Positions 1 through 64,000 of a stretch of DNA of 64,000 nt are shown in pieces. The position numbers were made by a program, and so were the translations under genes. A model generated the notes under the pieces. The model saw only the letters and a list, made by a program, of their open reading frames with translations, was not told the origin of the DNA and made no database searches. Numbering within the stretch: position 1 is the first letter of the stretch; each line of letters starts with the position of its first letter. Source of the stretch: an uncultured Spirochaetota bacterium (GTDB taxonomy: Bacteria > Spirochaetota > Spirochaetia > SZUA-6 > Fen-1364); NCBI GenBank assembly GCA_963745235.1, contig CAVUXE010000053.1, positions 1-64,000 on the forward strand. Direction: 5' to 3'.

Positions 1-2177
1 TTGCGAAGGGATTTCCGATATACGAGTCGGGAATCCATCCTTCCGGCGCGAAGGTCCCGAATGAGAGACCGCACCAGCTCGGAGAGACTGCCCTCCGGCT
101 CGCCGCGAAATACCCGCGCCAGGAGCTCCTTCTGCAGCCCCTGGGCGAGCGGCGTCCAGTCGTGCCGAACGGCCTCCAATCCCACGATGTCGAGCGTGTC
201 AGGCCCGGCGCCGTCGGGGCTCGAGCGCAGTCCCGCGTACCCCTTTGCCCGTCCGCGGCCTTCACCATCCTCCTCGGAGTCGTCACCTGCTCCCGGCCCC
301 CGCATGGGCGGCAGGAAGAACTTCCTGTAGATCGCTTCGAACTCGAGCTCCAGGCGGGATTCCACTCCGTAGTCAGCGCGCACGTGATCCGCGAGGCTCT
401 GATTCACAAACCGTGCGAGCTCCGCTCCAAGCTCCGGCAGCTCCAGGCCCGACGGTGACCCGCGTTCATCAATCCGCACGAACAGGGAGTCTGTGTCCCC
501 GTAGATGACCTCCCGGCCCCGGGCTGAGACAAGGTCCCGCGTCCAATACAGGATATGCTGGCCCAGGCTCGTGATTGCGCCGGCCAGCGCAGAAGCGGCA
601 AACCGGCACCCCGGCGTGCCCAACACGCCATAGAACGAGTTCATCACGATCTTGTACGCGTACACTGCCCGCGCGTTGCCGGCCTTCTTTGCGGCGTCCC
701 TGCTTTCGAAGAATCGGTCCAGGATTCCCGGCAGGATCCCCGGCTGCCTGCGAAATGCCGCGCCGTTGGGGGCGACAATCGCCCCGGGAACCTCGCCGCG
801 GGTGACCCGAGAGAGCGGATCGATGTTGAAGGTCCTGATGATCGAAGGGTACAGGCTCTTGAAGTCGAAGGCCAGGACGTTCTCGATACAGGCCGGCCCG
901 CGGGGTGATGATCCCTCCGCCGGCGACCCGCTCGATCGAGTCCTGGTCCACGCCGAGGGTCGGGGCAACGACTCCCCGCCGATGCAGGTGCTCCATGTAG
1001 AGAAACTCGAACGCGGCCACGCTCATGGACGTCTGTTCCAGGGAGGTCCCGATCAGGAGGGACTTCTGCAGCGCGAGCTCCAGGAGCCCTTCCTTTCTCA
1101 GGATGTCGAGCACCAGCCGGGAGTCCTCCAGGCAGTACAGGCAGAGGTTGTCGGCTCCTCCCGGTACAGCCGCTCCACCGCGGCTGTGCGGGATTCCCCG
1201 GGCTTTTCGTCGATTCTCTTGCCCCTTCCCAGGACGCTCTGCGCCACCGTTTCCAGCCGGTAGTCTTCCAGCCCCATGCCGGCAAATCGAACAAGCCACA
1301 GTCCGTCGAGCACCTGGCGGCCGGGGACAATGGCCTTGCTGCGCTTCCAGCGCGTGATGCCGTCGCTGTCCTCACGGTCCAGGAAGGACGCCTGCTCATC
1401 CGACCGTCCGATGTCGAAGGGGACTCCCAGCGCTGCAAACCGCCTGTCAAGCACGCGGAGGTCGAAGTCCACGACATTCCACCCGGTGATCACGTCGGGA
1501 TCGCACTCGATGATCCTGCGCCTCAGCTCAGTGAGCATCTGTTTTTCATCAGGATAGCCTCTCACCCGCGGATCTTCGGGCTCTCCGCCGGCGGCCCCGT
1601 TGAAAAGCACCTCGCCGGTCTCCGTGCCGGAGGCCGGATCCCAGAAGGCCAGGGAGACCGCGTAGACTTTCTGCGCGCGCGCGTCTGTCTCGATGTCCAG
1701 GGAGAGGACCGACAGCGGGGGCTCGAAAACGCATGCGGCAAGAGAAGGGTTCTCGTAGATGCGCGTCACTCGGCGGCCGTCCCGTCGCTGCCCGTCGATG
1801 CAGATGGAGCCATGGGCGCCAAGGTCCATGAGGAGCTGGGTGGAGAGCTTCACGTCCGCTTCGTAGGTGCGGATCCCCGCCCGATGCAGGGAGTCCCGGA
1901 ATCTCTGAAGCGCTGCGGAGCCCGGAAGCTCGATCCGGACCAGGGGAGCACCGTCCATGGAATGCCGGGAGCTCTCCAGGATCTCGATGCCCGAGCCCTC
2001 CTGCTCCGCGAGCCGGCGAGCGCTGGCAGCGTCTTCGGCGAGCACGTGGAAGAACGGCTTCCATCGCTTCTCGACAACCGCAAATGTCTCTCCGGACTCC
2101 AGCCTCCCGAAGAGATGAATCTCTGTCTGGCCGGCCCGGGTCTGCTCCTTTGCGTGGACGATGAATCCCTTGTCCAT
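1..2177 (-). CDS. polB: DNA polymerase II (family B); frameshifted, 3' end runs off the window
   Basis: Exonuclease motifs LDIET and PDVITGWNVVDFD. Reading across frames on the minus strand gives polymerase motifs DFKSLYPS (~845-875), KIVMNSFYG (~625-655) and YGDTDS (~490-505). Confidence 0.92.
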
Positions 2178-2696
2178 CAGACGGGCGGATTCTCGATGTA
2201 GCCCAGGACCGCGTCGAGGTTGTCTGCCGTGTCCCCGTCCGTGTCTACCCTGAGGAGGGGCAGCTCGGTGGGCTCGAAGCGATCACGGACGCGATAGTAG
2301 AGGTCAGCGCCTCTGTCCGCGGCGGGGTGGTCTCCCTGGTCCGCGGCAATTCGGGCAAGAGCGGTCTGCTCCGAGCAGATGCACTCGATGATCCGGACCC
2401 CTCTGCGGTGAGAGGCCGCTGTCCTTGCGAACTCTTCCAGGCGGCGCGCAGAAGACAGGGCCATGCCGTCTATGACTGCTGATTTGCCGCGGCTCAGGAG
2501 GTAGCCCGCCATGACCACCATGAGGTCATCCACGAGGCTCTTTTCCTCATCAGTGAATGCGGGGCGGGTGAAAATGCCGGTCCTCAGGGTGTCCCTGCTC
2601 AGGACGAGCAGATCCGGACGCCGCTCCAGGAGTCGCCGCGCGAGATGGGTCTTTCCCGGTCCCTGGAAGCCCCCTGAAGATGACGAGCACCCTCAC
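2177..2696 (-). CDS. AAA_33-type P-loop kinase (frameshift near 2650)
   Basis: N-terminus VLVIFRGLPGTG(K)T read by hand, continuing into ORF 2177..2533 (AVIDG...ARIAAD). AGGAG lies at the 5' end. Confidence 0.75.
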
Positions 2697-2763
2697 TCCT
2701 CGAGAATGTACTACATGCTCCAATCCGCCGTGTCAACCCGGCGCGATCGGGAGCTCACTCAAG

Positions 2764-4139
2764 TCAGTACTGCTTGGGGATCTCCGGCGGGCCCGGCTTT
2801 TCCATGCTCATCAGGAGCCCGCCGCCCTTGAACAGCGTCACGCTCCCGGTGGACTGCGAAACCACGACAGCAAGGCTGGAGGTGAATGCGCTGAGCGCGG
2901 CGGCCGCCGCGTGGCGCGCGCCCAGGCCGGAAGGGAGGTTGACCGCGCTCTTTTCGGGACGCAGGAATGTGCCGGCGGACATGATGACGCCATCACCGCG
3001 GATGATGAACGCCCCGTCAATGGTGGAGAACTCCTTGATGGTCTCCTCCAGGCTCGGGTCGAGGATGTTCTTCTCCTCCTCCCGGTACCCATGGAAAGGA
3101 TTGATCACCATCTGCCGGCAGTATTGCAGGACGCGAGGGTAGTCCCCGATCACGAACGCGGTGCCCACCGGGCCTGCCTTCGCGCCCTTCCCGGGAGATG
3201 TCGGTGGCAATCTGCAGCACCTTTTCCAGCACCTGCGGCTCGACATCGCCCAAAGGGGTTTCCGAGGGCCGGGAAAGCATGGTGGGGAACTCATGCCCGA
3301 GGTCGATGACCAGGAGCGTGTCCAGCGCGCCGGAGTTCGGAACCCCGGAGAGGCTTATCACCAGGTCTCCCCGTGCCAGGAGGCCGCGGGACACCGCGAA
3401 CAGCAGGGCAAGCTCCACCTGGTCCGACCTGTCCAGCGTGGGAAACGGGACCTGGAGCACGTGGGAGACCTCTACATTGTCCAGGGCGAACTCGGTCTTG
3501 GTGGAGGTGACGAGGATCAGCTCGACGCTGGATGGGATGTCCTCGATGAAGCGCAGATTGCCCACCGCGTCTCCGTGGAGCAGGAGCGCCCTGGCCTTGA
3601 CCTCTTCAGCAACGGACAGGGCGTGGGCAAAAAGCAGGCGGGAAAGCCGCAGCTTGGCGGAGGAAGCGGGCTTGCCGGCCTCTTCCACGTGCCCGTGCGA
3701 GATGAGAAGCCGGCAAGTCTTCCGGCGTCCGCGCGGTGAGGATGAGCTGCGTGAGGGCGCGGTCCCGCAGCGTGCGCGCAATCTCGGCCAGCAGCATGAC
3801 GTGCTGGTCGGGGTCGTTTTCCCCGCTCACGATCAGGAATATCAGGTTGACTGGATTGCCGTCGCTGGAATCCCACGACACGCCCTTGCGGCTCCTGCCC
3901 ACCGCAAGCGCAATGCCGTCCCAATCCGGCAGGCGCGCGTGCGGGATGGCGATCCCCGGGGCGATCCAGGAGCTCACCATCTTCTCCCGTTGCAGGACGG
4001 CGCGGTTGACCACGTCCACGTCGACGCTCCCGATGGATGCCGCAAGGACGGCCGCCAATTCACGGATTGCGCCGTCTTTTGCATGGCTGCGCAGGGTCCG
4101 TATGAGGTCGGGCGCGAGGTACCGTGAGAGCAGCGGCAT
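2764..4139 (-). CDS. PTS EIIA domain + DacZ-like middle domain + diadenylate cyclase (DAC) fusion; two frameshifts
   Basis: EIIA motif GIAIPHAR (ORF 3606..4157), middle domain in ORF 3017..3781, and DAC motifs IDGAFII and GLGARHAAA (ORF 2764..3294). Confidence 0.82.
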
Positions 4140-4268
4140 GTCAGCTTCCGCTCCCAAGTATAGTCGGAACCAACACGCTTTGCCATTGAGACGCGCGTCG
4201 TGAGCACGGCGGGCGATGCGTTGAAGAAGGGGCCGGATTAAGTATTATATAAGGAAGGAGCAGCACAC

Positions 4269-4592
4269 ATGTCCGCCTCTCGAGATCCCTCCGGCGTCCT
4301 CCAGGAGGATGTCGGTGTACAGCAGAAGCCTCGTCTCCAGGAGCCGAAGCTGTATCGCGTGCTCCTGCACAACGACAACTACACGACCATGGATTTCGTC
4401 GTGAAGGTCATCGTCGCGGTTTTCCACAAGCCGGCGGCAGAGGCGACGAAGATCATGCTGGACGTGCACCAGAAAGGGCACGGAGTGGTGGGCGTCTACA
4501 CCTACGATATCGCCGTGACCAAGGTGTCCCAGGTGCACGAGATGGCCCGCCAGAGCGAGTTCCCCCTCCGCGCGAGCTGCGAAGAGGCATGG
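4269..4592 (+). CDS. clpS: ATP-dependent Clp protease adaptor ClpS
   Basis: YRVLLHNDNYTTMDFVV...FPLRASCEEA. The expected stop is read as TGG. Confidence 0.93.
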
Positions 4593-6879
4593 ATGGAGAT
4601 TTCCGCAGAGCTGAACCATATCATCCTGGCCGCCTACAGGGAGGCAGAGTCCCGGCGGCACGAGTATCTCACCCCGGAGCATGTCCTGTATGCGTCCCTC
4701 TTCTTCGATCGAGGCAAGGGAGATCATCATTTCCTGCGGAGGGAACGTGGATTCTCTTGCCAAGGACCTGGAGGAGTACTTCCGGACGCGGGTCCCCGTG
4801 GTGGACGACTCGAAGCCCATTCAATCCGCGGGGTTCCAGTCCATCATGGAGAACGCCATCCTGCACAGCGCCTCCTCGGAAAAGGAATCGGTGGAGATCG
4901 ACGAGATTCTCGTCTCCATGCTGGAGGAGAAGGAATCCTATGCGGCCCATTTCCTTGCCAGCCAGGGAATCGATCGCCTTGCACTCCTCACCTACATCTC
5001 CCACGGCGTGACCGTCTTTCCGGACGCTGACGCAGCGGCGGACGAGGAAGAAGAAGAGGGGGAGGAAAGCCCCGCGGAGAAGGCAGAGACCCGTGAGGAG
5101 AGGAGGGCCGCGCGCGCTCTCGCGGCTTACACCGTCGACCTCACGGAAAAAGCCCGGTCCGGGGGCATTGACCCGCTCATCGGCAGGGAGGAGATCCTCC
5201 AGCGCACCATCCAGGTGCTCTGCCGCAGGCTGAAGAACAACCCCATCCACGTGGGAGAACCGGGCGTCGGGAAGACCGCCATCACCGAAGGCCTGGCCCA
5301 GATGATCGTGGAGGGGAAGGTGCCGCGGGCGCTGCGGGACTCCCGCATCTTTGCCCTGGACATGGGGGCCCTTCTTGCCGGCACCAAGTTCCGCGGGGAT
5401 TTCGAGGAGCGGCTGAAGAGGGTGATCAAGGAGCTGGAAAGGCAGGATCACGCCATCCTCTTCATCGATGAGATCCACACGGTCGTCGGCGCGGGCTCGG
5501 TATCCGGCGGTTCCATGGATGCCTCCAACATCCTCAAGCCGGTCCTCACCTCGGGGAAGCTGCGCTGCATCGGCTCCACCACCTACGAGGACTACAGGAA
5601 GTTCTTCGACAAGGACCGGGCCCTCTCGCGCCGGTTCCAGAAGATCGAGGTGCCGGAGCCCACCGTGGCGCAGACGGAGCTGATCCTCCGCGGCTTGCGG
5701 GAGAAGTACGAGAGCTACCACGAAGTCCGTTACGAGGAGGAGGCGCTGAAGGCGGCCGCCGAGCTCTCCGCGAAGTTCATCAACGACCGCCACCTTCCGG
5801 ACAAGGCCATCGACGTGCTGGACGAGGCGGGCGCCTGGGTTCGCATCTATGGTGGAAACGATGAAGACGCGGGGCCGCGGCCGGTGAGCACCCGGGTGAT
5901 CGAGGAGGTGGTGGCGCGGATCGCGCGGATCCCGGCCGCCAGCGTCTCCAGCCGGGAGCGCGAGCGCTTGAAGGACCTGGACGCGCGGCTGAAGTCGCAG
6001 ATCTTCGGCCAGGACCACGCCGTGGAGCTCGTGGTGCGCGCAATCCGCAAGTCGCGCGCGGGCTTCGGCGAGCGGGACAAGCCTGTCGCCTCGCTGCTGT
6101 TCGTCGGCCCGACGGGCGTGGGCAAGACGGAGCTTGCGCGGCAGCTTGCGGAAATCCTTGGCGTGAGCCTGCTCCGGTTCGACATGAGCGAGTACCAGGA
6201 GAAGCACACCGTCTCCCGGCTCATCGGCGCGCCCCCGGGCTACGTCGGCTACGATGACGGGGGTCTGCTGACGGACGCCATCCGCAAGAACCCCCACGCG
6301 GTGCTGCTCCTGGATGAGATCGAAAAGGCGCACCAGGACATCTACAACATGCTCCTGCAGATCATGGATTACGCCACCCTCACGGACAACAACGGCAAGA
6401 AGGCGGATTTCCGCAACGTGGTGCTCATCATGACCTCGAACGCGGGCGCCCGGGAGATCGGCAAGCCTCTTGTGGGCTTTGGCGAGAGGATGGTTCGCGA
6501 GGATGCCCTGTTCGATGCAGTCGAGCGGATCTTTGCCCCCGAGTTCAGAAACCGCCTGGATGCCGTGGTGAAGTTCAACAACCTGGACCACGCCATCGTG
6601 CTTCAGATCGTCGGCAAGGCCATCCGCCAGTTCCAGGCAGAGCTTGCCGTGAAGAATGTCACGCTGGAAGTAACGCCCGACTGCATGGACTGGCTTGCCA
6701 GGAAGGGGTACTCGGAGGAGTTCGGCGCCCGGGAGATCGCCCGGCTGGTATCGTCCAGGATCAAGGACTTCTTCGTGGACGAAGTGCTCTTCGGCCGCCT
6801 GGCCGGAGGCGGACACGCCCGGGCCGACGCGCAGGGGGACGAGGCAGTCATTTCAGTCGTCAAGAGCGGAGCTTCCTGA
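4593..6879 (+). CDS. clpA: ATP-dependent Clp protease ATP-binding subunit ClpA (frameshift near 4710)
   Basis: N-domain RHEYLTPEH, two Walker A motifs ([16 protein letters not shown]), [11 protein letters not shown], and position after clpS. Confidence 0.95.
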
Positions 6880-6925
6880 CGACGACCCTCGCCTGTCCGA
6901 CCACCCCTCCCGTGGGTCAGCGCAG

Positions 6926-7600
6926 TCAGAAGCTTGCGGGGAGCTGCGTTGCAGCGGCCAGGCGGCGCAGGTATTCCTCTCGGGGGATTTCCACGGCGCC
7001 CAGGGACTGCAGATGCGGCGTCATGAGCTGCACGTCGAAGAGGGCGAACCCCGAAGCGGCAAGCCTTTCAACCATAGACACGAGGGCCACCTTGGAAGCG
7101 TCTCGCGCCACTGAAAACATCGACTCCCCGGCGAAAAAGCCGCCCACGGATACACCGTAGAGCCCGCCCGCCAGGCTTTCGCCGAGCCACACCTCCACCG
7201 AATGGGCGTGCCCGAGCTCGTGCAGCCTGCAGTACGCCGCGATGAATTGCGGGCTGATCCACGTTTCTTCACGGTGCGGTCGCGGCGCTGCGCAGCCTTC
7301 CATGACAGCCCGGAAATCCCGGTCGAACGTAGTTCGAAAGACGCCGCGGCGCATCAGCCTGCCGAGGCTGCGCGACACGTGAACGCCGTCAAGCGGGATG
7401 ACCGCCCTCGGGTCCGGTGACCACCAGGTCACCGGGTGTGTGGTCCAGGGGAAGATTCCATTGCGGTATGCCAGGAGGAGAGTGCCGGGTGAGAGGTCTC
7501 CCCCCACGGCGAGGAACCCGTCGGCGTCCGCGTTGCCGGCATGGGGGAAGCGGAACCTGGAGGTGAGCTCCTTTTCAGAGCCCGGCTTTCCTGAGGGCAT
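6926..7600 (-). CDS. aat: Leucyl/phenylalanyl-tRNA--protein transferase
   Basis: LAVGGDL, AYRNGIFPW, WWSPDPR, GESMFS, DASKVAL; adjacent to clpSA. Confidence 0.95.
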   Translation of the reverse strand: MPSGKPGSEKELTSRFRFPHAGNADADGFLAVGGDLSPGTLLLAYRNGIFPWTTHPVTWWSPDPRAVIPLDGVHVSRSLGRLMRRGVFRTTFDRDFRAVMEGCAAPRPHREETWISPQFIAAYCRLHELGHAHSVEVWLGESLAGGLYGVSVGGFFAGESMFSVARDASKVALVSMVERLAASGFALFDVQLMTPHLQSLGAVEIPREEYLRRLAAATQLPASF

Positions 7601-8378
7601 CCTCGGGGCTTGCACCGTCGTGGACCACGGCCTTGAATGCCTTCACGGACGCGGTGACGTTCTCGAATCCCCAGACGTTGCGTCCGATGACCGCGCCGTA
7701 CGCGCCGCTTTTCACGACGTCAGCGACCATGGCCAGCGCGCTCCGCAGGTCCTCCGCCTTGGGGCCGCCGGCCGCGACCACGCGGACAGGGCTCTCAGAG
7801 ACGATCTGCGCATAGGCGGCCACGTCGCCGCAGTACGGGACCTTGATGACGTCCACACCCAGCTCCGCGGCGCAGCGGACTGCCCATGCAATGTCCTCCG
7901 GGGCGAAGGAGATGCGGGGCTTTCCGTCCGAGAGGATGCGCGGGTAGACGTGGCACACGACGGGCATCTCGTAGCGGGCCGCCTGGCGAACGCAGTCGGC
8001 AACCTTCTGGAGGTGACGGAACTCCGTGGCCCCCCTCACGAAGCAGACCACGGCGAATGCATCCGCACCCATGACGACCGCGTCTTGCGGTGTCACGGAC
8101 TGGGCCATCTCGCTTTCATCAACGCGCAGGAGCGAGCTCTGCAGGATCAGGGGGATGGACCCCGCATAGTCCTGCCACACTGACCGTGCCCACCCGATGT
8201 GCATGGTCACGGCGTCCGGCCTTCCTTTGGCAACCGCTTTCAGCGTGCCGGGCACATCACGAAGTCCCTCGGGCATTCCCTCCTGGTACGTGATGAAGTG
8301 GTCGATTGCCACGGAGCACAAGCGCCCCGACGAATGAGAGAAGAGCCTGTTGAGTCGCACGAGCTTCCCGGTGTTCAT
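7575..8378 (-). CDS. Class I aldolase, DhnA/FbaB/LsrF family
   Basis: VAIDH, AELGVDVIKVPY, VVAAGGPK, GAVIGRNVW. Confidence 0.88.
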   Translation of the reverse strand: MNTGKLVRLNRLFSHSSGRLCSVAIDHFITYQEGMPEGLRDVPGTLKAVAKGRPDAVTMHIGWARSVWQDYAGSIPLILQSSLLRVDESEMAQSVTPQDAVVMGADAFAVVCFVRGATEFRHLQKVADCVRQAARYEMPVVCHVYPRILSDGKPRISFAPEDIAWAVRCAAELGVDVIKVPYCGDVAAYAQIVSESPVRVVAAGGPKAEDLRSALAMVADVVKSGAYGAVIGRNVWGFENVTASVKAFKAVVHDGASPEDALRKAGL

Positions 8379-8468
8379 GATCGGGACAAATCATAGAAGT
8401 AAACGGCGGTTATGTACAGCACCGGAGGCGCCGTCGAGAACTGGAACCAGGCCGGCACGGGGGCTATA

Positions 8469-9426
8469 ATGTCTTGGAAGGCAATGAGAGACCAAATTCT
8501 CGGGAAGAATGGCTTGGGGGCGATGGCAGCGCTCCTTCTGGTCATCGCCGGACTCGTCTCAGGGTGCCAGCTCGGCGGCGGTCTCCCGCCCGCCGTTTCC
8601 TACACCAACCCCGCGGGCGGAACAGCGACCTTCCCCCTCGCGGGGCCCATAACGGCAGTTTTTACCAGGCCAATGGACAGCTCTTCGATCACGACAGCCT
8701 CGTTCCTGGTGTACAACGGCTCCGCACCGGTCACTGGCACCGTGACGTACTCCGGAAACACTGCCGCTTTCCAGCCGGCGAGTACCCTCCCTGCCCGGCG
8801 CTGCCATCACCGCCATCATTACCGCCGCGGCCAAGGACACCTCCGGCAGCCCCATGGCCGCGAATTACACGTGGACCTTCACAACGGGGCTGACAGTTGT
8901 GCCACAGCTGCTGTTCTATACGGCCACTTTCATTCCGGCCCCCTTCTCCCGCTATGGGGGACCCGTAACCTTCACAAGCGGCGGCAACACCCTGTCGCAG
9001 ACCGTCAACCCGGACGGCACCATTACCCTGGCGATTACAGCCTCCCCGGGCTCCGAGGACAACGGCTTCTATTTCAAGGTCGGGACGCTGTCATCGCTCA
9101 ACTCTCTGGCGGCGACCCTTGGCGCGGGGTCCGGGACGGTTTCGGTGAACCTCTGGCTGGACATCAACAATGATGGAGATTTCTTTGCCTGGAACGGGAA
9201 TGCAATTTCCGGCCTCGGGGGTGACCAGTCCCTGGTCGGTCCCGCATCTTCGGGGACCTCGCTCGTCGTCAGCTCGACCTCCACATTCAGCGGCTATACC
9301 CTGGCGCAGTTGAAAGGGGGGAGCCTTGCAGGCGTGAACGGCAATACAGGTGCCGCCATCTGGATCGGAGTTGCTGTCACCTCGGGCAGCCTGACCGCCA
9401 CAATCACGGGAATCCAGCAACAATGA
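8469..9426 (+). CDS. Lipoprotein with SbsA/Big_5-like Ig domain (frameshift near 8800)
   Basis: Lipobox LVSGC; ITAVFTRPMDSSSI...YTWTFTT Ig-like pattern; Thr/Gly/Ser-rich. Confidence 0.7.
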
Positions 9427-9854
9427 AGAGGCGACACGTTTTCCTGCTGATTGTTCTTTTCGCGTCCCTGGCTTTCATCTTCGACACATGCAACCTCCTG
9501 AATACCGACATCATGGACCGGATCAACATGTTCGCGAGCGGCCTGAACAACTCGGACAGGTCCGGCATCAATGCGAACTTCGATTCTGCCCTGACGCAGA
9601 ACCTGGCCGCCATGAACGCCGCCTGGTGGGCGGGGAACTTCCCGGTTCCGCCGGATGCCAATCATCTCTATTCCATCTCCCTCATCGACTATTCGAACCC
9701 TGCCAACGTGATTGCCACGATCACCGGGCCCCCTGCCTTCAACGGCGCCACCGGGCTTGCCGTGAATGCTGTTTTCGTCATGAGCAAGGAAGGGCAGGAC
9801 TGGTTCATAGAGAAGCTCTTCCTCAACGGGAGCGCCTCGCCCCTCATCTATTGA
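9423..9854 (+). CDS. Hypothetical lipoprotein
   Basis: Basic N-terminus, hydrophobic stretch, then Cys (FDTC). Its start overlaps the upstream stop (ATGA). Confidence 0.65.
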   Translation: MKRRHVFLLIVLFASLAFIFDTCNLLNTDIMDRINMFASGLNNSDRSGINANFDSALTQNLAAMNAAWWAGNFPVPPDANHLYSISLIDYSNPANVIATITGPPAFNGATGLAVNAVFVMSKEGQDWFIEKLFLNGSASPLIY

Positions 9855-9897
9855 CCGCCCCTTGCCCTATCGGTCCCCGCGGACTACGGTAGCGCCC

Positions 9898-10815
9898 ATG
9901 AAAGGCAGGCCGGCGGTTCTTGCAAACGATTCCCTTCTCCTCCTTACCTCCCTGATCTGGGGCGTGGCGTTCGTCGCCCAGCGCGTCGGGATGGACCACG
10001 TGGGGCCTTTCACCTACAACGCGGCGCGCTTTGCCCTCGGGGCCGTGTCCCTCCTGCCCGTGCTTGCCTTTCGCAGACGTTCAGGCTCGCCCCCGGTTTC
10101 GCGCACCGCGTCAGCGGTATCTCCCGTGCCGGCGGGGATCCTTGCCGGTGCCATCCTTTTCTGCGGCGCTTCACTGCAGCAGATCGGCCTCGTCTCCACG
10201 ACGGCCGGCAAGGCAGGCTTCATCACCGGCCTGTACGTGGTGCTTGTGCCGCTGGCGGGCCTGCTCTGGGGCCAGCGGGCGGGGTGGAGCGCCTGGGCGG
10301 GCGCCCTTGCCTGTGTGGCCGGCCTTTTCGTGCTGAGCTTCAGTGAGAGCCTCGGAATAGAGCGCGGTGATCTCCTGGTGCTCCTGGGGGCTTTCTTCTG
10401 GGCGGGGCACGTTCAGCTCCTTGGCTGGCTTTCTCCCCGGACAAATCCCGTGCAGCTTGCGTGCATCCAGTTCGCCGCGTGCGCCCTCCTCAGCGCCGGG
10501 ACGGCGCTTGCGGTGGAGCGGCCAACCACGCAGGGCATCATGGAAGCCGCCGGACCCAATCTCTACGGAGGGCTCCTGTCAGTCGGGGTTGCGTATACCC
10601 TGCAGGTGGTGGCGCAGCGCAGATCAAAACCGGCGCACGCCGCCATCCTGCTTTCAATGGAAAGTGTGTTTGCAGCCGTCGGGGGAAGCATTTTCCTGGG
10701 CGAGCGCCTGGGGCCGCGCGGCTCGGCGGGCTGCGCGCTGATATTTGCCGGGATGATGATCGCGCAGTTGCCCGTCCTCCTTCACGGCCAGGCGCAGGGC
10801 GGGCCAGCGACGTGA
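9898..10815 (+). CDS. DMT/EamA family transporter
   Basis: IWGVAFVAQ, AGKAGFITGLY, GVAYTLQ, ESVFAA; about 10 TM helices. Confidence 0.92.
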   Translation: MKGRPAVLANDSLLLLTSLIWGVAFVAQRVGMDHVGPFTYNAARFALGAVSLLPVLAFRRRSGSPPVSRTASAVSPVPAGILAGAILFCGASLQQIGLVSTTAGKAGFITGLYVVLVPLAGLLWGQRAGWSAWAGALACVAGLFVLSFSESLGIERGDLLVLLGAFFWAGHVQLLGWLSPRTNPVQLACIQFAACALLSAGTALAVERPTTQGIMEAAGPNLYGGLLSVGVAYTLQVVAQRRSKPAHAAILLSMESVFAAVGGSIFLGERLGPRGSAGCALIFAGMMIAQLPVLLHGQAQGGPAT

Positions 10816-11420
10816 AGGGCGAGGTCCTGGACAAGGCTGCTGAAGTTCTGAGAGGGCTCCCGGGAGTGCGTGCCGTTTCTACCCTGGACCAGGCGCAGAA
10901 GCAAAAGGTCGTGGACCTCGAGTCGCACCACGAAAGGCAGCTTTCGCTTCCGGTCAGGAACCTGGGGGTCAGCCTCCTGGCGGCCCGTGAGGCGTGCTTC
11001 GTGGTGCTGAAAACAGGAAGCTTCCGTCCCCCGTCGGCCCCGAGCGTCTACCTCGTGGAGGAGGGTGGGTCACCGGCGGGCAACCACGCGCTCACGGTGG
11101 CAGGAAAGGGATACACGATCGTCGGGGAAGAGATGACGGGGGGCGGCGTGGGCAGGTATACTGAGCCCGTCATCCCCCTGGATGAGTCTTTCGTCATTTT
11201 CCCGCAGAGGAGGAGCGGCCCCCAGGTCCCCTGCTTTTTCCTCCTGCCGCCGTTGCCCTTCCCGGAGCTCGAAAGAGTGAAGGACCATCTGGGCATCAGG
11301 GAGATTCTTTCCATCAGCCCATCCCTGGTCTCGGACGGCTATCTGCGTCAGATCTGCGGATTTCCGCCGTCGAACAGCTTTGCCACCCTGCTGGTGGGCT
11401 TTGATCTGCATTCTCCCTGA
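10812..11420 (+). CDS. Hypothetical protein
   Basis: GTG start overlapping the EamA stop (GTGA); protein-like composition; no recognised motif. Confidence 0.6.
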   Translation: MKGEVLDKAAEVLRGLPGVRAVSTLDQAQKQKVVDLESHHERQLSLPVRNLGVSLLAAREACFVVLKTGSFRPPSAPSVYLVEEGGSPAGNHALTVAGKGYTIVGEEMTGGGVGRYTEPVIPLDESFVIFPQRRSGPQVPCFFLLPPLPFPELERVKDHLGIREILSISPSLVSDGYLRQICGFPPSNSFATLLVGFDLHSP

Positions 11421-11472
11421 TTCGCCCGCTCCTTGATGAAACTCCGGCTTCGAGGTATTTTCCTGACAAGCG

Positions 11473-12474
11473 ATGAGCACGAACGCCATCAGACGAACGG
11501 GGAAGTTGGCTCTGCTCAGCAAGGCGGGACTGTTCTCGCAGCTTCGTGAGGCCGAGCTTCGCACAATTTCCCGCTACAGCGGCTATCGAACCTTTGCGGA
11601 GGGAGAGCTGATCTTTCCGGAAGGAAGCCACCGGGAAGAGCTGTATCTGATCAAGAACGGCAGGGTCGTGATACGCCGGGGCGGGAACGGGGAAGGGCAG
11701 GACATTGCCCGCTTCGTGGCCGGTGAGGTGTTCGGGGAGATGGATCTCCTGGACTCGGCCCCGCGCAGCGCGTCCGCGTTCGCCGAAGAATCGACGACCC
11801 TCCTCGTGTTTCCCCACGAAGTCCCCTTCCAGGAGCTCCTCGAAAAGCATCCGTACGTATTTGCCCGAATACTCCGCAAGCTCCTGGGAGAGATTGCCGG
11901 GCGGATCCGCGCAATTGACAGGCTCGTTTCGGAAAAGTCCCCCTGGATAGAGGAGCTCAAACGCCAGCTCCTTCGGGACAAGCTCAGCGGGCTGTACAAC
12001 AGGGCGTTCCTGGAGGAGGAGCTTCCCCGTCTCCTGGCCGCGGGGCGGCCGGTGAGCCTCCTTGTCGTGAAGCCGGACAATTTCAAGACCATCAACGACA
12101 CCTGCGGTCACGAAGCCGGGGACAAGACGCTGGTGCTCATCGCGGACGCCCTGAAATCCTGCCTTGCCGAAGGGGACCTGGGCGTGCGCTACCGCGGGGA
12201 TGAATACTGCGCCGTGCTTCCCGGGCATCCCGCCCCTGAGGCGGCGCGGCTTGCGGAGTGCGTCCGGTTGGCTGTCGGCAGGGTGGACGTGGCCCAGGTC
12301 ACCGGCGGGGCCGTGGCCTCGCTTCCCGCAAGCGTCGGGGCCTGCACGTGGCCTGATTCCGCCACTGACGCGAAGAGCCTGATCGCCGGGGGCTTTGAAA
12401 GGATGCTGAAGGCCCGGGCAGACGGCGGCAACCGGGTGCTGGGAGAAGGCCCCCTGGCGGAAGGGAACGGCTGA
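11473..12474 (+). CDS. cNMP-binding domain + degenerate GGDEF domain protein
   Basis: FGEM...PRSASA (cNMP); DKLSGLYNR, KPDNFKTINDTCGH, RYRGDEY (degenerate GGDEF). Confidence 0.88.
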   Translation: MSTNAIRRTGKLALLSKAGLFSQLREAELRTISRYSGYRTFAEGELIFPEGSHREELYLIKNGRVVIRRGGNGEGQDIARFVAGEVFGEMDLLDSAPRSASAFAEESTTLLVFPHEVPFQELLEKHPYVFARILRKLLGEIAGRIRAIDRLVSEKSPWIEELKRQLLRDKLSGLYNRAFLEEELPRLLAAGRPVSLLVVKPDNFKTINDTCGHEAGDKTLVLIADALKSCLAEGDLGVRYRGDEYCAVLPGHPAPEAARLAECVRLAVGRVDVAQVTGGAVASLPASVGACTWPDSATDAKSLIAGGFERMLKARADGGNRVLGEGPLAEGNG

Positions 12475-14627
12475 TGGAAGCGATCGCTCCGGCCTTCCTG
12501 GAACGAGTCAGGGTCTTTTCCCTCCTGTCGCGGGATGACGTGGAGCGCGTAACGGCGCACCTCACCTCGGTGGAGCTGGCCGAAGGGCAGACTCTCTTCC
12601 GGGAAGGCGAACCGGGGACGGAGCTGTACATCCTGGCGGAGGGAAAAGTCGCCATCAGCATCAGTCTCCCGGACGGGGCGGAGCAGCAGATTGCCCAGTT
12701 TGCGCCCGGGGATTTTTTCGGAGAGATGTCCATCTTCGACAATGCGCCGCGCTCGGCGACCTGCCGCGCGCTCATCCACAGCGTTGTTTTCAGTCTTTCC
12801 AAGGACGCGTTCTCGGACATCATCGCGCGGCACCCCCGCATCGCTTTGAAGCTCATGTACCGCATGCTCAATGTGACCACACAGCGCCTGCGGGACACCA
12901 GCCAGTTCGTCTCCGAGATGGTGCTCTGGGGGGAAAGCGCGCGCAAGCGGGCCATCACGGACGAGCTCACCGGCGTGTACAACCGGCGGTTCCTGGAGGA
13001 TTCCCTGGGAGGCTATGTATCGGAGGCAGGGGAGAAGAACCAACCGCTCTCCCTCGTCATGGTGGACCTCGATCATTTCCGGGAAATCAACGAGCTGTAT
13101 GGACACCAGAAGGGAGACGAGGCCATACGCTCCGCCTCGGCGATATTCCGTTCACTGCTGCAGGACAGGGGAGCCATTGCGCGCTACGGCGGGGACGAGT
13201 TCGTCATCATCCTGCCGCACATGGGGTCTGCGGAAGCAACGCAGCTCATGGCGGGGGTGTGCCGGGAAGTGGCCCGCCTGGAGATTCTCAAGGACCTGAA
13301 GGGGCCGCTCACCCGGGTGACGTCGAGCATGGGTGTGGCCTCCTATCCCGAGCACGCCACGGACCTGAGCACTCTGCGCGCCGCGGCGGATGCCGCGCTC
13401 TACCGGGCCAAGGAGGGGGGACGGAACCGGGTGGTGTGCGCATCCCCGCCGCGTCGCGCGGGTCCCAAAGCTCCCATCCACGGAATCGGCCAGAAGAACA
13501 GGGTCATCGCCAACATCATCGAAGCCATCACTTCCCGCAAGCGCTTCGTCGTCCTTGGCCACCAGAGCCCGGACGACGACTGCATCTCCTCCATGATCTC
13601 CTTCGCCCTGATCCTCCACATGTTCTACCGGGAAGTCTTCCTGTACATCGGCGGGCAGGTTCACGAGCGGTTTCGCTACCTGCTGGAGATCTGCCGCTAC
13701 AACTCCATACCCATCCTCGCGGGAGCGGAAGCCGCCCCGAGCGGAGTGGACACGGTGGTGCTGTGCGACACGCCGAAGCCGGCAATGATAGACGCCAGCC
13801 CGGGGCTGCGCGCGGTCATCGCGGATCCCGGGGTGCTTCGCATCGAGATAGACCACCACATGGGCGGAGACAGCGGCTACTTCGGTGACGAAGGGTATCG
13901 GCTGGTCACAGAGGCTTCTTCCGCCAGCGAGCTGGTCGGGCACATCCTCCTGAAGCTCCAGGGCCGCAAGGACCTTCTTGAACGTCACCAGGTCACGGAG
14001 CTTTTCCCGCGCAACCTGGTGCTGGCCATCCTGACGGGGATCATCGGGGACTCGAACATGGGCCAGTACCTGAAGTCTCACCGTGAGAAGCGCTACTACG
14101 GCGTGTTCAGCACGATGTTCAACGACATCCTCTCCCGGCGCACCACGAAGAAGACGAACTTCTTCACGGCGGACCAGCTCTTCAGCGAGCTGCAGAAGCT
14201 TTCCACCAATGAAGCGGGCTGGTTCGACTACATGATGTCCCGAAAACGCTCCAGCCGCTCCATCTCCTATGTGGCGCTGGATGAGAAGGAGTCCGCGCCG
14301 CTGTTCACCGTCTCTGATGAAGACACGGTTGTCTCTACCGCCCGCGCGGTTGCGGACAAGCTTGCCGAGGAAAGCGGGAAGCTGGGGCTGGTTGCCTACA
14401 GCGACAATCCGGAGAGAAGCTCTCTTTACCAGTTCCGCCTGCGCAGGTCCAGCGTCTGGAAAGAGTACGACCTGCGAAACCTCCTGACGGTCTTCACCAT
14501 TCAGAACGGGGGAGGGCACGAGGGGGCAATCGGGTTCCGCGTGCCGCGGACGGAGGTCCCGGACTTCGAGGCCTATATCCAGCGACTCGTGACGGGAATA
14601 GAGAAAGAGATCAGCCGCGGCTCATGA
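12474..14627 (+). CDS. cNMP-binding + GGDEF diguanylate cyclase + DHH/DHHA1 phosphoesterase
   Basis: FGEMS..PRSATC; DELTGVYNRR, DLDHFREIN, RYGGDEF; DHH motifs GHQSPDDD, IDHH, GIIGDS and GGGH. Confidence 0.88.
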   Translation: MEAIAPAFLERVRVFSLLSRDDVERVTAHLTSVELAEGQTLFREGEPGTELYILAEGKVAISISLPDGAEQQIAQFAPGDFFGEMSIFDNAPRSATCRALIHSVVFSLSKDAFSDIIARHPRIALKLMYRMLNVTTQRLRDTSQFVSEMVLWGESARKRAITDELTGVYNRRFLEDSLGGYVSEAGEKNQPLSLVMVDLDHFREINELYGHQKGDEAIRSASAIFRSLLQDRGAIARYGGDEFVIILPHMGSAEATQLMAGVCREVARLEILKDLKGPLTRVTSSMGVASYPEHATDLSTLRAAADAALYRAKEGGRNRVVCASPPRRAGPKAPIHGIGQKNRVIANIIEAITSRKRFVVLGHQSPDDDCISSMISFALILHMFYREVFLYIGGQVHERFRYLLEICRYNSIPILAGAEAAPSGVDTVVLCDTPKPAMIDASPGLRAVIADPGVLRIEIDHHMGGDSGYFGDEGYRLVTEASSASELVGHILLKLQGRKDLLERHQVTELFPRNLVLAILTGIIGDSNMGQYLKSHREKRYYGVFSTMFNDILSRRTTKKTNFFTADQLFSELQKLSTNEAGWFDYMMSRKRSSRSISYVALDEKESAPLFTVSDEDTVVSTARAVADKLAEESGKLGLVAYSDNPERSSLYQFRLRRSSVWKEYDLRNLLTVFTIQNGGGHEGAIGFRVPRTEVPDFEAYIQRLVTGIEKEISRGS

Positions 14628-14712
14628 GCGGCGGCTATGACCGGCGGCGGCTTATGACCGGCAGCGGTTCATGACCGGCAGCGGTTCATGACCGGAGCGG
14701 TTCACGACCGGC
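14624..14712. repeat. Degenerate tandem repeat, ~17-bp unit ATGACCGGCAGCGGTTC, 5-6 copies
   Basis: Units start at 14624, 14637, 14654, 14671, 14688 and 14704. The copies at 14654 and 14671 are identical. Confidence 0.9.
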
Positions 14713-15952
14713 CGCTCCTGCCGCCCGCGCCGTACTGCTTTTCCAGCAACTCACCCGCACTCGCCAGGTCAGCGGGACAGGGCTGGGGCATGGAAACGAG
14801 CTTTTCCGCGGCCCCCGTGTCCTTGAACCCGGTGCCCGTGAGAAGAACGACGACAGTTGCGGAGGGTTCCACGTTCGCGCGGTCTTTCAGGAATCCGGCC
14901 CACGCCGCGGCGGAGGACGGTTCGACGAAGCTCCCCGACTCCCTGCCCAGCTCGGCCTGGGCGCCGCTGATCTCCTCATCGCTGACCTCGACTGCTCTGC
15001 CGCCCGTCCGCGCGAGCCAGTCCAGCGCCATCCGGCCGCACGCGGGTGAGGCGACAGAAAGGGAATCAGCGATGGTGGAGGCGCGCGTGAGCACCACCTC
15101 CCGCTTCTCCCGCCAGCTCCTGGCGATGGCATTGCTGCCTTCCGCCTGAACCGCGACCATCACCGGCATTTTTTCGGCGAGGCCTGCCTGCACGAGGTCC
15201 GCGAATCCCTTGCAGGCGCCTGAAATGATGACGCCGTCTCCGACAGGGACATAGACCACGTCCGGCACCCGGCAGCCCAGCTGGTTGTACAGCTCGATGG
15301 AGACGGTCTTCTTCCCCTCCACGGTGAACGGGTTGAAGCCCGTATTGCGGTTGATTCCTCCGAACGCCCGCGTGTACGCGATGGAGAGCGAGAAGGCGTC
15401 GTCATAAGTGCCCTGGATGGGCACAACGCGGGCTCCATACAGGAGGGACTGAAGGAGCTTGGCCCGGGGGGCGGCGCCCGGAACGAACAAGACCACCTCG
15501 AGCCCGCAGGCGGCGCCGGCGCACGCCATGGACGCCCCCGCATTCCCCGTGGAGGCAAGCGTGACGGTGTCAGCCGCATGCACCTTCGCCTGCTCCGCCA
15601 CCAGGAGCGAGGCCCTGTCCTTGAGGGAGCCGGACGGGTTCAGGCTGTCGTTCTTCAGGAAGAGCCGGGGGAAGCCCGTTTTTGCCCGAAGCCGACCGAC
15701 GGGGACCAGGGGAGTTTCGCCCACGGGAAAGCCGGCAGCGTTGCGCACCGGCAGCGGAAGGAAGGCAAGGGGATCAACCGGGTTTCCCCGTTCAAACGAC
15801 GTGGTGGGCTCGAAAACCACGGAGAGGTTGCCCCTCTGGAAACCTGTCTGCACCGCACCCCCGGCGGGTGGGGCGCAGGCAGGGCAGCGATAGACCACCT
15901 CGTCTGTGGAGATCTCCCGTCCGCAGTCGGTGCACACGTACCGGATGACCAT
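14702..15952 (-). CDS. Threonine-synthase-like PLP-dependent enzyme
   Basis: N-terminal CTDC/CPAC; NPSGSLKDRAS, ASTGNAG, EGKKT, PVGDG, LTGTGFKD. Confidence 0.85.
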   Translation of the reverse strand: MVIRYVCTDCGREISTDEVVYRCPACAPPAGGAVQTGFQRGNLSVVFEPTTSFERGNPVDPLAFLPLPVRNAAGFPVGETPLVPVGRLRAKTGFPRLFLKNDSLNPSGSLKDRASLLVAEQAKVHAADTVTLASTGNAGASMACAGAACGLEVVLFVPGAAPRAKLLQSLLYGARVVPIQGTYDDAFSLSIAYTRAFGGINRNTGFNPFTVEGKKTVSIELYNQLGCRVPDVVYVPVGDGVIISGACKGFADLVQAGLAEKMPVMVAVQAEGSNAIARSWREKREVVLTRASTIADSLSVASPACGRMALDWLARTGGRAVEVSDEEISGAQAELGRESGSFVEPSSAAAWAGFLKDRANVEPSATVVVLLTGTGFKDTGAAEKLVSMPQPCPADLASAGELLEKQYGAGGRSGRS

Positions 15953-15955
15953 CAG

Positions 15956-17417
15956 TTAGAGCCCGACCTCGCGGTTGAACTCCTCGATCAGCTCGTCGAT
16001 TCGGGGGGCCTGCTCCTGGATGCCTTTCCAGTACCCGGGGTCTTCCCACTGCGCGTTGAGCTCCTGGACGGTTTTGCCCTGCTGCTCGACCCAGGTGTAG
16101 TACTTGAGGTTGTGCACCCGCTTCCTCTCCGGATAGGTGAGCTCCAGGACATTGTCCGAGCGCTGCCCTTCCAGGGAAACGGCGTGCGCCCGCACGGCTG
16201 CCGCCTGGTCAAACGGGCCTTCCTGCTCCCCCAGCTCGCGCACCCGTGACCCGTACAGCTCCATGGAGTCCGTGAGGATGGTGACCACCACGTCCTTCTC
16301 CGTCATCTCGTAGTATCGGGCAAGCTTGATGGACGCCAGGAGGTTGCCGATTCCCGATATCCCCAGGAGCGGCAGGGATTCAATCAGCGTCCCGGGCACG
16401 CCGCGGGAGGAGAGGAGCGCCTTGCCCTCCTTCTCGTTGAAGAGGCGAAGCAGGTCCATGCAGTCGTCGTCATCCACCGCGATCACCGCGTCGGTGTTTC
16501 GGACGTTGTGGATCCAGGGCACGTGCTTGTCCCCGATGCCTTCGATCCTGTGGGCGCCGAACCCGTTGCGAAGCAGGGTGGGGCACTGCAGGGCTTCCGC
16601 CGCGCCGATCCTCACGCCGGGGAACCTCTTCTTCAGGTTGTCCCCCGCCGCAATGGTGCCGGCGGAGCCCGTGGAGGAGACGAAACCGGCAAGCTGCGTC
16701 CCGCGGGCCCAGGGCGCGCTCCATCACCCGCGCGATGGCCGCACCGGTGACTTCGTAGTGCCAGAGGTAGTTGCCGAACTCCTCGAACTGGTTGAAGATC
16801 ACGATGTCGTCTCCCCGGTCGCGGGAAAGCTCGTGGCACTTGTCGAAGATCTCCTTCACGTTGCTTTCGCTGCCGGGCGTCGTGATCACCTCCCCGGCGA
16901 TCTTCGAGAGCCACTGGAAGCGTTCCTTGCTCATCCCCTCCGGGAGAATGGCGATGGACTGGCAGCCCAGCAGCGCGGAGTTGAAGGCGCCGCCGCGGCA
17001 GTAGTTGCCGGTGGAGGGCCACGCCGCCTTCTGCGTCGTGGAATCGAATGAGCCGGTGACCAGCGCGGGCGCGAGGCAGCCGTAGGTGGCGCCCACCTTG
17101 TGCGCGCCGGTGGGGAACCATTTGCCCACCAGCGCGATGATGCGCGCGGGAACCCCCGTGAGCGAGCGGGGGAACTCCAGGAAGTTCACCTCTCCGAAAA
17201 GCCCCCCCCTCTCCACCGGCTGGTTGCGCCACGTGATGCGAAAGAGGTTCAGCGGGTTCACGTCCCAGAGCCCTGTCTTCTTCAGGCCGTCTCTGATGCG
17301 GGAGGGGGCCTTTTCGGGCTCCTTCATCTGGGCGAATGTCGGGAGGACGATGCCTTTCTCTCTGCAGCGACGGATGTTCCTGGAGCGCGCCTCGGGATGC
17401 CTGTCGAGTGTGATCAT
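15956..17417 (-). CDS. PLP-dependent enzyme (fold type II, cysteine-synthase-like); frameshifted
   Basis: FPTGAHKVGA, WPSTGNYCRGG, HRIEGIGDKH, across ORFs 16470..17498 and 15956..16615. Confidence 0.82.
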
Positions 17418-17541
17418 GCAACGATGAAAACTCACCCCGTGGCCGATGTCAAGGATACGACTGCAGACCAGGGAAAGTTCGCGCGGCCCAGTAGACAATG
17501 CGCGCCAGATCGCGGAATCTACCCTGGAAAAGGAACGTCAC

Positions 17542-17997
17542 GTGAAGATAACGCTTGCAGACGTGGCAGACGCCCAGACAATCCTGGAGCTCCAGAAGCA
17601 GTGCTACCAGTCCGAGGCTGCGCTGTATGATGACTATTCGATTCCTCCCTTGCGGCAATCCCTTGAGAGCCTCCGGGATGAGTTCGAGAAAAAGATCGTC
17701 CTCAAGGCAGTGGAGTCAGGAAGGATAGTCGGATCTGTCCGGGCTCACGTGAAAGACGATACATGTCATGTCGAAAGGCTCATCGTCCATCCCGATTTCC
17801 AGAACAAGGGGATCGGGAAGAAGCTCCTGGGCTCGGTCGAGTCGATCTTCCTCAGCGCTCGACGGTTCGAGCTGTTCACGGGCGAAAAGAGCGTCAAGAA
17901 CATCTCCTTGTACAGTTCCTTCGGTTACCGCGAGCTCAGGAAGGAACCCCTGAGCGATCGCGTGACCCTGCTGTACATGGAAAAAGTGGTCTTTTAG
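17542..17997 (+). CDS. GNAT family N-acetyltransferase
   Basis: RLIVHPDFQNKGIGKKLL; LFTG...NISLYSSFGY. Confidence 0.9.
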   Translation: MKITLADVADAQTILELQKQCYQSEAALYDDYSIPPLRQSLESLRDEFEKKIVLKAVESGRIVGSVRAHVKDDTCHVERLIVHPDFQNKGIGKKLLGSVESIFLSARRFELFTGEKSVKNISLYSSFGYRELRKEPLSDRVTLLYMEKVVF

Positions 17998-18009
17998 GGC
18001 GCCCTGATC

Positions 18010-18192
18010 CTATTTCACGAACTCATGCGAACAGCGGGGGCACGCGACCATGCCGCAGCTTCGAAAGAGCCGCGGGCACTGGGCGCAACCCTCGCCCTGG
18101 GCTGCGTCGAAGCGGTTGCCGCACAGCGGACACTGGACGTCCTGCGCCGTCTTCGCGGCCGGCTCGGCTGCCCCGGCTCTCTTGCCCCTCAT
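18010..18192 (-). CDS. Small Cys-rich protein associated with FeoB
   Basis: CPLC, CAQC-x6-C, CPRC; immediately downstream of feoB. Confidence 0.7.
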   Translation of the reverse strand: MRGKRAGAAEPAAKTAQDVQCPLCGNRFDAAQGEGCAQCPRLFRSCGMVACPRCSHEFVK

Positions 18193-18203
18193 TCAGTCCC
18201 CCC

Positions 18204-20261
18204 CTACCCGATACCCAGGGCGTGCATGACCCAGCGTGCTCCTCCGCCTGCCGCCAAAGCGAGGGCGATGGTGAACCCCATGATGGCAGCAGCCCGCTTC
18301 CAGCCAAGCTCTCTGCCGAGCACCGCCACCGTGGCGACGCAGGGGATGTAGATCGTGTTGACAAGCGCATAGACGAACAGCTGGGACGGCACCATGAAGT
18401 CCAGGAGGCTCTTCGTGTGCGGGCCGTAGCGCACGATGGCCAGAGTCAGCAGGAGCTGGAGGGCAAGCTCTTTCCTCAAGATCGCGAAGATGAGAGTGAG
18501 CCCCGCCACGGCCGGAAGTCCGAGCCATCCCTCCATGACCGGAGCAAGCGGAGCGGAGAGCTTCCAGATCAGCCCCGTCTCGTAGAGGGCGCCCAGCAGC
18601 AGGCTCCCGCCGAGGACGATGGGTGTGGCCACGAAGATGAAATCCTTGAACCTGAACCAGGTCTTGATGGCGATGGACCTCAAGGACGGCATGCGGAAGG
18701 GAAACATTTCCATGACCAGCCCGCTCGACTCACCGGGCATCACCTTGTTGAGCCCGACGCCGACCGCCGCCACCAGCAGGCCCATGAGAAGGAACACGGC
18801 GATCCCCCACTGCCAGCCCGCCAGGCTGGCCAGCGCGCCGAGGATGACCGCGGTCCGGGCGCTGCACGGGATGAGAACGATGAGCGTGCTCGCGATGGTC
18901 CGCTCCCTCATGGTGGTGAGCACACGCGTGCCGATGATGGCAGGCACGTTGCAGCCGGCGCCGGCCACCAGCGGAATGATGGAGCGTCCGTGCAGGCCGA
19001 AGCGGTGCATGATCCGGTCGGTCAGGAAGGCGACCGAGTTGAGGTAGCCGCTGTCTTCCAGGAAGGCCAGGAGGAAATAGAAGGTGAGGACGTAGGGAAT
19101 CCCGACCGCGAGTGAGGCCTCGATGCCGGCATCCGGGCCCCATATCAGGATCTTGGCGACCACGCCGTTGCCCGCGATGAGGTGGATGGCTCCCTGGATG
19201 AGCGGAGAGAGAGCAACCGCCCACAGCGTGCTGAACGTGCGGGCCAGGAAGTCCCCGACAACAAAAAGGAAGGCGAAGATCCCTCCCAGGGCAACTGCCA
19301 GGATGGGCAGCCCTGTAAGAGGCGAGGTGGTGAGACGCCAGAGCCGCTGGGAGAGCAGCTCCTTGTCTGCGCCCCTGCGCTGAACTTCGTCAACTATCGC
19401 GCCGGCAAGTCCGTGGCGCTCGCGGATGATGCGAAGGGGCGCATCCTCTCCGTGCTCGTCGTGAATACGCACCGCCGCCTCGTCGACAAACGAGAGAAGC
19501 TCCGGCCCCCTGTCGACACCTCGGACGAGCCGCTTGAACTCGGCGTCGTTCTCCAGGAGCAGCAGCGCCAGCCCGCGCGGGCTGACACGCGGGGCATCCC
19601 CGTTCAGGAGGGCGGAAACATGGACGGAGATGTCCCCCACGATTTTCTCCACGTCGGCCCCGTATGATACGTGGCGAGTCGGTGAGCCGCCTGCCCCCGG
19701 TCCGGGCTCACGACATTTTCTGGAGCGTCGAACCGCGGCGACGGCTGCGGCAAGGAGCGTTTCCAGTCCTTCTCCGTGCGTGGCCACCGTGGGGATCACC
19801 GGGATTCCCAGGAGGCGCGAAAGCGCCGCCACGTCTATCTCTATTCCTTTCTTTCGCGCCTGGTCGAACAGGTTGAGGGCAGCGACCACGGGAAACCCCA
19901 TGTCGAGCAGCTGCAGGAGCATGTAGAGGTTGCGCGCAAGGTTCGTCGCGTCCAGGATCACGATCACCGCGTCCGGGTTGCCGTCCAGGATCCCCTGCCG
20001 CGCGACCCACTGGTCTTCGGAGACAGCCCCCAGCGCATACGTTCCCGGCAGGTCCACGAGGCCGATGCGAAGCTCCCCCAGCCGCGTGGCCGCAACGTTT
20101 ATCTCCACCGTCTTGCCCGGGTAGTTGGCCGTGACGGCCCCCGTGCCGGTCAGCGTGTTGAATATGGAAGACTTGCCGACGTTGGGGTTGCCGGCAAGGG
20201 CGAAAACGAAATCGGTTCGGCCGCGTATCTCGTTCACCGCGCCGCAGCAGGAGATGCTCAC
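18204..20261 (-). CDS. feoB: Ferrous iron transporter B
   Basis: GNPNVGKS, NYPGKTV, DLPGTY, GCNVPA, IPCSAR, YIPCVAT. Confidence 0.95.
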   Translation of the reverse strand: MSISCCGAVNEIRGRTDFVFALAGNPNVGKSSIFNTLTGTGAVTANYPGKTVEINVAATRLGELRIGLVDLPGTYALGAVSEDQWVARQGILDGNPDAVIVILDATNLARNLYMLLQLLDMGFPVVAALNLFDQARKKGIEIDVAALSRLLGIPVIPTVATHGEGLETLLAAAVAAVRRSRKCREPGPGAGGSPTRHVSYGADVEKIVGDISVHVSALLNGDAPRVSPRGLALLLLENDAEFKRLVRGVDRGPELLSFVDEAAVRIHDEHGEDAPLRIIRERHGLAGAIVDEVQRRGADKELLSQRLWRLTTSPLTGLPILAVALGGIFAFLFVVGDFLARTFSTLWAVALSPLIQGAIHLIAGNGVVAKILIWGPDAGIEASLAVGIPYVLTFYFLLAFLEDSGYLNSVAFLTDRIMHRFGLHGRSIIPLVAGAGCNVPAIIGTRVLTTMRERTIASTLIVLIPCSARTAVILGALASLAGWQWGIAVFLLMGLLVAAVGVGLNKVMPGESSGLVMEMFPFRMPSLRSIAIKTWFRFKDFIFVATPIVLGGSLLLGALYETGLIWKLSAPLAPVMEGWLGLPAVAGLTLIFAILRKELALQLLLTLAIVRYGPHTKSLLDFMVPSQLFVYALVNTIYIPCVATVAVLGRELGWKRAAAIMGFTIALALAAGGGARWVMHALGIG

Positions 20262-20917
20262 CGGGAAGGCTCCTTCACCCAGATCTTCTCAGCGACTTCC
20301 CGCCCGATCGCGTAGCTTGCCCCGTTGATCCGCACCAGGAGCGGCCCGTCGAAGGGGGCAACCTGTTCCACGCGAACGGCCGCCTGCGGCATCATGCCAA
20401 GGGTCGCGAGGTACTCCAGGAGGTCCCTTCGCTCTTCGGCGATCTTCGCAATCACTCCGCTCTCGTTTCGCCGCAGGGTGCTCAGGCGGCGCGCGGGGGC
20501 TTCCGCGGTCCGGCCCATCCTGTCGGGGATGGGGTGCCCGTGCGGGCAGGTGTCCGCGTTCTTCAGAAGCGCCTCCATGCGGGACTCCACCTCGGGGGAA
20601 AGCACGTGCTCCAGCTTGCATGCCTCCTCGTGGACGTCCTTCCAGTCCATTCCCAGCACGTCAACGAGGAAACGCTCCGAGATGCGGTGCTTGCGGATGA
20701 GCTCCAGCGCGGCCTTTCTCCCCTTGGGCGTCAAAACGATGCCCCGGTCCCTGCTTTTCTCCGCGAGCCCCTTGTCAGCGAGCCGATCCATCATTTCCGC
20801 TGCCGAGGCAGGGGAGACGGCGAGCTCTTTCCCCAGCTCCGTGGTGCCCAGCTTCCTGCCCTCCTGATGGAGCTTGTAGATGGCCTCCAGGTACTCCTGG
20901 ACGATGGGTGATTCCAT
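20258..20917 (-). CDS. DtxR/MntR family metal-dependent repressor with C-terminal FeoA domain
   Basis: EYLEAIY, RKHRISERFL, EACKLEH, CPHGHPIP, and a FeoA-like tail. Confidence 0.93.
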   Translation of the reverse strand: MESPIVQEYLEAIYKLHQEGRKLGTTELGKELAVSPASAAEMMDRLADKGLAEKSRDRGIVLTPKGRKAALELIRKHRISERFLVDVLGMDWKDVHEEACKLEHVLSPEVESRMEALLKNADTCPHGHPIPDRMGRTAEAPARRLSTLRRNESGVIAKIAEERRDLLEYLATLGMMPQAAVRVEQVAPFDGPLLVRINGASYAIGREVAEKIWVKEPSR

Positions 20918-20921
20918 GGCT

Positions 20922-20937
20922 TTTAGGTGACCCTAAA
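20922..20937. promoter_or_regulatory. Putative DtxR-family operator TTTAGG-TGAC-CCTAAA
   Basis: Perfect 6-bp inverted arms resembling DtxR/SirR boxes, between the -10 and the start codon of the regulator. Confidence 0.8.
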
Positions 20938-20941
20938 CCAT

Positions 20942-20970
20942 GTTATACGGCTGTCCATAGAAGGTGTCAA
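20942..20970 (-). promoter_or_regulatory. Sigma70-type promoter of the dtxR-feoB operon
   Basis: TTGACA (20970-20965), 17-bp spacer, TATAAC (20947-20942). Confidence 0.75.
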
Positions 20971-21021
20971 GCGGTTTTTTTCACGATACGGAATTCGCGA
21001 TCAAATGGGCGATTAGAGACG

Positions 21022-21526
21022 TCACTTCCGACGCATCTGGTCTGTGATGGGGCGTTCCCACGCCGTCCCCTTCCACGCATCCAGGAGGTCCAGCAGCAGC
21101 TCTCTCTCTGACGGGACTGAAAGCACGCGGACCGCGGCCGCCCGCGACGCGTCACCGGGGATCTCGAGGCTTCCAAGGAAAAGGAGACCGGGCTGGTCCA
21201 GGCGGACGTCAATGGAAACCGCAAGCTCTTCCTGGCCGAAGCTGAGCGAGGTGATCCTCCAGCGGGACCCTACGGGCAGGGGATCCGTGAAGAACATGTT
21301 CCCCCGGATCGGCCGGCTCCACCTCCATCCCCGGGAAAGCGGGATCCACCTGCACCACGCGGGCAAGCTCCAGCGGCTCGTCCAGAAGCAGCCCTTCGAG
21401 CCGCACTGAGCCGAAAACAATGACGTGATCCGCGGGCCCCCCGACGCCCGGCTCCGCCTGTTCCTGCAGCGTCGAGCATGATGCAAGGGCCAGGAGGAGC
21501 GCAACGAGGAGCGAGTGACGCGCCAT
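21022..21526 (-). CDS. Hypothetical lipoprotein (frameshifted)
   Basis: Lipobox LASC; reading continues from ORF 21209..21526 into ORF 21022..21504. Confidence 0.6.
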
Positions 21527-21619
21527 ACCCCAATGTCAACGCAATTTTCTTCGCAGTGATTCTCCTGAGGCCCGAAAAAAATGGACAGGCGGTCGAATAC
21601 AGGATAAAATCAACGATCA

Positions 21620-24600
21620 ATGAGTGACAGCATGCGACCAATCCCTTTCCGGCAGCTTGTGTTGCACTGCCTGGGGGAATACCGGGCAAAGGCCTCCATT
21701 TTCGACATTTCCGCGCGCCATTTCTGGAAGCCGTCTGCCGTCCGAAGGGCCGTGGTGTTCTCCTCCGGGGCGGAGAACCCCATCGGGCCGGCCGCTGGAC
21801 CCCATACCCAGCTCGCGCAGAACATCATTGCGGCATGGCTTGCCCGGCGGGCGCTACTTCGAGCTGAAGACCGTTCAAAAGCTGGATTCCCTGACTATCG
21901 AGAAGCCCTGCATCGACGCCTCCGACGAAGGCTACAACGTCGAGTGGTCAACCGAGCTCAGCCTGGACCAGGCCTACGACGAGTACCTGAAGGCGTGGAT
22001 CGTCCTGCACCTGTTCGACACGCTGATCGGCGCCTCCCCAACGCCGCCGTCCTTTCTTTTCAACATGAGCGTGGGCTACGACCTGGAAGGGATCAGGACG
22101 GAAAAGATGGACCGGTTCATCAACCGTCTCATCGATTCCTCGAAGGAAAAGACGTTCCAGGACTACGTGGGGCAGCTCGCGGAGCTTGCGGATGATCCCT
22201 CGTTCCTGGCGGGGACGCCCTGGAGGGACCGGACCGCGCTGCTCAAGGCCCTGCCGTCGCGCATATCCCCGCGGATCTGCGCCTCGGTCACCCTCTCCAC
22301 CATGCATGGATGCCCTCCCGGTGAGATCGAGTCCATATGCGCCTACATGTTGACCGCCAAGAAGCTGGACACACTGGTCAAGCTCAACCCGACGCTGCTC
22401 GGCTACGACCGTGTCAGAGAGACCCTCTCTGGCCTCGGCTACGGGTACATCGAGCTGGACCCGCACGGGTTCCAGAAAGACCTGCAGTATTCGGCCGCGG
22501 TACCCATGCTCACGCGGCTGATGGACATGGCACGGCAGGGTGGAAAGCATTTCGGCGCAAAGCTTTCCAACACGCTTGCCGCGGGAAACGTGAGAGGAGT
22601 GCTCCCCGGCAAGGAGATGTACATGTCCGGACGCGCGCTCTATCCCCTGACCATGGGCCTGGCCGCCGAGCTTGCCGTCCAGTTCGACGGGTCGCTGCCC
22701 CTGTCATTCTCCGGTGGCGTGTCCGCCTGGAACGTCGCGGAAGTCCTGGGCGCCGGCATCCGGCCTCTTACCCTTGCGACGGACCTTCTGAAACCGGGCG
22801 GATACGCCCGGCTCAAGGAGATGGCCGAGATCACGGAGAACCACGCGGAGACGTGGAACGCCTCCCGGGTGGACCCGCAAAGAGCACGGGCCGCGGCCGA
22901 CTCCGCCCGGACCGTCGAGCATTTCCGAAAGGAGTACCGGGGCACGGACAAGGTCCACGTTGACGGCCCGTTGCCTCTCTTTGACTGCTTTGTCGCTCCG
23001 TGCCTCGTGACGTGTCCCATCCACCAGGACGTGCCGGAGTACATCCACCTTGCCGGGGAAGGGCGGTTCGAGGAGGCCTTCGACGCCATCTACGCGCGCA
23101 ACCCGCTGCCGTTCATCACCGGGTATCTCTGCGACCACCAATGCATGGGCAACTGCACGCGCATGGACTGGGAAGGCGCCGTGCGGATCAGGGAGATGAA
23201 GAGGATAGCGGCTGAGCGCGGGTATGCGGCGTTCCGCCGCAGCGGGACCCCGGGGGCCCGAAAGGCCGCGGCGCGCGGGATAAAGGCTGCCATTGTCGGG
23301 GCCGGGCCTGCCGGGCATGGCCGCTTCCTGCTTTCTTGCCCGGGAAGGTTTCGAGGTGCACGTCTTCGAGCGGGAACAGGATCCCGGCGGCGTGGTCAGA
23401 TACCTCCTGCCGGGTTTCCGCATGCCCGCGGATGCCGTTGAGAAGGACGTGTCGCTCCTCCGGGACCAGGGCGTCCAGTTCCACTTCGGAGAGCGGCAGA
23501 CGCCGGCAGTCCGTGACCTCCAGGCGCACGGCTACCGCTACGTGCTCGCAGGCATCGGCGCCCAGGGAGACAGGGACACGGGCATCCCCGGGGCACGCCC
23601 CGTCCTTGCATTCCTTCGCCAGTTCAAGGAGGACGCGACGCTGCTTTCACTCGGGACGTCCGTGGTGGTCATGGGAGCGGGTGACACCGCCATGGACGCC
23701 GCGCGGGCGGCCAAGCGCTGCATCGGGGTGAAAGAGGTCCGGGTGGTCTATCGAAGGACGGAGAAGGAGATGCCTGCCTCTCCGGAGGAGTACGAGTCCG
23801 CCCGTGAGGAGGGGATTCTTTTCCATTTCCTCAGGGCCCCCGAGGGCTGGTCGAAGGGGCCCGGGACAGAGCTGGTCTGCCGCGTCATGGAGCTTGGGAC
23901 GCCGGATGAATCAGGTCGTTCCCGCCCCGTTGCGACGAAAGAGACGGAGACGTTCCACGCCGACACGCTCATCACGGCGGTCGGGGTGGACATCGAGAAA
24001 GAAACCCTTTCCCGCATGGGTCTCTCCGACGCGGAAGCGGCCGTGGATCCGTCAACCCAGGAGACGAGGATTGCGGGTGTCTTCCTCATTGGAGATGCCG
24101 CCCAGGGGGCGGAGACCATCGTGAAGGCAATTGCCTCGGCGCAGAGGGCCGCGGATGCCATCAGCGTGAGGGAGGGTGGCAGCAGGTACAGGAACGGCAA
24201 GCTGCCGGCGGAGGACACGCTGGTGCTCCGCAGCCGGCGGGATCGGCTGATTCCCGCCTCAACCTCGTCCACGGATGACGAGCAAACCATGGACAAGGAG
24301 TCCCGGCGATGCCTGGGCTGCCGCGCCCTGTGCACCAAGTGCGTGGAGGTATGTCCCAACCGCGCCAATACGATGATCCGCGTGGCCAACGGTTTTCGCG
24401 ACGAGTGGCAGATCCTCCACCTGGACGCGTTGTGCAACGAATGCGGCAACTGCGCCACTTTCTGCCCGTGGGACGGCAAGCCGTACCGGGACAAGCTCAC
24501 TATCTTTGCAACCGCTGAGGAATTCCAAAAGAGCACCAACCCGGGGTTCTTCCTGAGCAGCGGCAAAGGGCTCCTGCGGCTCGGCCCCTCGGTTCGCGAG

Positions 24601-24706
24601 TTTGTCCTGGATGCGGCGGGGAACGTTCCCGGCGACATCGGCGACGAGTCGGTCGCGCGCTGTCATGCAGACCGTGGTGAAAACACACCCCTACCTGTTC
24701 GCCTGA
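21620..24706 (+). CDS. ygfK: YgfK-family Fe-S flavo-oxidoreductase (frameshifted)
   Basis: MSDSMRPIPF, GPAAGPHTQLAQNI, EGYNVEWSTEL, STMHGCPP, CVEVCPNRAN, CNECGNCATFCP. Confidence 0.92.
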
Positions 24707-24717
24707 GGAGGTGTCTC

Positions 24718-26040
24718 ATGATCGCGCTGAAGAACGCCACCCTTGTGCACCTGAACCCCGCCGAAGTGACCTCAGGGGTCGACGTGCTGATCGAGGGCAC
24801 GGAGATCGCCGCCGTGGGCAAGGGGGCGGCGGAAGGCGTGCAGGCGGAGCGGACCATCGACCTGGACGGCCGGGTCCTGATGCCCGGCCTGGTCTGCAGC
24901 CATGACCACTTCTATTCGGGCCTCTCACGGGGAATCATGGCCCGCATCGCCCCGAGCACGGATTTCGTCTCCACGCTGACAACCTCTGGTGGCGCCTGGA
25001 CAGGGCAATCGACAGGCAGATCCTGCGCGCCGGCGGCACTGTATGCGCGCTGGAGGCGGTCAAGGCCGGCTGCACGGCCGTCATAGACCACCATGCCTCC
25101 CCGTCATTCATCGAAGGATCGCTTGCGACGCTCAAGGAGTGCTTCGAAAAGGTCGGGCTGCGCGGGGTGCTGTGCTACGAGACCACGGACAGAAACGGCG
25201 CGCAGGGAATGGAGCAGGGGGTGCGGGAGAACAGGACCTTCGCCCGCAGCGTGGAGGAGGAGCGCAAGAGCAAGGGCAAGCAGCGCCTCGTGGAAGCCAT
25301 GATCGGCGGCCATGCCCCTTTTACCCTCGGAGACGATGCCCTCGCGAAGCTGGGAGATGTGGCCAGGGAAACCGGCAGGGGCTTCCACGTCCACGTGGCG
25401 GAGGATGGGTTCGATCCCTCCTACTCTCACAGGTTCCACGGGAAGGATGCGCTCAAGAGGCTGGATGGGTTCGGCCTGGTTTCGGAACGGTCCATCGTTG
25501 CCCATGGGCTGTACCTGACCCAGGAGGACCGCGAGCTCCTGAACGCCCGCAACGCGTTCCTGGCGCACAACTGCCGGTCGAACATGAACAACAGCGTGGG
25601 ATACAACGGCGAGCTGCCGCACGTGAAGAACGTTGCCCTGGGCACGGATGGCATCGGCTCCGACATGCTCCTGGAGGCTGAAGTTCGCGTATTTCCGCCA
25701 TCGGGACTCCGGGGGGAGCCTGGCGCCGGGGGCCTTCACGCGGTTCCTGCAGAATGGAAACGAGATCCTCCACAGGTCATTCGGGGAGAGCTTCGGCCGG
25801 GTGGAGAAAGGCTACAAGGCGGACCTCGTGATCCTGGACTACGACTCTCCCACGCCCATGGTGCGGGAAAACGTCGCCGGGCACGCCATTTTCGGCATGG
25901 GGAGCCGGGACGTCCACACCGTCATGGTGAACGGAAAGATCGTGATGGAAGCGCGCACTTTCCGCATGGACACCTCCGCGGCGTACGCAGCCGCCCGCGA
26001 GGCCGCCCAGCGCATGTGGCGCAACATGGACGCCCTGTAG
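24718..26040 (+). CDS. ssnA: SsnA-family amidohydrolase (frameshifted)
   Basis: MPGLVCSHDHFYSGL, CYETTDRNG, HVHVAE, RSNMNNSVGY, LGTDGIGSDM; follows ygfK with a GAGG RBS. Confidence 0.9.
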
Positions 26041-26042
26041 GA

Positions 26043-27127
26043 CTACAGCGTCGGCAGCGCCCCCTGCACCACGAACACCATTCCGAGGGTGAAGGCGGCA
26101 ACGGCGGCCTCGGCAGCCACTCCGACAACCAGCGGAGAGATCCCCGTGCGTGCCATGTCACGGAAGCTGGTACGCAGGCCCACCCCTATGAACGTCAGCT
26201 GGAATGCCCACTCGGAGAGGTTTTTCAGGCCCGGTTGTCTTCGCGGCCAGGAATGACCGTGCCTCCGCTCCGCGCGCCGCGGCGAAGAGGATGCTGAACA
26301 GCACGGAAAGACAGAGGAAGCCCAGGACGAACTTCGGGAACTTCTGCCAGAGGAAGAGGCCCTTGCGCGTCACTTCCTTCGCAAGCCCGCGCCGGGAATA
26401 ATAGATGGCGAAGCCCAGGATCACGAACCCCATGAGCGCGTTTCGGCACAGCTTGGCAAGCGTCGTGTAGGCAAGGGCGGCCTTCGAATAGATTGCTCCC
26501 GTGGCCACGGCTTCGGCGGTGTTGTCCACGGCGAGACCCGCCCACACCCCGAAGGCCTTGTCCGACATGCCCATGAGCCGGCCCAGGAGCGGATAGGCGA
26601 TGAGCGCAAGCGCGCCGAAAACAAGGATGACGGCGATGGCATACCCCGTTTCTTCCTTCCTGGCCTCGATGGAGCCCGCGGCGCCGATGATGGCGGACAC
26701 ACCGCAGATGCCGACGCCGACCGAGATGAGGCTCCCCAGCTTCTGGGGCAACTGGAAGAGCCGGGAAAACAGGCTGACAAACACGATGGAGAAGAGGATC
26801 TCCACCACGACAATGGCCAGGCCGATTCCGCCCAGCCGCGCGACGTCCGTGATGAGAAACCGGGCGCCCATCAGGACAATACCGACCTTCAGGAAAAACT
26901 CGTACGAGTTGATTCCCCTGGCAAAGAACACGCGGCAGGGGAACCAGGTTCCCGATCAGCATGCCTCCGATGATCGCGATGATGACGTTGGACGCCAGGG
27001 AGCGCACCCATGCCACCGCGATGACGGTCTGCAGCCAGTTGGAGAGGATCTTGCCCCCGATGGCGAGCGCAACGATGAGGGCAACGCCGGGCAGGTAGTC
27101 GAGAACAGCCTGGAAAAGTTTTTTCAT
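26043..27127 (-). CDS. YeiH-family putative sulfate exporter (frameshifted)
   Basis: LKVGIVLMG, GVGICGVSA, GVWAGLAV, KLCRNA, KFPKFVLGF. Confidence 0.85.
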
Positions 27128-27136
27128 CTCGCGCAC

Positions 27137-27244
27137 CTACCAGGGGAGATTCGGCAGCACGCCGGCCAGCACGAGCGCCGCGAGCGCAAAGGCGACAATC
27201 ACCGTCCACCAGTCCAGACCAATCCCGCTTCTCTTCTGTTCCAT
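27137..27244 (-). CDS. 35-aa single-TM small protein upstream of the YeiH gene
   Basis: Hand translation MEQKRSGIGLDWWTVIVAFALAALVLAGVLPNLPW*; GGGAGG RBS upstream; its stop abuts the YeiH gene. Confidence 0.72.
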   Translation of the reverse strand: MEQKRSGIGLDWWTVIVAFALAALVLAGVLPNLPW

Positions 27245-27399
27245 GTCCGTCCTCCCATCGCGTTGGATTCTCCGCGCCGCCTGGGGAGGAGTCAACGGAA
27301 ACCGTCGTTTCGTCCTGTTATTAACGAATTATTAACCGCGGCGAGGCAGATTCAGCGAGGGGGGGACGCGCCATCCGAATCTTTGAACGGAATATCCGG

Positions 27400-28050
27400 T
27401 CAGGGCTCCTGCTTCGGGGACGGGGTTCCCGTCCTTCGGCGCGCCCGCCAGTCCAGGCGCTCCTGCCTGCGGAAGCGCAGCCAGCGCTTGAGGCCCCGCT
27501 CAATGAGCATCATCACGTCGTCAATCAGGTCCTCCGAGGACTGATCCCGCGCGCCCAGGGGAATTGTTGTGAAGATCGCCATGAGCATCCGTTTCGGATT
27601 GCGAAAAAGACTGGTTCGGAAGACTCCCTTGCGGGTGCCTTCCGCCAGGATCTCTTCGATCAGCGACTCGATGCGGGAGAAGAGGGTGTTGCCCTGGGCG
27701 GCGCGGGACTCCAATCCGGGATAGGTGAATCTTTTTTCTCTTCCATAGATACCGCGGAGGATGTCGTTGTTGCGAAGGCTCAGCGTGGCATAGCGGAACA
27801 GGGCTTTCAGTCGAAAGAGCGGAGATCTGAAGCTGTTGACGCGCTTCTCCACCTCTTTCACCCCCCGCTGCTCAATGGCGTCAAGGATCGCGGAGTAGAA
27901 CTCTTCCTTGCTGTCGAAATAGGTGTAGAAGCTTCCCATCCCGAGCCCCGCGGCGTTCGTGATGTCCTGGATGCTGACGTCACGGTAGCCGTTGCGGGCA
28001 AAAAGCCTTTCGCCGACCTTGAGGAGGGTGTCCTTGCGGTTGTATTCCAC
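27400..28050 (-). CDS. TetR family transcriptional regulator
   Basis: LFARNGYRDVSIQDITNAAGLGMGSFYTYFDSKEE; start codon uncertain. Confidence 0.9.
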   Translation of the reverse strand: MEYNRKDTLLKVGERLFARNGYRDVSIQDITNAAGLGMGSFYTYFDSKEEFYSAILDAIEQRGVKEVEKRVNSFRSPLFRLKALFRYATLSLRNNDILRGIYGREKRFTYPGLESRAAQGNTLFSRIESLIEEILAEGTRKGVFRTSLFRNPKRMLMAIFTTIPLGARDQSSEDLIDDVMMLIERGLKRWLRFRRQERLDWRARRRTGTPSPKQEP

Positions 28051-28268
28051 CCGTTTCTCCCTGGAAAAGGACCGGATCTGGCGGTCAATTATCCGGTTTT
28101 CTTCTCTCCTGTCCCCTCGGACCGCGCCGTTTTTCGCTGAAAAGGCCGCTCCCCGGCGCGTTTTCGCCGCTCGGCATGCCGTTGCCGTTGACATTGCGCG
28201 GCGCGAAAAACAGTCTGTACCGTGACAGTATGAAAGCAGAAGAGAAAGCGCATGCCAAGGGGGCCCAC

Positions 28269-29568
28269 ATGGAGCGCCACTACCATCTGGCCTGTCCAGT
28301 CTGCGGCAGACAATTCGAGGATTCTCCCAGCGACTTCCTTCTGTCCTGTCCCGAGCCGCACGCCCCGGCGCTCCTGAGGGCGGTGTATCGGCAGAAGCGG
28401 CTCGTTGTGCACCCCGAGCACACGGGAGTCTTCCGTTTCTCCGAGTGGCTCCCCATCAGGCGGCGGCTGCAGGGAGCCCCCGGGCCGGTGGTTTTTCGAA
28501 GCAGGAACCTTGGTCCTCACCTTGGCCTGGAAAACCTCTTCATCATCTTCAATGGGTACTGGCCTGAGAAGGGCGCGCTCATGGAGACCTGCACGTTCAA
28601 GGAGCTGGAAGCGCAGGCGGTGTGCGGGCGCGTGGTTCCCGAGTGGGAGTCCTGCCTGGTGGTCTCTTCGGCAGGAAACACGGCGCGCGCTTTTCTCCAG
28701 GCGTGCTCGCGCTACAGCGTGCCGGCTCTCGTCGTGGTCCCCGGCAATTCGCTTCCGCTCCTGTGGAGCACCCGGCGGCCGGGACCCTCCGTGCGCCTTG
28801 CCGTCCTGGAGGGGGATGCAGACTACAGCGATGCAATTGCCCTGGGCAACGGTATCGCGAACCTGGAGGGTTACTACTCCGAAGGCGGGGCAAAGAACGC
28901 CGCACGTCGTGACGGGATGGGGACCGCCATGCTGAGCATGGTGGAGGAAGCAGGTGAGATTCCCCACCACTACTTCCAGGCGGTTGGCAGCGGCACGGGG
29001 GCCATCGCAGCATGGGAGATGAACCAGCGCCTCGTCGAGGACGGGCGGTTCGGGTCACGGAAAACCCGGCTTCACCTGGCGCAGAACGCGCCCTTTCACC
29101 CCGATGGTGGACGCATGGGAAGCGGGTGCCAGGACGCTCACGGGAACGGATGACGCCGGCGCCCGCACGAGGGTCCGCTCCATCCGCGCCCAGGTCCTTG
29201 CCAACAGGAACCCTCCGTACGCAATTGCGGGCGGGCTCCACGATGCGCTTCGCGACACGGGCGGATTCATGTACCGCGTGACAAACGACGAGTCCGCGAG
29301 GGCGGGGCGGCTGTTCGTGGAGCAGGAGAGGTGCGACATTGACGCGGCGGCGGAGGTGGCGGTTGCCTCCCTCCTGCAGGCGCGGGCCGCGGGCAGACTC
29401 GGGTCAGGGGACGTGGTTGCGCTGAACATTACCGGCGGCGGAAGAAGCAAGCTGGAGGCAGCCCGGGCAATCGAGCCCCTTGCTCCTGACGTCCGCTTCT
29501 CCCTGGCGGACCTGGGGCACCAGGAACCGGAGTCGCGCATCAGGGAGTTGATGGAGGCGGCGGGGTGA
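28269..29568 (+). CDS. Cysteate synthase (frameshift near 29100)
   Basis: FNGYWPEKGA, TCTFKELEA, SAGNTARAF, EGGAKNAARRDGMGT, YFQAVGSGTG, LNITGGG. Confidence 0.85.
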
Positions 29569-30806
29569 GCGACCTTTTCGACAAGTGCCGAACTGACTCC
29601 GGCTACTTCGGCGCCTTCCGCGCGCGCCGGGACATGTATTTCACGCAGCCTGTCCTGGAGGGCGCTCCCGGACCGCACATGATGTTCCAGGGCAAGAACG
29701 TGATCATGTGGGCCATCAACAACTACCTCGGGATTGCCGCCCGGGAAGACGTGAAGCAGGCCGGCGTGGAAGCGATGAAGGAGTTCGGCCCCGGCTCTCC
29801 CATGGGCTCCCGTCTTCTCACCGGCAATACGAAGCACCACATCCAGCTGGAACGCGCCCTGGCGGATTTCCTCGGCAAGCCGGCGGCAATCCTCTTCAAC
29901 TATGGCTATCTCGGCGTTCTCGGCACCATCTCTGCCCTCATCGGCAAGGATGACGTGGTGGTCATAGATTCCCTTTCCCATGCATCCATGATAGATGCCA
30001 CCATCCTCGCCTCCGCGGGGAGGCGTTTTCGACCCTTCAAGCACAACAACATGGAGAACCTGGAGTTCCACCTCCGCGGCGCGAACAGGGATCGCAAAGG
30101 AGGGATCCTTGTCGTGACGGAGGGAGTGTTCGGCATGAAGGGCAACCTGGCCCGCCTCCCCGAGATCTGTGACCTCAAGGAGAAATACAACGCGCGCCTG
30201 TTCGTTGATGACGCGCATGCCTTCGGGGTGATGGGCCCGAGCGGACAGGGGACCGGCGAGCACTTCGGAGTGCAGGACAGGATCGATCTGTACTTCGGCA
30301 CATTCGCAAAGGCGTTCGCCGCCATTGGCGGGGTGACGGCGGGTGAAGAGGACGTGATCGAATACATCCGCTACAACGCGCGCACCAACGTCTTTGCCAA
30401 GGCGCTCCCGCTTTCGTACGTGAAGACCGTTGAGAAGGCGCTCGCGGTCGTCAAGGACCCCGAGCCGCGGGAGAAGATGTGGCACATCGCACGGATGCTC
30501 CAGCAGGGTCTTGCGGACCTGGGCTACGACATCGGGGACACCGAGTCTCCCATAACGCCCGTGTATGTGCCGTCGGGAGATGAGAAATCCGCCATGGGCA
30601 TGATCTCCATGCTGCGGGAGGACTACGGCATCTTCGTCTCCGGTGTGACATTCCCCGTTGTGCCGCCCGGTGTGGTACTCTTCCGCATGATCCCGACGGC
30701 CGCGCACAGCGAGGAGGACGTCGAGAAGACCCTTGATGCGTTTCGAAAAATGCGGGACAGGCTCTCCCTGGATCTCTCGCAGAAGCCCTCTCTCGTCAAC
30801 AGGTAG
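29565..30806 (+). CDS. PLP alpha-oxoamine synthase (serine palmitoyltransferase / cysteate C-acyltransferase-like)
   Basis: NNYLG, HASMID, TEGVFGMKG, VDDAHAFG, GTFAKA; its start overlaps the cysteate synthase stop. Confidence 0.85.
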   Translation: MSDLFDKCRTDSGYFGAFRARRDMYFTQPVLEGAPGPHMMFQGKNVIMWAINNYLGIAAREDVKQAGVEAMKEFGPGSPMGSRLLTGNTKHHIQLERALADFLGKPAAILFNYGYLGVLGTISALIGKDDVVVIDSLSHASMIDATILASAGRRFRPFKHNNMENLEFHLRGANRDRKGGILVVTEGVFGMKGNLARLPEICDLKEKYNARLFVDDAHAFGVMGPSGQGTGEHFGVQDRIDLYFGTFAKAFAAIGGVTAGEEDVIEYIRYNARTNVFAKALPLSYVKTVEKALAVVKDPEPREKMWHIARMLQQGLADLGYDIGDTESPITPVYVPSGDEKSAMGMISMLREDYGIFVSGVTFPVVPPGVVLFRMIPTAAHSEEDVEKTLDAFRKMRDRLSLDLSQKPSLVNR

Positions 30807-30815
30807 CCCGGGGCC

Positions 30816-31613
30816 ATGACAGCCCGGGCTCTCGTCACCGGAGCCTCCCGCGGGATAGGCCGCGCAATTGCCGCGGCCCTCGCGAGCCACGGCTTCGAGG
30901 TGCTCGGCACTGCCCGCAATCCCTCCTCCGTGGTCGGGGACCAGAAGGTCCCCGGGGTGCAGTACATCGCGCTGGACCTGGAAGATGAAGAAAGCATCGA
31001 CTCCGTCATCGCGCGCGCCGGTGCACTCGATGTCCTGATCAACAATGCCGGAGGAAGCCAGATCGGACCCGTGGAGGAGGTCCCCATTGAGGCGGTCCGC
31101 CGTCTCTTCCAGCGGAATCTCTTCGGCTCCCTGCGCCTCACGCAGGGCGTCCTTCCCGGCATGCGCGCACGGCGAAGCGGCCGGATCATCTTCGTCAGCT
31201 CGTACGCCGGTGTATCCCCGGTCCCCTTCCTGTCGGCGTATGCGTCGACAAAGGCCGCTCTGACAGCGCTGGCCCGGGGTCTTCGTCAGGAAGTCATGGC
31301 TGACGGAGTATGGGTTTCCGTCATTGCGCCGTTCGACATCCGCACAACCATTCCCCTTGACCTGCAATTCGGGGACGACTCACCGTACAAGGCCGCGCTT
31401 CTTCGGGTAAAGGAAGTAAGGGACCGGTCTCTCAGGGAAGCCCCTGGTCCCTCACTGGTTGCTCGAAAGGTGGAGCGTGTCCTGGCCGCAAGGAGCCCGC
31501 GCGCATTCTATCCCGTGGGCAGAAACGCGCGCCTCATGGGCTTCCTCTTGAAGCATCTGCCGGACCGGACTGCCGAAAGAATCGTCCGCAAGCTCTTCCG
31601 CGTCGACGCCTGA
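30816..31613 (+). CDS. SDR oxidoreductase (possible 3-keto-capnine/3-ketosphinganine reductase)
   Basis: TGASRGIG, NNAG, YASTK; third gene of the operon. Confidence 0.8.
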   Translation: MTARALVTGASRGIGRAIAAALASHGFEVLGTARNPSSVVGDQKVPGVQYIALDLEDEESIDSVIARAGALDVLINNAGGSQIGPVEEVPIEAVRRLFQRNLFGSLRLTQGVLPGMRARRSGRIIFVSSYAGVSPVPFLSAYASTKAALTALARGLRQEVMADGVWVSVIAPFDIRTTIPLDLQFGDDSPYKAALLRVKEVRDRSLREAPGPSLVARKVERVLAARSPRAFYPVGRNARLMGFLLKHLPDRTAERIVRKLFRVDA

Positions 31614-31626
31614 GCGCTCCTGACCC

Positions 31627-32764
31627 CTATTCCACGACGATCTTGCCAAGCATGTGTCTCATGACCTTCGCCGCAGAAGACGCTGCAGAAGAAGGCATGC
31701 TCCCCCGCTGCGTTCAGGCTCACGGGGATTGCAACGGGACGTCCCGGAACTATCATCGCATCGATTCCCAGGTCCGGGCATGCGAAGCCATGCGTCGCGT
31801 CAGCTGAAGAAATCTCCAGCGTGACTGGCTCTCCCTTCTTCACGCGGATGACATCCGGCTCAAACCCACCCAGGTGGGCGCTGACCTTGATGGTCTCTGC
31901 GGCGCTGGGGACAACGTCAATCGAGTATTCGGTGACGGAGACCTTGTGCGTGGGAAGGTCGATGCGCACGGTCCGAAACCCGAGCCCCTGGTAGGGGTGC
32001 TCGGGGTCCCAGGGCACCGGTCCGGGCTTTGCCACCGAGCCCGGCGCAGGCAGCGGGAACATCATTCCCTTTGCTGCGTACTGGGTGAAAGAGCCCTCGG
32101 TATCTTCACGCTCCTGGTGGATGTGGCCATAGAAAAGGGTCACATTCGAAAACGGCTTCAGCAGCGCCAGGGCTTTGTCTCCGTCCTTGGTTCTCCAGTC
32201 CCACTGCGAGTAGACCTCCAGGAGCGGCCGGTGCGCAAAGACGATGACCTGCGAGCTCCTGTCGAAACCCTTGAGGGTCTGCTCCAGCCATGAAAGTTGG
32301 ACATCCCCCAGGCTGCTGCCAGCGGTCACGTTGTCCAGCGCGATGAAATGGACGCCCTTCAGGTCAAACGCGTAGTACCTCTTGCCGAAGTTCTTCTCGT
32401 ACGCCGCGGCCGCGTCCAGGCCGGCGTCGTGCTCCCCGGGCAGGAACCTGATGTTCTGCACCTTGAGTGCCCTGATGATGTCCTTGAACTCCGTCATGCG
32501 CTGCTGCCGGACCGCGGCGTCATTCGTCGTGTGAGTCTCGTCTCCCGTGAAGACGATGAAGTCCGGCGTCGCGGGCAGCCCGTTCACCTGGGCAATCGCC
32601 TTTTTCAAAGTCCCCGCGTAGTCCGGGTTGACCTTCGGATTGTCGAAGCCCCAATGAGTATCCGAGAGCTGCACGAAGAATATCTGGTCGCTGAAGGCGG
32701 CCGGGGCGCCCGCCAGCGCAGCGACGACGATAACACAAGCAAGAACACAAAGCCTGAGCTTCAT
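31627..32764 (-). CDS. Secreted metallophosphoesterase fused to a CuA-type cupredoxin domain
   Basis: Signal peptide; SDTH, TGD, PGEHD, GHIH; C-terminal HGF...CSVFCGEGH..M with a frameshift in the last codons. Confidence 0.75.
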
Positions 32765-32832
32765 GAGAACCTCCATGCTTTCTCCTACACCGAAGGTCGA
32801 GAACCGGATTGGGGTTCCGGGAGGCCGGTGGA

Positions 32833-33387
32833 TCAAGCTTCTGAGATCGCAGGTCGGAGGAAGGCCATCCCCACTTTTTCCTTCGCGGTTTTGCACTCTT
32901 GCGTCGGTATTGGGCTCGTGGAAGGGAGGCGGGCGATGAGGACACTGTGCCCCTCCAATTCCGGAGGCCTCCATTCGATTTCCGATCCGATCGGAGGGTC
33001 CTTTCTCATTTGCCCGTGGCCGAAATGCTGAATGAACGACGAAGCGGCTCTGCCGCCATTGAGGGCGATCCGTTCGATCGATGGGTGATCAAGAACATAG
33101 TCGATCAGAAGATTCGGCCGCCCATTTCTGATGTCCTTGTCAAGGCTCCCTGCGCGTTCACATGAAGCCAGCACGTCCCAGACTGCGATCCCGTGTCGTT
33201 CGAGCAGAGCCAGCCTGGCGCGATACTCCTCGGGAAACGGTGCGTCCAGGACGATGCGGAGAACCTCCCAGAAGTGGTTTCTCGCGTTGCCGTAATACTG
33301 CCCCTTTTCGAGTGACATTGCCGAAGGGAAGGAACCAAGAATGAGGAGGCGGGGCCGCGCAGAGCCGACAGGCGGGAGACCATTCAT
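32833..33387 (-). CDS. DNA-deoxyinosine glycosylase (UDG superfamily)
   Basis: LILGSFPS, QYYGNARNHFW, WDVLASCERAGSLD, LPSTSP. Confidence 0.85.
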   Translation of the reverse strand: MNGLPPVGSARPRLLILGSFPSAMSLEKGQYYGNARNHFWEVLRIVLDAPFPEEYRARLALLERHGIAVWDVLASCERAGSLDKDIRNGRPNLLIDYVLDHPSIERIALNGGRAASSFIQHFGHGQMRKDPPIGSEIEWRPPELEGHSVLIARLPSTSPIPTQECKTAKEKVGMAFLRPAISEA

Positions 33388-33541
33388 AAGACATATGCGT
33401 TCCAATATCCGGAACTTGTCAAGCTTGGGGTGGGGGGCGCGGCTTACCACAGCGCTTGTCAACAAGCTTCGCAAGAAGAGGCCGCGTCGCTTCTAAGCGA
33501 CCATCATTTTTTTCTTTACGACGAAGAGGAATGTGCATAGC

Positions 33542-33760
33542 ACGGCTCATTCCCACCTGAACGCGGCCGTGCTGGACAGCTCCTGGGAGCAGACAGAATG
33601 ACAGGCCGTTCCTGCTGATTCCCTACGCGTACGAAGGCACGGGTCACCAGTTTGAGCCCGGGTATCTTGTCCGCCTTGCAAATCGGAGGGCGCTGGTCCT
33701 CGAGATGAAGGGTGAGGAAAACGATCAGGACAGGGCACCCGCATCCGCTGCCGGGGATAT
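33542..33760 (+). pseudogene. Remnant of the C-terminal nuclease region of a type III restriction (Res) enzyme
   Basis: Hand translation SHLNAAVLDSSWEQ / NDRPFLLIPYAYEGTGHQFEPGYLVRLANRRALVLEMKGEENDQD; no start, internal deletion. Confidence 0.6.
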
Positions 33761-33901
33761 TGAAAAGAATGGCAACTGGGTCCTGAAGCGCATCGCGCTG
33801 GTGTGGTGTAAGTAGCGCTTCTTTACAACGCGCGAACTTGGAGAGCACCTGGATGCAGCTATCGGCGGAAAACGGCAAGCATCCGAGGGGCGAAAAAACA
33901 C

Positions 33902-33930
33902 TTGCAGTAATAACTAAACAAATGTATAGT
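33902..33930 (+). promoter_or_regulatory. Promoter with an overlapping palindromic operator
   Basis: TTGCAG, 17 bp, TATAGT; near-perfect palindrome ACTAAACA-AA-TGTATAGT (33913-33930); ATG 7 nt downstream. Confidence 0.65.
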
Positions 33931-33937
33931 ACCTGCC

Positions 33938-35273
33938 ATGGAGAACCTCGAGGAACTCGGTCAGGAGATCGCCAGCTTGTCCGCCCACCTGGATGCAGCC
34001 GCCCATCGTCTGCTGGAATGCATCCGACGCTTCGATGAGGCCTGCGGCTGGCACGAGCAGGGCGCGGTGTCCTGCGCGCACTGGCTGGCGTGGCGCCTCG
34101 GATGGGACCTGGCCACCGCCCGCGAGAAGGTACGGGTGGCACGCGCGCTGGGTAGGCTGCCCGCCATCAACGAATCGTTGCGCACCGCCAGGCTATCCTA
34201 CGCCAAGGTTCGCGCGCTCACTCGGGTGGCGACCCCCGAGAACGAAGCGAAGCTGCTGGAGATGGCGCTTATCGCAACCGGGGCGCAGCTTGAGCGGCTG
34301 TGCCGAGGCTATCGAGGGGTACTGGACTCTGAAAGGACGCCGGCGCCGGAGGAGCGTTCGGTACGCCAGCGGCTGCTGGCGGGGGGGATGGTCAAGCTGG
34401 AGTTGGTGCTTGAGCCCGACGAGGCGGATTTGATCCTGCGCGCCATCGAGCGCGCCCGGGAGGTGCACGCCCGCAGGGCAGAGCCGCTGGAGACAGAGGC
34501 TCCCGGAGCGCCTGCCGACCTGCGTGCCTCCGGTACCTGCGGCGCGGGGGGAGGCGGAGGCAGTTGAAGCCGCCGGCGTTTCCGCGGAAACGTGCTGGCC
34601 CTCGCGGGCTGACGGCGCGGTGAAGCTCGCCGAGTCGTTCCTGGCAGGCAATCCCGTGACGGGAACCGGCGGGGAGCGCTTCCAGGTCATGGTTCACCTG
34701 GATCAGGAGGTGCTTGGGCCAGACAGTGCTTGGGCGGCCACCCTGGAGGACGGAACGCGCATTTCCGCGGAAACGTTGCGCCGGGTGGCCTGCGATTGCG
34801 GCCTCGTGGCCACAGGTGGCGATGGGGAGGCACTGAACATCGGTCGCCGCGCCCGCAGTATTCCGCCCGCCATCCGTCGCGCCCTGATGCTGCGTGACCG
34901 CGGCTGCGCCTTTCCGGGGTGCACCCACACGGCCTTCCTTCACGGGCACCACATCCGGCACTGGCTGCACGGCGGGGAAACCAGCCTGGTCAATGTTGTC
35001 CTGCTGTGCAGCCTCCATCATCACCTGGTTCACGAAGGCGGGTGGACCGTAACCTCCGCAACCGACGGCGCTTTTGCCTTTCACTCGCCTGCCGGCAAGC
35101 TGCTCGCGCCCGAGCCGCCGCGCGAGCTGGTTGATGACACGCTGGACTGGCTGCGCGAGTGGGCTGATGAGCACGAGCTGGACCTTGGCCCTGACGTCAA
35201 CGTGCCGCAGTGGGATGGGAAGACACCGGACTACAACGCTGCGGTGGGATGGCTGCTGGCGGCTGGCCAGTAG
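33938..35273 (+). CDS. DUF222 domain + HNH endonuclease (13E12-repeat-like); frameshift near 34550
   Basis: CAHWLAWR, LSYAKVRALTRVATPENE, RRVACD, RDRGCAFPGC, HHIRHWLHGG, LLCSLHHHLVHEGG. Confidence 0.88.
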
Positions 35274-35319
35274 CCGCTGGCGCCCGCGGCGATTGTCACG
35301 CTATTTCTGTGACATTACA

Positions 35320-38300
35320 CTAGAGGTGCGGCCCGGTGAGCAGGAGCTTCAGCCTGTTGAGCTGGTTCACTTCGCTGGCGCCCGGGTCATAGTCTATGGG
35401 GGCGATGGTCACCTCCGGGTGACGCCTGCGGAGCTCGCGGATCATGCCCTTGCCGGTCACGTGGTTGGGCAGGCACGCGAAGGGCTGGATGCACGCAATG
35501 GCATTCACGCCGCTTCCGATGAGCTCCACCATTTCAGCGGTGAGGAACCATCCTTCGCCCGTCATGTTCCCCAGCTGGACGATCCCGTCCACTCCCTCAG
35601 CGAGCCGCCGGAAGCCCTGAGGAGGATCGAACCTCTTTGACGCCGCAAGCTCACGCTTCATGCGCACACGGAACAGCTCGATCAGGGCGATCGCGAGCCT
35701 GGCCAGCAGCGCGCCGCGGAGGCTGCCGGCCAGCTTCCTGCGGCGGAACAGGTTCCCCGAGGAGGAGTACAGAAGGAAGTCCACCAGGTCAGGGACGACG
35801 GCTTCCGCCCCTTCTGATTCGATCACCCGAACTATCTCATTATTGGCCGTGGGGTGGAACTTGACCAGGATCTCCCCGACAACTCCGACCCTGAGCTTGC
35901 TCTCGTTTCTGACAGGCAGCTCATCGAAGGCCTTGACCATGAGCGATATGGTGCGGTGGAAGGTCCGCAGGCGCGGACGAGCGAGCGCCTGCGCGCAGGT
36001 CTCGCTCCAGAGCGCGCAGAGGCGGTCAGCCGCTCCCGGTTCGACCTCGTACGGACGCACCCGGTAGAGCATCCTCATGAGAAGGTCGCCGTACACGAGC
36101 GCCATCATCGCCCGGGCCAGAAAGGGCAAGGTCAGGCGGAAACCGGGATTCTTCTCCAGGCCAAGCGCGTTGACGGATATGACCGGCACGTGGCCCATCC
36201 CGGCGTCCGCCAGCGCCTTGCGAATGAAGGCGATGTAGTTGGTGGCCCTGCAGCCGCCGCCTGTCTGCGAGATAAGGAGCGCGGTGCGCGACGGGTCGTA
36301 GCGTCCCGAGCGGAGAGCCGACATCATCTGGCCGACCACGAGGATGGAGGGATAGCAGGCGTCGTTGTTGACGTAGGTGAGTCCCACGTCCACGGCCTTT
36401 CTGTCCACCTCGGGAAGGATCTCCAGGTTGAAGCCGGAGAGCCGAAAGGCGCGCTCCAGGATGCGGAAGTGGATTGGCGACATCTGCGGGGCCAGGATCG
36501 TGTGGGTCTGCTTCATGCCGGCAGTGAAAACCGGACGCGACTCCCCCGACCGCGCGGGACGGTGGCCGAGGTCCGGGCCCCGCGCATCCAGCGCCGCCTT
36601 GAGCGAGCGCAGGCGGATGCGCGCCGCTCCGAGGTTCGACTGCTCATCGATCTTCAGCAGCGCGGATGCCCTGCCATGCCGGGACAGTATCTCCTGCACC
36701 TGGTCGGTGGTCACGGCATCCAGGCCGCACCCGAAGGAGGTGAGCTGCACGAGGGCCAGGTCTCTCCGATCCGCGGCAAAGGAGGCCGCCGCGTACAGGC
36801 GGGTATGGTAGACCCACTGGTCTATCACCCGAAGGGGACGCTGGATCCGGCCCAGGTGGGAGACCGAGTCCTCCGTGAGGACAGCCATGCCGAGGGAAAC
36901 GATGAGCTCGGGAACGCCGTGATGGATCTCCGGGTCCAGGTGATAGGGTCTGCCGGCAAGGATCACGCCGCGAAGGCGCCGCTCTTCGATCTCTTTCAGG
37001 ACCTCTTCCCCCTTTGCCCTGACTTCCCCCTTGAAGCGGGCCTGCTCTGCAAAGGCGGCTTCCACGGCGCCGTCGATATCAGTTCGCGAAATGCCTGCCC
37101 ATGCGAGCTCCTCCGCGAGTCGCTCCTTCAAGCGCCTGGGGTGGTGGAGGGGAAGAAACGGATTTGCGTAGCGGACACCGCGGTGGCCGGGTGCGGCGCT
37201 CCTCAGCCCTTCCACGTTGTTGAGGATCACCTCGGGGTAGGAGGTCACGATGGGGCAGTTGAAATGGTTGGCCGCGTCCTCTGTCTTCTCGCGGGCTGTA
37301 CGGCACGCAGGGATAGAAAATGAAATTGAGGCCATCCCGCACCAGACGGGTGATATGCCCGTGCACCAGCTTCCCCGGATAGCAGACGGACTCGGACGGG
37401 ATGGTCTCCATGCCCGCCTCGTATACCGACTTGCTGGAGCGCGGCGACAGGCGGACGGAGAACCCCAGGTGCGTAAAGAACGTGAACCAGAACGGGTAGT
37501 CTTCGTAGATGTTCAGGACCCGGGGGATGCCCACCACGCCGCGAGGGGCATCACCGGGGGCCAGGGGCCGATAGCGGAACAGGCGGGCAAGCTTCCACGC
37601 AAAGAGGTTGGGGATCTGCGCGGTTGCCGGGCCTCCTGTGGCAGCCCGGTCACCGCCGAGACGGGCTCCCCGCTCGCAGCGATTCCCCGAAACGTATGAT
37701 CGGGTGTCGGAGAACCGCGTGATCGTGAGCATGCAGGCGTTCTGGCACGACCTGCACCTTTCCATGGACACGCTGGTGCGCAGGGCGCATACCTCCTGAA
37801 GGCCGAGCATTCCGCTGCGCTCAACGCCGGAGGCCCTGCGCCGCGCAAGGAGGGCGGCCCCGAATGCTCCCATGAGACCGGCCACGTCGGGCCGGACCGC
37901 GGTGCGACCCGCGACGAGCTCGAATGCGCGCAGGACGGCGTCGTTCAGGAAAGTGCCTCCCTGGACGACCACCTTCTCCCCGAGCTCATCCGGGCTCTTC
38001 AGGCGGATCACTTTCTGCAGCGCATTGCGGATCACGGAGTAGGAAAGGCCGGCCGAGATGTCTCCGACCCCCGCGCCTTCCTTCTGCGCCTGCTTGACCC
38101 GTGAGTTCATGAACACCGTGCAGCGCGATCCCAGGTCCACCGGGGCCGCGGCGCGCAGCGCTTCGCAGCCGAACCGCTCCACCGGCATTCCCAGGGACTG
38201 GGCGAAGGTTTCCAGGAACGAGCCGCAGCCGGACGAGCACGCCTCGTTCAACAGTACGGTGGAGATGGTCCCGTCGTTGACGCGGAGGAACTTCATGTCC

Positions 38301-39592
38301 TGCCCGCCGATGTCCAGGATGGATTGGACCCCGGGGAGGAACTCCGATGCGGCCGCCTGGTGCGCGACGGTCTCCACCTCTCCATCATCGAGACGGAACG
38401 CCTCCCTGACCAGGGCTTCCCCGTACCCCGTGGAACACGCGCGGGAGACCCAGGCGCCAGGGGGAATGGCGCGAAGCACCTCGGTGACCATTGCTGTGGC
38501 GACTCCCAGAGGATCCCCGCCGTTGCCCCGGTACGCTGACCACGCAATGGCCCCCTTGGCATCGATCACGACCGCCTTGGTGGTCGTCGAGCCTGCATCC
38601 AGCCCGAAGAACAGAGGTCCGCGCGCCCCCGCAATCTCCGTCCTCAGCGCGCGGGCTTTCCCGTGCCGGTCACGGAACGCCGCAAGCTCGCTCCCGTCCC
38701 GGAACAGCGGGCGCATGCGCTGCACCTCGGGCTCCCTCTCACCGCACAGTCCGCGCACACGGTCCCGAAGCTCCATGAGGCCAACGACGTTCTCTTTCTC
38801 CGAGGCAAGCGCGGCCCCCATGGCCACGAAGAGCTCGGCGCGAGCGGGGGTTCGAACGTGCTCGGGAGCCAGGCCGAGAGTCTTCACGAAGAGCTTCCTC
38901 GTTTCGGGAAGGAAATGCAGCGGACCGCCGAGGAAGGCGACCCGGCCGCGGATGGGCTTCCCGCAGGCGAGCCCCGAGATCGTCTGGTTCACCACCGCCT
39001 GCAGCACGCTGGCCGCGATGTCCTCCCGGCGCGCGCCCTCGTTGATGAGGGGTTGCACGTCGGACTTTGCGAACACTCCACAACGGGCGGCAATGGGGTA
39101 GATGGTCGTATGGGCCCGGGCAAGCTCGTTGAGCCCCGCGGCGTCGGTCTGCAGGAGGCTCGCCATCTGGTCGATGAACGCCCCGGTGCCCCCCGCGCAC
39201 GTGCCATTCATGCGCTGCTCCAGGCCGCCCGTGAAATACGTGATCTTGGCGTCCTCTCCGCCCAGCTCGATCGCGACATCCGTGTCCGGCAGAAATCGGG
39301 AGACCGCGCGCGTGCCGGCGATCACCTCCTGCACAAAGGGGAGATCGAGCCATCGGGAGACCGAGAGGCCGCCGGAGCCGGTGATTGCCACGCTGAGTGA
39401 CTGCCCCGGGGCCGCCCGGCAAAGCTCATCATGGGCAGCCTCCACGATCTCGATCAACGCGCCCCGGATGTCGGCGTGGTGACGCTCGTAGGTGCTGAAG
39501 ACAAGCGCGTCACTGGCGTCCAGGACCGCAAGCTTGACCGTCGTTGAGCCGATGTCGATGCCGGCGTGAAGCGTCCCGTTGGCCGTGCTCAC
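35320..39592 (-). CDS. CoA-substrate-specific enzyme activase (2 BadF/BcrA ATPase domains + DUF2229); frameshift near 37290
   Basis: [63 protein letters not shown]. Confidence 0.9.
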
Positions 39593-39847
39593 GATCCGGA
39601 GGCCTCCGCTATCCAGTCGTCGCCTCCGCCGCCCTCTCTCTCCATGAGCCCGAGCTCCACGAGGCTGTGTCGGAGCATCGCCGTGTCATCGCTGAATCGA
39701 GTGAGCATCTCGTTCACGGCCGCTTCCTTGTACCGGAGGCCCGGCGCGAAAGGTGGTGGGATACCGTTGACCCGCCCAGTCCCGATTCATGTCGGCAAGG
39801 GCACGGAAGAAGCCGAGAAGCTCCTTCGTCAGGGATTCAGATGTCAT
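39589..39847 (-). pseudogene. Internally deleted ArsR/DUF2087 protein
   Basis: N-terminus ELLGFFRALADMNR joined out of frame to [38 protein letters not shown] (DUF2087-like). Confidence 0.6.
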
Positions 39848-39866
39848 GGCTGTGCCTCAAGAGAAA

Positions 39867-39894
39867 AAACGATTCGATGCTTTTGAAATCGTTT
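39867..39894. promoter_or_regulatory. Inverted repeat AAACGATT-N12-AATCGTTT, possible operator
   Basis: Perfect 8-bp arms about 20 bp upstream of the ArsR/DUF2087 start. Confidence 0.5.
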
Positions 39895-40036
39895 CTATCA
39901 CTATCAATGTGACAGCGTCAAGGCGGCCGGCGCTCACGAGCGCTGTCGTTGACAACAAAAGCGCCTTCTTCCATTGTAAGCATAGGGTGCCGATGCTGAA
40001 GGCGCCCTCCATAAACGCTGGCGAGGAGCCTTTTCG

Positions 40037-40902
40037 ATGTGCGATCACTGCATGAAACACGGAGCCGGGGGCAAGTGGTATCTCAACGCGAAAAGCTACT
40101 CGGAAGAGGTCGCGAGCAAGTACAATCTCCGCGAGTTCCTGCTGGAGCAGTACAAGAACTTCGAGCAGATCTCCGTGCGCAAGGTAGCCGGCTTCAGCCC
40201 GGTGGGCAACGACCATCTTTTCAGAATGCCCATCATCGGAAGGATCGTGCGACGGACCAAGGGCTCCTGCACAGCACCCGGCCGCCCAGGAACCCCTTTC
40301 GCCCGGAAGGGCACATCGGCCAGGTGGTCCCCCTGGAGGATGCGGTGGCCATTCTGGAAACCTGCGCAGCGGAGCCCATCATCGAGAAGAACTGCATGTG
40401 CCGCTACATGACGCGCGGTGAGAAGGAGGCCTGCTGCATCAACTTCGGCGTCATGTCGGAGATCATCGACAAGCTGCCCCGGTTCATCCCGGAGAAAGAG
40501 AAGTACCACCTGAGCCGGGAAGAGGCCGTTCGCAGGTTCACGGAGCACAACCAGAAGGGCTACATCGGGACCATCTGGTACGGCCCGTACCCGTACATCA
40601 ATAACCTGTGCTCCTGCAAGAGCCCCGAATGTGCGGGCATCCGGCCGCGCATGGACTTCGGCATCATGTCCATCCACAAGGCGGAATACGTTGCCGATAT
40701 CCATGACACCCTTTGCCGTGGATGTCTCCAGTGCGTGCAGCGCTGCCCGTTCAAGGCAATCGATGGAGACAGGAAGACCGGCAGGCCCCGCGTCAACCAG
40801 GAGAAGTGCTTCGGCTGCGGAGTTTGCCGCCACGCCTGCGACACGCGTGCCCTGTTCCTTGTCCCGCGCGCCAGCCGCGCGGCGGTTGCCGGCAGGTACT
40901 GA
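40037..40902 (+). CDS. 4Fe-4S dicluster ferredoxin-domain protein (frameshift near 40265)
   Basis: MCDHCMKHG, CMCR, LCSC, CRGCLQCVQRCP, CFGCGVCRHAC. Confidence 0.85.
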
Positions 40903-40907
40903 CCGGC

Positions 40908-41171
40908 ATGCTCCGAAGGACACGAATCAGCATCGACTATTCCCTGTGCGGGGACGGCCGGGGCGTGGACCCGCGGGTCTGCTGCCTCTGCCTGCGCGCC
41001 TGCGAACCCGCCGTTTTCCTGCTCCATCAAACCATCGGAGCCCTCCAGCCTGATCCGCTGGACCCACAGACCTGGCGCGTCACCCCGCTGTGGCAGTCCC
41101 TGTGCACCGGCTGCATGAAGTGCGTGCTATCCTGTCCCCCGGGTGCCATCAGGGTGAGACATTCCGCATGA
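40908..41171 (+). CDS. Small ferredoxin-like protein
   Basis: CCLCLRACEP and CTGCMKCVLSCP motifs. Confidence 0.78.
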   Translation: MLRRTRISIDYSLCGDGRGVDPRVCCLCLRACEPAVFLLHQTIGALQPDPLDPQTWRVTPLWQSLCTGCMKCVLSCPPGAIRVRHSA

Positions 41172-42223
41172 GCGACCGCGCGGCATCGCCGCAAAAATAC
41201 CTGGTCATGGGCGGCGCGGGAATGCTCGGGTACGAGATCGTGCGCCAGCTCCTGGATCGCGGCAAAGACGTTCGCGTGCTGGACCTCCAGCCGCTTGCTG
41301 ACAGTCGACCCGAGTCAATAGTCGGCGACATCCGTGATCCTCGGGCCGTCGAGCGGGCCTGTGAAGGCATGGACGTGGTGATCCAGACCGCGGCCTCTGT
41401 CTGGAACGTGCGCACCCCGCGAAGCCTCTACGACCAGGTGAACGTTGGCGGGAACCGGCTCGTCATCGACTCCTGCCTGCGCCTGGGCGTGCCGCGTCTT
41501 GTCTACACCAGCTCCATGGACGTCGTCGTTGACGGGAGAAAGCCGATCAGGGATGGCGATGAATCCCTTCCCTATCCGGCACGGATGCCGAAGGACGCGT
41601 ACAGCAGGTCAAAGATCGTGGCCGAGCAAATGGTGCTGGCGGCCAATGGCCGGCAGCTTTGCACGTGCGTGCTTCGGCCGGTGGGGATGTACGGGCCGCG
41701 GGACAAGTACCACCTGGGCAACATCATCGCCATGGCGCGCAAGGGTGTGTCTCTCCGTCTGGGCAACGGGTCAGCCCGGTTCAGTCATGCCTATTCGGAG
41801 AATGTGGCGCACGCCCACCTCCTTGCCGCAGAGCGCCTGCAGCCGGGCGGACCGGTGTGCGGGCAGTGCTATTTCATCTGCGATCACTACCCGGCGGAGA
41901 ACCTCTTCGATTTCATGGAGCCGTTTCTGCGGGCGCTGGATCTGCCCGTTCCGCGCCGTTCCATCCCCTATCGGCTGGCCTACGCGCTTGCCGCGCTTGC
42001 CGAGGTGGTTGCCCCGCATTCGAACTTCAACCGCTTCGCGGTCATTCAGACCTGCGTGGATCATACCTTCGTGGACACAAAGGCGGCCCATGAGCTGGGT
42101 TACCGTCCCATCGTGTCCCGCGAAGAGGCGTTTCGAAGGTCCGTGAGGTGGCTGCGGGACCCCGGCGCGGCCCCGGCTCCTATTCCAGGTTCGCGTGACG
42201 CTCGAACATCTTCTGCTCGCTGA
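41168..42223 (+). CDS. NAD-dependent epimerase / 3-beta-hydroxysteroid dehydrogenase family protein
   Basis: GGAGMLG, VYTSS, YSRSK, LRPVGMYGPRD, ENVAHAH. Confidence 0.88.
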   Translation: MSDRAASPQKYLVMGGAGMLGYEIVRQLLDRGKDVRVLDLQPLADSRPESIVGDIRDPRAVERACEGMDVVIQTAASVWNVRTPRSLYDQVNVGGNRLVIDSCLRLGVPRLVYTSSMDVVVDGRKPIRDGDESLPYPARMPKDAYSRSKIVAEQMVLAANGRQLCTCVLRPVGMYGPRDKYHLGNIIAMARKGVSLRLGNGSARFSHAYSENVAHAHLLAAERLQPGGPVCGQCYFICDHYPAENLFDFMEPFLRALDLPVPRRSIPYRLAYALAALAEVVAPHSNFNRFAVIQTCVDHTFVDTKAAHELGYRPIVSREEAFRRSVRWLRDPGAAPAPIPGSRDARTSSAR

Positions 42224-42740
42224 CGCCTGTTTCTTCCATCAGGAGCAGGACGCAGGAATCCAGCAGAATCCCGAGAGCCTGCTCGAACAGCGTCGCCATG
42301 GGCTGAGCAGAGTGAGAGCCGCTGACCGCGGCGGCTTTCGGAGAAGGGGCGGGTATTCGCACCACGGTGCCGGCTATTTTCCCGAGAGGGGACCCTGGGT
42401 CAATGGTCAAAAGGGCAACCGCGCCGCCGCGCTTTCTGGCCTGCTCCGCAACGGCAACCAGGCTGGACGTGCTCCCTGAGCCCGAGCCCACCACCAGGAT
42501 TTCTCCCGGCGTCAGCGCCGGCGTGGTGGCATCTCCGACAACGTATGCCGGGATTCGCATGTGCATGAGGCGCATCGCAAAACCGCGCATGGCAAGGCCG
42601 GACCTTCCAGCGCCGGCAACAAACACCCCGCTTGCCGCTCGAATGGCCGTGGCGAGACGGCCCACTTCCGCCGCGTCGACCTGGGAGATGACGGAACGGA
42701 TTTCCTCAACCGCGGTGAACCGGATCTGCTCGTAGCTCAT
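42180..42740 (-). CDS. hxlB: 6-phospho-3-hexuloisomerase
   Basis: GAGRSGL, FAMRLMH, SGSGST, QPMATLFEQ, RHANLE. Confidence 0.93.
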   Translation of the reverse strand: MSYEQIRFTAVEEIRSVISQVDAAEVGRLATAIRAASGVFVAGAGRSGLAMRGFAMRLMHMRIPAYVVGDATTPALTPGEILVVGSGSGSTSSLVAVAEQARKRGGAVALLTIDPGSPLGKIAGTVVRIPAPSPKAAAVSGSHSAQPMATLFEQALGILLDSCVLLLMEETGVSEQKMFERHANLE

Positions 42741-43599
42741 GTTTCCTCACACGATAGGTGACCCCCACGCGCGGCATCACGCAGCGCACGGGTCCGCCCA
42801 GGCGGGCAATCTTTTCTGCCGCCGTCTGCGGGTCGATTGTGTTGAAGTCGAAGAGACCCCAATGATGGCAGAACAGAAGGCCTATGCCGGCACTGCGGCA
42901 AAGCTGGATGGCCTCCTCCAGGTGGAAGTTCCCGAGCACTCCCCGTGATGTCAGGTATTCGCTCCTGCCGTTGACCGGCAAGAGCGCCACGTCGATTGCG
43001 CTGGCGCGCAGTGTTTCTTCCAGTCCTTCGTAAGGGACGCAGTCACCCGAATGATAGATACGGACGCCGCCAAGGGTCACGATGTACCCGAGGTGCAGGA
43101 GCTCCCCGCGCTCGTTGCGCGCAAGCTGCTCGTGAGCGGCCGCGACCGCATCCACCTGCACACCATCTTCGGGCTCCCGGGTTTCTCCGGCATCCATGGC
43201 GAGAAGTCGCGGCTCCGGGATGCCGAGAGAGACGGCACGCGCGGTCTCCGCGCGCGGAACGATGAACGCGCACGAGGGATTGGCTCGTGCGATGGCGGGA
43301 AGCGTCCCCGGGTCCATGTGATCGGAGTGGCGATGCGTGCACAACACCAGGTCGATTCCGCGCGCTGCCGTCGGCTCCAGGGGGGACGGCATCATGCGGG
43401 TGTGGGGGAGCTCCTTGCCCCGGTACTTTTCAGCAAGGGAGTCCGAAAGGTATGGATCGATGAGGAGGAGATGACCGCCCCCGCGCAGGGCAAAGCCGGC
43501 CTGGCCGAGCCAGTTCAGGCAGACCCCCGAGGGCGCGCGCTGCAGGGTCAGCTCCTGGGCAAGGGTTGACGCGAAGGGATGCTCTTCCATCCGGACCAT
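42706..43599 (-). CDS. MBL-fold metallo-hydrolase (UlaG-like)
   Basis: WLGQAGF, IDPYLSD, THRHSDHMD, YHSGD, LPVNGR. Confidence 0.88.
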   Translation of the reverse strand: MVRMEEHPFASTLAQELTLQRAPSGVCLNWLGQAGFALRGGGHLLLIDPYLSDSLAEKYRGKELPHTRMMPSPLEPTAARGIDLVLCTHRHSDHMDPGTLPAIARANPSCAFIVPRAETARAVSLGIPEPRLLAMDAGETREPEDGVQVDAVAAAHEQLARNERGELLHLGYIVTLGGVRIYHSGDCVPYEGLEETLRASAIDVALLPVNGRSEYLTSRGVLGNFHLEEAIQLCRSAGIGLLFCHHWGLFDFNTIDPQTAAEKIARLGGPVRCVMPRVGVTYRVRKHELRADPVHRG

Positions 43600-43624
43600 G
43601 AGACAAAGTATACCTTTAAACACC

Positions 43625-44251
43625 ATGAAGCTGCAGCTTGCCCTGGACATGGATTCCCTTGCGGCGGCGCGCGCCCTGCTGGAGAAGACCGCGGACCTCG
43701 TCGACATCGCGGAAGTGGGAACCCCGCTGGTGCTGCGGGAGGGGGCCGCGGCCATCCGAGCGCTGAAGAAAGAGTACCCGCACCTCCTGGTCCTCGCGGA
43801 CTTCAAGATCATGGATGCCGGCGCGGAGGAGGCGGCAATCGCCTTCGACGCCGGGGCAGACATTGTCACGGTGCTCGCCGCCGCGGAGACTGTCACGATC
43901 CAGCGGGCCTGCGACATCGCCGCCGACGCCGGCCGCGAAGTCATGGCGGACCTCATTGCCGTCGCGCACCCCGCGCGGCGCGCCGTGGAGATCGCATCCG
44001 CGGGGGTGACCTACCTGTGCTGTCACACGGCTTTCGACATGCAGCTCTCGGGGGCAGACCCCGCGCGTGAGCTCTCCGAGGTGCGCGCCGCGCTCCCCGG
44101 CGCGCGGATCGCCGCGGCAGGGGGCATCACGCCGCAGAGAATCGGCCTGCTGAAGCCGGCCGGGCCGGAAATCATCATTGTGGGCGGCTACGTCACGCGA
44201 GCAACCGACCCGCGCGCCGCGATCCAGGAGGTCAGCGCCGCAATGAGCTGA
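43625..44251 (+). CDS. hxlA: 3-hexulose-6-phosphate synthase
   Basis: MKLQLALD, EVGTP, LADFKIMDAG, HTAFDMQ, AGGI. Confidence 0.88.
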   Translation: MKLQLALDMDSLAAARALLEKTADLVDIAEVGTPLVLREGAAAIRALKKEYPHLLVLADFKIMDAGAEEAAIAFDAGADIVTVLAAAETVTIQRACDIAADAGREVMADLIAVAHPARRAVEIASAGVTYLCCHTAFDMQLSGADPARELSEVRAALPGARIAAAGGITPQRIGLLKPAGPEIIIVGGYVTRATDPRAAIQEVSAAMS

Positions 44252-44320
44252 TGCGGCCGGCCCTTTTGTCCATTTCTGGCGCGCTTTCGCGGTGGTATGA
44301 TTGGCCACCGAGGTGTGGAC

Positions 44321-45487
44321 ATGGCAAGAGAAACGTTGACCTCCCGTGAGCGGGTTCTGAGAGCCCTCGACCACACGACGCCGGATCGCGTGCCCATAGA
44401 TCTGGGCGGTTTCCAGACCGGCATCCACAGGAAAGCCTACGAGGCGCTGCTGCGGCACCTCGGCATCACGGAAGAGATCACCATCCTGGACCCGGTCCAG
44501 CAGCTTGCCCGGCCGTCAGAGCAGGTCCTGCAGCGCTTCCACGTGGACACGCGCTACCTCGGCGCCCATGGTCCGGACAGCTTTGCCGGCGGGATCAGGA
44601 AAAACACGCGCGGGGGGAAACAGTGGCACGACCTTCGCGACGAGTTTGGCGTGGTCTGGTCCATGCCGGAGGACCAGATGCTGTTCATGGACATTTCGCA
44701 TCATCCCCTGGCGGAAGCGACCGTCCAGGACATCGCCCGGTATCCTTTTCCCACGGGCAACGATCCCACCCGGTTCACGGGTGTCCGCGAGCAGGCCCTC
44801 ACCTTGCGGGGCTCCTCGGATGCGGCAATCTGCACGGCAATCGGCGGCGTGGTTTATGAAACCTGCTGGTACATGAGGGGCCTGGAGCGCTGGTTCATGG
44901 ACATGCTGGAGAACCCGGGCTTCTGCGAGGCCCTCCTTGACCGGGTCCTCGAGTACTGGCTGGGCTTCTATGACGGCTTCCTGGGAGAGGTCGGTGACCT
45001 GGTTGATGTCGTGATGATCGGGGATGATCTTGCCGGGCAGAACGGGCCCCTTTTCTCCCCCGCTTTCTACCGAAAGATCGTAAAGCCGCGGCAGAAAGCG
45101 CTCGTCCAGCACATCAAGACGCTGACACGGGCCCGGATCTGGTACCACACCTGCGGCTCGTGCGTCGAATATATTCCGGACCTGATCGACAACGGCGCTG
45201 ACATCCTGAACCCCGTGCAGATCAGCGCAAAAGACATGGACCCCCGGAGCCTGAAGCAGAGGTTCGGGGCGCGCATCACGTTCTGGGGCGGCGGTATCGA
45301 CGCGCAGCGCGTCCTGCCCTTTGGCTCGCCGCGGGACGTGAGAGACGAGGTTCATCGCAACCTGGACATCTTCAAGACCGGCGGGGGCTACGTCTTCAAC
45401 AACGTCCATAACATCCAGCACGGAGTCCCCGTGGAGAACATCGTGGCGCTTTTCGACGCGGCCTACGAGTTCGGCTTCTCCTCTTAA
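44321..45487 (+). CDS. Uroporphyrinogen decarboxylase / MtaA-CmuA methyltransferase family protein
   Basis: TSRERV...PDRVPIDLGG, GDDLAGQ, HTCG, LNPVQ, FWGGGIDAQ, VHNIQ. Confidence 0.85.
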   Translation: MARETLTSRERVLRALDHTTPDRVPIDLGGFQTGIHRKAYEALLRHLGITEEITILDPVQQLARPSEQVLQRFHVDTRYLGAHGPDSFAGGIRKNTRGGKQWHDLRDEFGVVWSMPEDQMLFMDISHHPLAEATVQDIARYPFPTGNDPTRFTGVREQALTLRGSSDAAICTAIGGVVYETCWYMRGLERWFMDMLENPGFCEALLDRVLEYWLGFYDGFLGEVGDLVDVVMIGDDLAGQNGPLFSPAFYRKIVKPRQKALVQHIKTLTRARIWYHTCGSCVEYIPDLIDNGADILNPVQISAKDMDPRSLKQRFGARITFWGGGIDAQRVLPFGSPRDVRDEVHRNLDIFKTGGGYVFNNVHNIQHGVPVENIVALFDAAYEFGFSS

Positions 45488-45798
45488 TCCATGTGGAAGA
45501 CTTCCGCGAGCTGGACCTGGACGGGTGAATTGTCCGGGTTGGTCTCCATGATGTCCGCCATGTATTTCCACCACTTCTTCACGATCGGGGTTTCGGGCAG
45601 GAGAGCCGACGTGTTGTGGTCCATGAGCTTCTGGAATGCAAAGAGCGTGAGGGTGGACGCGTCGAGGTAGATGGAGTAGTCGGACACGCCAGCCGCCTCC
45701 AGCTCCGTGAGAAGCTCGGGCCAGATCTCGTCATGGCGGCGCCGGTACTCGGCTTCGAATCCCTTCTTGAGCTTCATTGTGAATGCGGCACGTGTCAT
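45484..45798 (-). CDS. rhaM: L-rhamnose mutarotase
   Basis: AFTMKL, EYRRRHDEIWPE, DYSIYL, WWKYMADIM, EVFHMD. Confidence 0.93.
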   Translation of the reverse strand: MTRAAFTMKLKKGFEAEYRRRHDEIWPELLTELEAAGVSDYSIYLDASTLTLFAFQKLMDHNTSALLPETPIVKKWWKYMADIMETNPDNSPVQVQLAEVFHMD

Positions 45799-45821
45799 GG
45801 GCACTCCTGTTGCAGATCCTT

Positions 45822-46721
45822 CTACTGGTGGACGAAGGCGCTCCACCGCGACGGGGCTATGCCTGTCTTCTTGCGGAACAACCGGGAAAAATAGTACTGG
45901 TCATCGAATCCGAGGCGAAAGGCCACTTCCTTGATCGGCAGCGAGCCGGCCTCCAGGAGCTCCTTCGCCTTCCTGATCTTGATGCTGATGAAATACTGGT
46001 AGGGGGTCATGGCGGTGTAGGACTTGAACACCGCGTTGAGGTGGGACGTGCTCACCCCGAGGGTTCCCCCAATGCGGACCAGGTTCACTTCGCGGTCGAT
46101 GTTTTCTTCCATCAGGAACTTTGCCTTCTCAACGAGCCCCTCGGAGCTGGAATGCTGCACTGTTTTCCGTTCGTGGGCAAGCACCTCGGCAATCAGGGTG
46201 AGCACGAGCGAGCTTGCCCTGATCTGGTACAGGGGCTGCTGGTTTCTCACGAGCTCGAAGATCCTTCCATAGATGTCGAGAAGGCTGTTCTGAAGTCCCA
46301 CTTCGTAGGTGGGCTTCCGGGGCGAGAGGAAACCCTGATCCCGCAGCGTGTCCGCGTGGGGGCCCTTGAATCCGACCCAGTACTCGGTCCACCCGACGTC
46401 GAAGTCCGGCTTGTAATGATGACGGATTCCCGGGAAGATCATCATGACCGTTCCCGGGACGACCACGTGCGTCTTCTGGCTCGTTTCGAACACGCCGCGG
46501 CCCTTCGTGATGTAGACGATCTGGTATTCGACGAGGGTCCGCCCGACCGCCACCGACTTGAACGCCTGCGGGTGGCCTTCCTTGTTGGGCGGGTACCGTG
46601 TATGCGGAGGCACCTCGCTGTACCCGGCGTCGGTGCACACCAGCTGCCATTTCTCGTCTTCCTCACTGCAGGTGAGGTAGCGAAAGAAGGCGTTTCGGCC
46701 GTTCGGCTCGATCTGGCCCAT
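45822..46721 (-). CDS. AraC family transcriptional regulator
   Basis: Cupin N-terminus; C-terminal HTH IKEVAFRLGFDDQYYFSRLFRK. Confidence 0.92.
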   Translation of the reverse strand: MGQIEPNGRNAFFRYLTCSEEDEKWQLVCTDAGYSEVPPHTRYPPNKEGHPQAFKSVAVGRTLVEYQIVYITKGRGVFETSQKTHVVVPGTVMMIFPGIRHHYKPDFDVGWTEYWVGFKGPHADTLRDQGFLSPRKPTYEVGLQNSLLDIYGRIFELVRNQQPLYQIRASSLVLTLIAEVLAHERKTVQHSSSEGLVEKAKFLMEENIDREVNLVRIGGTLGVSTSHLNAVFKSYTAMTPYQYFISIKIRKAKELLEAGSLPIKEVAFRLGFDDQYYFSRLFRKKTGIAPSRWSAFVHQ

Positions 46722-46751
46722 CAAGCTCCTTATACCTCTTTTTCCTTTCCC

Positions 46752-46808
46752 GGACAAGTTTTGTCCATCCGCGGATTTTTGTTCCATCCCGTGGACTGAA
46801 TAGTCCAT
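46752..46808. promoter_or_regulatory. Three ~20-21-bp-spaced GGA...TCCAT boxes, putative AraC-type binding sites
   Basis: GGA starts at 46752, 46773 and 46793; TCCAT at 46764, 46783 and 46804; divergent intergenic region. Confidence 0.6.
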
Positions 46809-46845
46809 TCCGAGCAGCGGAGTCCCCGTTGGATACTGGAGCCAG

Positions 46846-48279
46846 ATGCACGAGCGCGGGGCACGAGGCAGGATCGGGCTTTTTGGCATTGGCCTGGACA
46901 CGTATTGGCCGCAGTTCAAAGGGCTGAAGGAACGCCTGCAGGGATACCAGGAGTACATCGCGGGACGCATCTCATCGCTTCACGTCGAGGTGGTTGACGC
47001 CGGGCTGGTCGACTCACCGGACAAGGCCCGGGCCGCGGCGCGGCTTTTCACCGAGCGCAACGTGGAGGCGATCTTCCTCTACATCTCGACATACGCCCTG
47101 TCGCATACCGTGCTTCCCGTGGCGCAGCAGGCCGGCGTCCCGATCATCGTCTTGAACCTCCAGCCGGTGCCCGCCATCGACTACGAGAAGTTCAACTCCC
47201 TCGGTGACCGCGGCGTCATGACAGGAGAGTGGCTCGCTCACTGCCAGGCCTGCTGCGCTCCTGAAATCGCCAACGTGTTCAACACCTGCGGGATCGACTA
47301 CAACCTCGTGACCGGGTGGCTGAAAGAGGAGTCCGCGTGGGAGCAGATCACCTCCTGGGTGGACGCCATCGCGGTCCGCGCGGAGATCCGCGACGCGCGG
47401 GTGGGCATCCTGGGGCATTACTACGAAGGGATGCTGGACGTCTATACCGATGTGACGCGTCTTGCCTCGGTATTCGGCACCCACTTCGAGCTCATCGAAA
47501 TGGACACGCTCAAGAGTCATCGCGACCGCGTGGGACCAGTGGCAATCCGCGACAAGCTCACCCAGTTCCAGAAGGAGTTCCGCGTGTCACCGGAATGCGA
47601 GACCTCCGAGCTTGAACGCGCCGCCAGGACCTCGTGCGCGCTGGACTCCCTGGTTGCAGACTCCCGCCTGGGCGCAATGGCATATTATTATGAGGGAGCC
47701 GGGGGAAACGATCATGAGGACATCGTGACGTCCGTCATCGCGGGCAACACGCTGCTCACGTCCCACAACGTCCCGATCGCGGGCGAATGCGAGGTCAAGA
47801 ATGTCATGGCGATGAAGATCATGGATTGCTTTGGAGCCGGGGGTTCCTTCTCCGAGCTCTACGCCGTAGACTTCAACGACGACGTGGTGCTCTGGGGCCA
47901 TGACGGGCCCGCTCATTCGGCAATCGCAGAGGGGCCCGTGGGCCTTGTGCCGCTGCCGGTGTACCATGGGAAGCCGGGCAAGGGTCTGTCCATCCAGATG
48001 AGCGTGCGTCACGGGCCGGTGACTCTCCTTTCGGTGGTGCAGGGAAGGGGCGGTACGACATTCCTTCTCACGGCGGAAGGAGAGGCGGTTCCCGGTCCGA
48101 CCCTGCAGATCGGGAATACCAACAGCAGGTACAGGTTCCCGCTGTCGGCCCGCGCGTTCACGGACCGCTGGTCGAGGGCGGGGCCGGCGCACCACTGCGC
48201 CATCGGCGTCGGGCACCTCGCCGACAGGGTTGACAAGCTCGCGCATCTCCTCAAAATCGAGTGTCTGAAGGTCTGTTGA
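46846..48279 (+). CDS. L-fucose/L-arabinose isomerase family protein
   Basis: GLDTYWPQF, AGECEVKN, GGSFSE, GHDGPAH, GNTNSRYRF, GPAHHCAIG. Confidence 0.82.
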   Translation: MHERGARGRIGLFGIGLDTYWPQFKGLKERLQGYQEYIAGRISSLHVEVVDAGLVDSPDKARAAARLFTERNVEAIFLYISTYALSHTVLPVAQQAGVPIIVLNLQPVPAIDYEKFNSLGDRGVMTGEWLAHCQACCAPEIANVFNTCGIDYNLVTGWLKEESAWEQITSWVDAIAVRAEIRDARVGILGHYYEGMLDVYTDVTRLASVFGTHFELIEMDTLKSHRDRVGPVAIRDKLTQFQKEFRVSPECETSELERAARTSCALDSLVADSRLGAMAYYYEGAGGNDHEDIVTSVIAGNTLLTSHNVPIAGECEVKNVMAMKIMDCFGAGGSFSELYAVDFNDDVVLWGHDGPAHSAIAEGPVGLVPLPVYHGKPGKGLSIQMSVRHGPVTLLSVVQGRGGTTFLLTAEGEAVPGPTLQIGNTNSRYRFPLSARAFTDRWSRAGPAHHCAIGVGHLADRVDKLAHLLKIECLKVC

Positions 48280-48294
48280 CAGGAGTCCATCAAA

Positions 48295-49798
48295 GTGGCT
48301 GACCGCATCCTTGAGCTTGCGCACATCACAAAGACCTTTCCGGGAGTGAAAGCCCTGGACGACGTGCATTTCGATCTGCTGCGCGGGGAGATCCATGCGC
48401 TCATCGGGGAGAACGGGGCCGGCAAGTCCACCCTCATCAAGGTGATCACCGGCGTCTACCAGCCGGACTCCGGCCAGATACTCCTGGACGGGGCACCGGT
48501 GGAGATCCACAGCACCGCTGATTCGCAGAAGCTCGGGATCGCCGCTATTTATCAGCACGTCACCTGCTACCCGGACCTGTCCGTCACGGAGAACATCTTC
48601 ATCGGCCATGAGAAAATCCAGCCCCTGACCCGAAAGATCGACTGGAAGGACCTTCACCAGAGGGCGGGAGAGCTGCTCGCGCAACTGGATGCGGATTTCG
48701 ATCCCCGTGCGCCCATGGGGAACCTTTCCGTGGCGCAGCAGCAGATCGTTGAGATCGCCAAAGCGCTTTCAACGAACGCGCGCATCATCATCATGGACGA
48801 ACCGACTGCGCCTCTGACTGCCCGCGAGAGCGAGGACCTTTACCGGACCACGGAAGGGCTGCGCGACAAGGGAGTCTCCATCATCTTCATCTCCCACCGC
48901 ATGGAGGACATGTACCGCCTTGCCGAGCCGGGTGACCGTGTTCCGGGATGCCCGCTACGTGGGCACGTGGAACCTGAACGAGGTGAAGCGGGAAGAGCTC
49001 ATCATGGCCATGGTGGGCCGCGAGATCACGCAGTTCTTCCCGAAACGCAAGGTCGCCATCGGAGAGGAGATCTTCCGCGTGGAAGGACTCTCCCGCACCG
49101 GGTACTTCAAGGACGTGTCGTTTTCCGTTCGCAAGGGGGAAATCCTCGCCATGACGGGCCTGATCGGGGCTGGCCGCACCGAGGTGTGTGAATCCATCTA
49201 CGGTGTCACGCACCCCGACAAGGGACGCATCATCCTGAACGGCAGGGAGCTGCACATCGCCAATCCCGCCCAGGCAATCGAGCTGGGCATCGGCTACCTT
49301 CCGGAGGACCGTCTGCGCCAGGGCCTCGTGCTGGAGTGGGAGCTTTCCAAGAACGTGACGCTTCCGACCCTGAAACAGTTCGCCACGCTGGGCTGGCTCC
49401 ATCCGAAGAAGGAAAACGAGGTCACCAAGGAGCTCGCGGAAAAGCTGGAGGTGCGCGCGGGCAGCGTCTTCGACCTGGCCGCCACGCTGTCTGGCGGGAA
49501 CCAGCAGAAGATCATCGTCGCCAAGCTTCTTGCCGGCACCATGAAGGTCATCATCCTTGATGAGCCGACCAAGGGCGTGGACGTGGGAGCCAAGACCGCC
49601 ATCTTCAATATCATGAACGATCTTGCAGAGATGGGGTATGGAATCATCATGGTCTCCTCGGAGATGGCGGAGGTGCTGGGCATGAGCGACAGGATTGTCG
49701 TCATGCGGGACGGGCGGGTCGCCGCCACCATGGACACGGCCGGCAGCACCCAGGAGCAGATCCTCCGCGCCGCCATGCCGGAGACGGTGCACGCATGA
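48295..49798 (+). CDS. Sugar (rhamnose) ABC transporter ATP-binding protein (frameshift near 48925)
   Basis: GENGAGKST, MDEPT, LSGGNQQK, LDEPTKGVDVG. Confidence 0.93.
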
Positions 49799-50781
49799 GG
49801 CGGGCCGCTTCGTTCACGGAGAGCTTCCGAGAGCTGGGTCTCCTGGTCTTCATCGTCGTGATCTGCGCGATTTTTCAGGTCCGCAACCGCAACTTCCTCA
49901 CCCTTGAGAACATCCAGGACCTCCTGACGAACACGGCCATCCTGAGCATCATGTCCGTCGGCATGATGATGGTCATCCTGACTCGAGGAATCGATCTCTC
50001 CGTCGGGGCCGTCGTCGCCCTGGCGGGCATGGTCAGCGCGCTCACGGTGCAGTACTTCCGGGGCATCTCCCCGGTCGTCTCGATCCTGGAGGCGGTTGCC
50101 GTGGGGACCGCGGCGGGCGTGCTCATCGGGCTCCTCGTGGCCCGCTTCAACGTCTTGCCCATCATTGCGACCCTCGGCACCATGAACATCATCCGCGGCT
50201 TCACCTACGTGATCAGCGGGGGCGCCTGGGTGAGCTCGTACCAGATGTCACGGGGATTCAAGGAGATCGCCACGGGAGAGGTGCTGGGGGTGAGCAACCT
50301 CATCATCGTTGCCGTGGTCATCAACGTGCTGTTCTTCTATTTCATCAACCACATGCGCACCGGGCGCCAGATCTATGCCGTGGGCTCGAACCCCGAGGCG
50401 GCGGACATTTCGGGCATTCCGCGCCGGCGGATCGTCTGGCTGGTGTACACCCTCATGGGCGCCTTGTCGGGGCTCGGTGGCGTGATCTGGGTGGCCAAGT
50501 TCGCCTCCGCGCAAAGCGACACGGCAACGGGGTTCGAGCTCTCCGTCATCGCCGCCACGGTGCTGGGCGGCGTGAGCATAGCGGGAGGAAGCGGGAAGGT
50601 GTCGGGGCTGATCCTGGGGACAATTCTCCTGGGCATCCTGAACAACGCGCTGCCCCTCATCAACGTTTCCCCGTTCTGGCAGCAGGCCATCCAGGGAATC
50701 GTGATCCTGGCGGCCGTGCTCACGAACGTGCTGGTCAAGAGGAACAGCCAGAGATTTGCGCTGCGAAGGCGCGCCATTTAG
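49795..50781 (+). CDS. Sugar ABC transporter permease
   Basis: GIDLSVG, GRQIYAVGSN, FELSVIAATVLGG. Confidence 0.93.
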   Translation: MRRAASFTESFRELGLLVFIVVICAIFQVRNRNFLTLENIQDLLTNTAILSIMSVGMMMVILTRGIDLSVGAVVALAGMVSALTVQYFRGISPVVSILEAVAVGTAAGVLIGLLVARFNVLPIIATLGTMNIIRGFTYVISGGAWVSSYQMSRGFKEIATGEVLGVSNLIIVAVVINVLFFYFINHMRTGRQIYAVGSNPEAADISGIPRRRIVWLVYTLMGALSGLGGVIWVAKFASAQSDTATGFELSVIAATVLGGVSIAGGSGKVSGLILGTILLGILNNALPLINVSPFWQQAIQGIVILAAVLTNVLVKRNSQRFALRRRAI

Positions 50782-50791
50782 GGAGTTGCAG

Positions 50792-51832
50792 GTGGAGAGG
50801 TCCATTCGGGTCGAGAGACTGTGGAGCTGGCGCACGTTCTTCCTGCAGTGGGAATGGCTCCTGGTGCTGATCTTCATCGCCGTCAACGTCATCAACAGCA
50901 CCCTCTCACCGTACTACTTCACGGCTGACACGTTCCTCCAGACCCCCATGACGTTCCTGGACATGGCCTTCCTCGTGCTCCCCATGACCATGGTCATCAT
51001 CCTCGGGAACATCGATATCTCCGTCGGCTCCACCGTCGCGCTTTCCGCGGTGGTCATGGCCGTGGCCTACAACGCGGGCCTGCCCATGGTGCCGGCCGTG
51101 CTCCTGTGCCTCCTGGTGGCCAGCGCGTGCGGCTTCATCAACGGCCTCCTCATGACGAGGTTCAAGGAGCTGTCCTCCGTCATCGTGACCCTGGCCACCA
51201 TGATCATCTACCGCGGCATAGCCTACGTGATCCTGCAGGACCAGGCGGCAGGGAAGTTCCCGAAATGGTACTCCTCACTCGGCTGGGGGTCGGTGGGCAA
51301 GGTGCCCATCATCCTCATCGTGTTCGCCATCTGCGCGGTGATTTTCGGGCTGCTCCTGCACAAGACGAGCTTCGGGCGAAAGATCTACGGCATGGGCAGC
51401 AACCTGACCGCCTCCCGCTACTCGGGGGTCAAGACTGACTCCATCATCATGATCGTGAGCGTGCTGACCGGTCTCATGGCCGGGTTCACGGCTCTCTTCC
51501 TCACCTCGCGCATGGGGAGCACCCGGCCGAACGTTGCCCAGGGCTACGAGCTTTCCGTGATCGCAATGGTGGTCCTGGGCGGCGTGAGCACCTCCGGGGG
51601 CAAGGGGAGGATCGCGGGGCCGCTTCTTGCAATTTTCATCATCGGCTTCCTGAACTACGGGCTCGGGTTGGTGAACGTCCAGGCGCAGGTGCTCTTGATA
51701 ATCGTGGGGTTCCTTCTGATTCTTTCGGTTCTCGTTCTCAACGTCAGGTTTCGTGGACGGTACCAGCGTTCGGTGCCCTCGGCGACGAAAAAGGTCGCCG
51801 CTCAGGAGCATCCGAACGACAACACTCCATAA
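50792..51832 (+). CDS. Sugar ABC transporter permease
   Basis: IDISVGS, RMGSTRPN, YELSVIAMVVLGG. Confidence 0.93.
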   Translation: MERSIRVERLWSWRTFFLQWEWLLVLIFIAVNVINSTLSPYYFTADTFLQTPMTFLDMAFLVLPMTMVIILGNIDISVGSTVALSAVVMAVAYNAGLPMVPAVLLCLLVASACGFINGLLMTRFKELSSVIVTLATMIIYRGIAYVILQDQAAGKFPKWYSSLGWGSVGKVPIILIVFAICAVIFGLLLHKTSFGRKIYGMGSNLTASRYSGVKTDSIIMIVSVLTGLMAGFTALFLTSRMGSTRPNVAQGYELSVIAMVVLGGVSTSGGKGRIAGPLLAIFIIGFLNYGLGLVNVQAQVLLIIVGFLLILSVLVLNVRFRGRYQRSVPSATKKVAAQEHPNDNTP

Positions 51833-51845
51833 GGAGGAGGACGCT

Positions 51846-52898
51846 ATGCGGAAGTTTCTTATCAGGGCTGCCGTGATCACAGCGATCATGGCAATTGCAC
51901 TTCCCGTCGCGCTTTTCGCGGGCGGCAGCGGGGAGAAGCAGGGCGGCACCATGTCGGCCGGGGGAGCAGCGAAGTACGCCATCGTGTTCAAGAACACGGG
52001 GAACCCCTACGGCGACAGGCAGATGGGCGGATTCAAGGCAGGCATCGAGGAGCAGGGATTCCAGGCAATCCTGCGCGCTCCCGATCAGCCAACGGCCGAG
52101 GCGCAGATCCAGATCCTGGAGCAGCTCATTTCCCAGAAGGTGGCGGCAATCTGCATCGTCGGCAACGACAAGGATGCCCTGCAGCCGGTCCTCCAGAAGG
52201 CCATGAGCCAGGGCATCAAGGTGTTCTCCCTGGACTCCGGGGTCAACCCGCAGAGCCGGCTGGTCCATGTGAACCAGGCGGACTCTGAAAAGATCGGGAC
52301 GACGCTCATCGAAGCCGCCTTTGACATGTCCGGCGGAAGCGGCGATATCGCCATCCTTTCGGCGACCAGCCAGGCGACAAACCAGAACCTCTGGATCGAC
52401 TTCATGAAGAAGACGCTCGCGCTGCCGAAGTACGCGAACCTTCACCTGGTGAAGATCGCTTACGGTGACGACATCCGCGACAAGTCGGTGTCCGAGGCGG
52501 AGGGCCTTCTGCAGTCGTTCCCGAACCTGAAGGTCATCATAGCCCCCACCACGGTCGGAATTGCCGCAGCGGGCAAGGTTCTCACGGACAAGGGTCTTGG
52601 CGGCAAGGTGTTCCTCACGGGCTTGGGTTTGCCCTCTGAGATGGCCACCTACATCGAGAACGGCGTCTGCCCCTACATGTTCCTGTGGAACCCCATCGAC
52701 GTCGGGTACCTCGGAGCGTATACCGCCACGGCGCTCGTGAGCGGCAAGATCACGGGCAAGGTTGGTGAGAAGTTCACCGCCGGACGCCTCGGTGAAAAGG
52801 TCATCACGCAGGCACCGGACGGCGGGACCGAAGTCCTGCTCGGGCCCCCGTTCAAGTTCGACAAGGCGAACATCGAGGACTGGAAGAAGGTTTATTAG
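51846..52898 (+). CDS. Rhamnose ABC transporter substrate-binding protein
   Basis: KNTGNPY, ILSATSQATNQNLWI, YGDD, IAPTTVGI, TGLGLPSEM, LWNPID. Confidence 0.9.
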   Translation: MRKFLIRAAVITAIMAIALPVALFAGGSGEKQGGTMSAGGAAKYAIVFKNTGNPYGDRQMGGFKAGIEEQGFQAILRAPDQPTAEAQIQILEQLISQKVAAICIVGNDKDALQPVLQKAMSQGIKVFSLDSGVNPQSRLVHVNQADSEKIGTTLIEAAFDMSGGSGDIAILSATSQATNQNLWIDFMKKTLALPKYANLHLVKIAYGDDIRDKSVSEAEGLLQSFPNLKVIIAPTTVGIAAAGKVLTDKGLGGKVFLTGLGLPSEMATYIENGVCPYMFLWNPIDVGYLGAYTATALVSGKITGKVGEKFTAGRLGEKVITQAPDGGTEVLLGPPFKFDKANIEDWKKVY

Positions 52899-52925
52899 GC
52901 CGACGCCCAGGAGGCGCCGGTCGAA

Positions 52926-54395
52926 TCAGGGGCTGTCCGAAAGGGCAGCCCCTTTCTCACGGAGGACCGCCCCGGCGCCCGGCGGCGCCGGCAGGATTTT
53001 CCCCGGATTGAGAATGCCCAATGGGTCCAGGGCGTCCTTTATTGTCCGCATCATGGCGACCGCCGGGCCGCCAAGGTTTCGCTGCACGAAATCGCGCTTC
53101 GAGACCCCAATGCCATGCTCGCCGGAGATCAGCCCTCCGCGCTTGATAGCGTCTGTGTAGATCTCATCCTTGACCTGTCGGTGAAGCGCCTCCCACCCGT
53201 GGATCTCCTCCCCGAGCACGCCATCAGCCAGTCTTCGCCTCATGGTGTGAGAGTGCACGTTTCCATCAGCGGCATGCCCGTATGTGGGGATGGGGATCCC
53301 CAGCCGTTCTTCGAGGGAGGACACGAACTCCACGTGCGCAGCTATCTCTGAGCGGGGGACGCATATGTCGAGGACTTCGACGGAGGCCGGCTTGATGGCC
53401 TCGTAGATCATGCTCCGAAGCTCGAGGATGTCCGCCTGGTGCTCGGATGTCTCCGCCACCAAGACATCCAGGGCGCCCTCCTCCTCCACGATGGCCATGA
53501 ACCTTTGCGCCTGGGAGAGGACTTCCTCCTCGACTGCTCCGTCCAGGATGACCATGAGGGAAGCTGAGCCGACCGCGGCCGGCCACGGCTTTTTCAGCAG
53601 CCGCTCTGAACAGCGGATCACGGCGTGGGGAATGAACTCCACTGCCGCGGGAATTATCCCCGCGCGCAGAAGGGAAGGGACGGCCTGGATGGCCTGTCGG
53701 ACGTTCTCGAAAGGAGCAATCAGCGTCTTGAGACATCCGGGCTTCGGGACAAGGGACAGGGTCACCCGCGTGATGACCCCCAGGGTTCCTTCCGAGCCGA
53801 TCATGAGGTCGAGCAGGTGATACCCGGTGCTGGATTTCACGGTCTTTCCGCCCAGCTCCACGATGGACCCGTCGGAGAGCACCACCTGCAGGCCGATCAC
53901 GAACCGCTTGATGGTCCCGTATTTGACTGCCCGCGACCCACCCGCATTCGCGGAAACCAGCCCGCCCACGTGCGCGCCCTCGTCTCCGGGATGGGGCGGG
54001 AAGAAGAGGCCCATTGCCTCCACGGCTTCATCGAGCCGGCGAAGAGGCATCCCGGCTTCCACCGTGATGGTGGAATTGGCCTGGTCAGCATCGACCTGGC
54101 GATTGAGACGCTCCATGGAAAGAACGACGCCGCCCTCCGCCGCCACGCATGCCCCCGAAAGACCGGTCCCGCCTCCTCGGACCGTGAGCGGGACCCTGTA
54201 CTTTCCGCAAAGTACGGTGATTGACGCCACCTCCTCCGCCGAGGCCGGTCGGACAACCGCCAGCGGGGCTCGCGCGAGCTCCTCCAGGGCCGACTCATCC
54301 CGGGAATAAGGGACCAGGGCGGATGGCTCGGTGATGACGTTCTCCGCTCCAACCATCCCGCGCGCCTCCGCCAGCCATGCTTCGTGATTTGACAT
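52926..54395 (-). CDS. FAD-binding oxidoreductase (GlcD/D-lactate dehydrogenase-like)
   Basis: RGGGTGLSG, NAGGSRAVKYG, GSEGTLG, GHAADGNVH, SGEHGIG, LNPGKI. Confidence 0.92.
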   Translation of the reverse strand: MSNHEAWLAEARGMVGAENVITEPSALVPYSRDESALEELARAPLAVVRPASAEEVASITVLCGKYRVPLTVRGGGTGLSGACVAAEGGVVLSMERLNRQVDADQANSTITVEAGMPLRRLDEAVEAMGLFFPPHPGDEGAHVGGLVSANAGGSRAVKYGTIKRFVIGLQVVLSDGSIVELGGKTVKSSTGYHLLDLMIGSEGTLGVITRVTLSLVPKPGCLKTLIAPFENVRQAIQAVPSLLRAGIIPAAVEFIPHAVIRCSERLLKKPWPAAVGSASLMVILDGAVEEEVLSQAQRFMAIVEEEGALDVLVAETSEHQADILELRSMIYEAIKPASVEVLDICVPRSEIAAHVEFVSSLEERLGIPIPTYGHAADGNVHSHTMRRRLADGVLGEEIHGWEALHRQVKDEIYTDAIKRGGLISGEHGIGVSKRDFVQRNLGGPAVAMMRTIKDALDPLGILNPGKILPAPPGAGAVLREKGAALSDSP

Positions 54396-54500
54396 CTCTG
54401 CGGCCCTTTTTTTGATCATATTAACTGAGGGGACGACAATGCAAGGGAAACAACCATGGAACCAGGCGCGCGGTACTAGTCTCCCGAGAGGAAAGAGAAA

Positions 54501-55310
54501 ATGAAACCTCAGCGAAGAGAGTTTCTTCCCCAGGGCGGGGTCCGCAGGCAAAGAACCGCGGAGGAGATTGCTCAGGCCAGGCCTGCCAAGCTCGACTATC
54601 CGGCCACGAAGGTCGGCGCGGCGGGGAGTGTCACGGTCCTGTATGCGTCAACCCTCGGAGACCAGGGCGCAAAGCTCGCCTCGCAGATGCTGAGCTCGGT
54701 CCTCAGCCCTTACAACAACCTGCAGACGCTCTTTGGGATTCCCGGAGGGGCGGTCAACGTCATCATTGCGCCGTTGAGCGGACGAAACGACGGCTCGGGG
54801 GGCGCCTATCACTACGGATGCGATTTCACCTCCGGTGGTGACCTGTACCTCGACGCGACGTTCGCCAGCGCCGCGGTCAACGCCCTGGACCTGGAGATCG
54901 GTCTGTACGTCGCCGAGCTCTCCGAGTCCTTCATGGGCCCGCAGGACAAGGGGTGGGGCTGCGGATTCTCCAACGGAGAGGCGCTCTCCCGGTTTTGCGC
55001 TGAGCAGGCCACTCCCGCCGGCACCCTGTCGGCGTTCGCGACCGGCCCCGCGTGGGATCAGGCCGGTCGGCCGGACTGGGTAAGCAAGACGGAGCAGACA
55101 GATGGGGACAACGTCAGCACGGGCTGCGGGATCGTGTACATCTACTGGATGCTCTCCCTGGGCTTCTCGGCTTCGAAGGTAACCCAGGCGGGCGGCGCCA
55201 CCCTTTCCGCCAACTACCAGGCCCTGACGGGAAAGACAACCGCATACCAGGACCTTCTGGCCGGTCTTGCCGGGGTGACAATCTCCTCCGATAACCCGTT
55301 TTCGGCCTGA
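54501..55310 (+). CDS. Hypothetical protein
   Basis: 269-aa ORF with an AG-rich RBS; GGAYH, AELSE, GWGCGFSNGEALSR. Confidence 0.7.
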   Translation: MKPQRREFLPQGGVRRQRTAEEIAQARPAKLDYPATKVGAAGSVTVLYASTLGDQGAKLASQMLSSVLSPYNNLQTLFGIPGGAVNVIIAPLSGRNDGSGGAYHYGCDFTSGGDLYLDATFASAAVNALDLEIGLYVAELSESFMGPQDKGWGCGFSNGEALSRFCAEQATPAGTLSAFATGPAWDQAGRPDWVSKTEQTDGDNVSTGCGIVYIYWMLSLGFSASKVTQAGGATLSANYQALTGKTTAYQDLLAGLAGVTISSDNPFSA

Positions 55311-55436
55311 CGGCGCTCTTCGGGGGCCGGCGCGCCACGCCATGCCCGCGTTCGGACGAGCCCGCGCCCGCATCCGGGCGTGCCAGGCCGAATCTGCTTG
55401 CAGAAGTCAGGCATTTCCCCTCATAATCCGGCTGCC

Positions 55437-56633
55437 ATGAAAGACATGCACGCTCAGGTACTCTCCGCGGCAAAGAAGCTCAGGGACTACTCTGCGGAAA
55501 CCCTCTCCTCCATCGTGAAGATCCCTTCGTTCAGCGGGAAAGAGGAGAATGTCTGCCGCGCAATCGAGTCTTTGTGCCGCGAGGCCGGCTTCGACGAGGT
55601 CCGCATCGACGGGCTGGGGAACGTCATCGGCCGGGTGGGAAAGGGTCCGCGCAAGCTCGCGATAGATGCGCACATCGACACGGTTGGTGTCGGAGACGCC
55701 TCCCAGTGGAAGACGGATCCTTTCTCGGGGATCATCAGCGACGGGAAGGTCCTGGGCCGCGGTACATCTGACCAGAAAGGCGGGGCGGCGGCGATGATCG
55801 CCGCGGGCAGGATCCTTCACGAGCTGGGCTATGATGGCACGTTCTCCGTGTACTTCACTTTCACGGTGCTGGAGGAAGACTGCGACGGCCTGTGCTGGCT
55901 GTACCTGATCGAGAAAGAGGGCTTCAAGCCGGAGTTCGCCGTTTCCACGGAGCCCACCACCTGCCGCCTGTATCGCGGCCACCGGGGCCGCATGGAAATC
56001 GAAGCGACGATTCGCGGAATCTCCGCGCATGGAAGCGCGCCCGAGCGCGGCGAGAGCGCGGCCTACAAGGCAGCGCGCGCGGCCCTCGCAATGGAGAAGC
56101 TCAACGGCTCACTCGCTTTCGACGAGTTCCTCGGCAAGGGGACCATCGTCGTCTCCAAAGTGGAAGTGCACGGCCCGAGCCAGTGCGCCGTCCCTGACCA
56201 GGGCAGCCTCTACATGGACCGTCGCCTCACGTGGGGGGAAAACGCTGAGATCGCTCTGGACCAGGTGCGAAAGGCGATGGGCAAGGACGCGGAGAAGGTC
56301 GGCATGCCGGGGTACGACGGCAAGGGCTGGAACGGCGACACCTATCGGCAGGACTTGTATTTCCCAACCTGGAAGATTGCCCCGGATCACCCGCTGGTGG
56401 TGGGCGGCCGCAAGGCGCATAGGGCCCTTTTCGACAAAGAGCCCGAGGTCGGCAAATGGACCTTCAGCACGAACGGCGTCGCCATCTGCGGAAAGCACGG
56501 CATCCCCACCATCGGCTTCGGTCCCGGGGATGAGGACAAGGCGCACGCGCCAAATGAGTACACCCGGATGGATGATCTTGTGACGTGCAGCGCCTTTTAC
56601 GCGATGCTGCCCCTGGCCATGGAGGGCGAGTGA
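55437..56633 (+). CDS. ygeY: YgeY-family M20 metallohydrolase
   Basis: DAHIDTV, GRGTSDQKGG, EEDCDGLCW, YRGHRGR, WTFSTNGV, AHAPNE. Confidence 0.9.
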   Translation: MKDMHAQVLSAAKKLRDYSAETLSSIVKIPSFSGKEENVCRAIESLCREAGFDEVRIDGLGNVIGRVGKGPRKLAIDAHIDTVGVGDASQWKTDPFSGIISDGKVLGRGTSDQKGGAAAMIAAGRILHELGYDGTFSVYFTFTVLEEDCDGLCWLYLIEKEGFKPEFAVSTEPTTCRLYRGHRGRMEIEATIRGISAHGSAPERGESAAYKAARAALAMEKLNGSLAFDEFLGKGTIVVSKVEVHGPSQCAVPDQGSLYMDRRLTWGENAEIALDQVRKAMGKDAEKVGMPGYDGKGWNGDTYRQDLYFPTWKIAPDHPLVVGGRKAHRALFDKEPEVGKWTFSTNGVAICGKHGIPTIGFGPGDEDKAHAPNEYTRMDDLVTCSAFYAMLPLAMEGE

Positions 56634-56666
56634 GAGGGGTGGGACTGTCGCAACACGGGGAAGGGT

Positions 56667-57929
56667 CTAAGGAGCGGAGCCTCGCCGGCGCGCGCGCCTG
56701 ACCAGGCTGTATCCAACGGCTCCCGCGCTCGTGAGAATTGCAACGAGGGCAAGAGGTCCGACGAAGGGCAGGACCACCATCGAGACAGCGAGCGAGATCC
56801 ATGGCAGGGCCTTTCTCGCACCCCTGAGGGTGAGAAGCTTCACGCCCGCCGCTGATCCGATGACATAGACGACAATGGCGGCGCCGCTCGGAATCAAGAG
56901 GGCGGTCTGCAGGTTCACGTTGAAAATGTAATAGACGATCAGCATGACGAGCGACAGGCCGGTGAGCAGCGTGAGGGCCCGCTGCGGCGCTCCTGCTTTC
57001 GGGGTCACCTTCCCGAAATAGGCTGGCAGGGCGCCATCCCTGGCAGCGGCAAGAGCGACTCGCGACATGCCTGCCATGTACGCGTTGACCGTCGCGAAAA
57101 TGATCACCAGCGCGAGCAGGGACGTTCCCGCGGCGCCGTAGACGCCGAGCATTCTGGAGAAAATCGCGGCAAACGGCGCAACGCTTCCCCCGGCCTTGTA
57201 GGCCAGCGTCCCCACCGTGACAAAGGCCACGGAGAGATAGAGGAGGCCGATCACCACGACGCTGAGCACGACGCTTCGGTGGAAATCCCGCTTCGGATCC
57301 CTGAACTCCTCAGCCACGTTGGACACATTCTCGTACCCGAGGTACGACCAGAAGATCAGGGCGGCCGCGGTCCCGACGGGCAGCAGGCCGTTCGGAAGGA
57401 ACGGCGAGAAGCTTGCCGTGTGCACGGAGCCGATGGAAAAAGCCAACGCAAGCACCAGCAGGGTGACGATTGCAGCCACGATTGCAAGCTGGACCCTGTT
57501 GCTGAATACGATGCCCCGAAGGTTGATCACATAAGGGACGATGATGACGGCATACCCGATGAGGTACATTTCCAGCCTGCCCATCGGAAAAGCGTAACCG
57601 AGATACGAGGCCGCTATGAGAGTCACGGCGGGCGCGCCGCCGATGAACCACAAACCGAAGAGCCAGCCGGCGGCCGCTGCCGCGTGGGGCCCGAATGCCT
57701 CCCGGGCAAAAGCGTAGACGCCGCCGGACTCCGGGTTTCGGGCGGAGAGGGATGCGAAGGTGAACGCGAACGGATAGCTCGCGAGGCAAAGCACGGCCCA
57801 CGCAATCAGGGAGGCCGGCCCCGCAAGCCGCGCGGCCAGGCCGGGGAGCACCAGCACGCCCGGACCCAGGACGGAGCTCACGTAGAGGGCAACGGCGTGG
57901 CGCAGCGTGATCGCTTTCCGCAAGGACAT
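56667..57929 (-). CDS. Amino acid permease (APC family, YjeH-like)
   Basis: SVLGPGV, PESGGVY, FWSYLGYE, EEFRDPKRD. Confidence 0.9.
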   Translation of the reverse strand: MSLRKAITLRHAVALYVSSVLGPGVLVLPGLAARLAGPASLIAWAVLCLASYPFAFTFASLSARNPESGGVYAFAREAFGPHAAAAAGWLFGLWFIGGAPAVTLIAASYLGYAFPMGRLEMYLIGYAVIIVPYVINLRGIVFSNRVQLAIVAAIVTLLVLALAFSIGSVHTASFSPFLPNGLLPVGTAAALIFWSYLGYENVSNVAEEFRDPKRDFHRSVVLSVVVIGLLYLSVAFVTVGTLAYKAGGSVAPFAAIFSRMLGVYGAAGTSLLALVIIFATVNAYMAGMSRVALAAARDGALPAYFGKVTPKAGAPQRALTLLTGLSLVMLIVYYIFNVNLQTALLIPSGAAIVVYVIGSAAGVKLLTLRGARKALPWISLAVSMVVLPFVGPLALVAILTSAGAVGYSLVRRARRRGSAP

Positions 57930-58004
57930 CGTGAGGGAAAGGATACTGGAGCGCACTGTTCGGCGGCAAACAAAGCGTGTAAGATCGGGAACCCGGGAGG
58001 ACCC

Positions 58005-58739
58005 ATGATTCCCATCGGAGACGACAATACCGGCAGGCGCACGACTCCCTGGATGACCTGGACGTTGATCGCGCTGAACGTGATTGTCTTTGTCTTTTTC
58101 GAGGGGTTGGGCGCCAACGAGCGGTTCATCAACGCATACTCCGCGGTGCCGGGGAAGATCCTCACGGGCAGGGACATCGTCACCCGGGATCACCTCCTCC
58201 TGGACCCGAATACCGGCCGGCGCGTCCTGGTGCCCGGGCTCCAGCACACGCCGGTGCCCCTGTGGCTGACCATCATCACGTCCATGTTCATGCACGCCGG
58301 CATCGCCCACATTGCGGGCAACATGCTCTACCTGTTCATCTTCGGCGACAACATCGAGGACAGGCTGGGGCATCTGCGCTACCTCTTCTTTTACTTATTC
58401 TGCGGTGTCGCCGCTTCCCTGTCGCAGGTGTACGTGACGAAGCTGACCGGAGGTGACCTGCTGGTCCCAACCCTGGGAGCATCAGGGGCCATCGCCGGTG
58501 TCCTGGGCGCTTACCTCCTTCTGTTCCCGCGAAACCGCGTCCGGGTCCTGATGTTCCGCTTCATCACCTCCGTGCCGGCCATTGTCGCCGTCGGGATATG
58601 GTTCCTTTTCCAGGTGGTGGCGGAGCTCGGTGCGCTTGGCCGTGACACCGGCGGCGGCGTTGCATATGCCGCGCACGTTGGTGGGTTTGCCGCGGGATTC
58701 ATCACGGTGAAGCTGTGGGGCGCCGGCAGGAGGGCCTGA
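58005..58739 (+). CDS. Rhomboid family intramembrane serine protease
   Basis: TSMFMH, HIAGNMLYL, GASGAI, AHVGGF. Confidence 0.93.
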   Translation: MIPIGDDNTGRRTTPWMTWTLIALNVIVFVFFEGLGANERFINAYSAVPGKILTGRDIVTRDHLLLDPNTGRRVLVPGLQHTPVPLWLTIITSMFMHAGIAHIAGNMLYLFIFGDNIEDRLGHLRYLFFYLFCGVAASLSQVYVTKLTGGDLLVPTLGASGAIAGVLGAYLLLFPRNRVRVLMFRFITSVPAIVAVGIWFLFQVVAELGALGRDTGGGVAYAAHVGGFAAGFITVKLWGAGRRA

Positions 58740-58751
58740 ACGCCACTTCGG

Positions 58752-58988
58752 TCACGAATCGTTTTCGTGCGCTGCGAACCACAGGAGCCAGCCACAGCGC
58801 GGGCATCTCCAGGTGACCGTGGGGATTTGACGCCTGCCTTTCAGCCGATATCCCCCCAGCGCGTTTTTCTCAAGCTCGCCTTCAATCCATTTCATTCGTT
58901 CCAGCCAGCCATGCCCGCCCCTCCCAAGCAGGTGTCCTTCCTCCATGCGGACATGGCAGACGGGGCATTCGTGCGCCGTTGCGTTCAT
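58752..58988 (-). CDS. Small Zn-ribbon protein
   Basis: CPVC...MEEG...CPRCG. Confidence 0.7.
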   Translation of the reverse strand: MNATAHECPVCHVRMEEGHLLGRGGHGWLERMKWIEGELEKNALGGYRLKGRRQIPTVTWRCPRCGWLLWFAAHENDS

Positions 58989-59161
58989 TTCTCTTTCCTC
59001 TCCCGCGGGACCCGGGCAAGCCGCCCTGCGTCGATCAGAGCCTGGCGCAGCAGGAACTCGACCTGCCCGTTGATGCTGCGCAGTTCCTCCCCGGCCCACA
59101 CCGCCAGCGCGTCGTAGGTTTCCGGGCCGATGCGAAGGAGAAACGACTTCCTGTCCGGCAT
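58985..59161 (-). CDS. Arc-like ribbon-helix-helix DNA-binding protein
   Basis: RKSFLLRI...WAGEELRSINGQVEFLLR; downstream of the SPFH gene. Confidence 0.82.
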   Translation of the reverse strand: MPDRKSFLLRIGPETYDALAVWAGEELRSINGQVEFLLRQALIDAGRLARVPRERKEK

Positions 59162-59171
59162 CACACCCGCG

Positions 59172-60023
59172 CTATCGGTACAGGGATCCCGTGTTGACGA
59201 CCGGTTGGGTGGTTTGCTCGCTGCACAGGACAACCAGCAGGTTGCTGGCCATGGTGGCCTTGCGTTCTTCGTCCAGCTCGACGACGTTCTGTGACGCCAG
59301 CATCTCCAGCGCGTTCTCCACCATGCCGACCGCCCCCTCGACAATTGTGCGCCGAGCCGCGACAACGGCCGCCGCCTGCTGCCGACGGAGCATCACGGCG
59401 GCAATCTCCTGCGCGTAGGCGAGATGGCTCACCCGGGTCTCGGTCACCTCAACCCCCGCCTTCTGCAACCGCTCCTGGATCTCCGTCTTCAGCTGCGCGG
59501 ACACTTCCGCCGTGTGGCTCGACAGCGCGATCTCCCCTTCGCCGTGAGCGTCGTAGGGATATGCGGTGGCAAGATTGCGCAGCGCCGCCTCGCTCTGCAC
59601 GTGCACGTAGTTCTCATAGTTGTCTACCTGGAAGACGGCCTCCGCGGTGTCAACGACTTTCCAGACCACCACGCAGGCAATCTCGATGGGATTGCCTCTG
59701 TTGTCATTGACCTTCAGCCGGGCCGTTTCGAAGTTCCGGACCCGAAGCGATATCGCCTTGCGCGTGAAAAATGGGTTGGTCCACCGGAGGCCCGGCTCGC
59801 GTGCCGTGCCTCGATACGCCCCGAAGAGCTGCAGCACGCGGCCCTGGTTCGGGCTGACCGTGAAGAGCCCCCGGAGAAACAGAGCCGCCAGGACTATCAG
59901 GAGGGAAAACGCGCGGACCTGAATCCCATGCCGTATGCCCCAGAGGGAGCCGAGAATGGCGGCCAGAAGCAGGATCAGCATGGGAATTCCAGGGACGGCG
60001 TTCCGTTTCGTTTCGCTTATCAT
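59172..60023 (-). CDS. SPFH (band 7) domain protein
   Basis: LKVNDNRGNPIEIA, QSEAALR, HLAYAQEIA, IVEGAVGMV, SNLLVVLC. Confidence 0.93.
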   Translation of the reverse strand: MISETKRNAVPGIPMLILLLAAILGSLWGIRHGIQVRAFSLLIVLAALFLRGLFTVSPNQGRVLQLFGAYRGTAREPGLRWTNPFFTRKAISLRVRNFETARLKVNDNRGNPIEIACVVVWKVVDTAEAVFQVDNYENYVHVQSEAALRNLATAYPYDAHGEGEIALSSHTAEVSAQLKTEIQERLQKAGVEVTETRVSHLAYAQEIAAVMLRRQQAAAVVAARRTIVEGAVGMVENALEMLASQNVVELDEERKATMASNLLVVLCSEQTTQPVVNTGSLYR

Positions 60024-60054
60024 GATATTTATATGATATCATTATGATTTCATA
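60022..60054. promoter_or_regulatory. Three 11-bp-periodic ATGATATCAT-like boxes
   Basis: ATGATATTTAT / ATGATATCATT / ATGATTTCATA, directly upstream of the SPFH-RHH operon. Confidence 0.7.
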
Positions 60055-60155
60055 CGGTCAAGCAGAACGCGGGATTCCACGCCAGGCGGCGTCGCCGAAC
60101 AATTTGCGCGCGGCCCGCCCGGACATTATTATCTACCGTGGACAAAGGAGGTCCC

Positions 60156-60959
60156 ATGGGAATCTCAGGCGCGTTTCGGGATCGGTACGGCCCCTGGGCA
60201 CTCGTTGCAGGCGGCTCCGAGGGGCTGGGCGCCGCGTTTGCTTCCGAGCTCGCGAGCCTTGGAATGCACCTGCTCCTGGTTGCCCGCAGGCCTGATTTAC
60301 TGGAGCGCACGGCATCGGGCCTGAGGGCGACAGCCGGCGTCGAGGTTCGGACCGTGGCGGTGGATCTGGGCACGGCCGCGGGGCTCGCGGACGTTGCGCG
60401 CCAGGCGAAAGGCCTCGACATCGGCCTCCTGGTGTGCAACGCGGCCTCTTCCTACGAAGGGCCTTTCTTCAAGGCAAGCCTCGCGAAGTACCGGCACGTG
60501 ATAGACGTCAACTGTTACGGGGCACTGGCTCTCATCGACATGGTCGCGCCGGGGCTCATCCAGCGCGGGAGGGGAGGCATCATCGTGATGTCCAGCATGG
60601 CCGCTTTCCAGGGCTCCCCGTATGTCACCGTCTATAGCGCCACCAAGGCGTTCCTCCTGTCAGTGGCCGAGGGCCTGGCGGTGGAGCTCAAGCCGAAAGG
60701 CGTGGACGTGCTCGCTTCCTGCCCGGCGGTGGTGCGCACTCCCAACTATCTTGCAAGCAGGCCGGTGGACGCGAAGCCGACCCCGGTGGACGTTGAGCCG
60801 GCGCTCGCCGCCCGCGAAACCCTGCGGGCCCTCGGGCACAGGAGCGTCCTGATCCCCGGAGCCAGGGTCCGCATGGCGCACGCGGCAATGCGGCTGATGC
60901 CCCGCGGGGCCGCTGTTTCCATGATGGCGAACAGCACACGAGCGATGTATGGAGAATAA
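60156..60959 (+). CDS. SDR family oxidoreductase
   Basis: GGSEGLG, CNAA, SSMAA, YSATK. Confidence 0.9.
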   Translation: MGISGAFRDRYGPWALVAGGSEGLGAAFASELASLGMHLLLVARRPDLLERTASGLRATAGVEVRTVAVDLGTAAGLADVARQAKGLDIGLLVCNAASSYEGPFFKASLAKYRHVIDVNCYGALALIDMVAPGLIQRGRGGIIVMSSMAAFQGSPYVTVYSATKAFLLSVAEGLAVELKPKGVDVLASCPAVVRTPNYLASRPVDAKPTPVDVEPALAARETLRALGHRSVLIPGARVRMAHAAMRLMPRGAAVSMMANSTRAMYGE

Positions 60960-60963
60960 CACG

Positions 60964-62341
60964 ATGCAGACTCTCCTGCGCAACTGCTTCTTCATCCAGC
61001 CTTCGGCAGACCGCGAAGGCGTTCGGGGGCAGGACATCCTGATCGAGGGCAACCTCATTTCCCGTGTCGGCCCGCGGATCGAGACCGCGCCCGGGGCGCG
61101 CGTGATCGACTGCTCACGCCACGTCGTGGTTCCGGGGTTCGTGAACACGCACCATCACTTCTTCCAGACCCTGACTCGCAACCTGCCCGCCGTGCAGAAC
61201 GCGAAGCTCTTCGACTGGCTCGTCTACCTCTACGAGATCTGGAAGAACATCGACGAGGAAGCGATCTATGTCTCCTCCCTTCTCGCAATGGGCGAGCTCC
61301 TGAAAACGGGCTGCACCTGCTCCACGGATCACCTGTACCTGTACCCGCGGGGCGCCGGAGACTTCGTTTCCCGGCAGTTCGAGGCCGCGGAGAAAGCTGG
61401 GCATGCGCTTCTCCCCGTCACGGGGGTCCATGTCCCTGAGCAGGAAAGACGGCGGCCTGCCGCCCGACAGCGTGGTGCAGGACGAGGAGACCATCCTCAC
61501 CGACAGCGAAAGAGTCATCAAGCGGTTCCACGACCCTGCCCCCCTGGCAATGCGGAAAATCGTCCTTGCCCCCTGCAGCCCCTTCTCCGTGAGCGAGCGC
61601 CTGATGCGCGAGTCCGCCCGGCTGGCGCGCCGCCACGGCGTGCGCCTGCACACGCACCTGGCGGAGACAGCGGACGAGGACAGTATTGCCTGGAGAAATA
61701 CGGCGTACGGCCCGTTGAGCTGATGGAACGCTGCGAGTTCATCGGCCCGGATGTGTTCTACGCGCACGGGATCTTCTTCACTGATGAAGAGCTGGGCGTT
61801 CTGCGTCGCGCCGGAGCGCAGGTGGCGCACTGCCCCAGCTCCAACATGCGTCTTGGCTCGGGGATCTGCCGGGTCCGCGACATGCTGGACAGGGGAATTC
61901 CGGTGTCACTCGCGGTGGACGGCTCCGCCTCCAACGACTCCTCCGACTTCCTGGGCGAGCTGCGTCAAGCCCTTCTTCTCCAGCGCGTTGCGAGGGGCAG
62001 CGGCGCCTTGACCGCGCGTGAAGTCCTCCGGATGGCAACGGAAACAGGCGCCGCTGTCCTCGGGTTCCAGGGAACGGGCAGGGTCGAGCCGGGCTTTGCC
62101 GCCGACCTTGCGATCTTCGACATCGACCGGCTGGAGTACTGCAGGGAGCCTGTCCGACCCGTTCGCCGCGCTGGTCTTTGCGGGCTACAACCACGGGACT
62201 GACTACACCATCTGCAACGGAAAGGTCGTAGTCGAAAAAGGGAAGCTGACCGGCGTGGACGAGCGCGAGCTGACCGTGCGCGCAAACAGGATTGCCGCAT
62301 CGCTTCTCGGCGCAGCCATGGTTGCCCAGCCGGCCCGCTGA
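60964..62341 (+). CDS. 8-oxoguanine deaminase-like amidohydrolase (frameshifted)
   Basis: PGFVNTHHHFFQTLTR, LAPCSPFSV, HTHLAET, HCPSSNMRLGSG, VDGSASND. Confidence 0.88.
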
Positions 62342-62399
62342 TCGCTCTCCGCCGCAGGCAGCCCGCCTGCCGACGGCCCGCCCACTACCGGCGCTCCTT

Positions 62400-62596
62400 T
62401 CCCTCGATTCCCCGCTCATCCTCGCAAGGAGGTCGACAGCTCCCACCGCATAGCGGCTGATCCAGCGGTCATGCAGCGCCCTGATGGGAACCGGGTTGAG
62501 GTAGTTCCAACGTTGCCTGCCCTGGCGTTTGAAAATGACGAGGTCCGCCTTTTCCAGGACTCCCGGGTGCTGCATCACGGAGCAGCGGTCCAGGGC
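62400..62596 (-). pseudogene. 5'-truncated ArsR family regulator
   Basis: LDRCSVMQHPGVLEKADLVIFKRQGRQRWNYLNPVPI; N-terminal helices missing. Confidence 0.7.
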
Positions 62597-62597
62597 C

Positions 62598-63068
62598 GTG
62601 CAGACGAAGATTCAGAAACCCGTGGCGGAAGTGCTCGACGCCGTGTACAGGCCGGAGAAGCTCCGCGGCTATTTCACGAGCGGAGGGTCGGATGGCCCTC
62701 TGGATGAGGGAAAGACAGTGCTCTGGACTTTCAATGACGCAGGGCCGGAAGCGATGACTGTCCCCGTGACCGTGAAAGAGACAATCAAGAACAGGCTCAT
62801 CCGGTTCTCCTGGGCGGCAAGCGAAGGGGTGTATGATCCCGTCACGGGATCAGTGCCTCACCCGGGCGGCTACGATACCGTGGTGGAGATGAGCTTCGAG
62901 CCCCTCGGTGAGAAAGAGACTCTCGTGAAGATCATGGAGGGTGAGTGGCGCTCCACGCAGGACGGCCTTCAGGGGTCGTACGGGAACTGCCAGGGCTGGA
63001 CGCACATGAGCGTCTGCCTCAAGGCGTACCTGGAGCATGGCATCAACCTGAGAAGGGGATCCTTCTGA
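62598..63068 (+). CDS. SRPBCC/AHSA1 domain protein (possibly 5'-truncated)
   Basis: IQKPVAEV, GYFT, SYGNCQGWTHM, LKAYLEHGINLR. Confidence 0.85.
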   Translation: MQTKIQKPVAEVLDAVYRPEKLRGYFTSGGSDGPLDEGKTVLWTFNDAGPEAMTVPVTVKETIKNRLIRFSWAASEGVYDPVTGSVPHPGGYDTVVEMSFEPLGEKETLVKIMEGEWRSTQDGLQGSYGNCQGWTHMSVCLKAYLEHGINLRRGSF

Positions 63069-63072
63069 GCTC

Positions 63073-63576
63073 CTAGAACCCGCGCTCGTCGGCCGAAGGG
63101 CCGTAGATAGCCGGCACGGGGATATTGTTGAGGCGCATGTACACGCTGAGCTGACCCCGGTGGTGCACCAGGTGGTTGATATTCGACCCGATGTTGTCTT
63201 TCCTGGGAACGCTGACAAGAACCTGCCCTTTGAACTTCAGGTGGAAGAGCTCCGCAAGAGATTCGTCTGAGGCCTTCTGCAGGGCCTCCATCGCGCCCTT
63301 CATGTTCTCATCGAAGTGATTGACCAGCTCAGCGGTCGTCTTGAGATGAAAGTGCTCGAAGGTCGCGTAGTCGATCTCGGCGGTCTCCACGCCCACCTGG
63401 ATCCATTTCGGAATTTCGGCGACGAGCAGGGACAGGTATCCCATGGGCATCGACTTCTCGTGAGGCTTCCAGTCGAAGAGGCTCGCGGGAATCCTTTCGA
63501 GGCACTTCCGGCTGGCCGGCGCTTCGGCCTCCAGCTCCTTTACGAACATTGCACCAAGGGTATCCGAGTCTTTCAT
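63073..63576 (-). CDS. DinB family protein
   Basis: WKPHEKSM, NHLVHHRGQLSVYMR, PAIYGPSADE. Confidence 0.92.
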   Translation of the reverse strand: MKDSDTLGAMFVKELEAEAPASRKCLERIPASLFDWKPHEKSMPMGYLSLLVAEIPKWIQVGVETAEIDYATFEHFHLKTTAELVNHFDENMKGAMEALQKASDESLAELFHLKFKGQVLVSVPRKDNIGSNINHLVHHRGQLSVYMRLNNIPVPAIYGPSADERGF

Positions 63577-63659
63577 GTGCGCTCAAAGATATCGATTTTC
63601 CGATTGATCGCCGAATCGCTGTTGGATCATTAGATTCACATCAGCAAATGGGGGTATGC

Positions 63660-64000
63660 ATGAGACGGGTCGTCTTCATCTTGTTCGTGGCGGGCTGCTC
63701 GACTCTCGCTTTCGCGCAGGCTCCCGGCGGCGGGATCCAGTTCAGCGGGGTCCTTTCCGCCAACCTCATTGATGACTTCAATTCCAACATTGCATACGCG
63801 GACAACAACAGCGGTTATACCTACTTTCAGCTCAACGGTTCGTACAAGGATGGTCCCTTCGGGCTGGAGTCGCAAGTGCAGTTCGGCCCCGCGCCCGCCA
63901 ACACGGGAGTCTCGAACCTGTATGTCCATTACGGATACGGCTATGCGAACCTCCTTGGCGGCAGCCTGTATCTTGCCGTCGGGAGGATCATCGACATTTC
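63660..64000 (+). CDS. Secreted / putative outer-membrane protein (partial)
   Basis: Hand translation MRRVVFILFVAGCSTLAFAQ (signal peptide), then alternating beta-strand-like sequence running towards the window end. Confidence 0.6.
   Translation, partial: MRRVVFILFVAGCSTLAFAQAPGGGIQFSGVLSANLIDDFNSNIAYADNNSGYTYFQLNGSYKDGPFGLESQVQFGPAPANTGVSNLYVHYGYGYANLLGGSLYLAVGRIIDI

Follow-up and report, generated by a model that had tools for sequence, protein, structure and literature searches.

To our knowledge, GdpP/YybT is the only characterised family in which a GGDEF domain stands directly before a DHH-DHHA1 module. Its members carry a membrane anchor, a PAS domain and a degenerate GGDEF domain. In Xanthomonas campestris, the cNMP-GGDEF diguanylate cyclase XC_0249 is described as activated by cGMP, which is an experimental precedent for cNMP control. 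XC_0249 is described as one protein with a link to the gene of a guanylate cyclase, and its alpha-C residues N145 and E146 read the guanine (PMC3770947). In Bdellovibrio, the cNMP_binding-EAL protein Bd1971 is reviewed as a cAMP-dependent c-di-GMP phosphodiesterase (PMC8846402). Degenerate GGDEF domains can also be regulatory. According to two papers, those of CC3396/PdeA and FimX sense GTP, have lost catalysis and keep the nucleotide pocket for regulation (PMC12943098; PMC8846402). As for the DHH/DHHA1 enzymes, PggH of Vibrio cholerae is described as specific for pGpG (PMC8861645).

The single domains are well known, but their combination in the locus presented here, i.e., a fixed pair with a cNMP sensor on both members and a divergent DHH/DHHA1 module, looks uncharacterised. 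Our literature search found no paper describing a pseudo-cyclase/cyclase cNMP pair together with the DHH/DHHA1 architecture. The locus lies in the window, the whole 64,000-nucleotide stretch of DNA from a soil-type spirochaete that was analysed, and its features are listed in Table 1.

Table 1. Features of the cNMP-GGDEF gene pair and the fused DHH/DHHA1 module (positions in the window)
Feature	Position	Strand	Evidence
Gene 1, 333 aa: cNMP-binding and degenerate GGDEF	11473..12474	+	ORF list, Pfam; orthologues in 36 aligned loci
Gene 1 cNMP_binding, aa 39-126, cassette FGEM...PRSAS	11587..11850	+	Pfam E 2e-18
Gene 1 degenerate GGDEF, aa 168-321	11974..12435	+	Pfam PF00990 E 4e-30
TGATG stop/start overlap of gene 1 and gene 2	12472..12476	+	Read from sequence
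Gene 2, 717 aa: cNMP-binding, intact GGDEF and DHH/DHHA1	12474..14627	+	ORF list, Pfam
Gene 2 cNMP_binding, aa 33-120, cassette FGEM...PRSAT	12570..12833	+	Pfam E 9e-27
Gene 2 GGDEF, aa 160-319: DLDHFR, RYGGDEF	12951..13430	+	Pfam E 7e-43
GGDEF-DHH fusion junction, Pro/Arg-rich linker and first helix, aa 320-357	13431..13544	+	Translation
DHH domain, aa 358-502: GHQSPDDD, CDTPKP, IDHH; GIIGDS just downstream	13545..13979	+	Pfam 37.7 bits, cut-off 28.1
DHHA1 domain, aa 615-706: FRLRR, GGGH	14316..14591	+	Pfam 17.2 bits, under cut-off 25.9

An earlier note on this DNA had read the locus as two coupled, overlapping genes. It assigned a degenerate GGDEF domain (RGDEY, metal-binding Asp lost in VKPDNFK) to the first gene, and a cNMP domain, a canonical GGDEF domain and a complete DHH/DHHA1 module to the second. 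This reading holds on every point. The stop of gene 1 (TGA, 12472-12474) and the start of gene 2 (ATG, 12474-12476) have one base in common, and the quoted motifs VKPDNFK, RYRGDEY, DLDHF, RYGGDEF, GHQSPDDD, IDHH, GIIGDS and GGGH are in the translations. All catalytic motifs of gene 2 are intact. The note had also proposed a check of whether the pair is conserved, which it is. An ORF of the gene 1 type followed on the same strand by one of the type of the N-terminal half of gene 2 (gene2N type), with the same degeneracy, was found at 45 loci in related genomes, the window's own included. The pair is neither a product of chance nor confined to this one locus. The intergenic gap lies between -20 and +26 nt in 41 of the 45 loci, and in 22/45 the two ORFs share exactly 1 or 4 nt. 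The order is constant across the spirochaete order, with the dead cNMP-GGDEF first and the live one second. The relatives compared are kin and mostly MAGs, and the locus counts are therefore not independent. As judged from this genome comparison, the dead/live pair is the conserved core of a modular system in the host's spirochaete order.

The phosphate-binding cassette of gene 1 is well conserved among its orthologues (G in 36/36, E in 34/36, R in 35/36). In its GGDEF domain, DxDxFK has become KPDNFK, GGDEF has become RGDEY and GRN has become GGN, and the residues N, H and D for guanine binding remain. The 36 orthologues of the gene 1 type follow this pattern closely. Lys stands at the metal-binding Asp in 36/36, Arg at the first Gly in 33/36 and Gly at the position of PleD R446 in 36/36, while the second Arg of NRR occurs in 0/36. 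The guanine-binding N/H/D are found in 36/36 and Glu at the general-base position in 35/36. The GG[DE]EF motif is seen in 0/36; the motifs of an active cyclase are missing, and the GGDEF fold family is retained. The residue roles and the numbers D327, D329, H340, D344, K442 and R446 were assigned via PleD numbering, which we take to apply here. Gene 1 is read as a candidate regulatory or pseudo-cyclase subunit. In CC3396/PdeA and FimX, the degenerate domain acts in cis on an EAL domain. In contrast, the gene 1 type is a cNMP-sensing protein of its own or the first half of a tandem, beside a live GGDEF, and its signature is fixed and distinct from theirs (K-P-D-x-F-K, R-G-[DN]-E, G-G-N).

The GGDEF domain of gene 2 scores 146.7 bits with PF00990 (cut-off 23.8) and 151.4 bits with TIGR00254 (cut-off 37.4). 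The guanine-binding Asn and GHQKGD accompany RYGGDEF and DLDHFR, a motif set that predicts an active cyclase. Among 39 gene2N-type orthologues, D327, D329, GGDEF and NRR are invariant, and K442 and R446 are each present in 38/39. The base pocket is looser, D344 being D in 32 and N in 7, and H340 being H in 22/39. The I-site position reads QDRG, without RxxD, in the window's copy; across the orthologues, Arg and Asp stand at the two RxxD positions in 22/39 and 30/39, respectively. The cNMP cassette is intact (G, R and S in 39/39, E in 37/39), and its G, E and R are conserved in both paralogues. As in XC_0249, a soluble cNMP_binding domain lies directly N-terminal of GGDEF. The ligand here may be cAMP or cGMP, and the obligatory-looking dead/live pair and the DHH/DHHA1 fusion of the window set the locus apart from XC_0249. 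In Bd1971, too, a cNMP_binding domain controls an enzyme of c-di-GMP metabolism, but its output is an EAL hydrolase only, with no cyclase, paired pseudo-enzyme or DHH module.

The two halves of the pair also occur in one chain. At least 58 protein clusters of 642-838 aa match 98-100% of a single-chain gene1-gene2N protein. The asymmetry is kept in 58/58 clusters, the first half having KPDxFK and RGNE[FM] and the second DxDxFR and GGDEF. As comparative evidence, these natural fusions lend strong support to the earlier note's proposal of a joint action of the dead and the live paralogue. In an AlphaFold2 model of one such fusion (57 aligned sequences), each domain was well folded (pLDDT 80.3), but pTM was 0.49 and the hinges were of low confidence, and this single-chain model gave no confident dead-live pairing geometry.

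The DHHA1 half of gene 2, despite its sub-threshold Pfam score, is confirmed by the GGGH and RxRR motifs and by the predicted fold. The DxD, DT, DHH, GDS, RxRR and GGGH motifs, i.e., the catalytic motifs of GdpP/YybT, are invariant in 31/31 relatives. The model of the module (pLDDT 86.8) predicts a two-domain DHH and DHHA1 fold of the NrnA-like class. Foldseek matched it to TmPDE, Pde2/NrnA, Rv2837c, DhhP, GdpP and NrnA (E 2e-16 to 2.6e-13, TmPDE best with E 2e-16). Identity in these matches is 15-18%, and GdpP (17-18%) is no closer than TmPDE or DhhP. With the profile of the clade, the best match in the PDB is to the catalytic domain of GdpP (E 4.5e-8), which has the DTxKP motif in common with it. 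The module is not a DhhP orthologue by its match to Borrelia DhhP 9r7o (E 0.0033 with the single sequence, 3.1e-7 with the profile). Nor does it pass the NrnA equivalog model NF053633, with 21.6 bits against a cut-off of 350 that 0/14 reference genomes passed in a six-frame control; three other loci of the genome reach 118, 73 and 59 bits. The two-domain fold and the DHH/GGGH/RxR motifs are shared with NrnA, Pde2, TmPDE and PggH, the last known here by description only and absent among the matches listed in the sequence, profile and fold searches with the module. Unlike NrnA, Pde2 and TmPDE, the module is fused or linked to cNMP-regulated enzymes, and a helical insert between DHH and DHHA1 makes it about 60 residues longer than stand-alone enzymes.

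The earlier note had allowed that the GGDEF-DHH junction might be a misread stop in relatives. Within the window's family the fusion is genuine: PF00027, PF00990 and PF01368 occur together in 116 of the best 120 homologues listed (identity 46-99%), and the gene2N type and DHH form a single ORF at the loci of 16 related genomes. Outside the family, the DHH module is a separate gene, and the fusion thus marks one lineage within a broader modular system. The DHH/DHHA1 clade (~386 aa) has three linkages. It is fused (family f1), it is the third gene of the operon in five genomes (G041, G023, G029, G031 and G048, all with a stop and a new start at the junction position), or it lies tail-to-tail with a cNMP-HD-GYP gene. 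The last arrangement, with a cNMP_binding+HD_5 (HD-GYP) gene, accounts for 5/6 free-standing loci. These neighbours are convergent and not co-transcribed. They are limited to family f6, so the adjacency may partly be inherited synteny. Moreover, of the relatives that carry the DHH clade, 33/34 have a match of the gene2N type as well. In the set of 60 relatives, 15 have the pair without the clade, and the DHH module is therefore not essential to the pair. By this distribution, the clade is an accessory of the dead/live pair; it is ancestrally free-standing, and the fusion is recent and of separate origin from that of GdpP. The cNMP domain, as much as c-di-GMP, is common to all partners of the clade.

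The rest of the genome gives the setting of the pathway. A DhhP orthologue is encoded elsewhere (G000:C91, 319 aa, E 7.8e-66 to 9r7o), together with a second NrnA-like enzyme. These two resident NrnA-like enzymes could already degrade pGpG. Five EAL matches were found, EAL enzymes being producers of pGpG, and Orn has no match in the genome (85.7% complete). Furthermore, 23 class III cyclase matches could supply cNMP, and two DAC matches, one inside the window, indicate that c-di-AMP is made.

Taken together, the gene pair may encode a heteromeric diguanylate cyclase that is gated by cNMP and carries a pGpG/c-di-GMP hydrolase of its own, built from three modules, a reading to which we give a probability of about 0.5. 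The N-terminal half of gene 2 would be a competent diguanylate cyclase whose activity is set by its cNMP-binding domain, as in XC_0249. Gene 1 would be an ancient paralogue whose GGDEF half-site no longer has its Mg/triphosphate side but which kept the guanine pocket and the cNMP site. Made in step with gene 2, it could join it in an asymmetric GGDEF dimer as the regulatory half without catalysis, and either lock the live subunit into an unproductive pair or modulate it. It would thereby add a second cNMP input, and possibly a guanine-nucleotide input, to the complex. The DHH/DHHA1 module would be a divergent NrnA/GdpP-type dinucleotide phosphodiesterase dedicated to the pathway, which most likely cleaves pGpG, and possibly c-di-GMP itself, to GMP. 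This second-step role in c-di-GMP turnover is modelled on PggH as described. Synthesis of the signal and removal of its breakdown product might then reside in one polypeptide, with the balance decided by cNMP. Against this reading weigh the pairs without the DHH clade, the two resident NrnA-like enzymes, the cNMP domain as an equal common factor of the partners, and the single-chain model with no confident pairing.

Another use of the dead/live asymmetry is conceivable, in which an obligate heterodimer is a linear-dinucleotide synthase and DHH/DHHA1 its cognate hydrolase, with pppGpG, ppGpG or pGpG as the output. The dead half-site would hold a guanine nucleotide as 3'-OH donor only and the live one Mg-GTP, the product being set by what the metal-free half-site holds. 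In GGDEF dimers, the general-base Glu is described as reaching over to the partner half-site, where it acts on the 3'-OH of the bound nucleotide (PMC6456294), so that a single live subunit would be enough to form one bond. With one phosphodiester bond only, the product would be a linear (p)(pp)GpG-type molecule and not c-di-GMP. The degeneracy is complementary, as gene 1 keeps the base pocket and the gene2N type keeps the metal, phosphate and NRR residues with a looser base pocket. The constant order and asymmetry of the single-chain fusions also fit, and most of the nearest structural matches to the DHH module are enzymes that act on linear dinucleotides. Rel, which is both synthetase and hydrolase in one protein, offers an analogy. 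We nevertheless hold this proposal to be unlikely. It is purely inferential, its residue roles lean on PleD numbering, and we know of no such linear GGDEF product acting as a signal. Homodimers of the live subunit could still yield c-di-GMP, a product that the RxxD Arg kept in 22/39 live-type orthologues also fits, and the DHH clade is often missing where the pair is present.

The remaining alternatives concern the DHH/DHHA1 module. The earlier note had pictured the locus as a hub joining cNMP, c-di-GMP and c-di-AMP/pGpG turnover. Its interpretation is partly supported, by the genuine fusion, the conserved pair, the single-chain fusions that back dead/live cooperation, and the XC_0249 precedent, but the c-di-AMP part is not supported. 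A GdpP-like enzyme degrading c-di-AMP or pApA, with the GGDEF and cNMP domains regulatory only, would suit the PDB profile match and a genome that makes c-di-AMP, and GdpP/YybT is described as a GGDEF-DHH-DHHA1 protein that cleaves c-di-AMP (PMC12943098). However, gene 2 has a canonical GGDEF domain and, by Pfam, no TM/PAS N-terminus, a cNMP_binding domain standing there from aa 33. The low identity favours GdpP over neither TmPDE nor DhhP, the recent fusion does not derive from GdpP's, and the genomic links of the clade all lead to cNMP-regulated c-di-GMP enzymes. A c-di-AMP role for the module is unlikely because the genome has the clear DhhP orthologue and another NrnA-like enzyme, and this GdpP-like alternative is distinctly improbable. 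The module might instead hydrolyse cAMP or cGMP and end the signal of the adjoining sensors. All partners of the clade, the GGDEF pair as well as the HD-GYP neighbour, carry a cNMP_binding domain, which would agree with this, as would the 23 class III cyclase matches. Still, the substrates of the close structural relatives are in all cases linear or cyclic dinucleotides, nanoRNA or pAp and not 3',5'-cNMP, and no bacterial DHH/DHHA1 cNMP phosphodiesterase was met in a literature search not aimed at one, which makes such a function very doubtful. The least probable case is that of a generic nanoRNase/pAp phosphatase joined by neutral fusion, without functional coupling. The full set of NrnA-type motifs and the JGI name of many free-standing members ('nanoRNase/pAp phosphatase') point that way, but the NF053633 score is far below those of the three other loci, the clade is limited, with one exception, to genomes that also have the pair, and its three independent kinds of linkage all involve cNMP-regulated c-di-GMP enzymes.

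If the heteromeric cyclase reading is true, the locus would be a natural case of a GGDEF cyclase regulated heteromerically by a dead paralogue. It would also provide a second kind of direct cross-talk from cAMP/cGMP to c-di-GMP, beside XC_0249 and Bd1971, and, for bacteria without Orn, a candidate second-step phosphodiesterase (pGpG hydrolase) specific to the pathway. If the product were linear, the locus would encode a synthetase/hydrolase under cNMP control, with a linear dinucleotide as the second messenger; the complementary residue loss makes the idea of GGDEF domains wired for linear dinucleotides directly testable. A point against the heteromeric cyclase reading is the fusion in gene 2, since a cyclase coupled to a pGpG hydrolase makes little evident sense if the two activities are not oppositely controlled.

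The two-gene arrangement described in the earlier note was borne out: two ORFs on the same strand, joined by a TGATG overlap, encode gene 1 and gene 2, and all the motifs quoted there were found in the translated ORFs. The GC content is flat (0.61-0.67) over the entire window, and the pair is surrounded by housekeeping genes (EamA, PLP enzymes, FeoB and ClpS/ClpA). EamA lies upstream of gene 1, and a convergent PLP enzyme follows gene 2. Gene 1 and gene 2 are therefore regarded as a chromosomal operon of two genes. A mobile or defence-island origin is ruled out by the same features. Some 660 nt separate the EamA transporter gene from gene 1; this interval contains no Pfam-supported ORF, and it is unusually long for a leader or promoter region. 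No riboswitch or RNA element was found in this gap, for which Rfam gave a chance-level miRNA match (E 0.12). The scan for promoters and terminators returned a single promoter-like site, a weak one, and no terminator was convincing.

Coordinates of the gene pair, its domains and associated loci (nt, or aa for protein domains)
Feature	Position	Strand	Basis or remark
Gene 1	11473..12474	+	ORF, 333 aa
Gene 2	12474..14627	+	ORF, 717 aa
TGATG, gene 1 stop and gene 2 start with one base in common	12472-12476	+	sequence
Gene 1 cNMP_binding	aa 39-126		Pfam
Gene 1 GGDEF	aa 168-321		Pfam
Gene 2 cNMP_binding	aa 33-120		Pfam
Gene 2 GGDEF	aa 160-319		Pfam
Gene 2 DHH	aa 358-502		Pfam, exceeds cut-off
Gene 2 DHHA1	aa 615-706		Pfam, sub-threshold
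Gap 5' of gene 1	10816..11472		
Overlapping ORFs downstream of the pair	15956..16615; 16470..17498	-	
DAC ORF	2764..3294	-	PF02457, E 2.9e-20
Neighbours noted with the DAC ORF (AAA_33 fragment, DNA polymerase ORFs)	2177..2533; 1098..2177; 1..968	-	
Single-chain dead-live ORF, locus L050	1054-3006	+	
Single-chain dead-live ORF, locus L051	132-2069	+	
DHH/HD-GYP tail-to-tail, sister-family locus L025	2675-3778	-	
DHH/HD-GYP tail-to-tail, sister-family locus L026	376-1470	+	
DHH/HD-GYP tail-to-tail, sister-family locus L027	2659-3753	-	
DHH/HD-GYP tail-to-tail, sister-family locus L028	2669-4006	-	
DHH/HD-GYP tail-to-tail, sister-family locus L030	2704-3756	-	
HD-GYP gene orthologue, window's genome (outside the window)	G000:C25:1185-2201		48% identity

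The conserved core of the system is a pair of cNMP-GGDEF proteins, one degenerate (dead) and one intact (live). Orthologues of gene 1 (gene1 type) precede orthologues of the cNMP-GGDEF half of gene 2 (gene2N type) on the same strand in 45 loci; at 41 of these the spacing falls between -20 and +26 nt, and at 22 the two genes overlap by exactly 1 or 4 nt. The related genomes G041 and G028 carry both halves in a single ORF of 645-650 aa, the gene1-type half coming first. A database search with the single-chain ORF recovered at least 58 clusters (P0237-P0294; 642-838 aa) that span 98-100% of the query, and 58 of 58 display KPDxFK and RGNE[FM] in half 1 and DxDxFR and GGDEF in half 2. Together with the constant gene order and the stop/start overlaps, these Rosetta-stone fusions favour the idea that dead and live protein would act as one functional unit. 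The AlphaFold2 model of one natural fusion, P0237 (alignment A4, 57 sequences), has confident domains (pLDDT 80.3) and no confident domain arrangement, with a pTM of 0.49 and both stalk-to-GGDEF hinges below pLDDT 50. Such single-chain proteins, about 650 aa long, occur widely among Spirochaetota.

Judging from the aligned orthologues, the degeneracy of gene 1 is ancient and fixed rather than a sign of decay. Positions D327, D329, N335, H340, D344, K442 and R446 and the residue roles follow PleD numbering. The phosphate-binding cassette of the cNMP domain is retained in both paralogues. The RxxD product-inhibition site is missing in the window's gene 2, where the position reads QDRG, and its first-position Arg is present in 22 of the 39 gene2N-type orthologues. 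A Hypr (cGAMP-making) GGDEF was ruled out for both genes, as the Asp of GHxxGD is retained; the rule draws in part on PMC6456294.

Residues at catalytic and binding positions of the GGDEF domain in aligned orthologues
Position	Gene1 type (n=36)	Gene2N type (n=39)
Metal Asp (D327)	Lys 36/36	Asp 39/39
D329	Asp 36/36	Asp 39/39
GGDEF first Gly	Arg 33/36	Gly 39/39
R446 position	Gly 36/36	Arg 38/39
K442 position	Arg 35/36	Lys 38/39
NRR second Arg	Arg 0/36	Arg 39/39
Guanine-binding N335/H340/D344	N 36, H 36, D 36	N 39, H 22, D 32 (N 7)
General-base-position Glu	35/36	39/39

The fusion to DHH/DHHA1, which might have been a misread stop, proved genuine for the window's family. Indeed, 116 of the best 120 database homologues of gene 2 combine cNMP, GGDEF and DHH (46-99% identity), those that are named being 'diguanylate cyclase' of Spirochaetia/Spirochaetota MAGs, and the N-half and the DHH module share one ORF at 16 loci of the 60 related genomes. 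A misread stop is thereby ruled out in this family. The DHHA1 half is considered real despite its sub-threshold score, because all 31 relatives compared share its FRLRR and GGGH motifs and because aa 330-717, modelled with AlphaFold2 (pLDDT 86.8), match entire DHH-DHHA1 enzymes.

The fusion is nevertheless lineage-specific and one state among several. Equivalents of gene 1, the gene 2 N-half and DHH occur as three adjacent genes in G023, G041, G029, G031 and G048, and two cNMP-GGDEF genes without an adjoining DHH module were found at 20 further loci. Free-standing modules of about 386 aa are common, with 764 proteins reaching E<=1e-10, and carry the JGI label nanoRNase/pAp phosphatase. When 31 DHH modules were placed in a maximum-likelihood tree, every fused form fell in one clade, which corresponds to the window's family (support 100/99); the three-gene form of G023 is placed inside it with weak support. 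The split copy of G014, whose GGDEF/DHH junction is out of frame (L031), also lies in this clade beside a fused sister and is thus probably a frameshift. The 1059-aa ORF of G008 (L014) merges gene 1 and gene 2, but about aa 290-340 match neither gene, so that a frameshift is more probable than a triple fusion. Gene 2 is found in several pieces in G013 (L057) and G021 (L023). The disrupted copies in these four genomes are either MAG errors or decay.

Among the 60 relatives, which are mostly MAGs of one order and not independent, the DHH clade (the module of gene 2 and its free-standing relatives) was found in 34, 33 of which also have a gene2N-type match, 'found' being defined by E<=1e-40 in one search and E<=1e-15 in another. 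Only G058, at 91% completeness, has the DHH clade and no such match. Another 15 of the 60 carry the pair but not the DHH clade, and 11 carry neither.

By sequence, the DHH module is remote from known enzymes. Its closest folds, with which it shares 15-18% identity, are TmPDE, S. aureus Pde2/NrnA, a D. radiodurans RecJ-like protein, Rv2837c, Borrelia DhhP and the catalytic domain of GdpP. The best single-sequence PDB match reaches E 7e-4, the best profile match is GdpP (E 4.5e-8), and the NrnA equivalog model scores 21.6 bits against a cut-off of 350. Its genomic company is consistent, namely cNMP-regulated c-di-GMP enzymes. The module is fused to the live cNMP-GGDEF or lies directly 3' of its gene; away from the pair, 5 of 6 loci with a free-standing copy, all of one family, have it tail-to-tail with an HD-GYP gene of the cNMP_binding+HD_5 type. 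From its domains, cNMP_binding+HD_5 is predicted to be a cNMP-sensing c-di-GMP phosphodiesterase architecture, of which no description was met in the literature consulted on the topic.

The reading proposed here, to which a probability of roughly one half is given, is drawn from sequence, fold and gene context. Gene 2 would be a cNMP-gated diguanylate cyclase, as in XC_0249, a known cNMP-GGDEF protein whose cNMP domain bound cGMP at 0.29 uM, with c-di-GMP synthesis raised (PMC3770947). Gene 1 would serve as its non-catalytic partner, bringing another cNMP input as well as a guanine pocket that is metal-free. The DHH module would most likely clear pGpG and/or c-di-GMP; the precedent is PggH, a DHH/DHHA1 phosphodiesterase of the known pGpG-ases (PMC8861645). 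A different product is conceivable, though unlikely: the dead/live pair may form a single bond, yielding a linear dinucleotide that the DHH/DHHA1 module hydrolyses. In GGDEF dimers, the general-base Glu acts across the dimer (PMC6456294), and one live subunit could therefore join a dead-held nucleotide to its own GTP. On this reading, which the residue pattern allows, a second bond could not be made, and DHH/DHHA1 enzymes are natural linear-dinucleotide hydrolases.

The window's genome holds 5 EAL, 2 DAC and 23 class III cyclase matches, and no Orn match at 85.7% completeness. It also encodes a DhhP orthologue that matches 9r7o strongly (E 7.8e-66) and a Bacteroides-type nanoRNase homologue; thus the usual c-di-AMP/pApA and nanoRNA enzymes are already in place. 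A GdpP-like c-di-AMP role of the DHH module is improbable given that DhhP orthologue, even more so a role in ending the cNMP signal, and least probable is a generic nanoRNase attached without functional coupling. The module looks like a specialised extra linked to cNMP-regulated c-di-GMP enzymes.

Each component has been described, the GGDEF-DHH-DHHA1 order being known from GdpP (PMC12943098), and the combination of dead/live pair and DHH fusion appears new. It is undescribed in the literature searched, which comprised papers available without subscription. No title or abstract among the papers listed described a cNMP-GGDEF-DHH architecture or a dead/live GGDEF pair, and the search for a cNMP-domain diguanylate cyclase with cAMP in spirochaetes was empty. 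Table 5 of a 2022 census (PMC8846402) has Bd1971 as sole entry for cNMP_binding-controlled c-di-GMP enzymes.

Two further features of the window were noted. Of the overlapping ORFs downstream of the pair, the upstream one matches PALP only in part and below threshold, and the other has no match; they look like a single PLP-enzyme gene broken by a frameshift or assembly error. The 176-aa DAC ORF is barely more than a di-adenylate cyclase domain. Next to it are a kinase-like AAA_33 fragment and a DNA polymerase of family B, the latter divided into exonuclease and polymerase ORFs. The DAC ORF is the second DAC match in the genome, the other being CdaA-sized and on a different contig.

Follow-up and report, generated by a model that had tools for sequence, protein, structure and literature searches.

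Sulfonolipids have effects on gliding, on host immunity and on the development of choanoflagellates, and to our knowledge reviews still give them to the Bacteroidota alone. Archaeal cysteate synthase has its role in coenzyme M synthesis.

The archaeal type of cysteate synthase is used by Alistipes and Odoribacter, and a 2023 review describes it and CapA of Capnocytophaga as only distantly related (PMC10191378). The two characterised cysteate acyltransferases are SulA of Alistipes finegoldii (7U7H) and CapB/CFAT of Capnocytophaga ochracea (28EH). The position of Lys281 in SulA, which is alanine in Spt, has been proposed to tell sulfonolipid from sphingolipid condensing enzymes (Radka et al., PMC9304779, in the part of the text available). 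For CapB, the available part of PMC13692747 reports that exchanges of pocket residues did not yield use of serine; substrate choice in the clade is not understood. The known ketoreductases (KCRs) are several, mutually divergent and with little shared sequence, and according to the accessible part of PMC11211663 they are not encoded adjacent to cfat or Cys in the genomes examined there. The C16 keto product of CFAT has been reported at m/z 364 in positive mode (PMC13692747, PMC11211663). A search of the literature that covered few subscription journals found no published report of a sulfonolipid pathway in Spirochaetota, and the word stem "Spirochaet" is absent from the text of PMC13692747 and PMC11525784.

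The locus analyzed here lies in a window of 64,000 nucleotides, by which we mean the whole stretch of DNA under study, from an indel-rich metagenome-assembled genome (MAG) that is 85.7% complete with 5.9% estimated contamination. An initial annotation had seen in it a tightly coupled operon of three genes from 28269 to 31613. The coordinates hold, the genes lie on the plus strand, and their coupling is tight, the first two overlapping by 4 bases and the last two being 9 bases apart. The genes and their upstream neighbors are as follows.

26158-27136, minus strand: membrane protein of the YeiH family (putative sulfate exporters), with a frameshift as assembled; PF03601, 170.7 bits
27400-28194, minus strand: TetR-family regulator, divergent; PF00440, 48.6 bits
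28269-29568, plus strand: cysteate synthase, first gene of three; TIGR03844 match
28269-29102, plus strand: cysteate synthase, part 1; TIGR03844 positions 1-265, 329.5 bits (cut-off 324.9)
29104-29568, plus strand: cysteate synthase, part 2, continuing in frame +1 as assembled; TIGR03844 positions 266-396, 116 bits
29565-30806, plus strand: alpha-oxoamine synthase of the CFAT/SulA/CapB clade by its sequence; 413 amino acids, PF00155, 152 bits
30816-31613, plus strand: classical SDR, candidate 3-ketocapnine reductase; 265 amino acids, PF00106, 154 bits

The GTG start of the oxoamine synthase gene shares the letters GTGA with the stop of the cysteate synthase gene, and the SDR gene lies directly 3' of the oxoamine synthase gene, 9 bases after its end. 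No N-acyltransferase is found among the genes of the operon. A scan from 27300 to 32000 revealed nothing above chance, neither for promoters (2 promoter-like sites, 0.7 expected) nor for terminators (2 terminator-like sites, 3.8 expected). In two peat metatranscriptome (RNA) runs only 5-7% of the sampled words were present. We propose, with a probability of about three in four, that the three genes are a TetR-flanked operon by which a free-living spirochaete forms a sulfonated long-chain base of the capnine type.

The cysteate synthase and its frameshift

The first gene had been taken for a cysteate synthase working with the chemistry of CapA. The identity of the enzyme stands, since part 1 alone passes the equivalog cut-off of TIGR03844, with the same match in the whole-genome search; of the 14 control genomes, Methanosarcina acetivorans is the only one above this cut-off. 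What needs correction is the type, which is the archaeal one of TIGR03844, described as only distant kin of Capnocytophaga CapA (PMC10191378); besides, the gene is split in the window at 29091-29093, which the initial annotation did not mention. With the archaeal-type enzyme of M. acetivorans the window synthase shares the TFKELE lysine motif (present as TCTFKELE, its lysine invariant in 8/8 relatives); it differs in being predicted to serve a lipid-type operon and not coenzyme M synthesis. To the copies from Bacteroidota it is about 47-53% identical. Intact copies in relatives span model positions 1-396 and score 454-524 bits on TIGR03844, those from the same genus 454-485 bits. In a quick tree of cysteate synthases, which gave long-branch warnings, the spirochaete enzymes fall in at least three places, and no history was drawn from it.

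In the window the gene occupies two frames (28269-29153 and 29104-29568), and the break comes from one extra C in the run of C at 29091-29093. In four public runs from four studies the contig covering this site omits, in 4/4 cases, one letter at 29091, by which the frame is restored; these contigs have a depth of 3-5, and one of the runs may be the source sample of the window itself. The frame-corrected synthase has 433 residues and reads at the junction like three intact copies from the same genus, and the two parts are contiguous in a single frame in all ten relatives' loci. Compared with intact relatives the window has about 8 further frame changes between 21.6 and 38.8 kb, most of which are corrected in the same run contigs, too. 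Because the window holds many such indels and because the extra C is absent from the contigs of all four runs, the frameshift is most likely an artefact of the assembly.

The oxoamine synthase and the reductase

Among solved structures the two best matches of the oxoamine synthase, full-length and of the same fold and family, are the two characterised cysteate acyltransferases, CapB (28eh) with 400 bits and SulA (7u7h) with 382 bits. The next-best solved relative, with 262 bits, is bacterial Spt (for example that of Sphingobacterium multivorum, 3A2B), with which the enzyme shares the alpha-oxoamine synthase fold and chemistry; Kbl reaches at most 225 bits and BioF at most 174. These scores bear out the earlier remark that the enzyme resembles the Bacteroidota clade more than BioF, and the two motifs pointed out at the time, YFGTFAK and YNARTNVFAKALP, are both found in its translation. 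A phylogeny against CapB/SulA, Spt, BioF and Kbl, which had been suggested as a check, also groups it with CapB/SulA: in IQ-TREE trees of 64 and 60 rows the clade that holds it has support 100/98-99 and is separate from those labelled Spt-like, Kbl and BioF by NCBIfam models, and a FastTree tree of 167 rows agrees with this placement. Judged by scores and trees, the oxoamine synthase belongs to the CFAT/SulA/CapB clade. Within it the window enzyme stands in a separate, spirochaete-dominated subclade (27 rows, support 100/98) next to a Bacteroidota subclade, whose member P0126, an anchor of the clade, reaches 541 bits with SulA and 519 bits with CapB. To the Bacteroidota homologues compared, the window enzyme is just 46-50% identical, and solved relatives share about half of their residues with it. 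The equivalog cut-offs of NCBIfam are all missed (NF047600 for Spt, 322 of 640; NF047599, 292 of 500; NF005394 for Kbl, 321 of 460; TIGR00858 for BioF, 309 of 426).

The active site points in the same direction. Lysine 279 (within FAKALP) aligns with Lys281 of SulA and Lys280 of CapB, and a lysine is found at this position in 20/20 spirochaete rows and 37/42 rows of the clade, as compared with 0/125 other oxoamine synthases. Another four residues that are specific to the clade speak for CFAT. From the ten residues located at most 4 Å from PLP-cysteate in CapB, as listed in the available part of PMC13692747, eight are identical in the window enzyme (N52, G114, Y115, H139, H218, T246, K249, K279) and the other two differ conservatively (F113Y, C141S). 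Two residues of the second protomer also differ from CapB, S82 and V276. In the comparison with both SulA and CapB, the PLP lysine, Asn52, His139, Asp216, His219, Thr247 and the diagnostic Lys280/281 are conserved, whereas Tyr replaces Phe113, Ser replaces Cys141, Ser replaces Ala82 and Val replaces Met277. Spt deviates from the window enzyme by Ala/Thr at the SulA-281 position, Ser for Ala249, Met for Phe245 and, at position 113, Thr/Ser in place of an aromatic residue.

As with CapC of Ornithobacterium rhinotracheale and the KCRs of A. finegoldii and Chryseobacterium gleum, the SDR protein belongs to the classical SDRs, and its cofactor and Ser-Tyr-Lys motifs are intact (TGASRGIG at 8, NNAG at 76, SSYAG at 128, YASTK at 142). 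On NCBIfam it matches best the model of a generic oxidoreductase (204 of 310 bits; KdsR, 129 of 400), and in the PDB a generic putative dehydrogenase (120 bits). An SDR homologue directly follows the oxoamine synthase gene in 4/10 relatives' loci and is absent beside the pair in the other 6/10; in a wider set of 20 loci in which an oxoamine synthase gene adjoins the synthase gene, it follows directly in 7. Unlike the genes of the known KCRs, that of the window reductase sits in an operon where the pathway needs a ketoreductase, a placement found only in part of the genus. By this position the protein is a candidate 3-ketocapnine reductase; its sequence gives no tie to CapC or the KCRs.

Host, distribution and neighboring genes

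The genome encodes FlaA (PF04620, 249 bits), which was found in 0/14 control genomes, and the nearest proteins and loci carry Spirochaetia or Spirochaetota titles, so that the earlier placement of the host outside the Bacteroidota, as Spirochaetia-like, holds. On this evidence the host is an uncultured spirochaete. The organism of the window is present in runs from peat, soil, wetland and sediment.

In a sample of 200 other Spirochaetota genomes (201 searched with G000) the cysteate synthase was found in 19 and a CFAT-like enzyme in 17. Each of these 17 genomes also has the synthase, and none of the 181 synthase-free genomes has a CFAT-like enzyme; the co-occurring genomes are kin and not independent, 12 of the 17 coming from one family. 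The gene pair is conserved in no fewer than five coded families within the phylum sample and in four more within the window's order, and in these spirochaete families it comes with no further biosynthetic genes. Synthase and oxoamine synthase genes are adjacent in all ten relatives' loci. When 80 loci were examined, the adjacent arrangement was seen in 16/20 with a Spirochaet- title and in 0/43 with a Bacteroidota title; in 43/43 of the latter no oxoamine synthase gene lies within 6 kb of the synthase gene, whereas in the window it follows directly. Two loci with the same pair carry non-spirochaete titles, yet are nested inside the spirochaete clade. A two-domain protein of the glyoxalase/dioxygenase fold, and not a reductase, joins the pair in 11 loci from other lineages; a search of the window genome with a single protein query did not find this partner. 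The closest non-spirochaete relatives include FAAL-ACP-oxoamine-synthase fusions, which are typical of natural-product loading modules. The synthase also occurs without a CFAT-like enzyme, namely in a Symploca and a Moduliflexus genome, whose best oxoamine synthases reach 34-36% identity. By its sequence the pathway is of a kind already known but met here in a phylum new for it, and none of the Bacteroidota loci examined shows this operon layout.

A TetR homologue is found near the synthase gene in all ten relatives' loci. The relatives' proteins align only from about residue 45-57 onward, and the true start of the TetR protein is probably downstream of the listed ATG. The gene product is the probable regulator of the operon; a search for operator palindromes between 27980 and 28290 gave just two weak inverted repeats. 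The YeiH-family gene, which adjoins the TetR gene in 4/10 relatives' loci, changes frame in the window near 26.23 and 26.93 kb. An intact relative of its product scores 95.8 bits on TIGR00698, below the cut-off of 232.6, and therefore any link of this neighbor to the pathway is only a guess.

For the supply of sulfite, the 85.7%-complete genome gave no match to Sat (TIGR00339), to PAPS_reduct (PF01507, which covers CysD and CysH) or to the NIR_SIR sulfite reductase (PF01077). In a MAG of this completeness and richness in indels, missing matches to the sulfite route do not show absence. If sulfate assimilation is missing, as it seems, the organism would have to scavenge sulfite or a sulfonate.

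Proposed pathway, alternatives and meaning

In the proposed pathway cysteate synthase would form L-cysteate from O-phospho-L-serine and sulfite. The cysteate would then bind as PLP-cysteate aldimine on Lys249 of the CFAT-type oxoamine synthase and condense with fatty acyl-ACP or acyl-CoA, yielding CO2 and a 3-keto-2-amino-alkane-1-sulfonate of the 3-ketocapnine type. Using NAD(P)H, the SDR protein may reduce the ketone of this product, which would give the capnine-type base. The data show the families to which the first two enzymes belong, the active-site signature of the second, the gene order with its conservation, the co-occurrence of these two enzymes and the spirochaetal host; we infer the substrates, the part played by the SDR protein, the chain length, any N-acylation that may follow on the way to a full sulfonolipid, the membrane location and the regulation by the TetR protein. 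The capnine-type interpretation of the initial annotation could have failed on the sequence at two points, a Bacteroidota host or a clustering of the condensing enzyme with BioF/Kbl, and both came out in its favor.

The first two steps may proceed as proposed and still lead to a sulfonated small molecule, a signal or secondary metabolite rather than a membrane sulfonolipid, whose acyl chain might be short or unusual and which enzymes encoded elsewhere would finish. A TetR gene beside an operon is common for conditional pathways, and the glyoxalase/dioxygenase-fold protein that replaces the reductase in other lineages, the FAAL-ACP fusions among the closest non-spirochaete relatives and the operon without N-acyltransferase fit such a product. 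We nevertheless regard it as unlikely, since every characterised member of the clade makes long-chain sulfonolipid bases, as far as the available parts of PMC13692747 and PMC9304779 describe them, and since the pair is kept across so many families with no further biosynthetic genes. The N-acylating enzyme is likewise not met in the accessible part of the Bacteroidota literature, and its absence from the operon therefore says little. That the oxoamine synthase is instead of the Spt or the BioF/Kbl type, and that the cysteate goes to osmolyte, taurine or coenzyme-M-like metabolism, has a low probability. No NCBIfam model names the enzyme, it scores much alike on those for Spt, Kbl and BioF (309-325 bits), cysteate synthases do occur without a CFAT-like enzyme, as in Symploca and Moduliflexus, substrate choice in the clade is not understood, and the exchanges in CapB did not lead to use of serine. 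However, its scores fall far short of all three equivalog cut-offs, clade placement and the five diagnostic residues are those of CFAT, and the co-occurrence with the synthase is 17/17. In a spirochaete with both kinds of enzyme the Spt-like paralogue (L133) has alanine at the Lys281 position.

Decay of the locus, with a real frameshift and a dead pathway in this strain, would explain the broken synthase gene of the window as assembled and could be seen in line with two other assemblies of the genus in which the gene is also broken, G014 (in three pieces) and G018 (by a TGA). It is very improbable in view of the four runs without the extra base, the contigs of which also mend frame breaks in neighboring housekeeping genes, a pattern of homopolymer errors and not of selective decay; besides, the synthase pieces are 84-87% identical to their closest intact relatives and contain neither stop nor gap. 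A contig of Bacteroidota origin binned wrongly is hardly conceivable, even in a MAG with estimated contamination and with two non-spirochaete-titled loci nested in the spirochaete clade as a reminder that binning or titles can mislead. The operon and its neighbors (YeiH, TetR, phosphoesterase, YgfK, SsnA) are syntenic in genomes of the same genus, including assemblies with contigs of 0.5-1.6 Mb, the G+C content is even across the window (59-67%), and adjacency of the pair sets the Spirochaet-titled loci apart from the Bacteroidota-titled ones.

There is a wider proposition, toward which we lean slightly: capnine-type sulfonolipids would not be a trait of the Bacteroidota but would be made by a considerable share of free-living Spirochaetota (roughly a tenth of the sampled species, in the families named above) via an old cysteate acyltransferase subfamily of their own. 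In the genus of the window the whole base-forming pathway, with a dedicated ketoreductase, would be encoded in one TetR-flanked operon, and sulfite or sulfonate would be scavenged. Were this true, the chemotaxonomic meaning of sulfonolipids in lipidomes of peat, soil and sediment would change, and the literature, in which the Bacteroidota genes examined are scattered and the reductases redundant, would gain a compact and easily expressed three-gene operon. It would also raise the questions from where an organism without visible sulfate reduction obtains its sulfite and which role an anionic sulfonate lipid may have in the spirochaete envelope.

The operon and the clade of its condensing enzyme

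Three genes on the forward strand form the tight operon that the initial annotation had described:

28269..29568, + strand: gene 1, cysteate synthase (NCBIfam TIGR03844), in two frames
29565..30806, + strand: gene 2, alpha-oxoamine synthase-type PLP enzyme (class I/II), 413 amino acids
30816..31613, + strand: gene 3, classical SDR, 265 amino acids

Genes 1 and 2 share the bases GTGA, where stop and start overlap, and gene 3 follows gene 2 after a gap of 9 bases. A divergent TetR-family gene lies upstream of gene 1 and a convergent metallophosphoesterase-cupredoxin gene downstream of the operon.

Gene 2 stays below the cut-off of every NCBIfam equivalog model (Spt 322/640, Kbl 321/460, BioF 309/426). 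In a comparison with the whole PDB, the two characterised cysteate acyltransferases ranked first and second: CapB/CFAT (cysteate fatty-acyltransferase) from Capnocytophaga ochracea with 400 bits (28eh) and SulA from Alistipes finegoldii with 382 bits (7u7h). Serine palmitoyltransferases reached 262 bits at best, and no Kbl or BioF entry exceeded 225 or 174 bits, respectively. Trees were calculated from 133 of the best 150 matches among 1.84 billion protein representatives (17 with a match shorter than 330 residues were left out), 33 sequences from fetched loci (three loci were omitted, two as duplicates and one for its broken gene) and the window enzyme, with FastTree for 167 rows and in two IQ-TREE runs for 64 and 60 rows. 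The Spt-like, Kbl and BioF clades, labelled via the NCBIfam scores of 30 representatives, all fall outside the clade of the window enzyme (support 100/98-99 in IQ-TREE, FastTree concordant), which bears out the proposed grouping with the CapB/SulA type. Within this CFAT clade 8 rows form a Bacteroidota subclade (100/100), to which the representative P0126 (541 bits on SulA, 519 on CapB) and the best homologues of three Bacteroidota-titled genomes belong. The window enzyme is found in the neighbouring subclade of 27 rows (100/98), composed mostly of spirochaete loci together with the representative P0123, two loci titled WOR-3, a Dehalococcoidales- and a Gammaproteobacteria-titled contig, both nested among spirochaetes, and one FAAL-ACP-oxoamine-synthase fusion source-named Rhodothermaceae.

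Three representatives inside the CFAT clade (P0121, P0122 and P0125, 1049-1127 amino acids) are fusions in which a fatty-acyl-AMP ligase and a carrier protein are joined to an oxoamine synthase of the CFAT clade, one cluster being source-named Rhodothermaceae; they would be self-loading sulfonolipid condensing enzymes.

A passage in Radka et al. (2022, PMC9304779) proposes Lys281 of SulA, where Spt has an alanine, as a residue by which the condensing enzymes of sulfonolipid and sphingolipid synthesis may be distinguished. According to the PDB-match alignment and the 167-row alignment, the window enzyme retains N52, G114, Y115, H139, H218, T246, the PLP lysine K249 and K279, the equivalent of Lys280/281; Phe113 is replaced by Tyr and Cys141 by Ser. 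The lysine at the 281 position is present in 20 of 20 spirochaete rows and in 37 of the 42 CFAT-clade rows, and in none of the 125 other oxoamine synthases of the 167-row alignment. Ala249, Phe245, Glu187 and an aromatic residue at 113 also set the CFAT clade apart from the other rows.

Another spirochaete genome, G066, encodes both an Spt-like enzyme with FTASLP and Ala at the 281 position (L133, G066:C19) and a CFAT-like oxoamine synthase with FAKSLP (L129, G066:C20). The idea, put forward in a review, that synthesis of sphingolipids excludes that of sulfonolipids may not hold outside the Bacteroidota.

Frame break of gene 1 and identity of the host

The cysteate synthase named in the initial annotation stands, since TIGR03844 is matched over its cut-off, but the break of the gene into two frames had gone unmentioned. 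The piece 28269..29153 covers model positions 1-265 with 329.5 bits (cut-off 324.9) and the piece 29104..29568 positions 266-396 with 116 bits. Both parts are contiguous in a single frame in all 10 loci fetched from relatives. Comparison with the intact genes of the three closest relatives revealed further frame changes near 21.8, 23.3, 24.96, 25.68, 26.23, 26.93 and 37.27 kb, which hit YgfK-, SsnA- and YeiH-like genes and a CoA-enzyme-activase gene. Four DNA runs, each from a different peat or soil study, were aligned as Logan contigs to 21500..39000 (contig depth 3-5, one run possibly being the source sample of the window). One letter at 29091 is absent from the single covering contig of each of the four runs, and the same contigs also correct 21843, 23313, 24654, 24979, 25676, 26228, 31656 and others. 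Removal of one C from CCC at 29091..29093 yields a gene 1 frame of 433 residues, whose junction reads like that of three intact same-genus copies. Because of the single frame in relatives, the other frame breaks, the agreement of all four runs and the restored frame, the break is ascribed to an error of the assembly, an indel-rich MAG of 5.85 Mb in 104 contigs with 85.7% completeness and 5.9% contamination.

Single-base indels are common in 21500..39000, with breaks near 21843, 23313, 24654, 24979, 25676, 26228, 26930, 29091, 31656, 33732 and 37270, and ORF calls anywhere in this genome are to be read with them in mind. The stretch 33764..35515 has a contig depth 5-20 times that of its surroundings in all four aligned runs and many variant letters, and is therefore a repeated or widely shared element; its ORFs 33938..34567 and 34524..35273 have no Pfam match at E <= 1e-8, and the latter ends, by eye, in an HNH-like His/Cys-rich stretch. 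A threonine-synthase-like PLP enzyme at 14705..15955 on the minus strand (PF00291, 249 bits) was rejected as a second cysteate synthase, since its score with the TIGR03844 model is only 44 bits.

A host outside the Bacteroidota, as initially supposed, is supported by several findings. The genome encodes FlaA (PF04620, 249 bits), the sheath protein of periplasmic flagella, for which none of 14 control genomes gave a match. Those of the closest homologues of gene 2 (98-67% identical) that are named carry the label Spirochaetia or Spirochaetes bacterium, and the closest named gene 1 loci (84-100% identical to a same-genus copy), ranked among the best 80 of at least 586, are titled Spirochaetia, Spirochaetota or Spirochaetaceae bacterium. 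G+C is even along the window, and the operon neighbourhood is syntenic in same-genus genomes. Near-identical DNA occurs in runs with the labels peat, soil, wetland and freshwater sediment; 8 runs each contain half or more of the sampled words, and 10 studies are represented.

Linkage, distribution and sulfite supply

Species-representative genomes were scanned with an alignment of eight spirochaete synthases, and the best 80 of at least 586 loci were kept.

Cysteate synthase loci with an oxoamine synthase within the locus flank, grouped by record title (best 80 of at least 586)
Spirochaet-titled: 16 of 20
Bacteroidota: 0 of 43
Cyanobacteria: 0 of 8
WOR-3: 2 of 2
Dehalococcoidales: 1 of 1
Gammaproteobacteria: 1 of 1
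Other: 0 of 5
Total: 20 of 80

Three of the four Spirochaet-titled loci lacking the neighbour are truncated by a contig end. In three Bacteroidota genomes a CFAT-like gene (47-50% identical) is located elsewhere; the Symploca and Moduliflexus genomes contain no CFAT-like gene, their best oxoamine synthase being 34-36% identical.

The cysteate synthases of cyanobacterial and Moduliflexus MAGs (L042, L044-L046, L048, L051-L053, L067 and L073; genomes G044, Symploca-titled, and G045, Moduliflexus-titled) are 50-58% identical to the spirochaete ones and have no oxoamine synthase nearby; cysteate must serve another purpose there. Beside the synthase-CFAT pair, a two-domain glyoxalase/dioxygenase-fold protein of about 355 amino acids was seen in 11 of 100 loci examined, all with an adjacent pair (e.g., L017:3988-5064, L043:8592-9659, L095:9377-10453 and 8 more) and with spirochaete, WOR-3, Dehalococcoidales and Gammaproteobacteria titles among them; one protein query did not find it in the window's genome.

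Among 200 evenly sampled Spirochaetota genomes, each at least 80% complete, a synthase over the cut-off was present in 19 and a CFAT-like enzyme (E <= 1e-120) in 17, all among these 19; none of the 181 genomes without the synthase had one. The two synthase-only genomes are fragmented and 88-89% complete. The count overstates independence, because 12 of the 17 genomes come from a single coded family; the two genes are not linked in this family. Of the closer relatives, 19 of 40 have the synthase over the cut-off (20 of 41 including the window's genome).

Sulfate adenylyltransferase, the PAPS_reduct family, which includes CysD and CysH, and a NIR_SIR sulfite reductase had no match in the 85.7%-complete MAG, so that no route was found to the sulfite that gene 1 would need; genes for the sulfite route may be hidden by incompleteness and frameshifts. 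In 4 of 10 loci the syntenic neighbours include a YeiH-family membrane protein, named putative sulfate export transporter by NCBI; its score lies below the family cut-off. Immediately upstream of the block of YeiH, TetR and operon, at 21624..26040, are YgfK, a putative selenate reductase subunit (1256 bits for an intact relative), and SsnA, a putative selenium metabolism aminohydrolase (554 bits), both frameshifted here.

The candidate reductase and the known pathway

Gene 3 contains the motifs TGASRGIG, NNAG, SSYAG and YASTK. It was not identified by NCBIfam, where a generic oxidoreductase model is best (204/310 bits; KdsR 129/400), nor by the PDB (best match a putative dehydrogenase, 120 bits). 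A homologue comes after gene 2 in 4 of the 10 loci from relatives, each of these 4 belonging to the same genus, and in 7 of the 20 adjacent-pair loci among the best 80 of at least 586. A section of PMC11211663 describes the 3-ketocapnine reductases of Chryseobacterium and Alistipes as several, divergent and not adjoining the other genes of the pathway, whereas the SDR of the window begins 9 bases after gene 2. By its position and the chemistry, gene 3 is a putative 3-ketocapnine reductase.

The predicted chemistry of the operon is that of the known capnine pathway. Alistipes and Odoribacter have an archaeal-type synthase instead of a CapA homologue (PMC10191378), and the window synthase is of the same type. 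Of 9633 prioritised genomes in a gut survey, 9632 were placed in the Bacteroidota (PMC11525784), and we found no printed report of a sulfonolipid pathway in Spirochaetota in the literature searched. New would be the phylum, a distinct CFAT subfamily and the arrangement of the operon, which in this genus includes a reductase of its own. The capnine-type operon outside the Bacteroidota that the initial annotation proposed is a real feature, and its interpretation is supported by the clade, the Lys281 equivalent, the spirochaete host and the co-occurrence of the two genes. The operon would represent a pathway of known type in a lineage new for it.
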